A DNA stretch of 64,000 nucleotides from Eledone cirrhosa (lineage: Eukaryota): the NCBI GenBank assembly GCA_964016885.1, contig OZ024740.1:366296001-366360000 (forward strand). Reading direction: 5' to 3'. A program made the translations under genes and the position numbers. Shown here in pieces: positions 1 to 64,000 of this stretch. The notes beneath the pieces are model-generated. The model ran no database searches. It was not told the DNA's origin and saw only the letters and a list, made by a program, of their open reading frames with translations. How positions within the stretch are numbered: position 1 is the first letter of the stretch; every line of letters starts with the position of its first letter.

Positions 1-650
1 AAGCTCGTTGATGTGGCTCCTATGTAGAGGTGTTCGGAGTTGGGGGTTTTAACCCTACAACCATATACTAGGTTCTTCTTGAGGCATTCATTACCAAGGG
101 GGCATGATTCAGGGTTTCTGCAGTTGCAGAGGGTGGTCGGCCTCTGCGTGCCTAGATTAGGGTTCCCGTTATGTGTTACATGTTGGTCTTCCCCCAGGCT
201 CGGTGGGGTGTCCTCGGGTCTGTTTGGGTTTCTTGGGTGGGCTCTGGGTCCCCCCTTCCCTCCTTTCACATGGTTCTGCTGAGTGTTTGTATTGCCATCT
301 TCTGGTTGTGTGTGGTTTTTAAGTCTACTTCTGTTGATGCTTGCTATGTGTTGGGCCAAATTTCTCATGGTGGAATACGAGAGCTTCACGGTGTGTCTGT
401 TGAAGATCCTGTGGTATCTGTGGTCCCTCGGTAAGCATTTGTCAAGTGCTCCAAAGAATAATCGGGCCAAGCTTTTCTTTAGGGCCGCTGAGTAGGGCGG
501 GTTGTACCACGTGATTTTCGGTGTCTTCTCCTATATGTGTGGGTCCGGGTCGTCGTGATTTGTTGGAGATTTGTTGGGTTGCTGGTGGTTTCCGCACTGT
601 TGCTTCCCCTTTGGGCTCTATGCTTTTTGTTATCTTCCCTGTATCACCTT
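1..650 (-). mobile_element. Penelope-like element (Naiad-type): RT thumb/linker and start of GIY-YIG endonuclease; runs off the window
   Basis: Manual minus-strand translation from ~520 to 1 is open: KITWYNPPYSAALKKSLARLFFGALDKCLPRDHRYHRIFNRHTVKLSYSTMRN...CNCRNPESCPLGNECLKKNLVYGCRVKTPNSEHLYIGATSTS. This has the WYNPP, CxCx5C and VY...YIG motifs. Frameshift near 520. Confidence 0.9.
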
Positions 651-1359
651 ATATTTATTTTTAAGTTGAGATTGATTATAACACAAACACATTTAGTTTG
701 ATTATCTTATCTTAACATCTTGTCCTCATACCAATCTATCCAACATATTTCTGACCTTGAGATTGGTTATAGCACACACACACTTTATCCTACACTATTT
801 TTCACTTCTCCATATTCATTTTCATTACTTTTTCACCAATTTTTCATTTATTCTTTATTCTTTATTCTCTATTTATTTATTTATTTTCAAATTATACAAA
901 TTATATTAATTATTTTATTATATTATTTATTTATTTTCTGTTTTCTTCATTTATTGCCTTATACTTCTTCATATACAAGGAAGAACCCCCCCACCACCAC
1001 CACCACTATGAGAGATGGTGGCAGGAGGGATGAAGAAAAAACACACACTGGATACTTCTAAATTGTTAGCAGCAGCAAGATATAAGCTGACCACAACACC
1101 AACAACACTACCAAAATAATGGTAGAGGTCAAATGTACTTAACAATAGCAAACAAAAACACTACAGGGAGCCTCACCCCAGAAAGAATTCTATAGACTTC
1201 TGACTGAGGAATGCTCTCAGAACTGACCAATGGGAAGTTTGACACTTTTTTTGTTATTTTGTTCCTTTAACACCTTGTCCCTTCTGCCATTTTATCAATT
1301 TTTTAAGCTAACTCCAACAATAACAACACTTAGAATGAGGAATGTTCTAATAACTGACC

Positions 1360-1631
1360 AATGAGGGGAGAAGAGGACCTTTGACACTGAAATTCGTTTG
1401 TTTGAATTCATATGATTCCAGTTCCTCAGTGAAATAACAACCCAACCAGGAACTGGGCATATCAGAGTATTGACAATATTATACACCTAAAAAACATATG
1501 TACTTGTCTATACCACACTAATTCAAACTGCCTGAAGAGGTCACAGCCAAAGATGGCTGTCACTGAAATATATATAGCAGTAATAAACAAAGCTAAATTT
1601 TAATCATTTGACTTTTTATTTAACTTTATTT

Positions 1632-1633
<2 letters not shown>
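1360..1633 (+). mobile_element. Degenerate Penelope-like 3' end (GIY-YIG C-terminus remnant plus pLTR)
   Basis: Decayed reading ...EIRLFEFI*...NQELGISEY* resembles the PLE R..E..WI...LN.E.G tail. It is followed by a hammerhead and AATAAA at 1582. Confidence 0.55.
1527..1581 (+). ncRNA. Type I minimal hammerhead ribozyme
   Basis: actgc-CTGAAGA-ggtcacagcc(aaagat)ggctgtcact-GAAA-tatata-TA-gcagt. Stem I actgc/gcagt, 10-bp stem II with one mismatch, palindromic stem III. Confidence 0.85.
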
Positions 1634-1663
<30 letters not shown>

Positions 1664-2219
1664 TGCATACATACACACACATGTGTACATGCATACTTAG
1701 TCTAACCCATGCTAGCGTGGAAGATAGATGTTGATCGATGATGATGATGATGGTGATGATGATGATACATACATAAATATATATACATACACACATGTAT
1801 ACATACATACCTATATACATATATACACACATGCATATATACATACATGCATATATACATACATACATGTGTACATGCATACATACATACACATACATAC
1901 ATAAATATATACATGTGTACATGCATACATACATATACATACACACATGCATATATACATACATACATACATACATACATACATACATACATACATACAT
2001 ACATGTATACATACATAAAACACACATGCATACATATATGCATACATTTTATTTAACTTTATTTTACACTAGTCCGGAGTAACCAAACCAACCTGCGCAC
2101 TTCGTCGAATGCTCCAGCCTGCATACTGAGGTGTTGGTATACAACCAACATAAACTCAAAATCTACATATATATATATATATATATAATTGTTTCTACTT
2201 TTTTGCACAAGAAAATGTG

Positions 2220-2398
2220 GTAAGAAACCAGGTGAACCATAACGCACCAGAGTACTCAATACTTAGGGTAGTAGAGTGGTTAATAGGAAATTGTTCAAGA
2301 CCCCGACGGCAGAGCTCAAGCCGTTCGACGGCTATTTCTGGACTCTGAGATAGCCGTCGAAACGGCTTGAACTCTGCTGTTGGGGTCTTGAACAATTT

Positions 2399-2402
<4 letters not shown>
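2220..2402. mobile_element. Foldback PLE-like mini-element (hairpin 2284-2402 plus unpaired tail)
   Basis: ~55-bp inverted arms centred on cgacggctatttc/gagatagccgtcg, followed by aaac. GAGTACTC in tail at 2250. Abuts (TA)n. Confidence 0.65.
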
Positions 2403-2454
<52 letters not shown>

Positions 2455-2459
<5 letters not shown>

Positions 2460-2780
2460 GAAGTAATTCCATCGGAAAGGACCAGGAAAAAAGAGTGCTC
2501 TATGTAGGTTACAGAGCTTATTAGTTATGTAATAAACAACATAAGATAATTATTTCATTTACCAGTGGTTTCTTGAAAGCAAACAAATTTGCTTTCAGTC
2601 ATCAGAATGAAAAAATCCTGGTGTTTTTATTGAATGTGGATTTGAAGTACGGTTTTTCAAATACACATTCAATAAAAACACCAGGATTTTTTCATTCTGA
2701 TGACTGAAAGCAAATTTGTTTGCTTTCAAGAAACCACTGGTAAATGAAATAATTATCTTATGTTGTTTATTACATAACTA
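2455..2780. mobile_element. Inverted-repeat PLE-like mini-element carrying two opposed hammerheads
   Basis: Near-perfect ~125-bp arms 2522-2646 / 2656-2780. (TA)n on both flanks. GAGTGCTC in tail at 2493. Confidence 0.85.
2690..2749 (+). ncRNA. Type I hammerhead ribozyme (mirror copy on minus strand ~2553-2612)
   Basis: tttcatt-CTGATGA-c-tgaaagcaaa(tttg)tttgctttca-a-GAAA-cca(c)tgg-TA-aatgaaa. Full catalytic core; C.A mismatch at the base of stem II. Confidence 0.85.
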
Positions 2781-2790
2781 TATATATATT

Positions 2791-3610
2791 AAAGGGTTCT
2801 CCCTAAAAATGAAAGGCAGGTTGTACGATGCCTGCATACGAACAGCAATGTTGCATGGCAGTGAGACCTGGGCATTGTGTGCAGAAGATATACGCAGACT
2901 AGAGAGAAACGAAGCTTGCATGCTCCGCTGGATGTGTAATAGTAATATACGTGAAACGACAAAGCATAAACGAACTAAGGAAAAAATTAGAAATAAGAGG
3001 GATCAGATGTTGTCTACTCGAGAGAAGGCTACGTTGGTATGGTCACGTAATGCGCATGAAGGACGATAGCTGTATAACAAAGTGCAGGGCAATAAAGATA
3101 GACGGTAGCCACGGAATAGGCAGACCCAGAAAAACCTGGGATGAGCTGATAAACTCCGACCTCACACACTTACACCTCACCAAGACAATGCCACTGGACC
3201 GAGACCTTTGGCGGTACTCAGTAATAGAGAAGACCCGCCTTACCTAAATACAAAGTAAAACCTACTACAGTCAGTAGGCACCTCTAACAAAATACACCCC
3301 CGTCCCACTACCCCCATCCCATCCACACCACCCTTTTCAATGTTAAGTTATGTTGGTACCACAACATCCAGGCCGAAACAAATGAGGTCGTGTAGGTGTC
3401 ACAACAAAAAAAACACAGTCCACGCTGTAATGTGGCCGTGTAGGCAACACGGTAAAAACCTCCCAGTCCCACACTGTAAATGTGGTTGGTGTTAGGAAGG
3501 GCATCCAACTGTAGAAAACCTGCCAGACAGTCCTATGCGAGCAAGACAATCACTCTTGCCTCAAGTGGGAATACCCCCGCCCAACCCATGCAAGCGTGGA
3601 ACACGGACGT
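2791..3610 (+). mobile_element. 5'-truncated RTE-type LINE (young family)
   Basis: KGRLYDACIRTAMLHGSETW...RRLRWYGHVMRM...GRPRKTW C-terminus (frameshifted) plus the family 3' UTR. Confidence 0.92.
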
Positions 3611-3775
3611 GGAGGTGCAAAGTGGTCGTGGAGGTGCCACGGCAAAAAAGCACCCAGCACTCACTGTAAATGAGGTTGGTGTTAGGAAGGGCATCCAGCT
3701 GTAGAAATCAAGCCAGCATCAGTTCCCGTCCCACCCTTGCAAGCAGGGAAAAAGCGGACGTAAAATGAAATGATG

Positions 3776-3777
<2 letters not shown>
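3611..3777 (+). mobile_element. SINE/RTE-related 3' tail fragment
   Basis: Shares gttggtgttaggaagggcatccagctgtagaaa with the RTE 3' UTR. Reverse-complement copy at ~42060-42228. Confidence 0.7.
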
Positions 3778-3816
<39 letters not shown>

Positions 3817-4057
3817 TGTACACATGTGTATATGTATGCCAGTATGTATGTAAATGTATTTTATTCTGTTATCATTTTCCACATTTCTTTCCAATGAGCC
3901 AGTCTCCAACCCCACAAAAATACTCTTTTTAGGAATTCAAGCATCATCAACTTAGTAATCATATTCACATATATGAAAAAATATGGTGCGTTAGACAAAA
4001 ATACCTTGTTGTATAGAGTTCCACACAAACAAAATAGGTGTCAATACTAAATTTAGC

Positions 4058-4412
4058 AGAGTGAGTGAGTGGGAGAGCGAGTGGGGTGGGAGTGGGAGTG
4101 GGAATGTGAGTGGGAGTGGGAGAGTGCGTGTGAAAGTGAGAGTGAGAGTGAGTGAATGTGTGCGAGTGAGAGTGAGTGAGTGAGTGTGAGAGTGAGTGTA
4201 AGTGTGAGTGTAGGTGGTGTGAGTGTAGGTGTGAGGGTGAGAGTGAGAATGAGATTGTGAGTGTGAGTGTGAGAGTGAGTGTGAGAGTGAGTGAGAGAGT
4301 GAGTGTGAGTTTGAGAGTGAGTGTGTGAGTGAGTGAGTGTGAGAGTGAGTGTGAGAGAGTGAGTGAGTGAGAGTGAGAGTGAGAGTAGGTGTGGGTGTGA
4401 GAGTGAGAGTGA
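4058..4412. repeat. (GAGT/GTGA)n compound microsatellite
   Basis: Direct inspection. Explains spurious ORF 4053..4418. Confidence 0.9.
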
Positions 4413-5290
4413 ATGCATGTATGTATTGATTTAGCTTACCTATGCATTAACAAAAGGTTTTGTGGGTGTAAATATGTCCAACTTCTTGAGATGTTTTTAA
4501 AGATAAAATGAAATAGAGGGAGAGTCATGTTATAAAGAACCTTCATTGGCTGAATCAGAACATTTGGTGGTGGGAAGGACAATGCAGTGATACTAATTCT
4601 TTCTGGCTATATGGAGGTGGCTTGATGGAGCTTGTTTATGTGGGATTGTAAGTGGGAAGTCAAATTCACGCATTCATTTGACTGATTTAATGTTGCTGAG
4701 ATTTGATGCAGGGGTTATTTTGAGAATAAGGGCTGTCTCCATTGCACTTGCACAAGGCCAGAAGTAGCTAAAGTGGTCTTCATAGGATATCCAGGGCCAG
4801 TCACCTGAAATTGTTTAACAAGGCATTATTCTGGTGGCAGCAAAATGTGATATCAATTTTCCTGTGGACAGATATCATAGATTTCTACAATATATTTAGC
4901 TTCTCTTGAATGTAATGTAAGCAGATCCAGTCCCTGAGGTGTTATGAAGGTGCCCTGTCCAGATAACTCCATTTGTTCTAAAATCAAGTGAACAATATTT
5001 CCACCATCAATATTTCCATCATTAAACAGAACTATGACATCAAATGCTTAAAAGTGATGCATACAATCAGCACTCTAGAAACACCACATCTCTGCATTAT
5101 TGCAAAGCACACCATCACCTTTGCCACATGTAATGGTTTATTATATGGAGTTCAGTGAAACTCTCTGAGTATATAATATTTTCTTAACTATCGAACCTGT
5201 CCCTAGATAACTTTGGGTTCTGATAGTGCCTTCAGTGCCAATAAGCAAGGTGGCCTTATTTGGATTGCAGCATCTACTGATCATCTACAA

Positions 5291-5988
5291 CAAAGGTTCT
5301 CAACGGGGAGCATATGCACCCATGGGGGGCGTTTCGGAACTCCAGGGGAGCGTTTGGGAGCAAGGTCGCGTTAGGGAGGCGTTTGGAGCTGGGGGAGGGG
5401 GGTTAGGGGGCGCTGGAAGGCTCTTTATTTTGGTAAGTTTTATAAGCCATATTTGTTTGTCTTTGAGACAGCCAGTGTGAATGCATTTGAATGAGCTTGC
5501 AGACAGCATAACTATAGTCTGACTGCAGCTGTGAGCAGGTGTGCAGGCATGTCCGGTATTGAGATCCTAAAAATGGAAAAACCCACAGTCAACTGGGTTA
5601 AAGACACTTTGAGCGCAGTCAATTAGAATCTTATCTTTCCTTCACCGATAAGAATGTATTTCATGTCTGAAATTATTGACTCAGCCGCAACGAGTTAACA
5701 CTATGTAGATCTATTTTATTCCCTATTGTATAAATAATATTTCAAATAAAAAAAAAGAAAAGAAAAAACAGAAGCGAGTAGCACACACATCTAGGACCAC
5801 ATACAACACATAATCAGATAATACACACATTTGGAATATTGTTAATCAATTTTTTAGTAATCTACTGATATAAAAATCAGTAGTATATTGAAAAATGGAA
5901 AAATAGCGGGAGAGGGGGGGGGGGGGGGCGTTTCGTGATTTCGAGGGACAAAAGGGGGCGTTTGGCCTAAATGGGTTGAGAACCTGTG
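5291..5988. mobile_element. Non-autonomous hAT (Charlie-like) DNA transposon / MITE
   Basis: TIRs caaaggttctcaac / gttgagaacctgtg. Perfect 8-bp TSD ATCTACAA at 5283-5290 and 5989-5996. No transposase ORF. Confidence 0.9.
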
Positions 5989-6974
5989 ATCTACAACTAT
6001 CTCTAGGGATGTGTATCTTCAGCAAGGACATCTCATGGTTTCTCAACCAGTTTGAATTAGCAGCAACTAAATCTCTCTAACACTAGAAAAAGAAAAAGAA
6101 ACACAATAATTCTTCATTAGTCTATCTACCAAGTGTTAAACAATAGCATCAGTTATTTAACTTTTCATGATCAAGGACATTCACCTAAAACAGTGTCAAA
6201 CTTGTGATCATTTGGATGAGGCCAGTATGACAAAACAGTCTTCTGGCTGTACATATTGAATTGAACGTGATACTATTAGGCATCAGTATGTTTCATGAGA
6301 CCACAGATACTAACCTGGAAAATCTCTCCAAGATGCAGATCTGGGTAAACTTTTTTTTTAAATGAAAGGAAGACTAGCAGTTACCCATGCATGCAAGTCT
6401 TCCCTTTTTACATCACTGATGTTGTTCAAGAGAAAAGCAAGGGTTTTGTGTAGAGACAAACATAGTTGTGTTGTTTAGCACCAAGTTAGCCATGTTCAAA
6501 GATACCAATAATCAGGTCAGACAAGAAGAAGGAAAGGATCAGTTGTATAATTATGTTGTGTTTTATGCCTAGACATCACATCATACATTAGTTATAGTTA
6601 CGTTTTAACTCATAGTCTCATATAATTCAGTGCTTTAATCACAGTATCATTCATCATAGCTTATAGACATCATTAATAAAATATTCTTAATGCTGTTTTC
6701 TGAGCAATATTAATGGATGGCTGATAAGGCAAAAAATTCAAAACGAAATACTCAAACAAAGTTCTATGAAAATGCAAATTAACAAACATTGCTGGTCAAA
6801 TAATTGTCACAGGGTGCCAGGCAGATAACAGGATTTGTTGTTTTGTCAACATATTGTATTTTGCTTAGCGACCACTGAAGGAATTTTCTTTCTATTCTGT
6901 AGAATATAATCAAATACATGAAACAATATTGTGAGAGGAGGATAAGGACAACAAGCAAGAAAGTAGATTAATAA

Positions 6975-7370
6975 TGGTGAGGAGAGGTGCTAGTGGTGGA
7001 TGTTGTGATGGTGTTGGCGGTGGTGTTTGTTGTGTTGCTAGTGGCAGGGGCTGTTGTAGTGGTGCTGGTGGTGGGGGTTGTAGTGGCGCTAGCGGTGGGG
7101 GTTGTGATGGTGTTGGTGGTGGGGTTTGTTGTGTTGCTAGAAGCAGGGGCTGTTGTAGTGGTGCAGGGTGGTGGGCTTTTGTAGTGGTGCTGGTAGGGGA
7201 GGTTGTAGTGGCTCTAGTGTGTTGGGGGTTATGATGGTGCTGATAGTGGAGTTTGTTGTGTTGCTAGTGGCAGAGGCTGTTGTAGTGGTGTTGGTGATGG
7301 GGGTTTTGCTAATGCTGGTGGTGGTGCTAGTAGTGGGGTTTGTGGTGGTGATGGTGCTGGTATTTGGCTA
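6975..7370. repeat. GGT/GTT-rich degenerate minisatellite
   Basis: Recurring gttgtgttgctagtggcaggggctgttgtagtggtgc units at ~7028, ~7128 and ~7255. Confidence 0.8.
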
Positions 7371-7502
7371 AAGGCTGGAGTAATGATAACATTGTTTCAA
7401 TTGCTTCCTAAGTTAGTTATGAAGAAATATGCCTCTTCATCGATTGCAAAAAGTCATTATATACACACACACACACATATATATGTATGTATATCATTAT
7501 CA

Positions 7503-7549
<47 letters not shown>

Positions 7550-7550
7550 G

Positions 7551-7900
7551 GGGTACTTCATGTGATTTCCTTTGTAAGTTTCTGTGAAGAAGTCCAAGGA
7601 TTCAATTCTCCTGTGCAGTGATATTTTGAGGCTCTGTTCAACAGACTCTCAGACTATTTCAATAACTTCTTGTGTGTGCTTCTTGGTTCATTCAGAGTGG
7701 GTAGGATGGTCTTCAGATATTGAATTGAGGTTTTTCGCTGTCCCATAGGTCTCAACCTTCTTCACCCAGTTTTATATATTGGTTTTGAAGGGGGATTTGT
7801 TTGTACCAAAAAAATGTTTGAAATTGCCTCTGGAATGCTTAAATGAGCCACATTTATAGAAGTGTTTCACATAGAAATTCCAGTGCTAGAGCTCCCATTG
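7551..7900 (-). pseudogene. Degenerate Tc1/mariner-superfamily transposase N-terminal HTH fragment
   Basis: Minus-strand reading FYVKHFYKCGSF...NWVKKVETYGTAKN...QEVIEIV*ESVEQSLKISLHRR matches the WV.KF..TGS...ESV.QSP..S.RRR pattern. Several stops. Confidence 0.55.
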
Positions 7901-8131
7901 GAGCCTTGTTGTCTTCTCGGATGTTGTATCTGCAATGTCCTGCAATTTAAAGGTAATTGGTAAGAAAATAAATATACAGCAACACAAAATATGTCTTGCT
8001 CAAGGACACAACATGCCACAGGTGATTGAACTCACAACCTTACAATTGTGAGTCAAAAACCCAAACAATCAAACCATGCATCTTCACAATATAATCATCA
8101 TTATCATTGTTTAACGTCCATTTTCCACTAT

Positions 8132-9772
8132 ATCATCATCATCATCATCATCATCGTTTAACGTCCATCTTCCACGCTTGCATGGGTTTGGATGGGAGTT
8201 TTCCCACTTGAGGCAAGAGTGGTTGTCTCGCTCGCATAGGACTGTCTGGCGGGTTTTCTATGGCTGGATGCCCTTCCTAACACCAACCACGTTTACAGTG
8301 TGGACTGGGAGGTTTTTACCGTCTTACCTACACGGCCACATTACAGCGTGGACTGTGTGTTGTTTTGTCGTGACACCTACATGACCTCATTTGTTTCGGA
8401 CTGGATGTTCTGGTACCAACATAATTTTACATCAAAAGGGGTGGTGTAGATGGGGTGCGGGTAGTGGGACGGGGGTGTATTTTTGTTAGAGGTGTCTACT
8501 GACTGTGGTAGGTTTCACTTTGTACTTAGGTAAGGCGGGTCTTCTGTATTACTGTGTAGCGCTAAAGATCTCGGTCCAGTGACATTGTCTTGGAGAGGTG
8601 TAAGTGTGTGAGGTCGGAATTTATCAAGTCGTCCCAGGTTTTTCTGGGTCTGCCTACTCCGTGGCTACCATCTATTTTTATCGCCCTGCACTTTTTTATA
8701 CAGCTGTCGTCTTTCATACGCATCACGTGATCATACCAACGTAGTCTTCTCTCGAGTAAACAACATCTGATCCCTCTTATTTCTAATTTCTCCCTTAGAT
8801 CGTTTAAGCTTTGCCGTTCACGTATATTACTATTACACATCCAGCGGAGTATGCAAGCTTCGTTCCTCTCCAGTCTGCGTATATCCTCTGCACACAATGC
8901 CCAGGTCTCACTGCCATGTAACATTGCTGTTCGTATGCAGGCATCATACAGCCTGCCTTTCATTTTTAGAGAGAAGCCTTTAGCGGCTAATAGTGGTATA
9001 AGCTCTCTGAACTTTTTCCATCCAGTTCTGACTCTAGCTACTGTACTTTCAGAGCACCCTCCACCACTGCTGATTTTGTCACCCAAGTAACGGAAGGTGT
9101 CCACTATTTCTATAGAACCATCTGTGCAATGGAATGAGCTAGTATTCTGTGGGCACTTGCTGCTACTTATTGCACCAGAGCACCGACCACATATAAAATC
9201 TATGTTCTTAGTTAGCTTACCTGTGATCCTACTACATCTTTTATGCACCCATACTTTGCATTTGGGACATAAAATGGAGTTTCTACCTACTCCTTTCCTA
9301 CACACTGAGCATGGCCATTTTCCGGATGGAACCGGTGCCCTATTTTCCTTCCTACAAACTAGAACTTTAGTCTTAGACAGGTTAATTTTAAGGCCTTTTG
9401 ATTCTAGGCCATGCTTCCATGTTTGGCCATCGATTCAGCTATGAGCGTTAGATCATCTGCGTATAGGAGTTCTCATGGGCAGCCGGTCTTGAACTCCACT
9501 GTTATAGCCTGAAGGGCAATAATAAATAGTAGGGGGCTAAGAACGGATCCCTGACGAACACCAACTTTTACGCTAAACTCTTCGGTATATTCGTTGTTAA
9601 TTCTAACCTTGCTGACTGTTTCTTTATACATGGCTTGTATAGCTCTCTCACAAGCCATTCATCAACACCTAGTTTTCTAAGAGCCCACCAGATAATGGAA
9701 CGGGGGACTCTGTCGAAGGCTTTCTCCAAGTCGACAAAAGCTATGTATAGGGGTTTACTTTTAGCTAGGTAG
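8132..9772 (-). mobile_element. 5'-truncated RTE-type LINE with RT core
   Basis: LYIAFVDLEKAFDRVPR, VGVRQGSVLSPLLF, LLYADDL, C4HC3 finger, FRYLG, RRLRWY. (GAT)n tail at 8132. Stops and an internal deletion. Confidence 0.95.
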
Positions 9773-9987
9773 TAATGTGGCCGTGTAGGTAAGACGGTAA
9801 AAACCTTCCAGTCCACACTGTAAACGTGGTTGGTGTTAGGAAGGGCATCCAGCCATAGAAAACCCGCCAGACAGTCCTATGCGAGCAAGACAACCACTCT
9901 TGCCTCAAGTGGGAAAACTCCCGTCCAAACCCATGCAAGTGTGGAATATGGACGTTAAACGATGATGATGATGATGATAATGATGAT
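9772..9987 (+). mobile_element. Inverted RTE 3' UTR fused to the 5' break of the 8132-9772 copy
   Basis: Same 3' UTR and (GAT)n tail in the opposite orientation, with the same diagnostic variants (gtaagacgg, ccatagaaaacccgcc). Confidence 0.9.
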
Positions 9988-10133
9988 ATATATATATGTT
10001 GATGAAGTTATAGTATCATCTATAATCTTGCTTGCACACATTACTTACTCAATGAGGTATGGAATGAACTTTTATCAAACAAAATCTGTCTCAGAGTGTT
10101 AACCAAGTGTAGGTTTGTAATGTGGCATGTGTG

Positions 10134-10194
<61 letters not shown>

Positions 10195-10818
10195 GGGGAG
10201 AGAGAGAGAGATTTGTGAAAAATGGACATTAAACGATGATGATGATGAGTAATTATTCACAGATTTGATCCAGTCTCAATCCTCGAGAGAATTTGATCAC
10301 AACTTGAGTATTAGTTAATCAATCTAGATAAATATATTCTAGTTCCATAAGGAATGAGAAGAATATGTAGTTTATGTAGGTGTATGAATTTCAGAGTAGG
10401 TGTACAACCTTAAAAGAAGTAGTTATTACATTTCTCAAGTTGTACTCAATACCTTGTGTCTCAGTTCTGTCTGACCATCATGCCATGACACCCACACTAA
10501 CATAGATACCGATGTTAACTGTCTTCACTTCCTACTTCAGCTTGCAACTATGGAAAATGGATAGATGCAGACATACATCATACTATGACTTTATATTTAT
10601 ATGAATTAATCAAATGGACAGACAAGGGGAATAATCACCAAGTAACATCTACATGACCTATAAGGTAATTTGTGTAAATATTTCATATTTTCTTTATGTC
10701 GTATATTTAAGGTGTATTCAACTATTTGTTTAATTCATATGGACATAAAGTCATATCACCAACTTCTTGTTAAGCTATCTCACTTTCTCTCGCTCTTTAA
10801 GCACACACACACACACAC

Positions 10819-10902
<84 letters not shown>

Positions 10903-10904
<2 letters not shown>

Positions 10905-11222
10905 GGATGGTAGCTAAGATGCTTCCATAGGCGGTATGCCGGTTGAGCACTCTATGCTCTTACAGAGCAGAGTATGATATAATATAAAACGAAAAATCAG
11001 TGATGCATCTGAACTTAATTTATTGTGTGTTACAATTGTTTCGCCGGCGGACAGCTCGAGATGCGATCATTGTGTGGATCTGTCTGATTCTGGACCCGCA
11101 GGTTCGACGGACACGTCTAATGATTTCGGAGTATATTCTTCCACTGGAAGAATATACTCCGAAATCATTAGACGTGTCCGTTGAGTTCAGATGCATCACT
11201 GATTTTTTGTTTTATATTATAT
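10903..11222. mobile_element. Nested foldback PLE-like mini-element
   Basis: Outer inverted repeat 10977-11015 / 11184-11222. Inner near-perfect palindrome 11104-11184. Hammerhead 3' halves GAAAcaattgTA (minus, ~11030-11042) and GAAAtcatTA. GAGCACTC at 10945. Confidence 0.75.
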
Positions 11223-12744
11223 ATATATATTTATACATATATCATCGTTTTTACATTAGCCTTTCCTTACTAGTATGGGTTAGTGTGTATGTATGTGTGT
11301 GTGTGTGTATGTAAGTATGTGTGTGTATAAAAGCAAGTCTCCCAAGTTTTCAACCAACAACAGCCATGTTATTTACATGGCTTCTTTTCAGCAGTCAATG
11401 TCTAGAATGGATAGACAAGTATAATTAAATTACTGACCAATATGCAGTAACTCTGGATGTCTGAAACTGTGTGAGAGAGTAGGTGAGTGTGTGTTGTATG
11501 TCTACATCTATTGATAACATACATCCTCTAATGTAAGACCTAATTCTAATATCATGCCTAACTTGGTAGATGTTGGACTGACCTCAAATCAAAACCAATG
11601 AAATTTACTGAAAAGCAATCATGCTAAATGAAAGAGATCTTACATGGTCACACAATTTGCTAGAAATGACACACAAATCTCCTTCAAATTACACCTTTCT
11701 GTCCTGTATGTCATGTCTGAAATAAAAAGATTAGATGACAATGGCTGGAGCACCTGTTATCAGAAAATTCTGCTTGATCAAAGATGATAGAGTTAAACAT
11801 CAACAACAATGATGACACACACTGTCATCAAGATTGTTTAGGGAGGAAAAATACTTAACACTGGAGGATTTCATATTCTTAACATCTTTTTTAATTACAT
11901 TTGTGACAATCTTCAAGTTTTTTTTTTTTTTACAGTTTAGGGAGAGGCAGGGTTGTTATCCGGTTTCAAGATTGGTGGGATGGAGGATGGTATCCACAAA
12001 CCAGAGACATGGTCCAAATGCAGTGGGAGAACAAATTAAATACACCATTCAAGTACACCACAGTGGGATTGGAACTTGGTATACACAAAGAGCCAGAATA
12101 AATACCACAAGGTATAGAAAAAAGTAAATTAAATAATGTAGTGTTAAGTATCCTTAAAAGGACAGCCATGGCTAAAGTGTTTTTGAGCATAAGTCTCATT
12201 ATGCTTGATCTGAGGTTAGACAACAATAAACAAACAACTCCTACAGTTATTCATCACAATTGCAACATCTGACCATTAAAATTATGAACAATTGAAGCAA
12301 TATTTCAGCTTGCAGAACATACCTACAGTCCAAAGATGAAGAGAACATACCAGAATAACTTAGAAAATGATGAGTTCTTCCATGACTCTAGAACGTACAA
12401 CCAAGGATATCTTAGCTCAAAGTTAAGCATACTAGCCTAAAATAGATCATGACTTGATTTAGATCATTCTTTCTCCAAATATATAGGGGCATCCACAACA
12501 ACACATCATATGACTCTTTAACCAATGGCTGAGCTTCTATGTGGTTCCTCTGCCTACTTGAAATAGCAAGCGTATCTTCCTCAAATAAGATTTTATTGTC
12601 TTACAAAAAATATAATGGATAATGTATTTCTTGATATATTATAGCTGAAAATGTGCCTGATATGTCATGACTAGAATATCTTAGGTCATAATTCTGTTGG
12701 ACCAGGTCTGAGCTGAGGTTAAACAGTGGAAACAAAAAAAAATC

Positions 12745-13760
12745 TTTCTAACATTGACACAAAGCCAGCAATTTGTAGGAATGGGAAAATTGATTATATT
12801 GACCACAGTACTTAACTGGTACTTTATTTTACTGACCCTAGAAGGATGAAAGGCAAAATTGACCTCAGTGGTATTTGAACTCAGAACATAGAAAATCATA
12901 ACGAAATACTGTAAAACATATTGTCCAATACTCTATCGATATTACCAATTCACTGCCTTGCTTAACAACAACAATAATAACAACACTAAGATTTCAATCA
13001 TGAAACAAGTAGTTTTACACAATAATCATATCAATCTTGCTATAACATTCAACAGATAGTCATACATCAGTAGTCCTCCAATCAAACTGACCCAAAGGTA
13101 TTTTGATGCAAAGCAAACATGAGCACAAACATGGGTGTATGCTTAAAAAGTTTGCTTTATAATCATATAGCTCTAGGCTTGATCCTACTGGACAGCAACT
13201 TGTAAGAAGAATTTGATTGATGAAAACTGTACAGAAACACTTTTGTGTGTATGTTATATTATATAGACTCTTGTAGCAAAAACAATTAACAAAATTGGTA
13301 GAAAACAACAATTCCAACTTTGGTACAAGGCTAGCAATTTTGGGAGAAGGGGAAAGTTCATCATATTGACCATGGTACTTAAATGGTAGTTTATTTTATC
13401 AACCCCAGAAAAATGAAAGACAAAGTTAACCTTGGCAGGATTTGAACTCTAAACATAGAAAGTTCTAATAATATATCACAAAGTATTTTGCCCAATGTTC
13501 TACCAATAGAGCTAATCTACCATCCTCATGGTTAGCAATAATAATGGTTTCTGATTTTGGCACAAAGCCAGCAATTTAGGGGGAGGGGAAGTCGATTAAA
13601 TCGACCTCAGTGCATTACTGGTGCTTTATTTGATGACCCCGTAATGATGAAAGGCAAAACTAACCTTAGCGGGATTTCAACTCTGAACATAAAGGGCAGT
13701 AACTCAATGCAGTGAAGCATGCTGTCCGGCGCTCTACCTATAGTGCTAATCCTCCGCCCT
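12745..13760 (-). mobile_element. Three tRNA-derived SINE copies (~12745-12960, ~13315-13530, ~13540-13760)
   Basis: Reverse complement of B box (gagttcaaat) and of the core gcctttcatcctt.cggggtcgataaaataaagtaccag. Confidence 0.8.
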
Positions 13761-13934
13761 TTAATTACCAATAATAACAATAATTATTAGTTATTATCAA
13801 GAACATTCTGCTAAATATATATTTGTTTGACTTGATGGTAAAGTTTTCTGTCTTTTCCTGGTACTAAGTATATCCTATGCTGTACATGCATACTTAGTCT
13901 AACCCATGCTAGCGTGGAAGATAGATGTTAATCG

Positions 13935-13966
<32 letters not shown>

Positions 13967-14446
13967 ACATACATAAATATATATACATACACACATGTAT
14001 ACATACATACCGATATACATATATACACACATGCATATATACACACATGCATATATACATACATACATGTGTACATGCATACATACATACACATACATAC
14101 ATAAATATATACATGTGTACATGCATACATACATATACATACACACATGCATATATACATACATACATACATGTATACATACATAAAACACACATGTATA
14201 CATATATGCATACATATCAATATTCTCATTAGTAAGCCCACCCCATCATAACTGGTGTAAAATATATCTACAGTAAAGTGGGGTGGGATGCAGATTGTGG
14301 TAGTTGGGTAGGTGAATGGAAGCAGTACATTAAAAGAAATCCAAATGTAACATCCAGAGTACAACTGACATTCAATCCTCTCTAACTTTCCCCCACATCA
14401 TATAAAGGAATCGTGTTGAGATAAGGTATGTATGTATGTGTGTGTT

Positions 14447-14471
<25 letters not shown>

Positions 14472-14477
<6 letters not shown>

Positions 14478-14767
14478 GTGAGGGCTTTTTTTTACAAAAT
14501 GAAAAATAACCGAGGTGTCCTACACGAGTGAAAGTATAAGGAAAAAAGATGAAATCGAAAATGCAACTGGAGTCTTATTTTTAAAAAGATATATATATAT
14601 TTATTTGGTTCCTTTACCGGTTTCACAGTTCTTCTGCTTTTCAAAAGTAGAGTTGAGATGGAGGGTCTGTGTTTTTTTTCACAACTGTCAAAAACCAAAT
14701 AAATATATATATCTTTTTAAAAATAAGACTCCAGTTGCATTTTCGATTTCATCTTTTTTCCTTATAT
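14472..14767. mobile_element. Foldback PLE-like mini-element (sibling of 16861-17232)
   Basis: Inverted arms ~14535-14610 / 14693-14767. Minus-strand GAAAccggTA hammerhead half. (TA)n flanks. Confidence 0.8.
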
Positions 14768-15585
14768 ATATATATATATATACACACACACAATTATGTG
14801 TGTGTTGTGTATGCATATATGTATATAAATATATTTATAAAAATATAGACATTCTGATATACTCTTTTACTCTTTTACCTACTCCAGCCATCCGGCTGAG
14901 GCCATGCTCGGGCACCGCCCTTATATTTGGGAAACACAAATAACATAAAGAAATATTTGCCTATTTACTCAGAGCATTCCAACTGCAGTTTCATTGAGCC
15001 AACTCAGTATTCTGAGCTGCAAAAATCTCAAATTGTCAGGGAACATTTTCAAACAAGAAAGAAACCTACTAATTTGTCCGCTACCAGTAATAATTTTGAA
15101 CAGGAAAATTAATACATGATTAACATCCTACAGAGACACCTACCTCCACTGTGGCTTTCCTCTACTGGCCTGTCCCTTCTCATACTGGTGCCATCCAGCT
15201 TCACACTGTAAATGTGATTGCGGCTCCCAAACTATGGCTCCGCTGAGAGAAGGGTTTGGCCCAGTTAACTGGTTTGTCCCTCCTCATAACAGTGAGCAGT
15301 AAATGTAGTTGGTGTTAGGAAAGGCATCCAACTGTAAAAATTCCAGCCAAATTTACAGTCCTGTTTGAGCAAGGTGCAGCGTGGCCGATTCTGGCCAGAC
15401 TTGTCTCATGACGTGGACAACCCATCTAACCCATGCAAGCATGGAAAATGGACGTTAAACAGTGATGATGATGATGATATCATCATTATCGATTTTACAA
15501 CCATTTTCCCACGTTTGCATGGGCTGGACAGGCCTTTTTCAATGCAGTATCTAAAAAAATTTTGCAAAGCAAATACAAATATGAG

Positions 15586-15629
<44 letters not shown>

Positions 15630-15685
15630 CTCATTTGTGTGTTATCCTTTTGCAGGGGCCATGATCATGATCATCATTTAATGTA

Positions 15686-15726
<41 letters not shown>

Positions 15727-15774
15727 TATTCAAAATATTAATAAATGAAGACGTTCACATAATCAAAATATATG

Positions 15775-15836
15775 TTTTATTATATATATTTCGGAGGTAT
15801 TGTGCTGTTTATTCAGTACATCCTCGTCAGATAAAA
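15775..15836 (-). ncRNA. Type I minimal hammerhead ribozyme
   Basis: Reverse complement reads ttttat-CTGACGA-gga tgtactg(aataaa)cagcaca atacc tcc-GAAA-tatata-TA-ataaaa. Confidence 0.8.
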
Positions 15837-16619
15837 TACATGAATTGATGTATGACATACCTCAACTGTTTTGATGGTTCAATTCCAGTATTGGCAGTCA
15901 TTTATTACAACAAATCTCAATATTTATATACCACAAATAATAACTTGATAGACTTAAATATGATGAAGAAGCGGATGTGGAGCGAGATATAAGTATAAGG
16001 AGGGGGTGAGTATGAGTAAATGCAAGAAGAAATACACATACATAAATATTTAAATGCGTAAATATCCGTGTTAGGGAAGAAAAAGAAAGAGAGATAGATA
16101 GAAGAGAAGAAAGAAGAAGAGAAGAGATAAGAAGAAGAGAGAGAGAGAGATGAGAGAAGAGGAAAGTAATCAATGAACCATATTAATCTTTGGTTATATA
16201 TATATATATAGCCCCTGCATAAGGATGACATGCAAATTTGTGAAGCATTCCATATTTTTATATGCTATATATTTTATAAAACCCTTTTTTTTTTTTTCTT
16301 CAAAACAATGTTTTCTCCTTTTTTCAAAAATAACACTTTGTTGAATTAAAGAAGAAAAAAAGATTCTTTGAATATACTTCCGTGCTGTTTCTATTCTTAC
16401 TTTATATATCGACAGTCGATCAACAAGATCCCAGACCTCATTCACATAACGAGTGGGGTGAAGCTCATCAAATCGGACCAAGAAAACAATTTTTCCATAG
16501 GTTTTTCCAATTGGTAGTACTATCTGTCAGTCAAAACTCCAGGAAGAAGGAGCAACATCAAATAAAATGTCTTGCCTAAGGATATAACGCATTGCCCAGA
16601 CTGTACTGGAGCAGTACAT

Positions 16620-16812
16620 GTATTTATTATGGCTAAGTAGTGAGTCTTATTACTCTGGTGTTTGATCTGCACACTCACAGGATCATTGGACAAGATGATT
16701 CCATGAGTGCAAAGGTGAAATTCCAGAGTAACAAGACTCACTACTTAGCCATAATTTATGAATATTTAAACTCTACTTCGGTATTGAGTACTCTTTTTTT
16801 CTTGGCTGTCAA
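16620..16812. mobile_element. Degenerate foldback mini-element
   Basis: attatggctaagtagtgagtcttattactctgg / ccagagtaacaagactcactacttagccataat arms. Tail ctctac...gtattGAGTACTC at 16786. Confidence 0.65.
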
Positions 16813-16860
16813 CTACATACAGATATATGTATGTATATGTATATATATATATATATATAT

Positions 16861-17232
16861 TAGAAAGTGAGGTTTTTTTTTTTACAAATTGAAAAATAAC
16901 CGAGGTGTCCTACACGAGGGAAAGTATAAAGAAAAAGAGATGAAATCGAAAATGCAAATGGAGTCTTATTTTTTAAAAAAATATATATATTTATTTGGTT
17001 CCTTTACCGGTTTCGCAGTTCTTCTGCTTTTCAAAAGGTGAGTTGAGATGGAGGGTCTGTGGTTTTTCTCACATCTGAGTGTGAGAAAAACCACAGACCC
17101 TCCATCTCAACTCACCTTTTGAAAAGCAGAAGAACTGCGAAACCGGTAAAGGAACCAAATAAATATATATATTTAAAAAAAAAAAAAAGACTCCAGTTGC
17201 ATTTTCGATTTCATCTCTTTTTCTTTATATAT
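16861..17232. mobile_element. Foldback PLE-like mini-element
   Basis: ~150-bp near-perfect arms centred at ~17075. tgcGAAAccggTAaagga...aataaa. (TA)n flanks. Confidence 0.85.
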
Positions 17233-17246
17233 ATATATATATATAA

Positions 17247-17456
17247 GGTGTAGGAGACACGGTAAAAAGGTTCCCAGTCCACACTCTAAAGGTGGTTGGT
17301 GTTAGGAAGGGCATCCAGCTGTAGAAAACCTGCCAGATACACTTCCGTGAGAGTGAGACACGGTCTCACTACCATTCCTGCATCAAATGGAACAAAACTG
17401 TCCAACCCATGCAAGCGTGGAAGAAGGACATTAAATGATGATGATGATGATGATGA

Positions 17457-17460
<4 letters not shown>
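17247..17460 (+). mobile_element. RTE-related 3' tail / SINE fragment with (GAT)n
   Basis: ggttggtgttaggaagggcatccagctgtagaaaacctgcc ... aacccatgcaagcgtggaa ... (gat)n. Confidence 0.75.
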
Positions 17461-17510
<50 letters not shown>

Positions 17511-18229
17511 GGACGGTTGGAGGGTCACTGATGAAGGATTTACTTTTTCATATGTATCCCATTTGCAACGCGCAGCTCCATTATTATCATATTTACACAT
17601 ATTTTTTCTCCTGCTGCCACCCGTCTGTTTCGTTCTTTGTATATTTACCCTTTCTAGCAGTCTCTCTCTCTGTTAGCCTCCTCCTCAACTTTTACTCACT
17701 CATTCTCTGTCACTACCTCTCCTCCTCCTCCTCTTTCCTCCTCTTTCTTCCCGCTTGACCTGTCCGATTTCTTTTCTCGCGCGTTCTTGGCCAAGCCGGT
17801 ATGAAATTTTTTTTCTCTCTCTCTCTCTCGTCTGCGACTTCACAGAACTTATGTTTATCGAATTCGCAGACCAGACCCCTTCTTCTTCCCCCCGTTAGAC
17901 CTGTGCGAAATTCCTTCCTTGCTCACATTTCAACCAGGTTTGATGGTCTTTTGTCTCTTGTTCACGATTTCACCGAGTTTATATTCATAGAAATCTGGGA
18001 CTTGTCTCTTTCTTCTCACTTTCCGTTGCTTAAACCATTTTGTTTGTTCACCCTAACGTCCCCTTTATTTACGTGTCCCAACGACTTATTTTAGCCGTTG
18101 TTCGCACCAACCTGAGGTATATGGCCCTTAAAGCGATGAAATGCCTGGGACGGTTGGAGGGTCACTGATGAAGGACTTACTTTTTCATATGTATCCCATT
18201 TGCAACGCGCAGCTCCATTATTATCATAT
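17511..18229 (+). mobile_element. Non-coding terminally redundant element A (637-bp period, 82-bp direct repeat)
   Basis: 17511-17592 repeats at 18148-18229 with one mismatch. (TA)n on both sides. Pyrimidine-rich body. Structured motif at 18075-18176. Confidence 0.75.
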
Positions 18230-18260
18230 ATATATATATATATATATAATTATATATATA

Positions 18261-19410
18261 TAAGTAGCAGCAAGTACCCACAAAATACTAGCTCTTTCAA
18301 CTGCGCAGAGGGCTCTATAGAAATAGTGGACAGCTTCCGTTACCTGGGTGACAAAATCAGCAGTGGGGGAGGGTGCTCTGAAAGTACAGTAGCTAGAGTC
18401 AGAACTGGTTGGAAAAAGTTCAGAGAGCTTATACCACTATTAGCCGCTAAAGGGTTCTCCCTAAAAATGAAAGGCAGGCCGTATGATGCCTGCATACGAA
18501 CAGCAATGTTGCATGGCAGTGAGACCCGGGCATTGTGTGCAGAGGATATACGCAGACTAGAGAGGAACGAAGCTTGCATGCTCCGCTGGATGTGTAATAG
18601 TAATATACGTGAATGGCAAAGCATAAACGAACTAAGGAAAAAATTAGAAATAAGAGGGATCAGATGTTGTTTACTCGACAGAAGGCTACGTTGGTATGGA
18701 CACGTGATGCGCATGAAAGTCAATAGCTGTATAACAAAGTGCAGGGCAATAAAGATTGACGGTAGCCACGGAATAGGCAGACCTAGAAAAACCTGGGACG
18801 AGCTGATAAACTCCGACCTCACACACTTACACCTCTCCAAGACAATGTCACTGGACCGAGACCTTTGGCGGTACTCAGTAATAGAGAAGACCCGCCTTAC
18901 CTAAATACATAGTAAAACCTACTACAGCCAGTAGGCATCTCTAACAAAATACAGCCCCGTCCCACCACCCCCACCCCATCCACACCGCCCCCTTCTATGT
19001 AAAGTTATGTTGGTGCCACAAAATCCAGGCCGAAACAAATGAGATCGTGTAGGTGTCACGAAAAAAAAACACACAGTCTACGCTGTAATGTGGCCGTGTA
19101 GGCAACACGGTAAAAACGTCCCAGTCCCACACTGTAAATGTGGTTGGTGTTAGGAAGGGCATCCAGCTGTAGAAAACCTGCCAGACAGTCCACGCTGTAA
19201 TGTGGCCGTGTAGGCAACACGGTAAAAACCTCCCAGCCCCACACTGTAAATGTGGTTGGTGTTAGGAAGGGCATCCAACTGTAGAAAACCCGCCAGACAG
19301 TCCTATGCGAGCAAGACAACCACTCTTGCCTCAAGTGGGAAAACTCCCGTCCAAACCCATGCAAGCATGGAACACGGACGTTAAACGATGATGATGATGA
19401 TGATGATGAT
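18261..19410 (+). mobile_element. 5'-truncated RTE-type LINE with ~112-bp tandem duplication in the 3' UTR
   Basis: ORF 18200..18904 (FRYLG...RRLRWYGH...GRPRKTW). (GAT)n tail. Duplication ~19073-19184 / 19185-19296. Confidence 0.95.
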
Positions 19411-19689
19411 ATATATACATATATACACATACATATACATACATATACATACATATACACAAACACATACATACAAATACATACACACACATATGTATGT
19501 GTGTAAAACTCATTCTTAGATGTATTCATATGAACCTTGTTTAACTCTTAAATATATATATATATATATATTAAAGGACTTGAACATCTGAAACTACTTC
19601 GCTTTTCCTTATTCCATATTTACTCCGTCACTCCTATGTGGAAAAAGTATGTTGAGTGCTTGAATTGAATTGCATCAATGTTTACCCTA

Positions 19690-19724
<35 letters not shown>

Positions 19725-19758
19725 CATACACACACATATACATACACATACATATATA

Positions 19759-19900
19759 GTGGCTGCCAACTCGTTTTCGAGTACGGCCACTACTTTATAT
19801 CCATGTAGGAGAACCCTTACCGATGCGCTAAACGAGTGTGACTTTTTAGTCCAGCCAGCGACTTGAAAACTCTGGTACAAACACTACACTTGTGACAATT
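19759..19900 (-). mobile_element. 3' end of an RTE/BovB-like LINE with terminal C2H2 finger
   Basis: CHKCSVCTRVFKSLAGLKSHTRLAHR*, then a short UTR with a ctcgaaaacgag hairpin, ending in (TA)n. Confidence 0.7.
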
Positions 19901-20309
19901 ATTGACACATACATATACATACATACATACACACACATACATATACATACATATACATATATACACATACATATACATATACACACATACACATACATAT
20001 ACACACATACATATACACATACACATACATATACACATACACATACACATACATATACACATACACATACACATACATATACACACATACATATACATAC
20101 ATACATACACACACACACATATATATAAGAAAAAACATAAATATTATATATATAAAAAGCATAAATATTGTATATATAAAAATAAAAAGTTGGGAATACG
20201 ACAAATAATAAATAAATATTTAGTTTCTTAATTTGTTTGGCAAGATTCTTTATCTGAAAACGTGTGTTGAAACCGATATTGTTATACTTTGGGAGGGTCA
20301 TGTTGCCAA

Positions 20310-20597
20310 TATTTTGTTAGAGATGCCTACTGACTGTAGTAGGTTTTACTTTGTATTTAGGTAACGCGGGTCTTCTCTGTTACTGAGTACCGCCAAAGGT
20401 CTCGGTCCAGTGACATTGTCTTGGAGAGGTGTAAGTGTGTGAGGTCAGAATTTATCAGCTCGTCCCAGGTTTTTCTGGGTCTGCCTACTCCGTGGCTACC
20501 ATCTATCTTTATTGCCCTGCACTTTGTAATACAGCTGTCGTCTTTCATGCGCATCACGTGACCATACCAACGTAGCCTTCTCTCGAGTAAACAACAT
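20310..20597 (-). mobile_element. Internal RTE fragment
   Basis: RRLRWYGHVMRMKDD...GRPRKTW...KTRVT*. Confidence 0.9.
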
Positions 20598-20624
20598 TAT
20601 ATATATATATATATATATTTTCGC

Positions 20625-21358
20625 CCCCTCTGTCAGTTACACTTTCTCTCGACTGACCACTTCCTCGCACTTCCACTCACTCACTCTCTGTTTCTCCCCT
20701 TCTCACTTCCTCCCGTTTGGCTTACAGTGGGTCTCTTCTTGCTTACATCTCACTCAGGTCGGACGTCTGTACCTTTCGCTCATGAAATCCACCCAGCTTA
20801 TGCTGACCAGGACTACCATGTTGCTTGTTTTTTTCCTTTCTTTGGTTTGCTTTTATCCTTCTATGTTGTTCACTTGTCCCCCTCGCTTTACGCGATTTGC
20901 TGGTCCCAATAACATTTTTTTAGTTATTGCTCGCACCAACCTGAGGTATATTATTTTTAATGCGATGAAATACCAATGATGGTTGGAAAATCACTGACGA
21001 AGGACTATTTTTATCATATGTAACCCATGTGCAACCACGCAGTATTCTTCTTTCTTCTCATGTTTTTTATATATATTTACCTCGGCTGCGTTTGTCTGTT
21101 TCTCTCTTACTGCTTCCCCGTTCTCTCTGTTTCTCTCACCTTCTTTCCACCCCTCTGTCAGTTACACTTTCTCTCGACTGACCGCTTCCTCGCACTTTCA
21201 CTCACTCTCTGTTTCTCCCCTTCTCACTTCCTCCCGTTTGGCTTACAGTGGGTCTCTTCTTGCTTACATCTCACTCAGGTCGGACGTCTGTACCTTTCGC
21301 TCATGAAATCCACCCAGCTTATGCTGACCAGGACTACCATGTTGCTTGTTTTTTTCCT
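20625..21358 (+). mobile_element. Non-coding terminally redundant element B (~525-bp period, ~210-bp direct repeat)
   Basis: 20625-20837 repeats at 21150-21358. Shares the structured motif (20901-21007) with element A. (TA)n on the left. Confidence 0.7.
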
Positions 21359-21884
21359 GTGCAGAACACTCCTCTGGAGTATATTCCTTCAGCCGTATTA
21401 TGTGTGTATTTTGTAGATAAGGGTCATAGTAAGATGACCAATCCCAGCCCCTCTAATGATATATCCACTAAAGTACTAAATGACACTAGCTGAAATGATA
21501 ACCAATATGCCTTGGTAGCAGTGTATATATATGTTTGTGTTCATTTGTATGTTCATTTTCCTTATACCCTATCAAACCCCCAAGGAAGATATACCTGGAT
21601 AATAATTAATTGTGAGGAAGATGTTAAAAAGAGAGGATTTCAAGCTTTCCCAGGGAATGTTTGCTTATGTTTCACTGATTATGAAAAAGAAGGTTAGAAT
21701 CAAGCATGCAGGGATACATCTCTCTACATGACATTGATGATATTTACTCAGAATATATGCACACAGACATAATCTCCCCCCCTTCCTTTCTTGATACACC
21801 TACACACATATATATAGATCCTACATACACATACTCACAACATGTACTCTATATACTGGTAACAATGTTAGTAGAATGTCAACC

Positions 21885-22432
21885 ATACTTAAATATGGAA
21901 TGCCCCGGCGGACAGAATAGAGAAGGTGTTTCCCCGGAGGACAGCAAGGGAGACGTGCTGGAAAAGCCACTCCAACTCGCAGGGCTCACACCTGCAGCTG
22001 GCCAGCTCAGCACCTATGGTGGTGAATAGGGAGGTAGCCCTAGGGCCGAGGACACCAGAAGTCTCCACTGCCAGGGGTACAACCGCAAACCTGTCGGAGA
22101 GCGACCGGTATTTGAGAAGTTTGGCCTCCTCAGCCCGACGTGCAGCAGAACCTGGGTTAGTGGCAGACTGCAACAGGTTGCGGCTGCAGAAAGTGTCGGT
22201 GCAAGTGGCATCCCAGACGAGAGGTTTGCCACTGCGGAAAGGGAAGATGGTCATGCCATCTGGCCTTTTGCCGTCCCCTCAGTCCAGTCCCACCGACTCG
22301 AGCTAGGAAGAGGAGCCTGCAGCATCCAAGCCATGCTTTATGACCTCGTTGAGGGCAGCATGGCGTGGAAGGCGGCCGGCACTGTGGAGACAGGAAAGCA
22401 GGTGAAGGCCGAAAGAGAGTCCACTGGTAACA
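21885..22432 (-). pseudogene. CRE-type non-LTR retrotransposon 3' fragment (restriction-like endonuclease)
   Basis: HLLSC...GRLPRHAALNEVIK...GKRPDGMTIFPFRSGKPLVWDATCTDT...EEAKLLKY...VPLAVETSG. PD-(D/E)xK RLE of CRE style. Confidence 0.8.
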
Positions 22433-22717
22433 ATTGAAACTCTATTTCTTGTTCTTTCTGCATCAAGAAAAAAAAAAATATGCATATATGAATGTATGGT
22501 ACAATGAATTTTTATATTTGTTTCTGAGTGTATCTATCTGTCTGTCTGTCTGTCTTAATGCCTGCCTGTCTGCCTTTCTTTATGCCTGTCTGTCTGTCTT
22601 TATGCCTGCTTGTAGTCTGTCTGTCTTTATGCCTGTCTGCCTGTCTGTCTGTCTTAATGCATGTCTGTGTCTGTCTGTATGTCTGCTTCCTTAAGTGCCT
22701 AACTATCTACCTATCTG

Positions 22718-23020
22718 TGGCGAAAATGGCCCAAGTGAATGGGCCTTCTCTGTATATAAACTTGTAGCTTGAGGAAGACAAACAGAGGGAAGACTGGGTC
22801 ACCTACAAAACGTGCTCCTGGTGTTGAGGGTTGTTCTATCCACGGGGTGTAAAACAACCCCGCAGTAACGTTCCCCCCCCATTGGGCATTTCGATTGTTT
22901 TATTTTGTATATAGTTTATTGTTATTCATTATTATTGTTAAAGATTTTTATGTAAAACTCCTGCCGTCACGTCTTGTAATATCCCATTCGTGTATGCCCT
23001 TGTGGCAAATAAAGAAATAT
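22718..23020 (+). mobile_element. 3' end of a LINE (possibly L1/Tx1-like), inserted in (TCTA)n
   Basis: ORF end ...AKMAQVNGPSLYINL*, then a UTR ending gcccttgtggcaAATAAAgaaat. A related tail lies on the minus strand at ~56413-56510. Confidence 0.45.
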
Positions 23021-24419
23021 ATCTATTCACCTATCTAGCCATCTACCTGTCTCTCTAGCTAGCCATCTATTTATCTATCTATACCTACTCTTGAGTCCCA
23101 AATAATGTGTGTGTGTATGGGGGGTATTTGAGACTGAGAGAATTGAATTATTTCCTCATCATCAACACCAACACATCAACCATCCTTCCTCTAACACACT
23201 TTTCTCTGCTAATGGGTATATAAGTGATGTTTCCACTTTCTTAGTACCTGGCATGTTCTTGAATGAAACAAGATGCCTTTTGTTGGACTCTGTCCTCCAC
23301 ATCCTCCTCCTCCTCACCCCTTTACCTCCTAGTCATCCTCCCCTTCTACTCATCGTCCACTCCTCCTCACCCCTCCTCATCATCACCCACCCCTTCTCCT
23401 CCTCACACTACCACCTCCACCACCACCACCATCACCACCATTACTACAACCACCACCAGCACCATCATCAATATTTAACATCCACTTTTGCTGCTAGCAA
23501 GGGTTGGACAGGTATTTACAGGCCAAGTTAGTGTTACCGATGTCTTAAATAGGTTGGTATTCTGCATCATGCTTACATATGTTCCTGCACTCTACAGAGT
23601 GCATTGGGTGCATTCTACTGTGGGACCAACACTAAGAAGATTGTCGTGTCTTTGGCACAACTGAAGGGTCGTCTGGATACATTATGTAGAAAATGTTCTA
23701 TGATTAGATGCCCTTCCTATCACCAACCACTTTATGTGAATTTATCATGACATCAACATTATCTGAACTTCTTCCACCCCATTCTCACTCTGGCTACAAC
23801 ATTTTAGTATATCTTCCATCACTCAGCTAGATAACAAAACCTATCTACTACTTCTAGTGAACATAAGTGAGTATATTTCATGAGTAACTTTAATGTTGAC
23901 TACTCATGCACCTGTCACATATGAAGTCTACCTTCTCTGTCAGCCGACTTGTGATTCTTGTGTGTTCATTGTAAATACTAACTCACAATAATAGGTATCA
24001 ATTTGACTCTACAAACAGTATCAAGTCCTTTATTTAGTGTATGTTTAGAGTGCTTAGCTACACGAACCTATAAAATGAGCTTTAAAATGTGTATGTTAGT
24101 ACACATCTATATGCTCATGATAGAAGCATAGAAGCACTACCCTGATACATGGCGTGCCTTTGGCATTTTATACTTGGCAGTGTCCATCCCACTGCAGGTC
24201 TGAATGCAACCTATTTCTTCCAGAGAAGGAGACAGAGGATGAATCAACCCCAGTGCTTGACTGGTACTTCATTTATCGATCTCAAAAAGATGAAAGCAAA
24301 GTTGAGGTGGGTAGGATTTAAATAATAGAAAAATCTATTTACAAAATTATTTTAGTTTTCTATAGCATTTATATCTCTATCTCTAGTTAGTAATTTGACT
24401 GTTAATGTTGAGATGAATC

Positions 24420-24640
24420 TCTAGCATTTCCAATGACGAATGCTCAAGTTGATCCAATCAATAGAACTCCCCGTTCATTCCACAGACACATGCACCCTTA
24501 ACGTAGTTATCAGGGAGATTCAGCACGACACAATATGTGACAAGGTTGATCCCTTGAATTATAGGCACAACTTATTTTTGTCAGCTGAGTTGACTGAAGC
24601 AACGTGAAATAAAACATCTTGCTCAAGGACACAACTGGCT
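24420..24640 (-). mobile_element. Second SINE family (CORE-like gtgtccttgagcaag domain)
   Basis: Homologous copies at ~35155-35480 (+, with A/B boxes), ~42250-42390 (-), ~50460-50715 (+), ~7980-8090 (-) and ~16500-16600 (-). Confidence 0.7.
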
Positions 24641-25215
24641 AAATATGTTTGGACTACACTTCAGCTGAGAAACTCTAATAAAGAGGAATCTTGTTCCAAG
24701 TTGTCTAATATACAAATATATGAAAGAATAATCCATTCATGGACCTGTAACTCCTGATGGAATTGTCTGGGTGCTGTCTTGGGGATTTTAAATCTGATGG
24801 AGTCCAACTCTCTCCAGGTGGGAGGGGGGGGGGGGGAGGGAATCGCCTCCAGAACTGGACTAGTACTTTTTTTATCAACCTCAAAATGATGAAAAGCAAA
24901 GTTAATATTGGTGGGACTTGAACTTAGAACACAGATATATGGAACGAATACTGTAAAACATTCTATCTGATGTTCTAACAACTCTGCCAATTCACTACCT
25001 ATGAAAAATAATAAGTCATCAACTAATATCATTTTTCTTACACAGAATGCTAGATCCCACTTTAGATGTTTATGTTCCAAGCATTAAAATATATTTTTAC
25101 CCAATTAAATAAGATGAAACAACGATGAGGATATGATATTTATTTGAGCTGAATCATATGTTTGTGAGATATGATGTCATATAGAAACAGGAGGGAAAAG
25201 AAAGGGAGAATGGAT

Positions 25216-26471
25216 ATCATCATCATCATCATCAACGTTTAACGTCCGTGTTCCACGCTTGCATGGGTTTGGACGGGGGTAGTCCCACTTGAGGCAAGAG
25301 TGATTGTCTTGCTCGCATAGGACTGTCTGGCAGGTTTTCTACAGTTGGATGCCCTTCCTAACACCAACCACATTTACAGTGTGGGTCTGGGAGGTTTTTA
25401 CCATGTTACCTACAAGGCCACATTACAGCGTGGACTGTGTGTTTTTTTGTCGTGACACCTACACGATCTCATTTGTTTCGGCCTGGATGGCGCGGCACCA
25501 ACATAACTTTACATAGAACGGGGTGGTGTGGATGGGGTGGGGGTGGTGGGACGGGGGGGGGGGTATTTTGTTAGAGATGCCTACTGGCTGTAGTAGGTTT
25601 TACTATGTATTTAGGTAAGGCGGGTCTTCTCTGTTACTGAGTACCGCCAAAGGTCTCGGTCCAGTGACATTGTCTTGGAGAGGTGTAAGTGTGTGAGGTC
25701 GGAGTTTATCAGCTCGTCCCAGGTTTTTCTAGGTCTGCCTATTCCGTGGCTACCGTCTATCTTTATTGCCCTGCACTTTGTTATACAGCTATCGACTTTC
25801 ATGCGCATCACGTGTCCATACCAACGTAGCCTTCTCTCGAGTAAACAACATCTGATCCCTCTTATTTCTAATTTTTTCCTTAGTTTGTTTATGCTTTGCC
25901 GTTCACGTATATTACTGTTACACATCCAGCGGAGCATGCAAGCTTCGTTCCTCTCTAGTCTGCGTATATCCTCTGCACACAATACCCAGGTCTCACTGCC
26001 ATGCAACATTGCTGTTTGTATGCAGGCATCATACAACCTGCCTTTCATTTTTAGGGAGAACCCTTTAGCAGCTAATAGTGGTATAAGCTCTCTGAACTTT
26101 TTCCAACCAGTTCTGACTCTAGCTACTGTACTTTCAGAGCACCCTCCCCCACTGCTGATTTTATCACCCAGGTAACGGAAACTGTCCACTATTTCTATAG
26201 AACCCTCTGCGCAATTGAAAGAGCTAGTATTTTGTGGGCACTTGCTGCTACTTATTGCACCAGAGCACCGGCCACATGTAAAATCTATGTTCTTAGTTAG
26301 CTTACCTGTGATCCCACTACATCTTTTATGCACCCATACTTTGCATTTAGGACATAAAATGGAGTTTCTACCTACGCCTTTCCTACACACCGAGCACGAC
26401 CATTTCCCAGAAGGGACCGCCGCCTTATATTCTTTCCTACAAACTAGAACTTTAGTCTTAGCCAGGTTAAT
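25216..26471 (-). mobile_element. 5'-truncated RTE-type LINE
   Basis: Intact 259-aa C-terminal ORF 25611..26390, full 3' UTR and (GAT)n tail. Confidence 0.95.
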
Positions 26472-26529
26472 ATATTTATATACATATATGTGTGTATCTA
26501 TATATATGCATATATATATAGCTGAGAAA

Positions 26530-27508
26530 TAGATGGGTAAGGTGATATAGATAGTTCAAGTAAGTGACAGAATTATCAAGCTTAGAATAGCCATAGGAAA
26601 TAGAATGGTGACAATAACATCTGCCTATGCTCCACAGGCAGGACTGAGTAGACAACAAAAGGTTGAGTTCAATGATGTACTTTTACAGACAACTTCAGTT
26701 ATTAATGAAAGAGACCTCATCATCCTGGCAGGCAACTTCAATGGAAATGTTGGATAGTACCAGAACAGATTCATTGAGTTCATGGCAGCTATAGTTGTAG
26801 CTTAAGAAAAGAAGAGGTAGTGAGGTTTCTGGAATTCTGAGATGCAAATGAACTAACCATTTGCAACACATATTTCAGGAAACTGGCTAGCCACCTAATC
26901 ACATACCAATGAGGTGAACACACATGCCAAATTGAATTCTTACTTGTAAGACAAGATAATTATTAGCAACATCAGAATAAGAACAAAACAGAACAAGATA
27001 CACAGGGTAATGTGGAGACAGAGGGTTTAGAAGCTAAAGAACCTTTCAGTTAAATATAAGTTTAGAAAGACCCTATGGGCAAATGCACAACTTCTGCTAG
27101 TCAGCTGTCAATTGGGTGGTTTTGTAGTTTTTGATACTTTAAAAGAGAGTACTAGTCTTCCCAGGGCATCAATTGTCTCTAAGGAAAGAGAGCTATTCAG
27201 GATGAAAACATGTTAATGGACAAGAGAACAATGGTACAGAATGGGTTTTATCAACCAACTGGAGAGGGAAAGAAGATGAAATATATATATACCAATACAG
27301 GAGAGGAAAACTGCTCCAAGAAATTGCAGGGAAAATATAACACAAATATAGAAAGGCAATCACAGAAGAATATATATATATCATCATTTCATCATTTTAT
27401 ATCTATTTTCCATGCTGGCATGGGTTGTATGGGTTGTAATTCTCCAAGACCAAATAGGTTGGATTGACCTCATCTTCCTCTTATTACATTCATACAAACA
27501 TACATACA

Positions 27509-27542
<34 letters not shown>

Positions 27543-30500
27543 CATGCATAATAAGTGTCACATTAAAACAAATAGAATACAACACTGAGTTATTTGGTAA
27601 TAATAGTATCACATTAATCTTCATATTGATATATTACATACTTCTCTCTCTCTGTTTTACTTGCAAACACACACACACAGCCTTCCCCTCTCACACTATT
27701 TCTCTTTTCCTATTCATTAACAAAAACCAAACCAAAATGGAAACCAACAGCTATGTTAATATTTCCCATAACCATACTCAATTGTATTTACAAGAGGTAA
27801 ATTAATTTTATTCATAATGTTCTCCAACAGCGGTCAATGAGTATCTTATCTATAGGAGCAATGATGGAGTTTCTAGAGAGACTTCCATGCTACTGTATTG
27901 GAATTGTTGCCATATCTTGATGTCTCACCTTCATACTACCTACTATTTCTCCTCTCACTTACTCTTAGAAGCATTATCTCCCTATCTTTTTTTTTCTTTC
28001 TGTATCGTATCTCTCTCTATTTTCTTTTCTGTTTACCATACCCTCTCTCCTTCTCTCCCACTCTTCCATTCTTTCATATTTACATAGGTGCATATAAAAA
28101 TGCACCTCTATCTGTGTTTGTGTAAATATTCTTTTATCTTTTTTTTGTACTGGTTTCAGCCATTAAATAGTGGTCATGCTGGTGCCTTAATGGTCGACTT
28201 CTAATACTTATTTCAGTCTTGTACTTATTTTATCAATCCATATTTGCCAAATCCCTAAGTTCTGTTTTTCTACATGAAACGGGTTCCATTTTTTGAAATG
28301 AAACTGGTTTTTACATACTCACACATGCACATACACATGCCACCAACATGACCACTTTACAGGGTGGACTGGGTGCTGCTCTTCATGTCCCAAACATGAC
28401 CACATTACAGGGTGAACTGGGTGCTTATTTATCATGTCACCAGCACAACCACCTTGCAAGGAGGGCTCTTTTGTCATGTTACCTTACGGGGAGGACTAGG
28501 TGCTCTTTTTTCATGACACCAATATGGGCACCTTGCATGGTAGACTAAGGGCTTTTGTTGTGACACCAGCATGACAACCTTATAGGGTGGACTGAGAGCT
28601 TTTAGTCATTTCAGCAGCATTGTGAGAGAGAGTGTTCAGCTCACCATGCAAGTATACATGGGTTGGTCAAGAGAGGTGCATCAGATGTGGAAAGTGGGGT
28701 TGGGTTTATGTAGGATGGGGATTGGAGAGGTAGGTCAAGAGTGGGGTACTTAGCTGGTGAAGTGTTAAGGCATAAAAGGAGTATGGAAAGAGAAGGGGGA
28801 GAAGTGGTGTATATTAGAGACTATTAGATGTTGCTTCATCCTGTGCACATGGAAGCTTAGGTGGTTTCAGCTTGTAACCTCTTCAAGTTTCTTCAGATAC
28901 ATATAGATTTAGAAAGGCCCTACAGGATGTAATAGAAGAGGGGTGATGAGCTAGGTACGTATAATATAGAGGACAACTGGAAATTCCTACGTAACAAACT
29001 TTTGCAAACTACTGACAAGACTTGTGGCTAGAGTAAAGCATCAGCCATATAGCGGGTTACCTGGTCGTGGAACATTAAAGCCAAGAGACAGGCATGGAAA
29101 GACTTGAAAAATGGGGGTAGTAGAGACCAGTAGTGGAGACCAGAGACATGGTTCTGCATTACAAGCCAGTATGTTAGTGTAAACTGAGATGTTGCTGGGG
29201 AAAAATGTCCTAGAAATGATGCTGATGCATTTAGCATCACTGGCACCCAAAAGAAAGAGGTATGGAAGGTTACTATGAGAGATGGATGAATGGGAACAAG
29301 AGAGACTACCCACAACTTACCCAACAGAAGGACCAGCTATGGAAGTTGCAATTATAGGGTCAAAGAAGGAATCAAAGAGACAAAGATAATAAATCTGTGG
29401 GATCGTCAGAGATAGTTGCTGAAATGCTAAAATCATTGAGAGAAGTAGGAGTTGAACTAGCAACCCACATACTCAATCAGGTAATACAGGACGAAGTCAT
29501 ACACAATGATTGGGGCAGCAATACAATCATAAATTGCTGCAAGGGCAAAGGTGATGCTCTAGAAAGGAACAATTAATGAGGAATAAAACTAATGGACCAA
29601 CTTATGAAAGTGACGGAAAGAGTTATAGTGCAACTAATTAAGGAAAGAGTCAAAATAGATGAGATGCAGTTTCGTTTCATGCCTGGGAAAAGTATTACAG
29701 ATGCCCACTTCTTCGTGAGGCAACTACAAGAGAAATTCCAAGCCAAGAATAAGGCACTATATTTAGCTTTTGCTGATCTAGAAAAGGCCTTTGACAGAGT
29801 ACCTCGATCCATTATCTGGTGATCGTTAAGGAAATTAGATGTAGAAAAATGGCTTGTCAGTAATGTGAGAGTAGAAAGTGAATTTAATGAAGAATTCAAA
29901 GTAAAGGTAGGTGTTCATCAACCTTCGGTTCTTAGCCCACTGTTGTTCATCATAGTTCTCCAGCCCATAACTGAAGAATTTAAAACTGACTGTACATGGG
30001 GACTTTGGAATCAAAGCATCTGAGAGTAAACTTAGCCAAAACTGAAGTGCTAGTGATTAGGAAAGAAGATAGGACACTGATCCCTTCAGGAAAGAGGCCC
30101 TGCTCAATATGTATAAAAGGAGTAGGCATAAACTCCATATGGTGTACACAATGTAAATCTTTGGTACAAGAGATGTAGTGGGATAATGAGTAGACTAACA
30201 GGAAATGAAGGCTTTGTATGTAGAAGATGCACAGGTGTAATCAAGGAGAAGACCATCAACAATATAAACCTCTTCAAGTCAAAGGAAAGGTCCATAGATG
30301 TGGTTAGTAGCTTCTGTTATCTAGCTGACTTAACTAGCAGTGGAGGAGGGTCCTCTGAGATCATAACGTCTATAATAAGGATAGGATGGAAGAAGTTTAG
30401 AGAGCTATTACCACTGTTGACAACAAAAGGTTTCTCCCAATGTACAAAATAACAACTGTGTGATGCCTGTGTGTGAAGTACGATGTTGCATGGTAGTGAA

Positions 30501-30925
30501 AGATGGGCAATGGCTGCAGAAGACATGCATTGACTCGAGAGAAATGAAGCAGCCATGCTTTGTTGCATATGCAATTAAATGAGAGAGAGAGAGATAGGCA
30601 GAGCTTGGATGAATCAAAGGCGAAGCTGGGTTTAAGAGGAATCCGAGGTGGTGTACAAGAGAGAAGTTTGCATTGGTATGGACATGTGATGCACATGGAT
30701 GATGATCGATGAGTGAAGAAGTGAGAGGAAATGCTAGTAGAAGGAAGCTGCAGTAGTGGTAGACTGAGAAAGATCTGGGCAGAGGTAGTGAGAGCTGACC
30801 TCAAATTGCTGAGATGACAAAGAAATGTGGCAAGTGGAGTGATGCTGTGCTGAGAAAGACTCGTCCAACCCATGTAGCCATGGAAAAATGGACATAAAAA
30901 CGATGATGATGAGGATGATGATGAT
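26530..30925 (+). pseudogene. Old, interrupted RTE-type LINE (APE ~26530-26960; RT and C-terminus ~28850-30925)
   Basis: SAYAPQAG, LAGNFNG, ICNTYFRK (APE). QFRFMPGK, AFADLEKAFDRVPR, SVLSPLLF, IGWKKFRELLPLL. Many stops. Ends in (GAT)n. Confidence 0.8.
28340..28612 (-). repeat. Degenerate ~46-50-bp tandem repeat derived from the RTE/SINE tail motif
   Basis: About 6 units of atgaccac.ttacagggtggactgggtgct, which is the reverse complement of agcacccagtccac.ctgtaa.gtgg. Confidence 0.6.
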
Positions 30926-33349
30926 ATATATATATAATGTATAAAATGTGATATAGATAGAAAATTGCTGATGGTAATGATAATGGTGGAAGGAAATAGA
31001 TTAAAATAATGTGGCAGAAAATATATATCCCTGCCCCCTGATTAATGTTGCACCTGACTTGATATCACTGCTGGAATGGATTTGAAATGGCATTTGCTTT
31101 CTCTCTGTCTCTCTCTCTCGCTTGCTCTCTCTCTTTCTCTCCCGCACCTTCCCTCTCTCTCCTGCATTTGAGCCTCTTGCATCACTGAAGATTTAGCACA
31201 CATTTTTCATAACTTTCTGCTGTTATTGCCTCCTCCTCTTCCTCTTCCTCCCCCTCCTCTTCCTCCTTCTCCTCCTCCTTCTTCTTCTTCTTCTTCTTGT
31301 GGTTATCATATTTCCAGAATGCCATATTTACTCACACACACACACACATACATACATACATACATACATACATACATACATACATACATACATACATACA
31401 TACATACATACACACTTACTTACATACTTACATACATATATACATACATACATACATATACATAGATATACATATTAATATCACAGTTCCATGTTTCATT
31501 CATTCATTGGTTGTTATTGCAAACATTAATCTAATCTGCATGCTGAAGAATAATAATAAGAATAAGAATAAGAATGCCTGAATGGACTGAGAATTTCATT
31601 AAGATATTCCATAAGTTAGCTTCAAGCTAAAACTGATAGTTTCGTAGCGTTCTTGTCAACCAATCCACATCATCTAAACAAATTGTGATCTTCCCCCACC
31701 CCAAAAAAGAGCTATTGTTATTGTTATTATTTGCTTCACCTTTTATTATCAATAAAAAGGAAAACATCCTTGACTTTATTGAAGAATAAAAAGAAAGCTG
31801 TTGTGTGAGTGAGTATGAGAGACAGAGAGGAGTAAAGAGGGAGGGGTAGAGAGGGAGGGTTAAAGAGGGAGGGGGTAAAGAGGGAGAGGGGAGTAAAGAG
31901 GGAGAGGTAGAGAAGGAGAGGGTAGTAAAGAGGGAGGGGTAGAGAGGGAGAGGGTAGTAAAGAGGGAGGGGCAGAGAGAGAGAGTAAAGAGAGAGAGTGA
32001 ACTCCCACCATCCCTCTACTGTCTTTTATAAGAGTCACATTTGTAATATAAGACAGGGGAACGCCAGTCTCATAATGCAATCTTATTGTGTAATATCAAG
32101 AGCTACAGTTTTCTTTCTTCATGGTTGCCTGATTACCACATAACCACCACATAACCACCACATAACCACCATCATCACCATCATCACCACCATCACCACC
32201 ACCACTACCACCATCACCACCACCACATAACCACCCTCATCACCACCATCATCACCACCATCACCACCACCACTACCATCATCACCACCACCACTACCAC
32301 CACCATAACCATCACCACCACCACCACCACCATCATCATCACCAGCACCATCATTGTCGTCCTCATCCTCATCATCATCCCTCTCAACATCATACTACCA
32401 CATCTTGTAATATCCCTGCCCCACACTCCACACACAAATGTAAACATGAAACCACAAACCATAACAAAACATAAGTATATCTATCTTTAAATGTACCCTT
32501 ATTTGATATATGTATGTATATATTTAATTGGCAGTATATATATATATCTGAATATTTAGACAAACTGAGAGCAAGTCTAGAATTTATCTTCATGTTTATG
32601 AAAACCTCTGTGATATATCATGGTTTTACATATCATATCACAGTTATGACATCAAAGAATTTGATAACAAAGAAGTTATTATCCCTTTCCTCACTATTAC
32701 ATTTTTTATATTTATTTTGCTGTTGTAAGCAATTTCTTTTACATTCCTTGACACACAAAAGACATTGTGTTTATGTAACTTATATAATATATTATAAGGG
32801 TGGGCACCAGCAACAGAGATTGATAGTTTCTATGTGGTTGCTTGACCTGCTAGATATAGCAGCCAAATTACCCTCAAATCACACTTTGATGGCTTCAAAA
32901 AGAGGAAGGCACATTAGTTTATGTCTTTGATGATAGGTCACCCAATTAGTGTTGATATGGGGGTTCAGCAACAACAACAATAACAACAACAACAACGAAA
33001 CCACAACCACCATCACCAACAACAACATCAACAATAACACTGCCACAACATCAACAACATACCAGATGGGTAAACTCCTCATGTTTTTCCTCAGTATTTT
33101 TGTGTTATTTTAGTGTTTGTTCTGTTGTGTATGGTGTGTAATATGAGTTGTGTTATTTTATTGGGTATTAATTTTGAACAGTATATGTTATGGGAGTTGT
33201 GTTGTATTATTTAATTATATGCTTAATATAAGGTAGATGTTGTGTGTGAAAATTGTTCTGTTTGAGCTGTGTTATTGAATTGATAATGGATGTGAGCTTT
33301 TCCTAGCAGAGCTATCTTTTAGATAGTGTGTAGTGGTGTAAACTCTGGT

Positions 33350-33665
33350 ATGGCTTCTATGGTTTTGTTCATATTTTTTTTTATCATACTTAATGCTCTG
33401 ATTAATATTGGCACCGTTTTGACCTTCATACCCTACTATTTCAATTTCAGGATTCTTGTATTTTGATGGTTTTTACCATTTCTTTTATGGCAATATTTTG
33501 GTCACAAGGGAATGTAATGTCTATCAGTGTGCTTACATTTTGTTTCCAGTCCTTCATTATTATATTTGGATGGTTTACTTTCATTTCTATGTCAGTTTGG
33601 ACTGGCATATCCCAGATGATTGAAGCCAGATGTCTGTCATGTACCATATTTGGCACATGTTTCTG
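33350..33665 (-). pseudogene. Dong/R4-like non-LTR restriction-like endonuclease relic
   Basis: IIWDMPVQTDIEMKVNHPNII...LIDITFPCDQNIAIKE...KTVPILI.AL matches the ILWD.P.QTD...NRPD...LID..P.D.N...KE.EK..KY pattern. Confidence 0.7.
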
Positions 33666-33679
33666 TAATCATAATCAGG

Positions 33680-36600
33680 ATAGGTAGTATTGGTAGAGCA
33701 TCTGACAACATGCTTTGTGGCATATAGTTTCAGCCCTTTACATTCCGAGTTCAACCTGCCAAGGTTAGCTTTGCCTTTCATCCTTACAGGGTCGATAAAA
33801 TAAAGTACCAGTAACACAATGGGGGTCGATTTCATCCACTTTCTCCTCTCCTAAAATTGCTGGCCTTGTGCCTAAATGAGAAACCATTGTTGTTGTTGTT
33901 GTTGTCTTAAAACATACCAAGGTCAACTTTACCTCTCATCCTTCCAAAGTCAATAAAATAATGCAGAGGATGGAAATATAATTTTGCCGTCTTTTATCTT
34001 TCTAGAGCTCTTGTGTATATGAAAAGCACATTTGACTTCAGCATGATTTGAACTTGGAGCTTAGATAAATTAAGTTAAATATGATAATTGTTTCTACTTT
34101 TGACACAAGGCCAACAATTACCCAGTACATTACTGGTACTTTATTTTATCGACCCCATAAGGATGAAAGGCAAAGTTGACCTCGGCGGGATTTGAACTCA
34201 AATTAGTGTTCTGTTGTCTCACTAAGTTCCACTCCTTATTTTCATAACAATAATAGTTTCATTAGATTACCATGCTTTATTTTCTTGAATGTCATGATTT
34301 ACCATATATACTCAAATATAAGCTGGCCTCTCCATTTTATGTCTGAGAAATAGGCAAAAATCCCAAACCCCGTTTATAATCCAAGGCAGGTAATCAACAC
34401 ATTTTTAGATGGTGCTGTTTTAAAATTTTCATGAGTGGAGAATATATTTATGAGGTTTTAATATTTTGATATTTATAATGTTCTAAGTGTCGTTTTGTTT
34501 CACAATTCTACTACATAATAATTTTTTTTACTGATTTCTGACTGTGTTAAAAAACAATAGGAAATACGAATTTTACATCGAAAGTGAAACTGGTGTAATA
34601 TTTACCTTCAAAGTGGAATATTTTAGCACCTTATTTACATAGAACTTTGAAGTTGGTGAAAATCAGCAAAATATTAACCTCGAATATAAACTGACTCCAT
34701 TTTATCATCGATTTGTTTTGTCACATACTTCTCAGCTTATATACAAATATATACAGTAGTTAGATTGCAGTAATATTACTAAGCAGCAGGATATTCATTT
34801 AAGTATATTGTAAGAAAGAATTAATTAGACATGTAAACATTTAATTACTTCCTTCCTGTAATTTTACATCTATACTGACATCGCAGATAGTGATATATAT
34901 ATTATAGAAGCATTCATAAACCATCAGAACAATGCATACATACTCATGATATCTATAAAATAACATTTGAGACATACCAAGAGTGGAATCACAGGTAATA
35001 TTGTATTATCATCAGAACATCATATTAAAAATATCAAGATTACATATTGGTATCTTAGTGAACCATGAAACCCATTAAATAACTACACAGTTTACATCTT
35101 AAAGACATTTTTTACACATCATTTATATTTTATATCTACATAACAGGTGAGGGAGCACATCATAGTGGTTAGAGTGTCTGGCTCATGAATATAAGGGTGG
35201 AGTTCAATTACCAGATTGGGTGGCATGTTGTGTTCTTGAGCAAAAATACTGTATTTCATATTGCTCTAGTCTACTCAGTTTGCAAAAATGAGTTGTATTT
35301 GTGTTTCAAGGGACCAGCTATGTCACACATTGTGTTATGCTGGATTTCCCTAAGAACTACATTAAGGGTGCACATGTCTGTAGAATGCTCAGCCACTTAC
35401 ACATTAATTTCATGAGCAGTCAGTGTCATTGATAAAATTAACTGGATCACACATTGTTGGAATAAGTTCGAGTGGCCATACCTGGAATACCTTTGATTAT
35501 ATGTCTAGTCAATCAGATAAGACTCAGGACTAAATGACAATAACATAATGAAGCAGCTTTTATATGTTTGCTTGACCTGCTAAGAATAGCTGCCATATTT
35601 GTCTCACATTATATCCTATAATGGTGGTGGTTTGGCAGTATCGGTAGATCGTCAGACACCATGCTTTGCAGCATAGAGTTATGGCCCTTTGTGTTATGAG
35701 TTCAAATACGCCGAGGTTAACTTTGCCTTTCATCCTTACAGGGTTGATAAAATAAAGTACCAGTGATGCACTGGGGTAATCGCTGGCCTTGTACCAAAAG
35801 TAGAAACTCCAGGGCGGTGGATTGTCCAGTATCGGTAGAGGGTTGGACGCAATGCTTTGCAGTAAAGAGTTACAGCGCTTTATGGTCTGAGTTCAATTCC
35901 AGCCTTTCATCCTTATGGGGTCGATAAAATAAAGTACCAGTAATACACTGGGATAAATGCGGGCCTTGTGCCAAAAGTAGAAACAATTATATCCTATAAC
36001 CTTAAAAGAGGAAGTACACATTAAATAACATAATTTAAAATGGAATGGTCATAACTGGAATGCATTTGATCATAAATCTGCTCAGTCAGGGTTGACTTAG
36101 AACTAAACAACAACAGCAATAATACCAGGAACAACAGCAATAATACCAGGAACAGTAACAATAACAATAACAACAGTTTACACACACAGATCCACAATTG
36201 TTCAGACAAGAGTCTTCATGATGTAACTAAATATATGATATTATACAGTCAATTAAATGTGTAGTATATAGTGTATTAAATATGGGATATCCTATAGTCA
36301 ACTGAATGTGGGATTGTATATAGCCAACTAAATGTATCATAAGGGATCCTAACTCCAGATGGAGTTATAGGGATGCTGTAGTGATTTATGCTATATATTG
36401 GATATTTAAAACTGATGGAGACCAACCCTCTTTATGTCTGAACACAGCCAATTTGTTTTCCAGAGACAGAGAGAGTGGGGACAAGAGAAAAGGAGAAAAA
36501 GATGTAGAGGAAGAATGAATCCAGTACTGGACCGGTACTTTTTTTTTTATTGACCTTGAAAGAATGAAAGACAAAGCTGACCTTAGTGGGATTTGAACTC

Positions 36601-37900
36601 AGAGTGCAGAGAACCAGAATGAATACTGCAGAGCATTCTATCTAACGTTTTAACAACCCTGACAATTCATCGTCTTAGGATATCATATCATATATTAATA
36701 TAAATGATATCATATAATCAAGTAAATATAGGGTATCATATATTTAACTAAATGTATAATGAACATAATGTATAATAATTGTTTCTACTTTTGGCACAAG
36801 GCCAGCAATTACCCAATACATTACTGGTACTTTATTTTATTGACCCCGTAAGGATGAAAGGCAAAGTTAGCCTCAGCGGGATTTGAACTCAGTCTGCAAA
36901 GGGACGTAACTCTATGCTGGAAATCATAGCATCCGACTCTCTACCGATACTGCCAATCCATGTATAATAATTGTTTCTACTTTTGGCACAAGGCCAGCAA
37001 TTACTCAGTACATTACTGGTATTTTATTTTATCGACCCCGTAAGGATGAAAGGCAAAGTTAACCTCGGAGAGATTTGAACTCAGATCATAAAGGGACGCA
37101 ACTCTATGCTTCAAAGCATGGCGTCCGACCCTCTACTGATACTGCCAATCCACCGCCCATGTATAATAATGGTCTATGTTTATGTATGTGGGTGTCTAAG
37201 TGTATGTTTATGTATGTGGATGTACATCAAATGTGTACTTGTGTATATGTATATGTGAGAATATATGTATGTGTGTGTATATATGTACGTGTGTGTACGT
37301 TTATGTCTAGGTCATGGAAGATCAGAAAAAATTGTAGGTAAAAAGTTAATTTTATTAACATATTTGGGCAATTAAAAGAGAAATCAACTTGTTTGCTGTG
37401 AAATAGGTTACATAAAGATAAGATAGTAAGTTAGCAGCTGGCTGGAAGGCACTTTTGTTTTTATTATTTCTTATCTATTTTTCCCCAACCCTAGTATAAA
37501 TTGAATCATCCCTACTTCTGTTGGGTGGGGTAATAATAGCAGTGAAGGAACATATGACTGAATGGTTCAAAGAAGTTCCCAAATGAAACCAACTGCACAA
37601 TTTATTGAAGTATTTCTGAATGGTAACCATCATCAACATCATCATCATAATAATAATAACCATTATTCAATGTCTGTAGGGCAGTGGATTGGCAATATAG
37701 TTAGAGCATCGGACAACATGCTTTGTGACACATAGTTACGGAACTTTACGGTCTGAGTTCAAATCCTGCTGAGGTTAGCTTTGCCTTTCATCCTCATGGG
37801 GTCGATAAAATAAAGTACCAGTTGTGTACTGAGGTCAATTTAATTGACTTTCCCCTCCCCTAAAATTGCTGACCTTGTGCTTAAATGACAAACCATTATT
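33680..37900. mobile_element. Cluster of tRNA-derived SINE copies (~33680-33890 +, 34085-34200 -, 35622-35990 + dimer, 36520-36675 -, 36775-37158 - dimer, 37679-37900 +)
   Basis: A box tggcagtatcggta, B box gagttcaaatcc, conserved core, tail ggccttgtgccaaaagtagaaacaattatt. Confidence 0.85.
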
Positions 37901-40125
37901 TAACGTCTGTTTGCCCTTCTTATCACAAACCACTTTACAGAATGTACTGGATATGTTTATTGTGAAGATCACCAAAATTAAGGAGGTTGTCATGTCTTTG
38001 ATACAACTGGGGCATCCTTCTGACCTTCTGTTCAGCAGATTTTCTACGACTGGATTGCTCTTCCAGGTTGTTATATCTTTAATACAATGATCATAATAAA
38101 CTGTCAAATATTCATTGGTAAAAGTTAGGCACATTAATATGAACATTTAATTCTTAACCTCTTGTAATGATTTAGTTGAATATCTCCAAAAAAAGGGTTT
38201 GTTAATTCAAATGTTTGTAGTATCAATACTATTGGGAAAATCATGGTAAAAATTCACAATAAATTAAAGTAAACACTTTAATTATATGATGTGACAGAGT
38301 TATAGTGCTGCTTTATATGTCTCAAGACATATATGTCACATTCACACAGTCCAAAAAGCAATTTCAGAAAATAGTTTCTCAGTAAATTAAATGGAATAAA
38401 TTGACAGGATTATTTAAAATCAAGATAATTGAATTTCTATTTCAAGGAATCAGAATATTTTGTTATGTCAATAAGGGAATTTATAATGGTGCACCACTCA
38501 GGTAGTTCCCATTTTTTACATGGGTTTTTTACATGGGTTTTTTACGTGGGTTTTTTACACTTAATAATATTAAAAGAAGAATCATTTGTATCTGAGTCTT
38601 TTGAGATGTTAATGAGCTGACTGATGTAATAGTAAATTGTTTTCTTTGTAGAAACTTAGATAAAATGAAATCTCCCTGCTTTAGTTCATGTAACTCCTTA
38701 GTGGAAATAATGTCAATATTGGCATTGGCCACCTCAGTGAAATCCCCACAAATGGAACATTGTCAATATTAGTATCAGGTGAAATTTCTTTGTCAAACAA
38801 GATGCTTTTTTTTTTTTTCCAATATCTATTTTAGGGTTGTTTTTTGACCAAGTTTCTTCTTCTCTATAGCATTTCCCCACGGTTTTTTTTTAGTTTTTTT
38901 TTTCTTTACAGGACTCACAATTAAAATAAGTGTGGCATTTCTTTTTCTGTTGAATTTTCTTTCTTTTGTGCCACTCCAGGAAAGGAGTTGATCTTCCCTG
39001 GCAAAATGATGGTAGTATTATTAAAAAGTTCAATTAAACTCAAATCTTTAAAAACATAAACCCATATTAGATGGGGACATATTTCAAAGCTTGGTACAGT
39101 GAATCCCCAAATGGAACACAGTGGCTCAGTCCTAGAGTTGATCCACTTGGTCCCCTTTTTTTTGTACCCCATACATGCCATTGAGAAATATAATCTAACA
39201 ACTTTCTAAACAGCAGTCACAGTGTCTTCAGTTTGGACAAGAAATAACTCTAAAGGAATCATAATTTTAGCTCATATAGCACAATTAAAATATACCAAAT
39301 AGTTGTGACTCTATAAAGGAAGTAAGAATATATCTGAATATTAGTTTTGGTTTGAAATTAATAACACTCATGTAAGTCGTTCAGAAAATAAAATGCAGGA
39401 TGTGCTGACTTGAGAAGAGGAAGCAGCATCTATCATGTTGCATACTCACATTTGTAAAAAAATCATAATGTTTCCCAGTGCCTTGTGATCCACTGTGCCT
39501 CAGTTTTCCCCATATGTAAGTGTATGAGTTTGTATGTAATGTGTTGGATATGGTATGCTTATCAAAAATGCATTTGTCAAAAGCATTTTAATTGGCATCA
39601 AATACATTGAAAGATATACTTGTAGAAAAATATTCATAGAAATATATACACAACTATATGGAAACTTAATAGTGAATGATTTTTTTTTTCAAACAACTTA
39701 TTGTAATATTAAAATGATAAGAACAAATTGTTTTTTAAATGAAATATGTTTTCAGTTTATTTTCGGGCTATCGGTTTTTTTCTAAGGATATAAATGTAAA
39801 TAGAAATAAATCAAACCTAATCTTATCAGATGTTTTGAGGTATGTGTGTGTGTGTGTGTACATGTGTGTATGTGTGTGTCTGTGTATGTGTCTGTCTGTG
39901 TGTGTATTTGTTATATATAGAATTCAGCGCAGAATAGACATTATAATATTCTAACTTGTCTATTGGTAATAGCAATAGTAATGATGTCTAACATAGGCAC
40001 ATGACGACAAAATTCATAGGCAATATACAATCAGTTGATTGGTAGATTACGGGGTTTACAATTTGGGAGGCATGGTTTAGTGAAGTTGCTGGGATGAATG
40101 GTTCTTATTATTTACTCTGTGTGCA

Positions 40126-40565
40126 GGGTGGTAGAATGGCAGTATCGGTAGAGAGTCGGAGACCATGCCTTGCAGCATAGAGTTACGGCCCTTTACGGCC
40201 TGAGTTCAAATCCCACCAAGGTTAAATTTGCCTTTCATCCTTACGGGGGCGATAAATAAAGTACCAGTAATGTACTGGGGTCAATTTAATTGACCTCCCC
40301 GCCCAAATTACTGGCCTTGTGCCTATACTAGAAATGATTTACTCTTTGTGATGGATGGTAGTATCATTAGAGCACTGGACACTATGCTTTGCCACATAGA
40401 GTTACAGTGCTTTACAGTCTGAGTACAAATCCCGCCAATGTTAGCTTTGTCTTTCATCCTTCCGGGGTCGATAAAATAAAGTACCAGCTGCTCATTAGGG
40501 TCAATTCATTTGACTTTACCCTCTACCCAAATTGCTGGCCTTGTGTCTATAGTAGAATGATTATT
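40126..40565 (+). mobile_element. Tandem pair of tRNA-derived SINEs
   Basis: Two head-to-tail copies with A/B boxes. Flanking atttactctgt repeated at ~40110, ~40337 and ~40563. Confidence 0.85.
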
Positions 40566-41634
40566 TACTCTGTACTGAAATATTAATGAATTAATATAAG
40601 CACACAACATAGAAAGCAATACAATATACCTTCAAAAGGTTTAGGTAATAGCCATAGACACTATCATATGTGTATAGTAAAAAGGGCATCCAGCTGTAAA
40701 AGCCCTGCTAAATAAAATAGTTAGAAGACTCTTGTGTTGTGTCAGAGACATATCAAGGTCCCTAGTGCCAGTGTCACAATAAAATAGACCCAGTGCACTC
40801 TATATAGTGCAGGGACATATAAAAGTAATGTGAGTCTCAGGCTCATCTCAGAGGTCAGTAACTATGATGAGCCACCCAACACATTCATCATCATCATCCA
40901 TTATTTAAATTTTTATTATGCAGGTCACTATTAATCCCTAATTAGGAATGGGTCCTGCCTAACAGCGCTCCTGATCATGCAGCTCTGTGTGTTTCTGCAA
41001 AGAAAAGCAGACATTAAATGATAACATTGATGATTATATGTGTGTGTGCATTTGAATTTACAAAAAAATTAAAAAGGTACTCAATATAGAAATAGAGTGT
41101 AATTCGTTGAAGTGCTGAGATTACCCTGTGGTGTTTCTACTTTAAGATTTCGACAAGTATTATGGATCACATAACAAAAGATTAGATTGTAAATTACAGT
41201 ATCTATGACAGACGGAATGCAAGTGGTCACTGAAATAGAAGAAACATGTCTCAAGCAACTACAGAAACAGAAATAAAGAAAAGAAAGAAATTAGTATGAA
41301 GACAGAAATATAAAATAAATGAAAAAGAAAAAGTAAGACAAAAAATAAAGAAATAGATTATAAGTAAAAATAATTGTTTCTACTTTTGGTACAAGGCCAG
41401 CAATTACCCAGTGTATTACTGGTACTTTATTTTATCGACCCCAGAAATAATAAAGGTATATATATATACATATATACATATAAGTGTGTGTATATGCATA
41501 TATGCATATACCTGCTTGTACATATGTATAAATACACAGTCATGTACCCTTATATACAAAAATACGAGACTGCAAACATCAAAATTAGACATGAAATGAT
41601 GATTACATTTATATATATATATATACGTATATAC

Positions 41635-41940
41635 ATATAATAATACAAGAACGATTTGTTAAGTGTTCATTACGTTTATTGATTGGTGACACGCGTTTTG
41701 CTATTGATCAGCTCAAGGTTTGATCTGTATCGATCGGGTCCTACTCTAGAATCAAACCTTGAGCTGATCAATAGCGAAACATGCATCACTAATCAATAAA
41801 CGCAATGAAGACTTAACAAGTTGTCCTTGTATTATTATATTACACTCTGTCTAGCTCCCCACCCCGCTATTAAGGTGAACCTGAACATCGAGTGCTCACC
41901 TGGGTGAACCTACAGTAAGTTCACGTTACACTCCCTGGAT
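41635..41940. mobile_element. Foldback PLE-like mini-element
   Basis: ~90-bp arms 41635-41724 / 41751-41840. Consensus gcGAAAcgcgtgTC...aataaa. GAGTGCTC at 41890. (TA)n flanks. Confidence 0.75.
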
Positions 41941-42799
41941 ATATATATATATATATGTATAACGACTACATACAGATGGGCATACACCTACATATTTGCA
42001 ATCTGTATCAATGTACATTTATATATATATGTCCATATATATATATATAAAGATCCATTTTCATTCATTTTCATTTCATTTTACATCCACTTTTCCCTGC
42101 TTGCAAGGGTGGGACGGGAACTGATTCTGGCTTGATTTCTACAGCTGGATGCCCTTCCTAACACCAACCACATTTACAGTGAGTGCTGGGTGCTTTTTTG
42201 CCGTGGCACCTCCACGACCACTTTGCAGTGGAATGATATGGACCCCAGTCCCTATCATCTCATTTCTACAGCTGAGTAAACTGGAGCAATGTGAAATAAA
42301 GTGTCTTGCTCAAGGAAACAACACATCACCCGGTCTAAGAATTGAACTCACAAGGCCATTGCTCTAACCACTAAGCCATGTGCCTCCATAAAGATAAAAT
42401 CAAAAATTGTTTCCTTAAACTTTTAATCTGTGCTAATCATCATCATCATCATCATCGCTGTTTTACGTCAATGTCTCCACGCTAGCATGGGTTAGACGGA
42501 TTGTCCTGTTGTGGGCAATGCCAGGTCAGGTGACCATGTCTTGCTCATACAGGACTGATAATAATGATAATAATAATGATAATAATAATAATGATAATAA
42601 TTGTTAATAATTGATAATAATTGTTTCTACTTTAGGCACAAGGCCAGCAATTACCCAGTGCATTACTGGTACTTTATTTTATCAACCCCGCAAGGATGAA
42701 AGGCAAAGTCAACCTCAGCGGGATTTGAACTCAGATCGTAAAGGGACGTAACTATGCTGGAAAGCATGGCGTCCGACCCTCTACCGATCAATGTATATA

Positions 42800-43150
42800 T
42801 TCTTCTTCTTCACTTACTTATTCCTGCGAGGGTCATGGATGCAGAGTCCACAAGCATACCTTTCAGCAGGTTTTGTCAGAAGCAACCATTTCTAATTGAT
42901 CAGCTGAATCCCCAAGTGAGATCATTGATATTCTCCAGCCACCATGCTTAGTGTCTACACCTGGATCTCTTGCTGGTTGGTTTTGCCCATAAAATCAGTC
43001 TAACAATTCTTTCCTGAGACATTCTAATCACATGTCCGTAGTATTGGAGCTGTGATCTCTCAAATGGGAGAAGTAGTGGCTGTACTTGCCATGACTTTCT
43101 GATTTCTAAGCTATGTACTCTATTAAATAACGTTACCTCCAAAGACCCTT
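42800..43150 (-). pseudogene. 3' fragment of a different RTE-clade LINE
   Basis: EIRKSWQVQPLLLPFERSQLQYYGHVIRMSQERIVRLILWAKPTSKRSR. (AAG)n-like tail. Confidence 0.7.
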
Positions 43151-43214
43151 TCAGCTGCTTGTATTCACGATCATATTCTTTTGAAGACCCCCCTCCCCTT
43201 GTAATATGGGTAGA

Positions 43215-44030
43215 CATCATCATCATTTTTATGTCAATTTTTCCACACTCGTCATGTTCCTTTGTCATCTCCTCTGCAAATCTCAGAAATTTGAGATTAA
43301 CTTTCATCACTTCCACCCAGGTCTTCCTTGATCAACCTCTAGTGTGGCTTCCTTCCACTGGGATTTCCTGGTGCTTCTTCAGTCAGTGATCATCATCCAT
43401 GCACATCATATGTCTATACCAATATAGTCTTCTCTTGTCCATTATTTTGGATTCCTCTTAAATCCAGTTTCTCCCTCAGTTCATCCAGGCTTTGTACATC
43501 CAATGGAGCATGGCAGTTTCATTTCTCTCCAGCCTACACATGTTCTCTGCAATCCCTGTCCATGTCTCGTTACCATGCAGCATTGCACAACTGTATTTCT
43601 GAATGTAAGGAGAAACTTTTTGTTGCCAACAGTGGGAGTAACTCTTTAAAATTCTATTCTAGCTATTATGCTCTTGGAGCACCCTCCTCTGCTGCTAATT
43701 AGATCACCTAGATAGCAGAAGCTATCAACCACTTCTATGGGTCTTTCATGTGATTGGAAAATGTTTATTTCATTGATGCTCATCCCCTCAATTACCCCTG
43801 TGCATCTTTTACATACAAAGTCCTCCCTTCCTGTTAGTCTACTTGTTATCCCAATACATTTCTTGTGTATCCATGATTTACATTGTGTATATCATATACA
43901 GTTTATGTCTACTCCTTTTCTACTTATTGAGCAGAGCAACTTTCTTGAAGGAATCCAGGTCCTGTTCTTTCCTACTTACTAGCTAAGTTTACTTGCAGCC
44001 CTTTTGATTCCAAATTCTGTTTCCATAGTA
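43215..44030 (-). pseudogene. Old RTE-type LINE 3' part
   Basis: Decayed homologue of the RTE C-terminal region (finger, FCYLG, MLHG..TW), with (GAT)n tail. Confidence 0.75.
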
Positions 44031-44036
44031 TGTTTC

Positions 44037-44101
<65 letters not shown>

Positions 44102-44161
44102 TATGTATATATATATTTACACATACACAACCACCTACACAAACACGTGCAAACAGTGACA

Positions 44162-44194
<33 letters not shown>

Positions 44195-44840
44195 TTTTAG
44201 CAATGTTGGTTTTTCTCTTTGTCTGCATATGTAAGAATATATATGCCCACACAAACGCAAATATATGCATAAACATAACACCCACACAGACATAAGCGAA
44301 AATGCTACTATTTACATTTAGATATATGTAATTAATGGGAAAAGAAAAAATATGCCAGGGGAACATTGTGCATAATATATATATATATATATATTATGAG
44401 CAAAACAAGGTCAGCCGACCGGACACTGCCCACAACAGAACAACCCGTCTAACCCATGCCAGCGTGGAAGAATGGACGTAAAACAGTGATGATATATATG
44501 TGTGTGTGTCTGCGTGTGAGTGTGTGTATGATTAAGACTGTTTATCACTATAACTTGAATGTAAATAGATGCAGATCAAACTAAAGCCATCCACAACCTC
44601 AAACAAACATAATCTATACACCTACATTTGAGCTCATTCATCAGATCCAAACCATTTGAGGAAGAGTTAAATCACACATGTCCTTCTAAACTATATCCCA
44701 ACCCTTGTCGCAAAATAATCACTGACTTGCACTAATTGCTGGTATGACAGTTTACTGGATATGACAGATGTCATTATGCTGCAGCTGTCATATTATGTAG
44801 TTTATATATATATATACATATACATATATATATACATATA

Positions 44841-44874
<34 letters not shown>

Positions 44875-45211
44875 CATATATATATAAATATATATATATA
44901 TAATTAAGATTACTATTCTAAATTTAAATGATGTATTTATACATGTGATATATGCCAGAAAAAATGTGACAATCTGCAGGAATTAAACCATATGTCTGTT
45001 GTAGACTAGAGAACAGCATAGTCCATGACACTAGGACACCCAGTCAGATTTTCAACTTCAAATTTAGCCTTACTGGCTAAACTGCAATTGTTGTTTTTCC
45101 TGTTATATCACATGACAATCAGCAGACTGGAGAGCAGTCAATTATTCACCAGTGGATGAATTGTACTCATTACAGCCCAGTTTCACACTGGGTACTTCTA
45201 TGCTGACTGAG

Positions 45212-45255
<44 letters not shown>

Positions 45256-45401
45256 AGTGGTTACACAATTGTTCTCGGTATGGTGAACTAACTGTTGTGT
45301 AACCACTTCTACCTAACTCGTCCCATGGACTGAGTGCTCTACCACTACGGATATTACCTTCCAGTGTTCTACCACTATATATATATATATATATATATAT
45401 A

Positions 45402-46711
45402 CGAGGGGGGATCAAAAAGTTTGCGGAATTTTTCAGAAAATATTCTATTTTTCAAAAAATATGATTTACCATCAATTTATTTTTTTACATAGTTGCTATC
45501 CAGGTCAATACACTTGACAAGGCGATGCTTCCAGCTTCGTAACCCGTCTCTAAAGAAAGTTGAAGGCCTTGTTCGAAGCCATGTGTTGGCAGTGTTTTTA
45601 GCTTCTTCAACACCACTAAAACAGGTTCCTTTTAGCATTTCTTTGAGTTTTGGAAAGAGGAAAAAGTCTGATGGGGCTAAATCTGGACTATAAGGTGGGT
45701 GAGGAAGCACTTCCCATCGAAATTCTCGAAGAACTTCTTTTGCAACCCGCACAGAATGCGCTGGTGCATTGTCATGGTGAAACAAGATCCACCATGAAGT
45801 TTCCCTTTTCGTTTCTTGACTAATGCCTCTTTCAGCTTCCTTAAAACATTTGCATAGTAAGCTGCTGTCACAGTTCTTTGACCTTCAAGATAATCTATTA
45901 GTATCACCCCATCTGAATCCCAGAAAATGGTGGCCATCACTTTTTGATCCGACTTTTGAGATTTGAACTTGATTGGCCCCGATGATCCACGTGGAAGCCA
46001 CTGTTTTGACTGCTGTTTGGATTCAGCATCATACTGGTAGATCCAGGTTTCATCTCCGGTGATGATTCTGGTCAGGAAATGCTCTTCATCAACTTCAATT
46101 TTGTTTAATATCGCCAAAGACAGATCACTTCGAAGAATCAGCTGATCAGGGCGCAATGGTTTTGGGACCCATCGCGCTGAAAGCTTGCTTAGTCCCAAAT
46201 TATCGTGCAGAATTGAATTTGCCGAACCATATGAAATGTCTAGGGACTTAGCTAACTGATTAACTGTTATTCTTCGATCTTCTTCAATTAAAGTCTGAGC
46301 AGCCTCAACGTTTTGGTCATTTTTTGATGTTCCTAGTCTTCCACTGCGATGGTCGTCTTCAAGGTCGTCTCTCCCTTGTTTGAATCGCTGAATCCACGTG
46401 TAGACAGCAATTTTCTTTGTAGCAGTAGTACCGTAAACTTTAACTAAAGCCTCCATAATCTGTATCCCTTTCCACTTGAGTTTCTCCAGAAACTTGATAT
46501 TCGATCTTATCTCAAAATAACTATTTTCCATTGTTCCAAAAAGAGGTTTTTTAAAGAGTGTCAGTACTGTACAATAGTCTGCACAAAACAGACTGCAAGT
46601 GACTAATAGCAAGGTAAACACCCAGTGACAATGTTCTGACATGTTTAATATTGTTTTAACCTATTTTTTTCTTACTACGATAAAATTCCGCAAACTTTTT
46701 GATCCCCCCTC

Positions 46712-46712
<1 letters not shown>
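45402..46712 (-). mobile_element. Full-length mariner DNA transposon (1311 bp)
   Basis: Perfect ~31-bp TIRs cgaggggggatcaaaaagtttgcggaatttt. TA target within (TA)n. Confidence 0.97.
45477..46531 (-). pseudogene. Mariner transposase (DD34D), one frameshift near 45790
   Basis: MENSYFEIRSNIKF...ARWVPK...ITGDETW...|HHDNAPAH...HPPYSPDLAPSDF. Confidence 0.93.
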
Positions 46713-46772
<60 letters not shown>

Positions 46773-46813
46773 TATATACATATATTTAGTAATAATAATA
46801 AATAAATAAATAT

Positions 46814-47158
46814 ATCATCATCATCATCATCATCGTTTAACGTCCATTTTCCACGCTAGCATGGTCTGGACGGGAATTGTCCCACTAGAGGCAAGATTGG
46901 TTGTCTTGCTCAGGACTGTCTGGTGGGTTTTCTGTGGCTGGATGCCCTTCCTAACACCAACCACGTTTACGCTGTGGACTGGGAGGTTTTTACCGTGTTA
47001 CCTACACGGCCACATTACAGCGTGGACTCTGTGTTTTTTTGTCGTGACACCTACACGACCTCATTATTTAGGACTGGATGTTGTGGTACCAACATAGCTT
47101 TACATCGAAAGGGGTGGTGCAGATGGCAGTGGGGATAGGGTTAGTGGGACGGGGATGT
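46814..47158 (-). mobile_element. RTE 3' UTR-only copy
   Basis: Family 3' UTR with (GAT)n tail. Confidence 0.85.
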
Positions 47159-47925
47159 ATATATATATATATTAGAGGGGGCGTTGAAACAACCATTTTT
47201 AAGGAACTTTAATTCCACGGTATACACCGAGTATTCTAATGCAAATAGTGTTTAAAATAAAATATATGAAAATTAGGGTTATGTGACCCTCCGTACCCCT
47301 CACATACACCACCCCATAATTAAATTCCCTATTTTTCTATATTAATCATATAATCTCTAACACATATATACTAAACAGCTTATGGATATGAAACACTTGA
47401 TCATATTTCACTGTAGAAACCTTGTTTAAAACATCTGATGAGTAAAGATAGCAAAAACATTGAGATATAAGACAGTAGGTAGGTACCCCTCCAACATGGT
47501 AAAATTACAACTTTTCAATATGTGTTAAATGAATTTTTTTTTTAGAAAATGTATACATTTGTTAAATGCTTTTCTTTTGTTTTTCGGATTATTTTAGAGC
47601 TAAATTGTATTATAATTTTACAAAAATATCTACATAAATTTAAACTGTAATAATTTAAGTATATAAAATTATATAATTGTTTCTACTTTAGGCACCAAAC
47701 CAGCAATTACCGCAGTGCATTACTGGTACTTTATTTTATCGACCCCATTTGCCATATTTAGACAGCGAGACTCTATTTGTATGGACATACTACTTGTAGA
47801 ATGCTTCTCTCACATATTTTCACCTCACACTCAGTTCACACACACACACATATATATATATATGGGATAACAAGTTATCGTTTTAGGTAATCCAGTTAGA
47901 GGTTGTGAGTACTCTGTACTATGGA

Positions 47926-48038
47926 TAGTTTCCGATGATTTGATCAGAGACACACACTGTATTTAAGGTCGAGTGACGCAACTTCGAGTGATTAGTGGCC
48001 TTTAGACTCACCTGATCAATGAAACAATTGTTAATGCT
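47926..48038 (+). ncRNA. Decayed type I hammerhead with extended stem II
   Basis: agttt-CCGATGA-t-ttgatcag...(insert)...ctgatcaa-t-GAAA-caattg-TT-aatgct, then AATAAA. U4 of the core is mutated to C. Confidence 0.55.
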
Positions 48039-48100
48039 GTAAATAAAACCCTTTTTGCACAGCCGACCATGTTATTCTTCACTCTTTCACTATATATATA

Positions 48101-48966
48101 TATTAGCTGCTAAAGGGTTCTCACTAAAAATGAAAGGCAGGTTGTACGATGCCTGCATACGAACAGCAATGCTGCATGGCAGTGAGACCTGGGCATTGTG
48201 TGCAGAGGATATACGCAGACTAGAGAGGAAGGAAGCTTGCATGCTCTGCTGCATGTGTAACAGTAATATACGTGAACGGCAAAGCATAAACGAACTAAGG
48301 AAAAAATTAGAGATAAGAGGGATCAGATGTTGTTTACTCGAGAGAAGGCTACGTTGGTATGGACACGTGATGCGCATGAAAGTCGATAGCTGTATAACAA
48401 AGTGCAGGGCAATAAAGATAGACGGTAGTCACGGAATAGGCAGACCTAGAAAAACCTGGAACGAGCTGATAAACTCCGACATCACACACTTACACCTCTC
48501 CAAGACAATGTCACTGGACCGAGACCTTTGGCGGTACTCAGTAACAGAGAAGACCCGCCTTACCTAAATATATAGTAAAACCTACTCCAGCCAGTAGGCA
48601 TCTCTAACAAAATACACCCCGTCCCACCACCACCACCCCCACCCCATCCACACCACCCCGTTCTATGTAAAGTTATGTTGGTGCCGCGCCATCGAGGCCG
48701 AAACAAATGAGATCGTGTAGGTGTCACGACAAAAAAACACACAGTCCACACTGTAATGTGGCCGTGTAGGCAACACGGTAAAAACCTCCCAGACCCACAC
48801 TGTAAATGTGGTTGGTGTTAGGAAGGGCATCCAACTGTAGAAAACCTGCCAGACAGTCCTATGCGAGCAAGACAATCACTCTTGCCTCAAGTGGGACTAC
48901 CCCCGTCCAAACCCATGCAAGCGTGGAACACGGACGTTAAACGTTGATGATGATGATGATGATGAT
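48101..48966 (+). mobile_element. 5'-truncated RTE-type LINE
   Basis: ORF 48055..48567, 3' UTR, (GAT)n tail. (TA)n flanks. Confidence 0.95.
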
Positions 48967-48988
48967 ATATATATATATATATATATAC

Positions 48989-49150
48989 TAGATAGTCAGG
49001 ACCCGACGGCTGAGCTCTTGCTGTTTCGACAGTAAATTTTCTGTCAAAATGGCAAGAACTCAGCTGCCGAGTCCCGACATCTCTAATATCTTTATACTCT
49101 ACTATCCCAAGTATCGAGTACTTAACTGAATTAATAGTCTTACTAGTTTA
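48989..49150. mobile_element. Foldback mini-element related to 2220-2402
   Basis: Hairpin 48989-49085 centred on gacag/ctgtc. Shares gacccgacggc.gagctc and the ctctacta.cc.aagtat.gagtac tail. Confidence 0.65.
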
Positions 49151-51069
49151 AAACTGGTAAAATCCTGATCTATCTATACATATGTTTGCACACTCAAGTA
49201 TGTGCAAGCAGCATCATCATTTATCATCATCATTTTACATCTGCTTTTCCCTGCTTGCAAGGGTGGGACTGTCTTGTTGTGGGCAGTGTCTGGTCGGCTG
49301 ACCTTGTTTTGCTCATATGGGAACTGATTTTGGCTTGATTTCTACATATACATATATATTCATATATATGAATACTCACGCATGCCCATAATTACATAAA
49401 ATACCTCAGTGCATATATATATATGTATATGTGTGTGTGTATGTGTCTGTGGATCTGCATGTGTCTGTGTATTCATGTCCACATATATACACACACACAT
49501 GCAGATCGACAGACATTCACACATGCACAGACACACACACACACATGTAAACAGACTCACACATACAGGCATTGTTCTACACTTCATCATATTGGCACTC
49601 TTGCTACTCCACTAGAAGATATCATCAGCTTAGTAGTTATCATCTAAAACGTCATTCTACAAAGATATTCCAACTACCATCTTGGATAAGTTTCTTGCCC
49701 TTGTTTATCTTCCAAGAACCTCATTGAATCTCTCTTCCTCATCTCTCTCTCTCTCTCTCTGCCTCATTTCTCTCTCCCTCACTCCCTCTCTCTGATAATC
49801 TCTCTCTCTCTCTCTGCCTCATTTCTCTCTCCCTCACTCCCTCTCTCTGATAATCTCTCTCTCTCTCTCATAGTTTCTCTCTCTCACTCTCTTTTAGTCT
49901 CTCTCTCTCTCTCTCTCTTAGTCTCTCTCCCTCTTAGTCTCTCTCTCTTAGTCTCTCCCTCTCTCTGCCTCATTTCTCTCCCCTCCCTCTCCTTCACACC
50001 CTCATGTGTCTCTGGGCAGAAGCTATAATTAAGTGGCTACTGACAATCTGTAGGGTGTAGGGAAGATAAAACAGATAGCTATAGGGGCAGTAATGCTCAT
50101 GGTGGTAGTGTTGTTGTTGTTATTGTTGATGATGTTACTGTTGGTAGTAGTGGTGGCAGGGATTGTAATATTAGTGGTGGTCGTTGTTATGGTGGTGGTG
50201 GTAGTTGTTGTGGTGGTGGTGGTGGTTGTTGTGGTGGTGGTGGTTGTTGTTGTGGTTGTGGTAGTTGAAGTAATGGTATTGAAGGTACTTCAGTGGCTGT
50301 GATTTTGGTGATGTTGGTGTTTGAGGAAGTGATTGTGATGGTTATGATGGTGGTAGTTCTATACAGTAGACTTGATAGCAGGTCTGGGTTAATGTTGTTT
50401 GGTGGTGGTTGAGATATTGATGGCTATAGATTGGTTGTGATGGTGGATGTGGTTGTGATGGCACATGGCTTAGTGGTTAGAACGTTGGGTTTACAATTGT
50501 GAAGTTGTGAGTTCTATGCTTGGACTGGGCTTAGTGTTGTGTTCATGAGCAAGACACTTTATTTCATGTTGGTCCAGTTCACTCAGCTGTAGAAATGAGT
50601 TGTGATGTCACTGGTGCCAAGCTGTATCGGTCTCAGCTTTTCCCTTGGACAACATCGGTGGCATGGAAAGGGGAGAATGGTATGTATGGGCAACTGTTGG
50701 TCTTCCACAAACAAACATCGGTCATTCATTGGTTGTGATGATTTTGGTATATGTGTGTGTGGGTGGGGTGTTATGATTAGATTTTGATGGTTACATAATT
50801 TTGATGTTTATGGTGATGATAGTGATTGGGTTTCAACATAGAGCTATATTTTGATTTATTTATTTGCTTTTGAAAATTTAGATTGGCTGATCTTATTGGA
50901 TTTACCATTTGTTGTTTCATCCTCATTTTCATGCCCACTTTCCCATGGTTAGACAGGATATTTTGAGACAAACTTCTAAATCTTGCCAATGGAGTAGAAT
51001 ATACTTTGCTGAGAAGATCTAATAAAACTGAAACCATTATGTTACTTTCTCAAGCTGCTTTGTTTTTAA

Positions 51070-52386
51070 TCATCATCATCATCATCATCATCAACGTTTA
51101 ACGTCCGTGTTCCACGCTTGCATGGGTTTGGACGGGGGTAGTCCCACTTGAGGCAAGAGTGATTGTCTTGCTCGCATAGGACTGTCTGGCAGGTTTTCTA
51201 CAGTTGGATGCCCTTCCTAACACCAACCACATTTACAGTGTGGGTCTGGGAGGTTTTTACCGTGTTGCCTACACGGCCACATTACAGCGTGGACTGTGTG
51301 TTTTTTTTGTCGTGACACCTACACGATCTCATTTGTTTCGGCCTCGATGGCGCGGCACCAACATAACTTTACATAGAACGGGGTGGTGTGGATGGGGTGG
51401 GGGCGGGGGTGGTGGGACGGGGTGTATTTTGTTAGAGATGCCTACTGGCTGGAGTAGGTTTTACTATATATTTAGGTAAGGCGGGTCTTCTCTGTTACTG
51501 AGTACCGCCAAAGGTCTCGGTCCAGTGACATTGTCTTGGAGAGGTGTAAGTGTGTGATGTCGGAGTTTATCAGCTCGTCCCAGGTTTTCCTAGGTCTGCC
51601 TATTCCGTGACTACCGTCTATCTTTATTGCCCTGCACTTTGTTATACAGCTATCGACTTTCATGCGCATCACGTGTCCATACCAACGTAGCCTTCTCTCG
51701 AGTAAACAACATCTGATCCCTCTTATCTCTAATTTTTTCCTTAGTTCGTTTATGCTTTGCCGTTCACGTATATTACTGTTACACATCCAGCGGAGCATGC
51801 AAGCTTCGTTCCTCTCTAGTCTGCGTATATCCTCTGCACACAATGCCCAGGTCTCACTGCCGTGCAGCATTGCTGTTCGTATGCAGGCATCGTACAACCT
51901 GCCTTTCATTTTTAGTGAGAACCCTTTAGCAGCTAATAGTGGTATAAGCTCTCTGAACTTTTTCCATCCAGTTCTGACTCTAGCTACTGTACTTTCAGAG
52001 CACCCTCCCCCACTGCTGATTTTATCGCCCAGGTAACGGAAGCTGTCCACTATTTCTATAGAACCCTCTGCGCAATTGAAAGAGCTAGTAGTTTGTGGGC
52101 ACTTGCTGCTACTTATTGCACCAGAGCACCGGCCACATGTAAAATCTATGTTCTTAGTTAGCTTACCTGTGATCCCACTACATCTTTTATGCACCCATAC
52201 TTTGCATTTAGGACATAAAATGGAGTTTCTACCTACGCCTTTCCTACACACCGAGCACGACCATTTCCCAGAAGGGACCGCCGCCTTGTTTTCTTTCCTA
52301 CAAACTAGTACTTTGGTCTTAGCCAGGTTAATTTTAAGTCCTTTTGACTCTAGGCCGTGCTTCCATGTTTGGAATTTCTTCTCTAA
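51070..52386 (-). mobile_element. 5'-truncated RTE-type LINE
   Basis: Intact 259-aa C-terminal ORF 51472..52251, 3' UTR, (GAT)n tail. Confidence 0.95.
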
Positions 52387-55277
52387 TAATGATTCTGTTA
52401 ATTCACTGCCTTTGACTAGTACTTTATTTAAGTATGGTGTTGCTCTAATGATTCTACCATTTCACTGCCCTTGTTGGAATGACTATAATATAAGAAATAT
52501 TGATACATACTGTGTGAAAACCTAATGTGTTAGGTATGTTAGGTATTATCAGCTGGACATGTGACAGACCAAGATACTGCCAGGAAGAAGTCAGATGAGG
52601 TCATAGAAAATTAAATCACACTGATAAGATAAGAGGTACTATAGACATTTTTTACCTATATCGTCATGGAAAGTGCGCAATAAAACATTTTTTAATAATG
52701 ATAGTCAACATGAATGTTGACAATGATTATGATTATAAGGATGATGATGTTCTTGGTGAATAACAATAAAATGTAAACAAAGAAAGCTTCCCCATAAGAG
52801 GGGTGGCTCTGAGGGCTACACATAGAAAATCTACAAAAGTTAAAAAGACCACTAAGGATAAGTGCCTTCTCCGCGTTGTTCTCTTAATAACTGGTACATA
52901 CTCAGGACACCCAGTCACTTGGATCATGTTCGTAACTCTAATTCACCTTTCAACAAATTTACTGGAAGGCTGCACTTCCCTCTCCACCCTGAATTTCCTT
53001 TTAAAGTGAAACTTGAAAAAAGTCTATGAGGGTTTGCCCCAAGAAGAAAGTGTCTGTTTTCAACCTGTTTGATCTTAACTGCTGCACAACTTCATTCACC
53101 ATGGTCACCAAATAGATAAGAACTGCCTGCCCTTCCTGGACAAAGGAAGGCAGAGGGGCAATTTTCACAATGGTCTCAGTTGATAGCAGCTGTTTGACAT
53201 AACTTCACAAATTAGCAATGCTCAGGAACTGGGCAAGTGTGTGTAGAACAGTTTCCTCACTCCGTCCACATCTCAGACAGATCTGGTTGATGGAACATCT
53301 GTTCCTGTAGAGTTTATCCCAAACTAACAAATGCCGCTGGTAGCCCTGCCAGGCCAGAGATTTCTAGAAATTATCCATAGGCCTTGGGTTGAAAGTCTTC
53401 TGGAAAAAGTTTAGCCTCTTGGTTTTTGTCAATGTCCAGAGTCTCTTTGAGAACGTCACCCATTTTACCCAACACTAATTCCTCTATAGAACACAAAAGT
53501 AGAGTTTCCACTGGCTGCAGTGCCCAATTGACTGAGGGTTGTGAGCAACTGACAACATTCTAGTTGCCAAGCACTCTCTCTCAGTCTTTGTTTGACCCAA
53601 GCCAGCAACTCAGCCAAAGAGATGAGCTGGGAAAATACACATCTGATGAATGGCAACTACACCTGTTCACCACCAAAGATCAGATATGAACTGGAGTAAG
53701 GCATACCGGTCAGACATGAACTGGGGCAAGGCATGCAGTCATGCAATAATAATAATAATATGGTGGAAACTAAGGGAGTTGAAACATTGTGACAAAAAAA
53801 CAAAAAAACAACAACAACAAAACTATTGACAGTTTACCAAAGTCCCCACCTCAACTCAAACAAAGACAGACTATACCTTACCCATACACAAGGAGGACAT
53901 AACCCAAAACAAATAGAAATTTACTAGAAAATAACAAGAGTAAGCTGAGGGGAACACTAAGAAGCAAATAAAGGAAGAATGATAAATATAAAAAAAGAAA
54001 CATGAAAAGAAACAAAAAAGGTCTCTCTATAAAGAAATAGTAAGTAGGAAATAGAACCAACTTCCCTGAAACAATAGATCTTAATATAATAAAGGGAGGA
54101 GTGCGGGACTGTGTCCTGAATATATTTTTTTATCCCGTTTGTAAAATAAGTTGAATTACTTTGAATAAATAATGAATGAATATTACATAATTTATGTAGT
54201 AAATTTCGAAACTCTTGATTAAATATAAATAATTTTATTGCTTATTTCAAGATTCACTTCTTTTAAAATTTTCAAATGTCAATACTTCTGGTTATGATAT
54301 AACGGACGCTATATCATATCACTTATATAAACGTTCATATACTTCCATTGTTATGTAAGGCTTATAATTCCGTCGCTAATTTTCTCCTTTTTCGTTTTCA
54401 TGAGGATGGAGTCTTCGACTGAGGGTGGAGTCTTCGACTTGGCCTGAGCATGGACTCAAACTCAAATGAAATGAAATGAAATAACATTTCATCATTATGC
54501 AGTTTATATATAATATCGTCTTTTTTAGATGTATCATATCATGGATTACTTTACTGATTACAGAAGAGGGTGTAACACAGTCTTTCTTCAATTTCTGTGC
54601 ATATTCTCAATTACAATTTTATTTGACAGGTGTTTTTTTTGTTAGTTTAAATAACAATGTAAGGTAAATAATGGTTCCTAATATAGGGTAGGGGAAAGTT
54701 GATTATATCAACCTAGTAATTAACAGTTACTTTATTTTATTGATCCTCCCCTTCCTCAGAAGGAATGAAAGTAAAGTTGACATTGTCCGGATTTGCTAAA
54801 TGTTACAAAGTATTTTGTTTGACCCTCTTACAATTCTGCCAATCTACTACTCTAATTTTCACTAATGATAATTATAAAAATAATCATAATAATAACGAAA
54901 AATACATATTTATTTTCAATACAGAAATAATAAAAAAGAAGGAGAAACAAAAGGAAAGAAAGAGTAGGGAAATATAGAGAAAAAAAGAGAAGGATAGAAA
55001 GAAAGAAGAAAAAGATTGGGAAGGGGACGGGATGGCAAGAGCCTTGGTGTCACAGAAGCGAGGGGAGGGGTGAAGGGGGAGGGTGATTGGGCTTTGGGCC
55101 TAGGGCAAGAGTGCAGAAGTGTTTCTACATTTGGCACAAGGTCAGTAATATGAAGGAAAGGGGAAAGTTGATTATAGTGACTTCAGTATTTAACTGGTAT
55201 TATATTTGCCAGAAGGATGTAAGGCAAAGTTGGCCTTGGTCGGATTTGAATGCAGAATATGGAAGGTTATAACTAAA

Positions 55278-56412
55278 TAATAATTGTTTCTACTTTTGGC
55301 ACAAGGCCAGCAATTACCCAGTTCATTACTGGTACTTTATTTTATCGACCCCGTAAGGATGAAAGGCAAAGTTAACCTCGGCGGGATTTAAACTCAAAAT
55401 GGCAAGGGCCGTAACTCTATGCAATCAAAGCATGGCGTCCGACCCTCTACTGATACTGTCAATCCAAGGCACAAAGTCAACAATTTGAAGGGAGGGGAAA
55501 GTCGATTAGATTGACCTCAATGCACTACTGGTACTTTATTTTATCGACTCATAAAGATGAAAAGCAAAGCTAACCTCGGCAGAATATGAACACTGAACAT
55601 AAAGGACTATAAACTCTCTGCTGCAAAGCATGTTGTCCAATGCTCTACCAATACTGCCAGTCTACCACCCTATAACTAAATAATAATAATAATAATTGTT
55701 TTTACTTTTGGCACAAGGCCAGCAATTACCCAGTGTATTACTGGTACTTTATTTTATCGCCCCCGTAAGGATGAAAGGCAAAGTTAACCTCGGCGGGATT
55801 TGAACTCAGAATGGCAAGGGCCGTAACTCTATGCGTCAAAGCATGGCGTCCGACCCTCTACCGATACAGCCAATGCCATAATAATTGTTTCTACTTTAGG
55901 CACAAGGCCAGCCATTACCCAGTGCATTACTGGTACTTTAATTTATCGACCCCGTAAGGATGAAAGGCAAAGTCAACCTCGGCGGGATTTGAACTCAGAT
56001 CGTAAAGGGACGTAACTATGCTGGAAAGCATGGCGTCCGAATAATAATAATAATTATTTCTACTTTAGGAAGATGGCCAACAATTTGAAAGGGAGAGGGA
56101 AAGTCGATTAAAACGACCCCAGTGTATTACTGGTGCTTTATTTTATCGACCCCGTAAGGATGAAAGGCAAAGCTAACCTTGGCGGGATTTGAACTCAGAA
56201 CGCAAAGGGCCATAACTCTATGTTGCAAAGCATGGCATCCGACCCTCTACCGATACTGTCAATCGACCGCCCTATCTACTGCCATAATAATAATAATAAT
56301 TGTTTCTACTTTAGGCACAAGGCCAGCAAATACCCAGTGCATTACTGGTACTTTATTTTATCTACCCCGTAAGGATGAAAAGCAAAGTCAACCTCGGCGG
56401 GATTTGAACTCA
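55278..56412 (-). mobile_element. Head-to-tail array of ~6 tRNA-derived SINEs
   Basis: Repeated units separated by (TAA)n. tataactaaataataa at 55268 and 55671. Confidence 0.9.
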
Positions 56413-56812
56413 ATAATAATGATTTCATTTATTAGCCACAAGGGCCGACATGTAGGGGACAATACAAAGACAGGGACAGTGGGGGTTTACAATAAGGTCG
56501 AGTAAAAGTGCACAATGGCAAGACTAATTTAGGCACTACAACGCTATTAGCGCCTGTTTTCCACTGGACTGACAGCTAATAGCGTTATAGTGCCCTAATT
56601 TAACAATAGGATATAAAACAGTACGTTTCATTTAACTTACGCAGCATATTTATTTGTTTACATGCTCAGACTCTTCTGTACACACACACACACAACATTT
56701 AGGAAAACGGAAACAAAATACACAAATAAACAAAACAAAAAACAGACATTTTATTTCTATCGTAATCAAGTGCGCTAAACCTATATTGTTTACATTCTGT
56801 GTTTTTCTACGG

Positions 56813-58047
56813 ATGGGCAGAAATAACAAAATTGCCATGGTGATATCCATGGATGAAGTATGCGACAAAACTGGTCGATGTTCCAAAATAGAACATTGCC
56901 CAGAAAATCACATCTGCCATATCTGTACGGAACCCGAAAACTCATTCCGTTATCGTTGGGTCGAATGTGGAACCTGTCACATCTCTGTCTGCCTTCAATG
57001 CACCACAGGCTTCCGGAAGATCCCAGGCCAAAACAAGAAACATCATATTGCTATGATGGATAGACTCTGGGAGATGGTCCAGCTAACAAATTGGTCCTTT
57101 CAGTGCCTGGACTGTATGCCTGCTTCTCCCATTGCTGCGGAACAACAACAACAACAAAAACTGAAGATCGTGCCTGCTACCATTGTTCCCGAACAACAAC
57201 AACTAAAACCGAGGATCGTGTCTTCCTCTACCATTGTTCCTGAATAACAGCAAAAACCAACGACCGTAGCTTCTGCTACTACCCCCGTTGAAGGACTTCA
57301 TCAACAACAACAACCCATGTCTTCCTCACCCGTTACTTTTCAACAACAACAACTGACAACTGTGTCTCCTACCATGCCTGTTGAAGGAGAAGAACAACAA
57401 CAAAAATTGACCGTCAATACGGAGTTTGAGGAAATACGGCAAATGATTTCTGCTTTAAGCCGAGAAATAGCGGGAATAAAATCAAGCGTTCGTGTAGAAC
57501 CCACAATGAGGGATCTTACCGGAGTGCCTTGTTAAAAAATCTCCGCGTACCTCATGTTGAACCTAGATGTATTGAGAATGCCACTGAATCTGCAAACCAC
57601 GGAGTGATTGCCATTGGTGTACCAGAAGACATAGTTGATCTTCAAGCATTTGCTGCCAGTTCATCCAAAGACTTGGGCTGTGCTCCCGCAAAGGGTGCCC
57701 TATGCCTTGGCCGACCAGGCCCGAAACCCAGGCTAATTAGACTGTCGTTTTCAAACTCAACTGAGGCACGTTCATACCTTGTAGCCTCTGATAAAGCTAG
57801 GCGTGAAAATCGGATTGCTTTCCGAACACGCCCTGGTCTTCCACCTGATGTCTGCCCAAAGTTGCGTGCTGCAGCTTCCTTAAACCGCAGCTCGGCAGAA
57901 CATGAAAGCTTCAGCCTACGAGATGATGGGCAGATATGGAAGTTTGTTAAGGCTGGTGAAACATGGAAAAGAGATACCAGCTGGTCTGAAAACACTGTAC
58001 CCACAACAACTGACAATAAAGAAACTGAAAAAACTCTGGGAAACTAA
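56813..58047 (+). pseudogene. CR1 ORF1: PHD finger, Q-rich repeats, coiled coil, RRM-like C-terminus
   Basis: CHIC...WVECGTCHISVCLQC...FQCLDC; EQQQQ repeats; VIAIGVPE...LGRPGPKPRLIRLSF. In-frame stop at 57247 and frameshift near 57500-57530. Confidence 0.8.
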
Positions 58048-58049
58048 AT

Positions 58050-60868
58050 CAGAACAACCTGCCATCCCCTGCACATAATCATATACTGGAATCAAGGTAC
58101 AAATTGTTGTCCTTGAATGCACGAAGTCTATGCAATAAGATTCATCTTTTTGACTCGTAAGTCAAAAGTATCAATCCTGACTCCATTACAGTCACGGAAA
58201 CTTGGGCACATCCCTTACTCTGTGATGGGGTTTTCAGCTTAACTGGCTACAACCTTTTTCATAAAGACCGCATTAATCGTGGTGGTGGTGGTGGTGTAAT
58301 AGTCTACGTTCGGTCAAATTTGTCGGCAATTCCTTATGCTGATTTGAACCAATCACAGCAGGAAGATTTTTCTGTGATATACGTATGACCATGTCAACAC
58401 TGCTACTTGGAGTCATTTACCGTCCCCCAAATTACCATCAGGACACTCAACTTTGTGATATCCTCAGAGCTGCTGCCAGGAAAACAGCCACTTATGTTTT
58501 CATTGCAGGAGACTTCAATCACCCTGAGATTGACTGGGAAACCTTTCGTTGGCCGCCAAGTGCAAATGACTTCCTTGAGCTAGTGCTGGACTCGAATTGG
58601 TCCCAAGTAGTCACCTCCCCAACAAGAGGTGACAACACTTTGGACCTACTCTTCACCACTACTCCTGAAACGGTCATTAGTGTTACTGCTGAGGAACCTT
58701 TAGGTGACTCTGATCATGCTATGATCATTGCCAATCTATCCCTCATGGGCAGTAACAAAAACCACAACCATCTCCAAATTGCTCACTTTGACTGGAATAA
58801 AGCAGACTGGAACTGTTACTGCACCGAGTTGCAACGGCCAAACTGGCTTGAGTTCTACGACTCTGGAAATGTCAACACTGTTCTCCAGAACATCCTGAGC
58901 TCAATATGGACAGCATGTGCAGCATTGGTGCCACGTAAGCAGAAAAAACATCCCAAAAGTGCAATTTGGGAGACTGCAGCAGTCCGTCTTGCCAGAAAAG
59001 AACGGCGCAATGCTGAACGTGAGTACAAACTTCACAAATCAGACATAAATAGGAAGAGGCAAAATAGATCGTCCAACCGCCTCAAACAGGTGACAAAAAA
59101 GGCAGTGCTTCAATTTGAGCAGCGCATAGCAACCAGCCCTGACAGTAAGGTGTTCTGGAAGTATGTTCACTCAAAGCAGAGGCCTCACTCTCCAGTTGGT
59201 CCTCTTCACAATCCCCACACAAGCCAGGTTACTGACGACCCCAAGGAATGCGCAGAGCTCATTGCTGAATGCTATGCAGGCATTTTCACTATTGAAGACC
59301 AGAGTGTACCATCTCCATCACCTATGACACCGGACTCTATTACAACCATGGAATTTACACCTGCAATGCTGCGACGTCACCTAAAAAATAAATGCAACCA
59401 TGCCTCTCCTGGTGTTGATGGTGTTACGTACCTGCTTCTTAAACATGGTGGGTACTTCCTTCTGCACCAGTTATCACGCTTCTTACAATTCTGTCTGAAC
59501 AACGGTGCTACTCCAGAACAGTGGAAAACTGCCAGTGTCATTCCTCTGTTCAAAAAGGGTGACCGCACATCACCTGTGAACTATCATCCAGTCAGTCTTA
59601 CTAGTTGCATTGCCAAACTGATGGAATCCTGTGTCAGAGAAACACTTTGGAATTTATGGAACTCTCACAGTCTTATCCGGCCCTCGCAATTTGGATTTAT
59701 CCCCAACTCCAGCTGCTGTGATCAACTTATGGAGTTTCTTGAAGACATCACCCGGATCACTGATGGCGGCTCATGGGTGGATGTTGTTTACCTTGACTTT
59801 GCGAAAGCTTTCAATTCTGTGCCACACAAAAGGCTTATGGCAAAACTCTCTGCAATGGGTGTGAAGGATGATCTTTTTAACTGGTTGAAGTCCTTCATTC
59901 TCAGTCGAAGAGAAGTAGTCACGGTTCTGGGACAGCATTCCTCACCATATGAGATGTCATCTGGTGTACCACAGGGATCTGTTCTTAGCCCCCTTTTGTT
60001 TGTGGCATATATTAATGACATAGATGCCAACTTAAAGAATTCAACAGTACTAAAGTACGCAGATGACATCAAGCTGTACCTTGAGATAAAAAGGACAGAT
60101 CCTGAACACTATAGATCTTGCTTGCAGTCTGACCTGGACACAATGCAACAATGGATCTCAGACTGGCAACTCAAGCTAGCTGTGGACAAGTGCACCACCA
60201 TGCATTTTGGGAGTAAAAACCCAGCATCCACATACTCCCTCCACAGCACTAATATCAAGAAGTCTTCTTGTGAACGTGACCTGGGCATTACGGGCAGCAG
60301 CGATTTGCGTTGGACGAAGCACGTCTCTAAAATTGTCAAGAGGGCTAAGGGTGTCTTAGCATCACTCAGCAAGACCTTTGTCAGCCGCTCTCCAGCTATC
60401 TATTTAAGGCTGTACATGGCTATGGTGCGGCCACACTTAGAATTTGCATCACCAGTCTGGAACCCCTATCTTGCTCAGAACATTGACCACCTGGAAACTG
60501 TTCAGAGACGTGAAACCAAGCGAATACCCTCCATCAGGCATCTACCATACTCTGAGCGCCTTGCTTCCCTGGGCATGGATACATTGAAGCTCCAACGCCT
60601 GGCAACTGACTTGGTAAACACCCACAAAATTGTTAACCATCTTGCCAACAACAACCCTGAGTACCTTTTTGATTTCCATGTGTCTAACACACGTGGGCAT
60701 GCCCACAAAGTCAGAAAACAGTACAGTTCCCTTGACTTTCGGAAACATTTTTTCACGCTCAGAGTTGCTGAAGCATGGAACAAACTACCTGCATCGGTTG
60801 TTAGCTGTCAAGACACTGCATCCTTTAAGGCCTCCATGCTTCCCGAGATTCGCCAACACTACACCTAA
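58050..60868 (+). pseudogene. CR1 ORF2: APE endonuclease and reverse transcriptase (N-terminus frameshifted; 827-aa open part)
   Basis: LNARSL, VTETW, GGGV (broken frames). IYRPP, GDFN, LDL, SDH, YLDFAKAFNSV, GVPQGSVL, YADD, RDLG, VRPHLEF, TRGH, WNKLP. Confidence 0.95.
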
Positions 60869-63346
60869 TGTTCCCCCTCCATACACATACACACATGTAT
60901 ATCATGACTCATACACTATTCACTTCCCTGACATTTGTGTATTATTCTATGTACTATACATGCACCTTTGACGAGTTGTAGTGCATCTGAGCACTTTACA
61001 CAATAATTTCAATATATATATATATAATAATAATAATAATATTAATAATTGTAATCTCTTTATTTAAAGAAGAAGAAGAGGAAGAAGCAGCAAAATACGG
61101 GAGGAGGCAGATATTGTTTAGTCAGGCTGGTTGTAAAAGAAAGGTATGTGTTCAGATTGTCTGTGTAGGGAGCACACTATGAGGAAGGAAGACAAGATGA
61201 CAAGAGATAAAGATTGATAACTCCATCCCTGTTTTCATTTCCTCTGCTATTATCATAGAAAATATAGGTGAACTTCAACTTTCTAGTTGCTTTTATAGAT
61301 TGCAAACATGTGCCTGGGGGAGGGATTTGGTGGGCTGAGGTTTAAAAACCTAATTTATTCTATGTGAATGTCATATGGAAAGACCATATGACAAAGTAAT
61401 AATAGGTTTTAATTATATCAACGCTAGTACTTGTCTTATTTTATTAGCCCTGGAAAGGTGAAAGGTAAAGTTGACCTAGTGGGATTTGAACTGAATGTGG
61501 TGAAGTAATAATATTTAGCCACTAAGGGCAATTACATATATCATTGTTCATATAGCAGCCTATGCTATCGCTACCCCAATGAAATGAGCCAAGATGGTGT
61601 GGGAGAATGCTCTCTGGTGTACAGAACCCTAAGCATAAGGTACCTTGTGATCCCAATGGACAGAATAGAGAAAGCATTACTCTGGGGGATAGCAAGGGAG
61701 CTGCATTAAAATAGCCATTCCAACTTATAGGACTCATTCCAGCCTGTAGCCAACTCCACACTGATAGATATGAGTAGGGAAGTTGTTTAAGGACCAAAAA
61801 CACCTGAGGTCTCTACTACTACAGGTTCAATGATAATGGAAAGATTATGATTTTAAGTTTCATCAAAACCATCCTCAGCTGCTGAGGCTGATGCTGTATA
61901 GAGCTGAGTTCATGATTAATCATGTACAATATTTAGCTTGGATTTTAACTTGCTAAACTATTCTTTACACCATGACTAAGTAAGTTTACATGATAATGAT
62001 GATCATCCTCCTCATCATCACCATCATCATCAATATCAGCAGTAGCACCATCACACCCCCATTATCATCTATTCCTCCTCCTCCTCCTCCTCTTCCTCCT
62101 CCTCCTCATCATCATCATCACCATCACCATCACCATCATCACCATCATCATCATCATTGCTGCATACTAACATTGTTTTGTTTTCCTTGATGACTTGAGT
62201 TTGATCTGTCTTCAGCATAGTAAAAAAAAAAAAATCTCCATTCATCTTGATTTTTCATCATGTTGTGTGTGAGGTGTAACATTATCAGATCTAACCACAC
62301 TTCTTCCCATCATGTTATGTGTTTCTTAGGTCTTCTTCTACCATGATTACATTCCAATGCCTGCTTACAACACTTTTTCATTCATCAGGTTTTGTCTACT
62401 ACTCTTACATATCACTATCATGTAAAAGAAGCAGACGAAATCTCATGAATGAAAAACTTGTGAGCTGGCAGTGGAAAGCCACCAATGAAGCCTCTACATG
62501 GTTGTTCACTCTTCTAGAAATAGCAGCTAAATTTCTCTCATATCATGTAATTTTATAAAAAGGAAATATTGAATAATAAAGCAATCACAATAAACCTGTA
62601 ACACCTGGTGTAGTCATAAGGGTGATGTAATAACATAGCATTTCTTGGGTATTTTAAACCTGACTGAGCCCATCCCTTTCCAGGTCTGAATATATCCCAT
62701 GCTCTAATTATTCTGCTAATTTACCACCTCATATAAGTTCATAAGAAGATTCCTAGAAAATTACAATAAACCCAATTGTTATCAGAAGTATAGTGGAACA
62801 CATAATTCTCTTATACTTGTGAGTTAAGTTAAACGCTGCACTTCAAGCTAACAAGATATTCATCAATTTTATTGTAGTACTGAGTGAGGTGTACCACTAT
62901 GTAGTGTCTATTCACAGTTGAATCAAATAGGGTGCCTCCACCTGGTACCTGATCTGTTAGAAAGAATAGCTAAATAAAGCAGTACATTTTACATAAAGCA
63001 TTATGAGATAGGTAATAAATAAAGTGTTTGGAAAGTCGGTACAATATAGATAGAAATATAAAGGGGGTACTGAGGTAAAAGGAAGACAAAACAAAATAAT
63101 GTTTCTTTACCCAATATATTTCTTCATGATATTTCAAGATGAAGACCTTCTTTTCAAATAAATGTAGAAAAACGAAGTGTTCTGTTCTCATGAAGATTTC
63201 TTATGTTGTGTGAATGGTTGACAGTTGGATTGTACATGAATAGAGTATCATAAAAGCCACTCTGCTTCATGTAGCTCCATTCTATTGTTGATTAGTGGTC
63301 TCTTGCATGTTTAAAATTATCAACAATAGAACTGAGCTACATTGAA

Positions 63347-64000
63347 CAAAGTGGGTATTATGAAGCTCTGCCAAAGTGGGTATTATGAAGCTCTGCCAAA
63401 GTGGGTATTATGAAGCTCTACCAAAGTGGGTATTATGAAGCTCTGCCAAAGTGGGTATTATGAAGCTCTGCCAAAGTGGGTATTATGAAGCTCTGCCAAA
63501 GTGGATATTATGAAGCTCTGCCAAAGTGGGTATTATGAAGCTCTACCAAAGTGGGTATTATGAAGCTCTGCCAAAGTGGGTATTATGAAGCTCTGCCAAA
63601 GTGGGTATTATGAAGCTCTACCAAAGTGGGTATTATGAAGCTCTGCCAAAGTGGGTATTATGAAGCTCTGCCAAAGTGGGTATTATGAAGCTCTGCCAAA
63701 GTGGATATTATGAAGCTCTGCCAAAGTGGGTATTATGAAGCTCTACCAAAGTGGGTATTATGAAGCTCTGCCAAAGTGGGTATTATGAAGCTCTGCCAAA
63801 GTGGGTATTATGAAGCTCTGCCAAAGTGGGTATTATGAATCTATGCCAAAGTGGGTATTATGAAGCTCTGCCAAAGTGGATATTATGAAGCTCTGCCAAA
63901 GTGGGTATTATGAAGCTCTACCAAAGTGGGTATTATGAAGCTCTGCCAAAGTGGGTATTATGAAGCTCTGCCAAAGTGGGTATTATGAAGCTCTGCCAAA
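63347..64000. repeat. 25-bp minisatellite (AAAGTGGGTATTATGAAGCTCTGCC)n, at least 26 units, runs off the window
   Basis: Exact 25-bp period with recurrent single-base variants. Confidence 0.97.

Follow-up and report, generated by a model that had tools for sequence, protein, structure and literature searches.

Why do short inverted repeats in this genome turn where they do? The window, which is the whole 64,000-nt stretch of Eledone cirrhosa DNA analysed here, contains hairpins at 2284-2402, 11104-11184, 16925-17232, 41635-41840 and 48989-49085. An initial annotation read these five as inverted insertions of hammerhead-bearing Penelope-like elements (PLEs), rendered ribozyme-dead when the nascent cDNA folded on copied hammerhead stem II, primed itself and replaced the 5' half of the core. 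The hairpins and their GAAA strings were present at these coordinates, and the annotation was right that they are inverted insertions of hammerhead-bearing PLEs.

Searches of the genome carrying the window (3.0 Gb, rich in microsatellites) identified the hairpin arms as the 3' ends of repeated families. Exact anchor matches numbered 1,647 for the focal family (F1; hairpin at 11104), 19,927 for F2 (hairpins at 2284 and 48989), 13,877 for F3 (16925 and 14458) and 341 for F4 (41635), with 0 in the reversed-pattern control in each case; F5 (palindrome at 2522) gave 7,624. Because the arms come from such high-copy families and the reversed controls were 0, the five annotated hairpins lie far above chance. 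They are short head-to-head PLE insertions spanning four families, and F5 is a fifth family in the window.

All five families end at their 3' side in either of two ways, tailed or untailed, which is the PLE signature described in the available text of PMC8557442 and PMC3846280. Other traits of endonuclease-bearing PLEs were likewise observed: a tail that may be present at one end, pLTRs in direct or inverted orientation, and 5' truncation. RT or GIY-YIG frames were linked to four of the five families, for F1 weakly. F3 has RT and then GIY-YIG in one orientation upstream of the repeat, with matches to RVT_1 (E 2.6e-7, copy L360) and GIY-YIG (E 1.5e-8); a CxxxCxxC linker precedes this endonuclease, which may serve as a lead towards Neptune or Nematis only. 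F2 and F5 had matching RT/GIY-YIG frames in several copies by tblastn (Pfam: F2 weak, E 0.069; F5 blank), and a single F1 copy (L344) carried a candidate GIY-YIG-like fragment 2.25 kb upstream, across microsatellites. No RT or GIY-YIG frame was found in six extended F4 loci. In full copies of F5 (L164) and F3 (L360) the tail continues into the ORF, so that the short copies correspond both to the 3' repeat and to the transcript leader. As elements these are ordinary PLEs; the literature already documents inverted pLTRs, one-sided tails and hammerhead pairs on opposite strands, and contains a self-priming proposal. Different PLE families were often stacked within one TA microsatellite (L143, L201, L033, L013), and L348 held a sixth PLE-like family with an RT/endonuclease frame ~1.1 kb upstream of an F1 anchor and an Inr-like CCCCAGT just before a CTGAAGA core.

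The TA flanks on the inverted arms might also suggest MITE-like DNA transposons bounded by terminal inverted repeats, and, since palindromes are difficult to assemble, assembly artefacts might be suspected. Both are scarcely credible here: the centres vary, the ends are unequal, uninverted 5'-truncated copies are many, RT/GIY-YIG frames are linked to the repeats, and neither fixed terminal inverted repeats nor a uniform length was found. Against an artefact, moreover, the arms differ by point changes, and a depth step with loose ends was also present in contigs of the public runs X1 and X6.

The focal insertion (~10903-11225), which sits between (TG)n and (TA)n repeats, is bigger than the initial annotation stated; the hairpin at 11104-11184, with its 37-bp perfect arm and 1-nt centre, is its middle. 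On the minus strand, the long tailed arm (10903-11147) runs from the putative start site through a degenerate hammerhead, AATAAA and the no-tail end (10973) into a ~70-nt tail with a (CA)n end, and is 95-96% identical to the uninverted copies L050 (255 nt) and L013 (175 nt). The short untailed arm (11141-11225, plus strand) covers +1 to ~+38 and then jumps to +128..+173, as given by two separate alignments (11141-11184 and 11181-11230); the part it skips contains the entire hammerhead motif. Hammerhead-skipping deletions with a sense jump occurred in 5/42 F1 arms and 0/14 F4 arms, with no common ends. The fold centre (11141-11147) is a natural 3-bp micro-palindrome at the predicted transcription start, placed by its sequence and by the pile-up of 5' ends there; the predicted +1 is 11145 on the minus arm and 11143 on the plus arm, and the focal centre is +2 of both. 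Where F1 tails meet the (TA)n flank they finish in (CA)n runs that differ in length (10880-10903 in the window, and F1 loci), possibly reflecting stutter at initiation.

A DPE-like motif lies on the minus strand at 11111-11118, exactly at +28, in 3/3 reference copies against a background of 3e-5 per nt (motif definition from the available part of PMC2377424). Its mirror copy, at 11170-11177, immediately follows the annotated string GAAATCATTA, which runs into the DPE. In uninverted parents GAAATCATTA occupies +19..+28, upstream of stem I, and no core (CTGANGA) was found upstream of it in those F1 parents. The parent of the focal hairpin, the comparison proposed by the annotation itself, thus has no hammerhead at that position. 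F1 does possess a degenerate type I hammerhead-like motif, recognized by eye from the parents, on the minus strand of the long arm (11110-11031): a CCGTCGA core followed by GAAACAATTGTA, with a long loop II, GAAAC and a palindromic stem III. This 3' motif has two core changes, was not recovered by free fold, and is likely inactive in the focal copy, judging by its sequence.

The other palindromes differ in where they turn. The F2 palindrome (2213-2403) has a tailed arm from +1 and an untailed arm from +7, its start site lying inside hammerhead loop II. The F5 palindrome (2457-2781), with an intact CTGATGA hammerhead on both arms, had escaped the annotation (2522-2780), as had an asymmetric F3 insertion (14470-14766; palindrome 14458-14766) with a tailed arm from the start site and an untailed arm from +77. 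A second F3 palindrome (16860-17229), that of the hairpin at 16925-17232 with its 95-bp perfect arm, is centred at the start site and carries a whole U3-A8 hammerhead on both arms. In the F4 palindrome (41635-41946) the untailed arm starts at +36 and the tailed arm at +68, placing the centre in loop II, off the family hot spot. A decayed F2-like palindrome (48989-49140) matches the F2 reference at 83% over 42 nt and has tail-like sequence at its right, identified by eye. Every one of the six mapped window copies has one tailed and one untailed arm. Two further hairpins lie at 16626-16755 and 45253-45310.

The hammerhead anatomy described by the annotation, a centre in or just 5' of stem II with the 5' half-core missing, was accordingly correct for some copies and wrong for others. 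It was found at 2284-2402 and 41635-41840, where the centre is inside the long loop II, and probably at the decayed copy at 48989. It does not apply to the focal hairpin, nor to 16925-17232, where the whole motif (core TTGAAAA, U3-A8) is on both arms and the centre falls ~45 nt upstream of stem II. Many palindromes retain both hammerheads and are therefore not generally ribozyme-dead. Parents of F5 have a canonical hammerhead core, those of F2 and F3 the U3-A8 variant, and those of F4 a CTGATGA or CCGACGA core with a long loop II. The core, GAAA and stems I-III of a type I hammerhead were found by sequence and fold in F2, F3 and F5, whose self-cleaving hammerheads are predicted motifs, and by sequence in some F4 copies. 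An Rfam scan of the window listed 150 of 152 matches: these were to microsatellites and hairpins, none of them reached the gathering score, and a hammerhead family was not among them. The CTGANGA..GAAA pattern occurred 9 times in the window against 4.7 expected, which alone is not significant. A further hammerhead-like motif, CTGAAGA..GAAA, lies at 1532-1568, with the same family in L350.

We then mapped where arms end. Arms were collected through exact matches to 3' anchors, taken in sequence along contig C1, and copies met by chance at other loci were added; loci picked by full-length match (L001-L030, L165, L211-L241) were left out for their own family. The 78, 76, 84, 30 and 62 arms of F1-F5 were each extended against three natural reference copies, and 142 insertions were considered, 16 complex ones being set aside. 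Among inverted insertions, the longer arm started within -6..+9 of a single site in 9/29 (F1), 38/43 (F2), 16/24 (F3) and 8/15 (F4); uninverted arms started within the same range in 11/35, 7/16, 18/41 and 0/15, respectively. Only about one third of F1 ends were at the site, and the F2 ends at -6 and -3 represent alignment overrun into the inverted arm. The +1 positions were picked after the pile-ups had been seen, which makes binomial P values optimistic. No such site was found in F5 (0/15 inverted and 0/40 uninverted arms, with one subfamily mis-mapped), and F5 stands outside the start-site claim because 11 uninverted arms of one subfamily were falsely placed at +59.

Genome-wide counts for F3, in equal 7-nt intervals with filters of similar strictness, gave 2,210 ends at the site, 109 in stem II (a figure that includes indel variants) and 58 in a control interval that sees one subfamily only. 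Some arms might also run off at the hammerhead cleavage site, where the interval had 333 ends versus these 109 and 58; but its filter alone passes TA flanks, one control count was 83, and the excess was less than two-fold after a rough correction for the filter. In a few arms (14693 in the window; F2-F5 loci) the end coincides with, or immediately follows, the predicted hammerhead cleavage site or the palindrome of stem III.

Inversion points are thus not uniform, as the annotation had anticipated, but they pile up elsewhere than in stem II, at a promoter-like site, which only F2 has within loop II. Arm ends in stem II plus loop II were not enriched, with 9 observed against 9.5 expected in F1, 1 against 2.4 in F3 and 4 against 5.7 in F4. 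F2 discriminates between the models because a stem II fold keeps the whole of loop II, whereas ending at the site does not: the stem II snap-back junction was seen in 2 of 14 matches genome-wide, against 2,712 palindromes centred at the start site. Two F2 genomic copies with exactly the structure expected of a cDNA that folds on copied stem II, self-primes and replaces the 5' half of the core, together with the F2 and F4 window copies centred in loop II, speak for the annotated mechanism. Nevertheless, F2 palindromes turn on the 3' side of loop II, leaving the 5' strand of stem II uncopied, and the focal GAAA is outside any hammerhead. Stem II folding is therefore refuted as the main route and very hard to uphold as a general account; it may be a rare side route.

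What the site is was examined through core-promoter motifs. F3 has TATAAAA at -30, F2 a TATA-like box at -30/-31 plus Inr, F1 the Penelope DPE at +28 plus CCAAT at -66, and F4 an Inr, each in 3/3 references; a TATA, Inr or DPE element at canonical distance from +1 was thus present in these four families and absent in F5. The DPE consensus was read, from the available part of PMC2377424, only after +1 had been fixed. Since core-promoter motifs occur at textbook spacing and uninverted copies start there too, the pile-up site is likely the transcription start of the element RNA, as read from sequence. An extra G before +1 outnumbered A by 11:4 and 8:1 among the first 100 rows (background 233:237; P 0.06 and 0.02); this mild enrichment hints weakly at a cap-templated base, and flanks can mimic it. 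The depth step and loose ends in the X1 and X6 contigs fall at 1416-1419, adjoining +1 (1417); these two runs are from one study and possibly the same source, and assembled contigs cannot reveal transcript starts. Runs X4 and X5 gave one contig each. According to the accessible text of PMC2377424, transcription of D. virilis Penelope starts inside its own pLTR.

F1 ends were also considered as a splice donor and rejected, given that one subfamily has no donor sequence and the Inr/DPE spacing fits better. In F5, a pyrimidine tract and a 3' splice-site-like CAG lie ~70 nt upstream of the hammerhead core (L164:430-445; L146, L147), and the F5 start may lie upstream of an intron.

The site could instead be a processing site or a fixed RT block, or the stubs could have been re-copied from a few short masters. 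Such readings draw on the indirect assignment of the RNA start, on F5, which has no site, and on the many copies that read through the site, but we regard them as improbable: promoter motifs are canonically spaced in four unrelated families, and the many different junctions at the site (F2, F3) argue against few masters.

How the two arms arise can be read from their tails. Of 126 scoreable inversions, 113 had exactly one tailed arm, one had two and 12 had none. In the one-tailed group the tailed arm was the shorter in 48/113, the longer in 26/113 and symmetric within 8 nt in 39/113; it consisted of tail only in 11. Part of the tailed/untailed asymmetry close to the 3' end comes from the method, as very short untailed arms are undetectable with the anchors used, and short tailed arms could be full palindromes whose centre was later lost on one side. 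Subfamily markers agreed between the arms in 19/20, 11/11 and 37/38 cases (67/69 pairs) against ~50% expected, so the arms come from one template or have been homogenised; self-copying or later gene conversion would also produce such agreement. Junction calls were without filler in 111/167.

These observations fit a model to which we give slightly better than even chances, in which centres cluster at the likely RNA 5' end, where RT probably runs off, and two primers act on one leader with subsequent joining of the cDNAs. The PLE protein would bind the leader of its own transcript (start site, hammerhead, tail, then ORF) and nick both strands of a (TA)n target. Both nicks would prime on this one RNA, at the far and the near end of the tail, respectively; neither cDNA would extend beyond the 5' end of the RNA, though either may stop short of it, and their 3' ends would be joined directly or via a few shared bases. 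Were only one primer used, the result would be an uninverted stub sharing that 5' end. The hammerhead would be a passenger, the fold point not being set by the ribozyme. Such twin priming fits the tails, the asymmetry, the marker agreement, the filler-free junctions and the in vitro start sites described below, and self-copying with one-sided deletion stays compatible with the data.

Self-copying would proceed by run-off at the RNA 5' end; at the start site the tailed cDNA would then fold back on, or jump to, its own strand and use it as template. The second arm would be cut at the AT-rich no-tail site, and later one-sided deletions would shorten an arm. Marker agreement, the 39/113 symmetric pairs and the micro-palindromes at the F1 and F3 start sites are all consistent with it, and the available text of PMC3846280 already proposes self-priming for PLE junction palindromes. 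However, plain self-copying does not yield shorter or tail-only tailed arms, because the second arm must be contained in the first, and in the 48 insertions with a shorter tailed arm, as in the 11 with tail only, the second arm has sequence absent from the first. Frequent extra deletions that spare the +1 end of the other arm would be needed, and the focal centre loop is just 1 nt; this route thus appears unlikely, though a serious contender. Self-priming could also occur on an antisense transcript made by a bidirectional promoter, a route suggested for rotifer PLEs; it would agree with the promoter at the junction and with what PMC3846280, in the part available, proposes for head-to-head junctions. 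It seems very improbable in our case, as it leaves unexplained both the shared 5' end of uninverted sense stubs and the two fixed 3' ends that match sense-strand in vitro start sites.

The two-primer model resembles L1 twin priming, in which two target nicks prime on one RNA and the head-to-head inversion is joined over short homology. L1 inversions involve little duplication and a variable internal primer, whereas here neither start site varies and the two arms usually hold duplicates of one leader. Another parallel is the anole PLE (Anolis Poseidon PAc), which in vitro cuts both strands, extends them and initiates at two internal sites bounding the tail, according to the accessible text of PMC11167929; it also shares the AT-rich target, the template at the pLTR-ORF junction and dispensable hammerhead cleavage. 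Inverted products and the 5' ends of genomic copies, which are treated here, are not covered in that text.

Canonical endonuclease-bearing PLEs (Penelope/Poseidon, Neptune, Nematis), as presented in the available portions of PMC8557442 and PMC3846280, likewise have RT followed by GIY-YIG, a hammerhead near the 3' end, 5' truncation, an inverted 5'-truncated copy, a one-end tail, (TA)n targets and a promoter inside the pLTR. In contrast, tails here are ~65-110 nt rather than 30-40, most sampled copies are tiny stubs, and 5' ends concentrate, like inversion centres, at a single promoter-like site, a feature absent from those portions. The hammerheads resemble the metazoan PLE hammerheads of PMC4209133 (available part) in being type I with a palindromic stem III and a U3-A8 core variant, that source describing minimal and U3-A8 core variants as well as Schistosoma motif pairs 100-700 bp apart on opposite strands. 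Unlike those, F1, F2 and F4 have loops II of ~35-55 nt, and the predicted F2 promoter overlaps stem II with the start in loop II.

The accessible text of PMC8557442 names the origin of tandem and inverted PLE structures as an open problem. No report of a PLE 5'-end pile-up at a start site, or of twin priming for PLEs, was found in the literature searched, which included few subscription papers and was represented by main texts (PMC3681739 and 10.64898/2026.07.22.740005 among them, in part), supplements to which may contain insertion-end data. A search for 'Penelope-like' with 'snap-back' and 'retrotranspos' returned no paper from a partial full-text literature. Tentatively, and with somewhat less than even confidence, we suggest that PLEs routinely misfire on their own leader: a dimer would prime twice at the tail boundaries, with run-off at the capped 5' end and joining producing the inverted pLTRs that define the class. 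If so, the tens of thousands of genomic stubs would form a fossil map of PLE start sites, and PLE promoters would be mappable from DNA alone. With its start inside loop II, F2 would retain a ribozyme in the 3' repeat but have none in the 5' repeat. Applied to the in vitro system already available, the model predicts the product ends, which arm has the tail, and that ribozyme structure is irrelevant. Such palindromes could also pass wrongly for MITEs or microRNA hairpins.

Several other repeats occur in the window. Copies of one LINE 3' end, presumably RTE-like, lie at 8562-9434, 18140-18904, 25611-26555, 48043-48567 and 51472-52461, and an 841-residue endonuclease/RT frame at 58343-60868 is one we take to be CR1-like. 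Transposase frames between 57-nt inverted ends (45376-46738) belong to what we assume is a mariner-like element. A U6-like fragment at 16207-16259 scored 42.9 bits against a cut-off of 44, with a weaker one at 15610-15672. A dispersed ~200-nt repeat, which we presume to be SINE-like, was present at 12808-13706, 36541-37160 and 55179-56489, tandem near 55-56 kb, and a tandem array of a 25-nt repeat occupies 63197-63996.

Follow-up and report, generated by a model that had tools for sequence, protein, structure and literature searches.

Two non-coding elements, A and B, were found in a window of 64 kb, the whole stretch of DNA analysed here. We lean towards reading them as members of an abundant non-coding family with a predicted, non-circularly permuted hammerhead core, likely a non-autonomous Naiad-type Penelope-like retroelement (PLE) copied from an RNA circle that the ribozyme had made.

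Terminal redundancy of elements A and B

The features of both elements are collected in Table 1. The first-pass annotation had described A as starting and ending with the same 82 bp at a period of 637 and as bounded by (TA)n, and this was confirmed: the two terminal repeats differ by 1 mismatch in 82 nt, and TA tracts lie on both sides. The redundancy claimed for B (about 210 bp, period about 525) was also found. Its segment 20625-20837 recurs at 21150-21358 with 96.8% identity over 219 columns (counted from 20619), and the period is 525 to the left and 521 to the right of an indel because the repeats differ by a single indel of 4 nt. (TA)n adjoins three of the four ends of A and B, both of which are partial tandems, and is frequent across the whole window. 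At the right flank of B, neither (TA)n nor a second match within the window was detected.

A conserved motif of about 130 nt, relative to which the two elements are opened at different points, had also been proposed. Both parts held (141 nt aligned, 77% identity), but the homology is wider than the motif. Once rotated into register, the two monomers can be aligned almost throughout, with an identity of about 66%, and the alignment outside the motif scored 107, versus maxima of 69 in 200 dinucleotide shuffles and 81 in 200 local shuffles. The different opening point depends largely on the right end of B, a single case with no TA flank, which later truncation could explain; taken alone, A resembles the usual partial tandems of Penelope-type elements. 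The predicted cut site is spanned seamlessly in both elements, and neither of them ends there. The monomer strand is 68% pyrimidine and weakly self-paired; when the monomers were folded as circles, only 40-43% was paired (z -3.0 for A and -0.3 for B).

No Pfam family was matched by any of the 25 frames in and around A and B, drawn from the 61 frames listed for 15500-23500, and an N-terminal GIY-YIG plus reverse transcriptase (RT) ORF was absent from both elements. A minus-strand open frame through the motif was rejected as a gene, as its 23 differences fall 6, 8 and 9 times on codon positions 1, 2 and 3. The earlier view that neither element encodes a recognisable protein was thus upheld, and an attached PLE or LINE ORF was not found among the 25 frames.

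Table 1. Positions of elements A and B, their flanks and their predicted RNA parts, in window coordinates
Feature	Position	Strand	Remark
Element A	17511..18229	+	1.13 monomers, period 637; 1 complete predicted ribozyme
Left terminal repeat of A	17511..17592	+	starts at kink-turn bulge, +27 from predicted cut
Right terminal repeat of A	18148..18229	+	terminates at +108, in internal UA-rich tract merging into (TA)n flank
Internal tandem repeat, diverged	17737..18016	+	A only; unit ~140 nt, 62% identity
(TA)n flank, left of A	17459..17510	.	preceded by (GAT)n tail of unrelated repeat
(TA)n flank, right of A	18230..18262	.	followed by LINE 3' fragment
Predicted ribozyme domain of A	18075..18176	+	102 nt
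P0 of A	18075-78:18173-76	+	predicted
Hairpin Pa of A	18079-85:18094-100	+	predicted
Stem II of A	18172:18137 plus 18102-05:18133-36	+	predicted
Outer helix of A	18107-12:18152-57	+	predicted
Stem III of A	18116-20:18141-45	+	predicted
Stem I of A	18122-28:18158-64	+	predicted
AUA triplet of A	18119..18122	+	predicted cleavage 18121/18122, placed by comparison with hammerhead numbering
GAAA core block (G12-A15.1) of A	18138..18141	+	
CUGAUGA core block of A	18165..18171	+	CUGACGA in B, differing at free position 7 only
Predicted kink-turn of A	18113..18151	+	UGA 18113-15 opposite 3-nt bulge 18146-48 and GA 18149-50
Small hairpin downstream of core in A	18186..18202	+	retained in B; predicted
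Element B	20625..21358	+	1.40 monomers (525 nt); its two ends lie +200 and +408 from predicted cut
(TA)n flank, left of B	20598..20618	.	B flanked by (TA)n on left side only
Predicted ribozyme domain of B	20903..21005	+	cut 20950/20951, GAAA 20967-70, CUGACGA 20994-21000
Internal (TA)4T tract of B	21068..21076	+	near A's end position; candidate priming site on (TA)n target

A predicted hammerhead core in S-G-C order

The hammerhead core (CUGAnGA, GAAA and an NUH triplet) is intact in both elements: 22 of the 102 columns of the domain differ between A and B, yet none of the 12 core columns does (P 0.045). The blocks are arranged in the non-circularly permuted order S-G-C, and the linker between stems I and II is short. 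The first-pass annotation had stated that the family lacks a canonical hammerhead. This stands for types I, II and III, whose parses were rejected by hand as their stems fail to close, but not for the hammerhead core as such, which is complete in its permuted order.

Stem I holds 7 of 7 pairs in A and 6 of 7 in B, with three double changes, and stem III holds 5 of 5 in both. In stem II, one A-U pair joins blocks C and G, and 4-5 more need an upstream strand that is invariant between A and B; a pairing of 18178 with 18132 was given up in favour of this upstream-strand model. A kink-turn consists of a canonical stem, a 3-nt bulge, tandem G-A/A-G pairs and a non-canonical stem. The sequence pattern fits this consensus in A, B and two Naiad ends; the bulge is variable, and the GA pairs are identical in A and B. 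The predicted kink-turn would connect stem III with the helix leading into stem I. The B copy is probably weak or dead owing to its A-U-rich stem I, which is unstable on its own (+5.4 kcal/mol), and to a U-C mismatch beside the cut.

To evaluate the fold, an S-G-C descriptor designed after the motif had been seen was run on both strands of the 64 kb. It matched only A and B, and no further core copies were found in the window; shuffles gave 0.06 matches per window, and none of 100 gave two. In the structure model, which was derived from A and B themselves, 67 of 70 cells are paired, with five compensatory double changes; 18 of 500 shuffles scored equally high, and slid controls were 27-49% paired. 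The five double changes had a P of 0.0004 under random placement and of 0.10 when the changed columns were fixed, while under the latter the retention of all but one of the pairs had a P of 0.005. Helices I and Pa covary. Since A and B do not vary in P0, the outer helix and four of the stem II pairs, these parts rest on the by-eye comparison with Naiads described below. The motif folded alone gave no stability signal (z -0.9 and -0.1). Furthermore, the 26 Rfam matches up to E 10 included no ribozyme and represented microsatellite noise. Likenesses to C/D snoRNA, U4, SECIS, HDV and pistol RNAs were dropped; the sole such match in Rfam was snR66 (E 9.6).

Abundance and covariation in sequencing reads

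The monomer was matched in four public runs, by 2051 contigs of X1, 143 of X4, 50 of X5 and 5047 reads of X13. The end-to-start junction recurs in X4 and X5 contigs with differing letters, so that the head-to-tail junction is present in other copies, also under another organism label. The proposal of a multi-copy family was borne out, and the recurrent junction speaks against a one-off local tandem duplication. The summed contig depth over the core was 1.3-5.0 x 10^5, compared with 9-33 in the eight long contigs listed from X1; this suggests thousands of copies or more, although depth is not copy number. Among the contigs of these runs, none covers the whole monomer. The reads also contained the B-like shorter form and forms with additional internal units (17687 to 17885; 17953 to 17822).

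The reads were examined after stem I had been predicted. C>T at 18125 was seen in 431 of 439 reads and G>A at its partner 18161 in 592 of 621; the corresponding changes at 18127 (430/439) and its partner 18159 (592/621) were also seen. The family reads thus reproduce two of the five A/B compensatory double changes, although not as independent events, since the read changes are largely those of B's subfamily. Among the 11 read changes listed in the domain, 5 lie at paired positions, all of them pairing-compatible, and 6 are unpaired. The core is invariant among the 40 changes listed.

Loose left ends occurred at 17822, 18037 and 18129 in one or two contigs apiece, which is too few for a breakpoint map. 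The X13 read ends piled up at 17861, 17864, 17909, 17912, 17769 and 17994 and were read as library cut sites; a GAATTC of A accounts for two of them, and a sequence nearly matching GAATTC for another two.

Likeness to Naiad 3' ends

The comparison with Naiads was a by-eye reading, not a computed alignment, of 14 published 3' ends (supplement of PMC8557442). Eight of the 14 clearly parse as permuted hammerheads; three share the A/B layout, five are clean type-CSG hammerheads, and four gave no parse within the 600 nt displayed. The two octopus ends, Naiad_Obim and Naiad_Ovul, have the helix order and the kink-turn of A/B and a similar upstream hairpin, but their helix sequences differ. A crustacean end (the record taken as Naiad-4_Dst), examined after the full model had been written down, shows the same order without the kink-turn. 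Moreover, A stops at a TA tract 58 nt past CUGAUGA, much like the octopus Naiad ends. The suggested Penelope-type affinity gains support from this by-eye layout. A preference for (TA)n and partial tandems are typical of Naiads (PMC8557442). Canonical hammerheads were reported to be absent from Naiads, which have only 'half cores' (Craig et al. 2021, PMC8557442).

The strict pattern had no match in viral contigs; two loose matches there were taken as chance. In metagenomes, the strict pattern matched 0 times and the loose pattern 84 times; when 86 loci were compared, two satisfied a relaxed criterion for pairing, and BLAST revealed no similarity of any of them to A or B.

A proposed circular template and alternatives

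In the reading that we favour, a locus bearing at least two ribozymes would be transcribed into the pyrimidine-rich + strand, and every ribozyme would cleave after AUA, by which a 525-637-nt monomer would be freed. The monomer would be closed by a host ligase, as reported for non-LTR retrozymes. A Naiad-type endonuclease/reverse transcriptase would then nick (TA)n and prime at the internal UA tract or elsewhere, and copying would exceed one round of the template and stop variably, so that each copy would be redundant at its termini and would keep an intact internal cut site. The left terminal repeat of A, with the CUGAUGA block alone, is incomplete as a ribozyme. A and B carry one complete predicted ribozyme each; thus neither of them would free a monomer through two cuts. 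Naiads of cephalopods have been described as remnants that have long been inactive (PMC8557442), whereas the A terminal repeats differ at only 1 of 82 sites, a contrast that counts against this reading.

The chief rival, which we regard as less likely, is a linear tandem template with later loss of the right end of B. The family and its ribozyme would be the same, and the partial tandems would arise without a circle, either by template jumping or from a linear tandem transcript left partly uncut. A would comprise a copy truncated at its 5' end together with a complete monomer bearing the usual 3' end, and B would be a longer tandem. The octopus-like end of A, the missing TA at the right end of B, the partial tandems of Naiads and the pLTRs and head-to-tail arrays of non-autonomous Chlamys elements (PMC8557442) are consistent with this, and as type-SGC ribozymes are slow (0.007-0.13 per min; PMC10085705), uncleaved read-through RNA is plausible. 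However, the rest of B is absent from the 42 kb downstream, a doubly cut transcript cannot yield a copy spanning the cut unless by ligation or a precise jump, and non-LTR retrozymes with tandem hammerheads do produce circles (PMC7229834; 10.64898/2026.07.22.740005).

It is improbable, in our judgement, that the fold is real but does not cleave, being a hammerhead-derived, protein-bound cis-element at the 3' end that serves as an RT loading or pausing signal. The single stem II pair between blocks C and G, by which the published SGC descriptor is failed, the weak stem I of B and the coincidence of the left end of A with the kink-turn bulge fit such an element, and a kink-turn suggests protein binding. 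Nevertheless, every catalytic position and a cleavable triplet persist in both elements and in the Naiad ends inspected, and the pseudoknot (PK) hammerhead is active and fast with a one-pair stem II and an outside strand (PMC11300833). An origin at the DNA level, by satellite circles, rolling-circle DNA transposition or local duplication, with incidental hammerhead words, appears very improbable. Re-inserted DNA circles likewise give permuted ends, and the internal repeat number of the monomer varies; but further copies share the junction, also under a different organism label. A function of the RNA is suggested by covariation that is strand-specific and includes G-U pairs, by the complete core and by the resemblance to the 3' module of Naiads.

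Significance

We tentatively propose, as possible rather than probable, that Naiads and their non-coding passengers carry working hammerheads masked by non-circular permutation; that the A/B family has a layout different from all six published so far (a chain that opens between A9 and stem II, a four-way junction, and a kink-turn making cleavage dependent on a host protein of the L7Ae family); and that this family has spread to very many copies in an animal genome via ribozyme-made RNA circles. Reports of non-circularly permuted hammerheads have come from environmental sequence only, plus two CSG and zero SGC examples from known genomes; with an abundant family in an apparent animal genome, they would gain both a role and a host. 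The seeming lack in Naiads of the hammerheads present in other PLEs would be explained as well. Eckert et al. 2023 (PMC10085705) pointed to a geometric problem, the path by which stem III meets the stem I-II helix. The predicted kink-turn may be a solution to it as well as a route for host-protein control. In the literature searched, mostly outside subscription papers, there was no report of SGC or CSG hammerheads from the genomes of animals or from PLEs, and none of a natural hammerhead with a kink-turn.

Comparison with known hammerheads, Penelope-like elements and retrozymes

Type-SGC hammerheads (HRIMA-1 and variants; Eckert et al. 2023, PMC10085705) share with A/B the order cut site, GAAA, CUGAnGA, the intact core, a stem I-II linker of about 3 nt and a helix leading into stem I. 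They are from metatranscriptomes only, none coming from the genome of a known organism. Their stem II has at least three pairs between blocks C and G, whereas A/B have one and form the remainder via the upstream strand. The published descriptor asks for C-GAAA, CUGAUGA(U)G and a stem II extended by 2-6 pairs between these blocks; A/B have U-GAAA, CUGAnGA-A and no additional pairs. Only A/B have P0 and Pa closing the domain and a predicted kink-turn linking stem III to the outer helix.

The PK hammerhead (Zhan et al. 2024, PMC11300833) resembles A/B in that stem II is the 10.1-11.1 pair continued by an outside strand and that an additional helix is joined to helix I. Its outside strand comes from an added stem-loop, and its fold has the connectivity of pistol; A/B instead have the S-G-C order, with the outside strand placed 5' of the outer helix.

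Naiads are 3.4-4.4 kb long with an EN-RT ORF (Craig et al. 2021, PMC8557442), whereas A/B carry no such ORF. As far as the available text of PMC8557442 goes, the MRC1-type Chlamys elements are, as proposed for A/B, non-coding PLE passengers with pLTRs and head-to-tail copies, and their 3' end resembles that of the autonomous family; unlike A/B, they are from green algae, use other microsatellite targets and have no reported ribozyme.

Non-LTR retrozymes (Cervera and de la Pena 2020, PMC7229834; Li et al. 2026, 10.64898/2026.07.22.740005) are defined by a type I hammerhead, which A/B lack, and their circles are highly self-paired, unlike the weakly paired A/B monomers. Retrozyme monomers are typically 150-450 bp, with families of 51-972 bp in Li et al. 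2026, compared with 525-637 nt in A/B. Nevertheless, both are non-coding, multi-copy and head-to-tail with a GC content below 50%, and both have a monomer with one hammerhead and a proposed PLE origin.

Terminal redundancy and family membership of A and B

The terminal redundancy described for elements A and B in the first-pass annotation was confirmed, and the coordinates are listed in the table. A was flanked by (TA)n on both sides, B at the left side only. The conserved motif reported earlier corresponded to a 141-nt block common to both monomers (77% identity), and the homology reached beyond it: the monomers were alignable across most of their length (approximately 66%), and the alignment outside the block scored 107, compared to shuffle maxima of 69 and 81. 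The extra length of A was mainly an internal repeat of approximately 140 nt. Since none of the 25 reading frames tested in and around A and B matched a Pfam family, and the A/B differences were distributed evenly across codon positions, neither element is coding, in agreement with the earlier annotation.

Features of the window
Feature	Position	Strand	Remark
Element A	17511-18229		first 82 nt again at 18148-18229, 1 mismatch
Element B	20625-21358		repeat ~210 nt, period 525/521
Stem III of A (predicted)	18116-20 with 18141-45	+
H17 of A	18121	+
Stem I of A (predicted)	18122-28 with 18158-64	+
GAAA block of A	18138-41	+
CUGAUGA block of A	18165-71	+
Palindrome	16925-17229		second copy 14472-14766
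LINE 3' fragments	18263-19410, 25216-26555, 51072-52461, 8132-9434, 48101-48966, 2790-3608
841-aa open frame	58343-60868	+	AP endonuclease and RT domains
327-aa open frame	45677-46660	-	mariner-type transposase
GC-rich fragment	21900-22430	-	RPDG...WDATC (by hand)

Four public sequencing runs were mapped onto a single monomer of A (17593-18229) with a likeness threshold of 80%. The mapped sequences were 2051 of 17.1 million contigs (X1), 143 of 762,587 contigs (X4), 50 of 8.25 million contigs (X5, a run labelled with a different organism), and 5047 of 12.5 million reads (X13). The end-to-start junction of the monomer was present in X4 and X5 contigs, with letters differing from A, and a shorter B-like form was seen in X13 reads. 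Therefore, A and B belong to a repeat family, and the one-off local tandem duplication that the first-pass annotation had weighed is excluded.

Putative permuted hammerhead core

The earlier view that the family lacks a canonical hammerhead stood in so far as an Rfam search gave no ribozyme match for the core; however, all three hammerhead blocks could be parsed by hand on the plus strand, in the order cut site, GAAA, and CUGAnGA. A descriptor of this order had no matches in the window other than A and B, and shuffled sequence gave 0.06 matches per window. Judged by its sequence, the putative core has the block order that Eckert et al. (PMC10085705) named type SGC. They found no type SGC in the genome of any known organism, and since their descriptor requires C-GAAA, CUGAUGA(U)G, and a stem II longer than that of A/B, it would miss the A/B motif.

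In the predicted fold, stem III is connected to the outer helix by a 3-nt bulge followed by tandem G-A pairs. Such an arrangement matches the kink-turn consensus, and the predicted junction fits it; the letters of the bulge vary among A, B, and the reads. In the model, blocks C and G are joined by one pair only (A18172-U18137), the next four G-block bases have their partners at 18102-05, on the 5' side of the outer helix, and the bases 3' of CUGAUGA pair with 18075-78, closing the domain. The chain would thus be opened inside block C of Eckert et al., and the kink-turn link and the upstream-strand stem II are predicted as two features beyond SGC.

For the outer-helix 3' strand of A (18152-18156), a possible alternative partner lies downstream (18203-18206), as it does for the equivalent strand in B (20981-20985 with about 21032-21036); one was likewise visible by eye in Naiad_Ovul, a Penelope-like element (PLE) of the Naiad group. 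This second partner could be an on/off switch.

Pairing and covariation

In a 35-pair model of A and B, 67 of 70 cells were paired; slid controls gave 27-49%. Five pairs, of which stem I holds three and hairpin Pa two, were changed on both sides between A and B, and 18 of 500 shuffles equalled the observed pairing and double changes. The probability of the five double changes was 0.0004 under random placement and 0.10 when the changed columns were fixed. Unaided, ViennaRNA recovered P0, Pa, the outer helix, and stem III in B. Counting against the model, the isolated motif was no more stable than shuffles, and stem I of B was weak.

Two stem I pairs were U-A instead of C-G, both partners having changed, in 95-98% of the X13 reads, and the same two were switched in X1 at 41-70% of depth. 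Among the 11 read changes listed in the domain, from a table of which 40 rows were shown and 114 were not, five lay at paired sites, all pairing-compatible, six were unpaired, and none fell in the hammerhead core. Since the read changes mostly coincide with the letters of B, they are not independent events.

One X4 contig (record 16; left end 18129) starts 7 nt past the predicted cut and adjoins a CA/TA-like tract, as expected if copying had been truncated 5' close to the end of a cleaved RNA.

Template of the copies

Relative to the predicted cut (between 18121 and 18122 in A), the left and right ends of A lie at +27 and +108, and those of B at +200 and +408. The predicted cut is spanned once, intact, in each. 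For a monomer cut at both ends to yield cut-spanning copies, it would first have to be ligated, or the copying would have to include a precise jump. The monomer RNA would work as in a retrozyme, being cut by the ribozyme, ligated, and copied as a circle; non-LTR retrozymes form circles, a step that RtcB carries out efficiently in vitro (PMC7229834), and an origin from PLEs has been proposed for them (Li et al. 2026). We slightly favor this route, in which A and B were copied from ligated, ribozyme-cut RNA circles. An uncleaved linear tandem as template, the right end of B being lost later, is a less probable but serious alternative; that the fold is present and does not cut is unlikely, and an origin at the DNA level is very improbable.

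A ends in the UA-rich tract of the monomer, and a (TA)4T lies at roughly the equivalent place in B; this suggests that copying is primed at (TA)n target sites that have been nicked.

Other repeats in the window

A near-perfect, MITE-like palindrome of approximately 300 bp lay between (TA)n tracts. The 3' fragments of one LINE family were 91-96% identical with (GAT)n tails, and three contained a PHD-finger frame. The LINE and mariner frames mark the host as a eukaryote, and the resemblance to Naiads (see below), together with the general character of the repeats, makes a cephalopod probable. The GC-rich fragment had no Pfam match; its hand-read motif presumably corresponds to the terminal restriction-like endonuclease of CRE-type non-LTR elements.

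Comparison with known systems

The A/B family is predicted to work like retrozymes, yet its putative hammerhead is not of type I, and its core departs from published SGC ribozymes in stem II. As a precedent, stem II of the pseudoknot hammerhead (PMC11300833) is a single pair extended by an outside strand. Literature searches found no permuted hammerheads reported in PLEs or animal genomes, nor did the available parts of PMC13725137, PMC10886601, and PMC6765202 mention any.

Craig et al. (PMC8557442) describe Naiads as inserting into (TA)n, as occurring in partial tandems, and as being without canonical hammerheads, with eight 'half cores'. Although cephalopod Naiads are described there as old remnants, the terminal repeats of A differ at one site. 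We parsed by eye the 14 Naiad 3' ends obtained from its supplement (600 nt each; names by file order). Four gave no hammerhead parse and two (Esco, Sdum) a tentative one; that of Sdum was S-G-C, its core pair being U3-A8, and the annotated SECIS element may lie in its long linker. Naiad_Obim and Naiad_Ovul had the helix order and kink-turn of A/B, but their helices differed in sequence. The record assigned to Naiad-4_Dst, examined after the model had been written down, had P0 and Pa, a stem II of 6 bp supplied by the upstream strand, the outer helix, and both stem III and stem I, but no kink-turn. Hcon, Hpol, Naiad-3_Nbra, Parc, and Smim were clean type CSG, each with stems I-III and an I helix, compared to only two published CSG examples.

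Follow-up and report, generated by a model that had tools for sequence, protein, structure and literature searches.

The window, a stretch of 64,000 nucleotides from the genome of Eledone cirrhosa, holds two insertions of non-coding repeats, families A and B, each of which carries one copy of a compact RNA fold (Table 1). The two copies had been described in an earlier sequence-only reading as sharing a fold despite otherwise divergent sequence, but they are about 75% identical over 18067-18246, which comprises the fold and the sequence after it, and hence belong to related repeat families. Several other repeats lie nearby. A young LINE 3′ fragment ending in (GAT)n is inserted beside element A (18260-19410), and its relatives near 8130-9170, 25216-26255, 48101-48966 and 51072-52116 are 90-99% alike; we take these LINE fragments to be RTE-like. 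An inverted fragment pair of a Neptune-like Penelope 3′ end occupies 16814-17245, with the same sequence present at two of the genomic loci retrieved (L157 and L165), and a tandem array with a 25-nt period (63197-63996) reaches the end of the window.

Table 1. Repeat insertions in the window and the parts of the fold; positions are those of the window.
Feature	Positions	Strand	Remarks
Family A insertion	17511..18226	+	5′-truncated, just over one 637-nt non-coding unit; flanks (TA)n; unit restarts at 17511 and 18148
Family B insertion	20619..21358	+	unit of ~525 nt; second unit stops at 21358
Penelope-like 'tail' of 39 nt, A	18188..18226	+	bounded by family A's two 3′ end points
Whole fold, copy A (putative permuted hammerhead)	18075..18176	+	closed by helix 18075-18078/18173-18176 (GTCC/GGAC)
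Hairpin arm of stem II junction, A	18079..18100	+	strands 18079-18083/18096-18100; missing in family E
Distal stem II, 5′ strand, A	18102..18105 (TCGC)	+	partner 18133-18136 (GCGA)
I-II interaction helix, 5′ strand, A	18107..18112 (CCAACC)	+	partner 18152-18157 (GGTTGG)
Putative kink-turn, non-bulged strand, A	18113..18115	+	bulged strand 18146-18151; GA opposite 3-nt bulge plus GA
Block S, A	18116..18121	+	stem III 5′ strand 18116-18119, U16.1 18120, H17 18121
Stem I, 5′ strand, A	18122..18128	+	partner 18158-18164
Block G, A	18133..18145	+	stem II 3′ strand; 11.1 = 18137; G12-A15.1 = 18138-18141; stem III 3′ strand 18142-18145
Block C, A	18158..18172	+	stem I 3′ strand; C3-A9 = 18165-18171; 10.1 = 18172
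Whole fold, copy B (putative permuted hammerhead)	20901..21007	+	GAAA 20967-20970, CUGANGA 20994-21000

The repeats are abundant in the 3.0-Gb genome, where a pattern over the 5′ half of the fold finds 4,268 matches, as against 3 in the control. Copies of A are 98-100% identical over 156 nt (best 40 of 1,857 candidates) and those of B 94-100% identical (best 40 of 112 candidates). They consist of tandem non-coding units with one putative ribozyme each, start at variable 5′ positions and terminate in (TA)n. The unit measures 630-706 nt in A, about 500-535 nt in B and 455-669 nt in other families, and in the loci examined families A to H encode no protein.

The sequence-only reading had placed a set of helices in both copies, and its coordinates for them are confirmed, but it had interpreted the fold as a hammerhead half-core lacking a correctly placed GAAA partner. 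A GAAA is in fact correctly placed, as G12-A13-A14-A15.1 directly before a stem III strand, and a 7-bp stem I had been overlooked. The full hammerhead core is thus present, that is CUGANGA, GAAA, U16.1 and H17, plus stems I and III. C3-U4-G5-A6-N7-G8-A9 directly follows stem I in A and in B, U16.1-H17 sits between stems III and I, and stem I is formed beside the predicted cut by the seven bases after H17, which pair with the seven before C3. Its sequence is TGGCCCT/AGGGTCA in A, TGATTTT/AAAATCA in most B copies and TGGTCTT/AAGATCA in a third family; the B copy in the window has a mismatch at the second pair (20952) that is absent from most B copies. Two elements of the earlier description are real but had been assigned differently. 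The ggtat/atrcc helix is stem III, and what had been read as its loop contains the GAAA, while the crossing tcgc/gcga helix, described as a pseudoknot, would constitute most of stem II.

The blocks follow one another in the order S (18116-18128), G (18133-18145) and C (18158-18172), or cleavage site, GAAA and CUGANGA, and this order is no circular permutation of hammerhead types I-III (CGS, GSC and SCG). The earlier reading had named intact copies that form an ordinary hammerhead as a refuting outcome; the order here is none of those of types I-III, and Rfam gives no hammerhead match in the window. The predicted cut sites are 18121/18122 in A and 20950/20951 in B. We are highly confident that the fold is derived from the hammerhead and is not a new ribozyme class, and, as judged from sequence, self-cleavage at the predicted site is quite probable. 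The earlier proposal of a candidate new ribozyme therefore survives insofar as the fold covaries and is a likely ribozyme, but the class is not new, being a hammerhead in the S-G-C order (PMC10085705).

The core pattern, 17 letters with defined spacing, has two matches in the window, namely A and B, and two were reached in none of 100 shuffles. Among 31 copies at loci L061-L090, which had been chosen by a pattern over other parts of the fold and G12, the core is intact in 29. An Rfam scan, one of the checks put forward in the sequence-only reading, gave no family in the window at gathering score, and with E<=10 over 17400-21400 the only match inside A or B is a weak one to a C/D snoRNA, which spans 20950-20991 and scores 20.8 bits where the cut-off is 65 (E 9.4). 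Several other assignments were considered and rejected. A type II hammerhead with GTCC-CAA as its G block would have neither G12 nor, in that register, stem I, and a type I hammerhead that uses the sequence downstream of CUGANGA would lack a GAAA in that stretch. By eye, the strand order does not fit the consensus structures of HDV-like, twister or pistol folds; a box C/D snoRNA and a SECIS element have no Rfam support; and a fold on the minus strand (z −1.73 and −2.40) is at odds with core motifs that read on the plus strand.

Could the sequence that A and B share simply reflect their shared ancestry as repeats, without selection on structure? Their identity of about 75% would be compatible with this, as would single-sequence folding, in which A is no better than shuffled sequences (z −0.72; B, z −2.64) when folded with a program that cannot form crossing helices. 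For copy A a competing nested fold reaches −29.0 kcal/mol, versus −14.0 for the nested part of the model with its crossing helices uncounted. This explanation is nevertheless extremely improbable in view of the compensatory changes at 20 of 22 pairs and the metagenome and viral negative controls described below, and of the same fold recurring with other stems in other species, as read by eye.

The comparison used a 17-letter core pattern, made of single-stranded landmarks only and designed to leave out most A, B and C copies, which gave 167 matches in the genome versus 4 in the control. To 30 loci from these matches 40 regions were added, namely 39 that were judged by eye, among 70 others listed, to be neither A, B nor C, and one that was retrieved again; additional families, whose stems differ, are present among them. 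When copies were admitted on fixed spacing alone, chimeric ones included, 194 matches were reduced to 107 distinct copies and then to 23 representatives under 85% identity. In the 107 distinct copies, position 17, which the descriptor leaves free, is A in 82, C in 20, T in 4 and G in 1, and is thus the non-G base of the hammerhead in 106. Stem I (133 of 161 cells paired), the I-II helix (97/138) and stem III (59/92) each exceeded all 1000 shuffles in the 23 representatives. The distal stem II strand is the weakest helix (58 of 92 cells; equalled or exceeded in 17 of 1000 shuffles), and the 10.1-11.1 pair can form in 19 of the 23 (8 of 1000 shuffles).

Eight of the 23 were dropped as truncated, chimeric or deleted and five intact copies were added, giving 20 natural copies that MAFFT aligned over 71 columns without gaps; these rows represent some 7-9 families, and the shuffles ignore relatedness. 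In this alignment 87.3% of 440 cells are paired, compared with 61.5% after shuffling and 27-47% when the strands are slid, and at 20 of 22 pairs both partners have changed. Double changes affect all seven pairs of stem I (89% paired), five of six in the I-II helix (92%), all four in stem III (85%) and three of four in the distal stem II helix TCGC/GCGA (81% of cells). U16.1, GAAA, CUGA-GA and the kink-turn GA are invariant, which is partly forced by the descriptor. The covariation that the sequence-only reading had called for is thus found, its two nested helices alone being 89% paired. As a negative control, matches to a single 3′ pattern were scored for at least 13 of 17 pairs, which 38 of 79 matches in the genome attained (the 79 including truncated copies and one duplicate), versus 1 of 116 in metagenomes and 0 of 93 in viral sequences; the scans of metagenomes (6 of 64 parts) and viruses gave no convincing homologue.

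Two further observations were made at the retrieved loci. A repeat family with a hammerhead core in canonical order occurs at L140 (minus, near 438), L143 (plus, near 850) and L518 (minus), and the resemblance of its block C and stem II start to those of A may mark a possible source or be a coincidence. At L283 (minus, near 3967) part of a ribozyme core has been amplified into a short tandem run.

After A9 there is a single base able to pair with 11.1, beyond which the strand runs into the closing helix. This single pair is present in 16 of the 20 aligned copies (UA, UG, CG or AU) and is replaced by A-A in family D. Stem II would consist of the one pair beside A9 and a strand supplied from the far 5′ side, at a junction closed by GTCC/GGAC that is four-way in families A, B, C, D and F and three-way in E, which is without the hairpin. 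The strands of stem III reach the I-II helix via a three-base bulge and tandem GA pairs, and this kink-turn-like motif, pointed out in the earlier reading, is present in both A and B. A kink-turn comprises a three-nucleotide bulge followed by tandem GA/AG pairs, between two helices, and by this rule the motif would be a kink-turn of predicted geometry. By it stem III would be bent back against the I-II helix, so that two helix ends would meet that lie far apart in the hammerhead crystal structure (Eckert 2023, PMC10085705).

What the kink-turn might do bears on the earlier proposal, in which the fold is either a ribozyme of a new class or a site of box C/D type for the binding of Snu13/L7Ae. 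The kink-turn of B matches the letters of the box C/D consensus, and the fold belongs to no Rfam family, but the entire hammerhead core maps onto it, its stems covary, and the kink-turn itself is variable. Families vary in the bulge and in the pair next to the tandem GA, family D has T in place of the non-bulged G, family G has a different strand, and coral and squid Naiads, which are Penelope-like elements considered below, keep the core without any kink-turn (by eye). We regard a new class, or a site whose function is to bind protein, as very unlikely. With the bulge and flanking pair varying, a purely structural role of the kink-turn is at least as likely as protein binding, and with the coral and squid cores in addition, the kink-turn looks accessory to the hammerhead.

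In the literature searched, hammerheads in non-circular orders are reported once, from metatranscriptomes and metagenomes without a known host, and type SGC, which was seen in metatranscriptomes alone, was named by Eckert 2023, where five examples cleave in vitro at the analogous site; according to the available text of that study, genomes of known organisms contain no such RNA except for one bacterial GCS candidate (PMC10085705). The present fold shares with type SGC (HRIMA-1 and variants) the S-G-C order, the full core and the I-II helix, and its linker from stem I to stem II is 3-5 nt, which is typically 3 in type SGC (PMC10085705). Unlike type SGC, where block C is uninterrupted and has its 3′ part in stem II, the stem II proposed here gives way after a single pair to a three- or four-way junction; there block C enters the closing helix, and the 5′ side supplies the I-II strand and what remains of stem II. 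The kink-turn between stem III and the I-II helix is a further difference, as 'kink' occurs 0 times in the supplement of PMC10085705; neither 'octopus' nor 'acropora' occurs there. The setting differs as well, retroelements of an animal genome as against no genome of a known organism for published SGC RNAs (PMC10085705).

There is a precedent for a divided stem II in the PK hammerhead, which is active with a helix II made of the G10.1-C11.1 pair and a long-range helix (Zhan et al. 2024, PMC11300833). It differs in having a pistol-like pseudoknot, a separate stem-loop and an A-minor triplex, and the accessible portion of that report mentions no kink-turn. A second publication using 'type-SGC' was not found in the non-subscription literature searched, nor does SGC or CSG appear in the available part of PMC13725137. 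On the literature searched, this form of the hammerhead is new, and it lies in a setting from which hammerheads had been reported absent. Its kink-turn and its helical junction within stem II extend the hammerhead architecture and show that block C can be interrupted, and its occurrence at thousands of copies in an animal genome gives a non-circular hammerhead a biological setting.

Penelope-like elements have a tail of 30-40 bp, inverted 5′ copies and, in Naiads, a preference for (TA)n (PMC8557442), and the tail has been traced to two internal start sites of reverse transcription (PMC11167929). At 30 family A loci, two of them overlapping, the position of copy ends was read relative to an anchor. 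Of 39 same-strand copies, 28 have their end 48-58 nt beyond it, 1 stops early, and 10 continue with no (TA)n end, in most cases into the following unit; for inverted copies the distance is 11 nt in 9 of 12. The gap of 39 nt between the two end points agrees with the 30-40 bp of the Penelope-like tail (PMC8557442). Family B has a single end class, with 1 inverted copy among 34.

Cleavage of tandem transcripts after 18121 or 20950 would release monomers of 0.45-0.7 kb, whose ends would stay clamped by about 18 bp (the closing helix, distal stem II, the I-II helix and stem III), and such clamping would make circularisation easier. Reverse transcription by a Penelope-like enzyme would begin at two internal sites, one at either end of the tail, and would continue beyond one unit length into (TA)n targets. 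The case for a circular template is evenly balanced. In most internal units the sequence across the predicted cut is unaltered, and this fits precise ligation into a circle and an uncut multimer equally well. The 5′ ends show a weak excess at the predicted cut, with 129 matches there versus 61 at a control site 30 nt downstream, counted in unequal windows. When 30 loci each were classified for cut and control, 9 of 20 5′-end or inversion events fell within one base of the cut, versus 2 of 22 for the control (p 0.013); the same comparison at two looser thresholds gave p 0.20 and 0.53, and the TATA at the cut resembles the target.

The weakness of this signal is one of several points in favour of a different explanation, in which the fold descends from a hammerhead but has lost cleavage, or retains it only in the protein-bound state, and is kept as a recognition handle for the reverse transcriptase beside the tail. 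Stem II is irregular, the fold sits immediately upstream of both end points, and activity may be doubted given the competing nested fold of copy A and the stem I mismatch of copy B in the window. For an Anolis element it has been reported that hammerhead mutants inserted normally in vitro, that cleavage needed protein and, in the portion of the report available, that no RNA-seq reads ended at the cut (PMC11167929). On the other side, the catalytic nucleotides stay invariant while the stems turn over (in part a consequence of the descriptor), position 17, free to vary, avoids G almost throughout the distinct copies, and the core pattern recovers other families in large excess over its control. 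This alternative is unlikely. A self-cutting hammerhead, rearranged, with one predicted self-cut per repeat unit and residing in non-coding Penelope-like repeats likely of Naiad descent, is on the whole fairly probable.

Such repeats resemble the non-LTR retrozymes of animals, which also consist of tandem non-coding units with one hammerhead each and are linked to Penelope elements, and their unit lengths fall within the 51-972 bp reported for animal retrozymes (bioRxiv 10.64898/2026.07.22.740005). The hammerheads of retrozymes and Penelope-like elements are, however, of type I, the minimal forms of the latter included (PMC4209133), and often have a tiny stem III that needs a dimer, whereas the full stem III found here has 4 bp. 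The 2026 retrozyme preprint searched for type I alone (bioRxiv 10.64898/2026.07.22.740005), and type I descriptors would be expected to miss the present form, given its non-circular order and full stem III. By the same token, animal ribozyme censuses that used type I-III descriptors would have missed this set.

Among Penelope-like elements it is the Naiads that come closest, sharing the (TA)n targets, the tail and inverted 5′ copies (Craig 2021, PMC8557442), and the fold can be read by eye at the 3′ ends of octopus Naiads. They differ in that families A to H are without protein and that A copies are 97-99% identical in their best matches, while cephalopod Naiads have been called long inactive (PMC8557442). 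Naiads were described as lacking a canonical hammerhead, with some, for example Naiad_Ovul ('HHR_half_core') and Naiad_Esco, having a hammerhead 'half core' that was left unexplained (Craig 2021, PMC8557442). For comparison, the last ~300 bases of 52 of 54 consensus sequences (PMC8557442 File_S5) were parsed by eye, and all assignments that follow are of this kind.

The S-G-C order is found in seven Naiad consensus 3′ ends, from octopus, squid, coral and ctenophore. The Obim and Ovul Naiads have the full fold with kink-turn, built from stems different from those of A and B (III, ATGG/CCAT; I, CTGCCC/GGGCAG; I-II helix, CGGAT/ATCCG), and in these octopus sequences the base after A9 cannot pair with 11.1. 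Three near-identical Acropora Naiads have the same order without the kink-turn; the Euprymna Naiad likewise has an S-G-C core without it and a stem II that is not clearly readable, and in the Beroe Naiad stem I is just 2 bp. Six nematode Naiads (Naiad-1/2/3_Nbra, Hcon, Hpol and Asuum) are of type CSG, showing all three stems (I, II, III) along with a long I-II helix, an order previously represented by two sequences, both metagenomic (Eckert 2023, PMC10085705). The remaining Naiad 3′ ends have different motifs or none in the last ~300 bases. In the Naiad-1_Movir, Bpla, Mphi, Scon and Mmer sequences the 3′ ends show candidate twister-like motifs, as judged against the twister consensus. The CGi, Sglo, Olur, Tgra, Pmar, Skow and Pfla Naiads have in common a structured-looking 3′ motif that may be a further ribozyme, and in the part of the Sdum, Smim and Dst sequences available GAAA and CUGANGA occur in other orders, possibly further permutations.

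A link between the repeats and Naiads is thus likely, as suggested by these consensus sequences of other species, and the rearranged order likely explains why hammerheads were reported absent from Naiads, which would answer the puzzle left by Craig 2021 (PMC8557442). In the non-subscription literature searched on Naiads and ribozymes the fold is not reported. A more general proposition is that Naiads and their non-coding passengers across animals standardly carry active non-circular hammerheads, junction-opened S-G-C forms in cephalopods, corals and a ctenophore and CSG forms in nematodes, and that the octopod form is clamped by its kink-turn, makes circles and is possibly gated by a protein of the L7Ae family; we give it the same chance of being right as of being wrong.

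The element that would mobilise the repeats was sought in the same genome. Motif patterns found no intact Naiad there, only broken remnants: a reverse transcriptase motif pattern matched six loci, those read contain broken Naiad-like reverse transcriptase remnants (octopus-like at L518-L522), and at none of the six is the fold linked to them. The resemblance of these remnants to published octopus Naiads, judged by eye, and a SINE point to an octopod as the probable host. The ribozyme motif of octopus Naiads had 0 matches in the genome with two mismatches allowed. A DKA-motif pattern was discarded, as it did not fit the octopus motif and gave one chance match. In a search of the GIY-YIG family, with 150 of 10,596 candidates scored, the fold was absent from the 3′ regions examined, as it was from those of a young family with a C-terminal endonuclease, near which copies of the fold are separate insertions. 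The genome does contain Penelope-like families that have long open frames and finish in (TA)n, and these could serve as the mobilising partner. One very abundant young Penelope-like family with a C-terminal GIY-YIG domain (protein P0001, loci L121-L156) has 31,791 candidates, the best 150 of which are 95-100% identical; its copies end at two 3′ points, and their 3′ motif resembles a hammerhead in which the core is altered.
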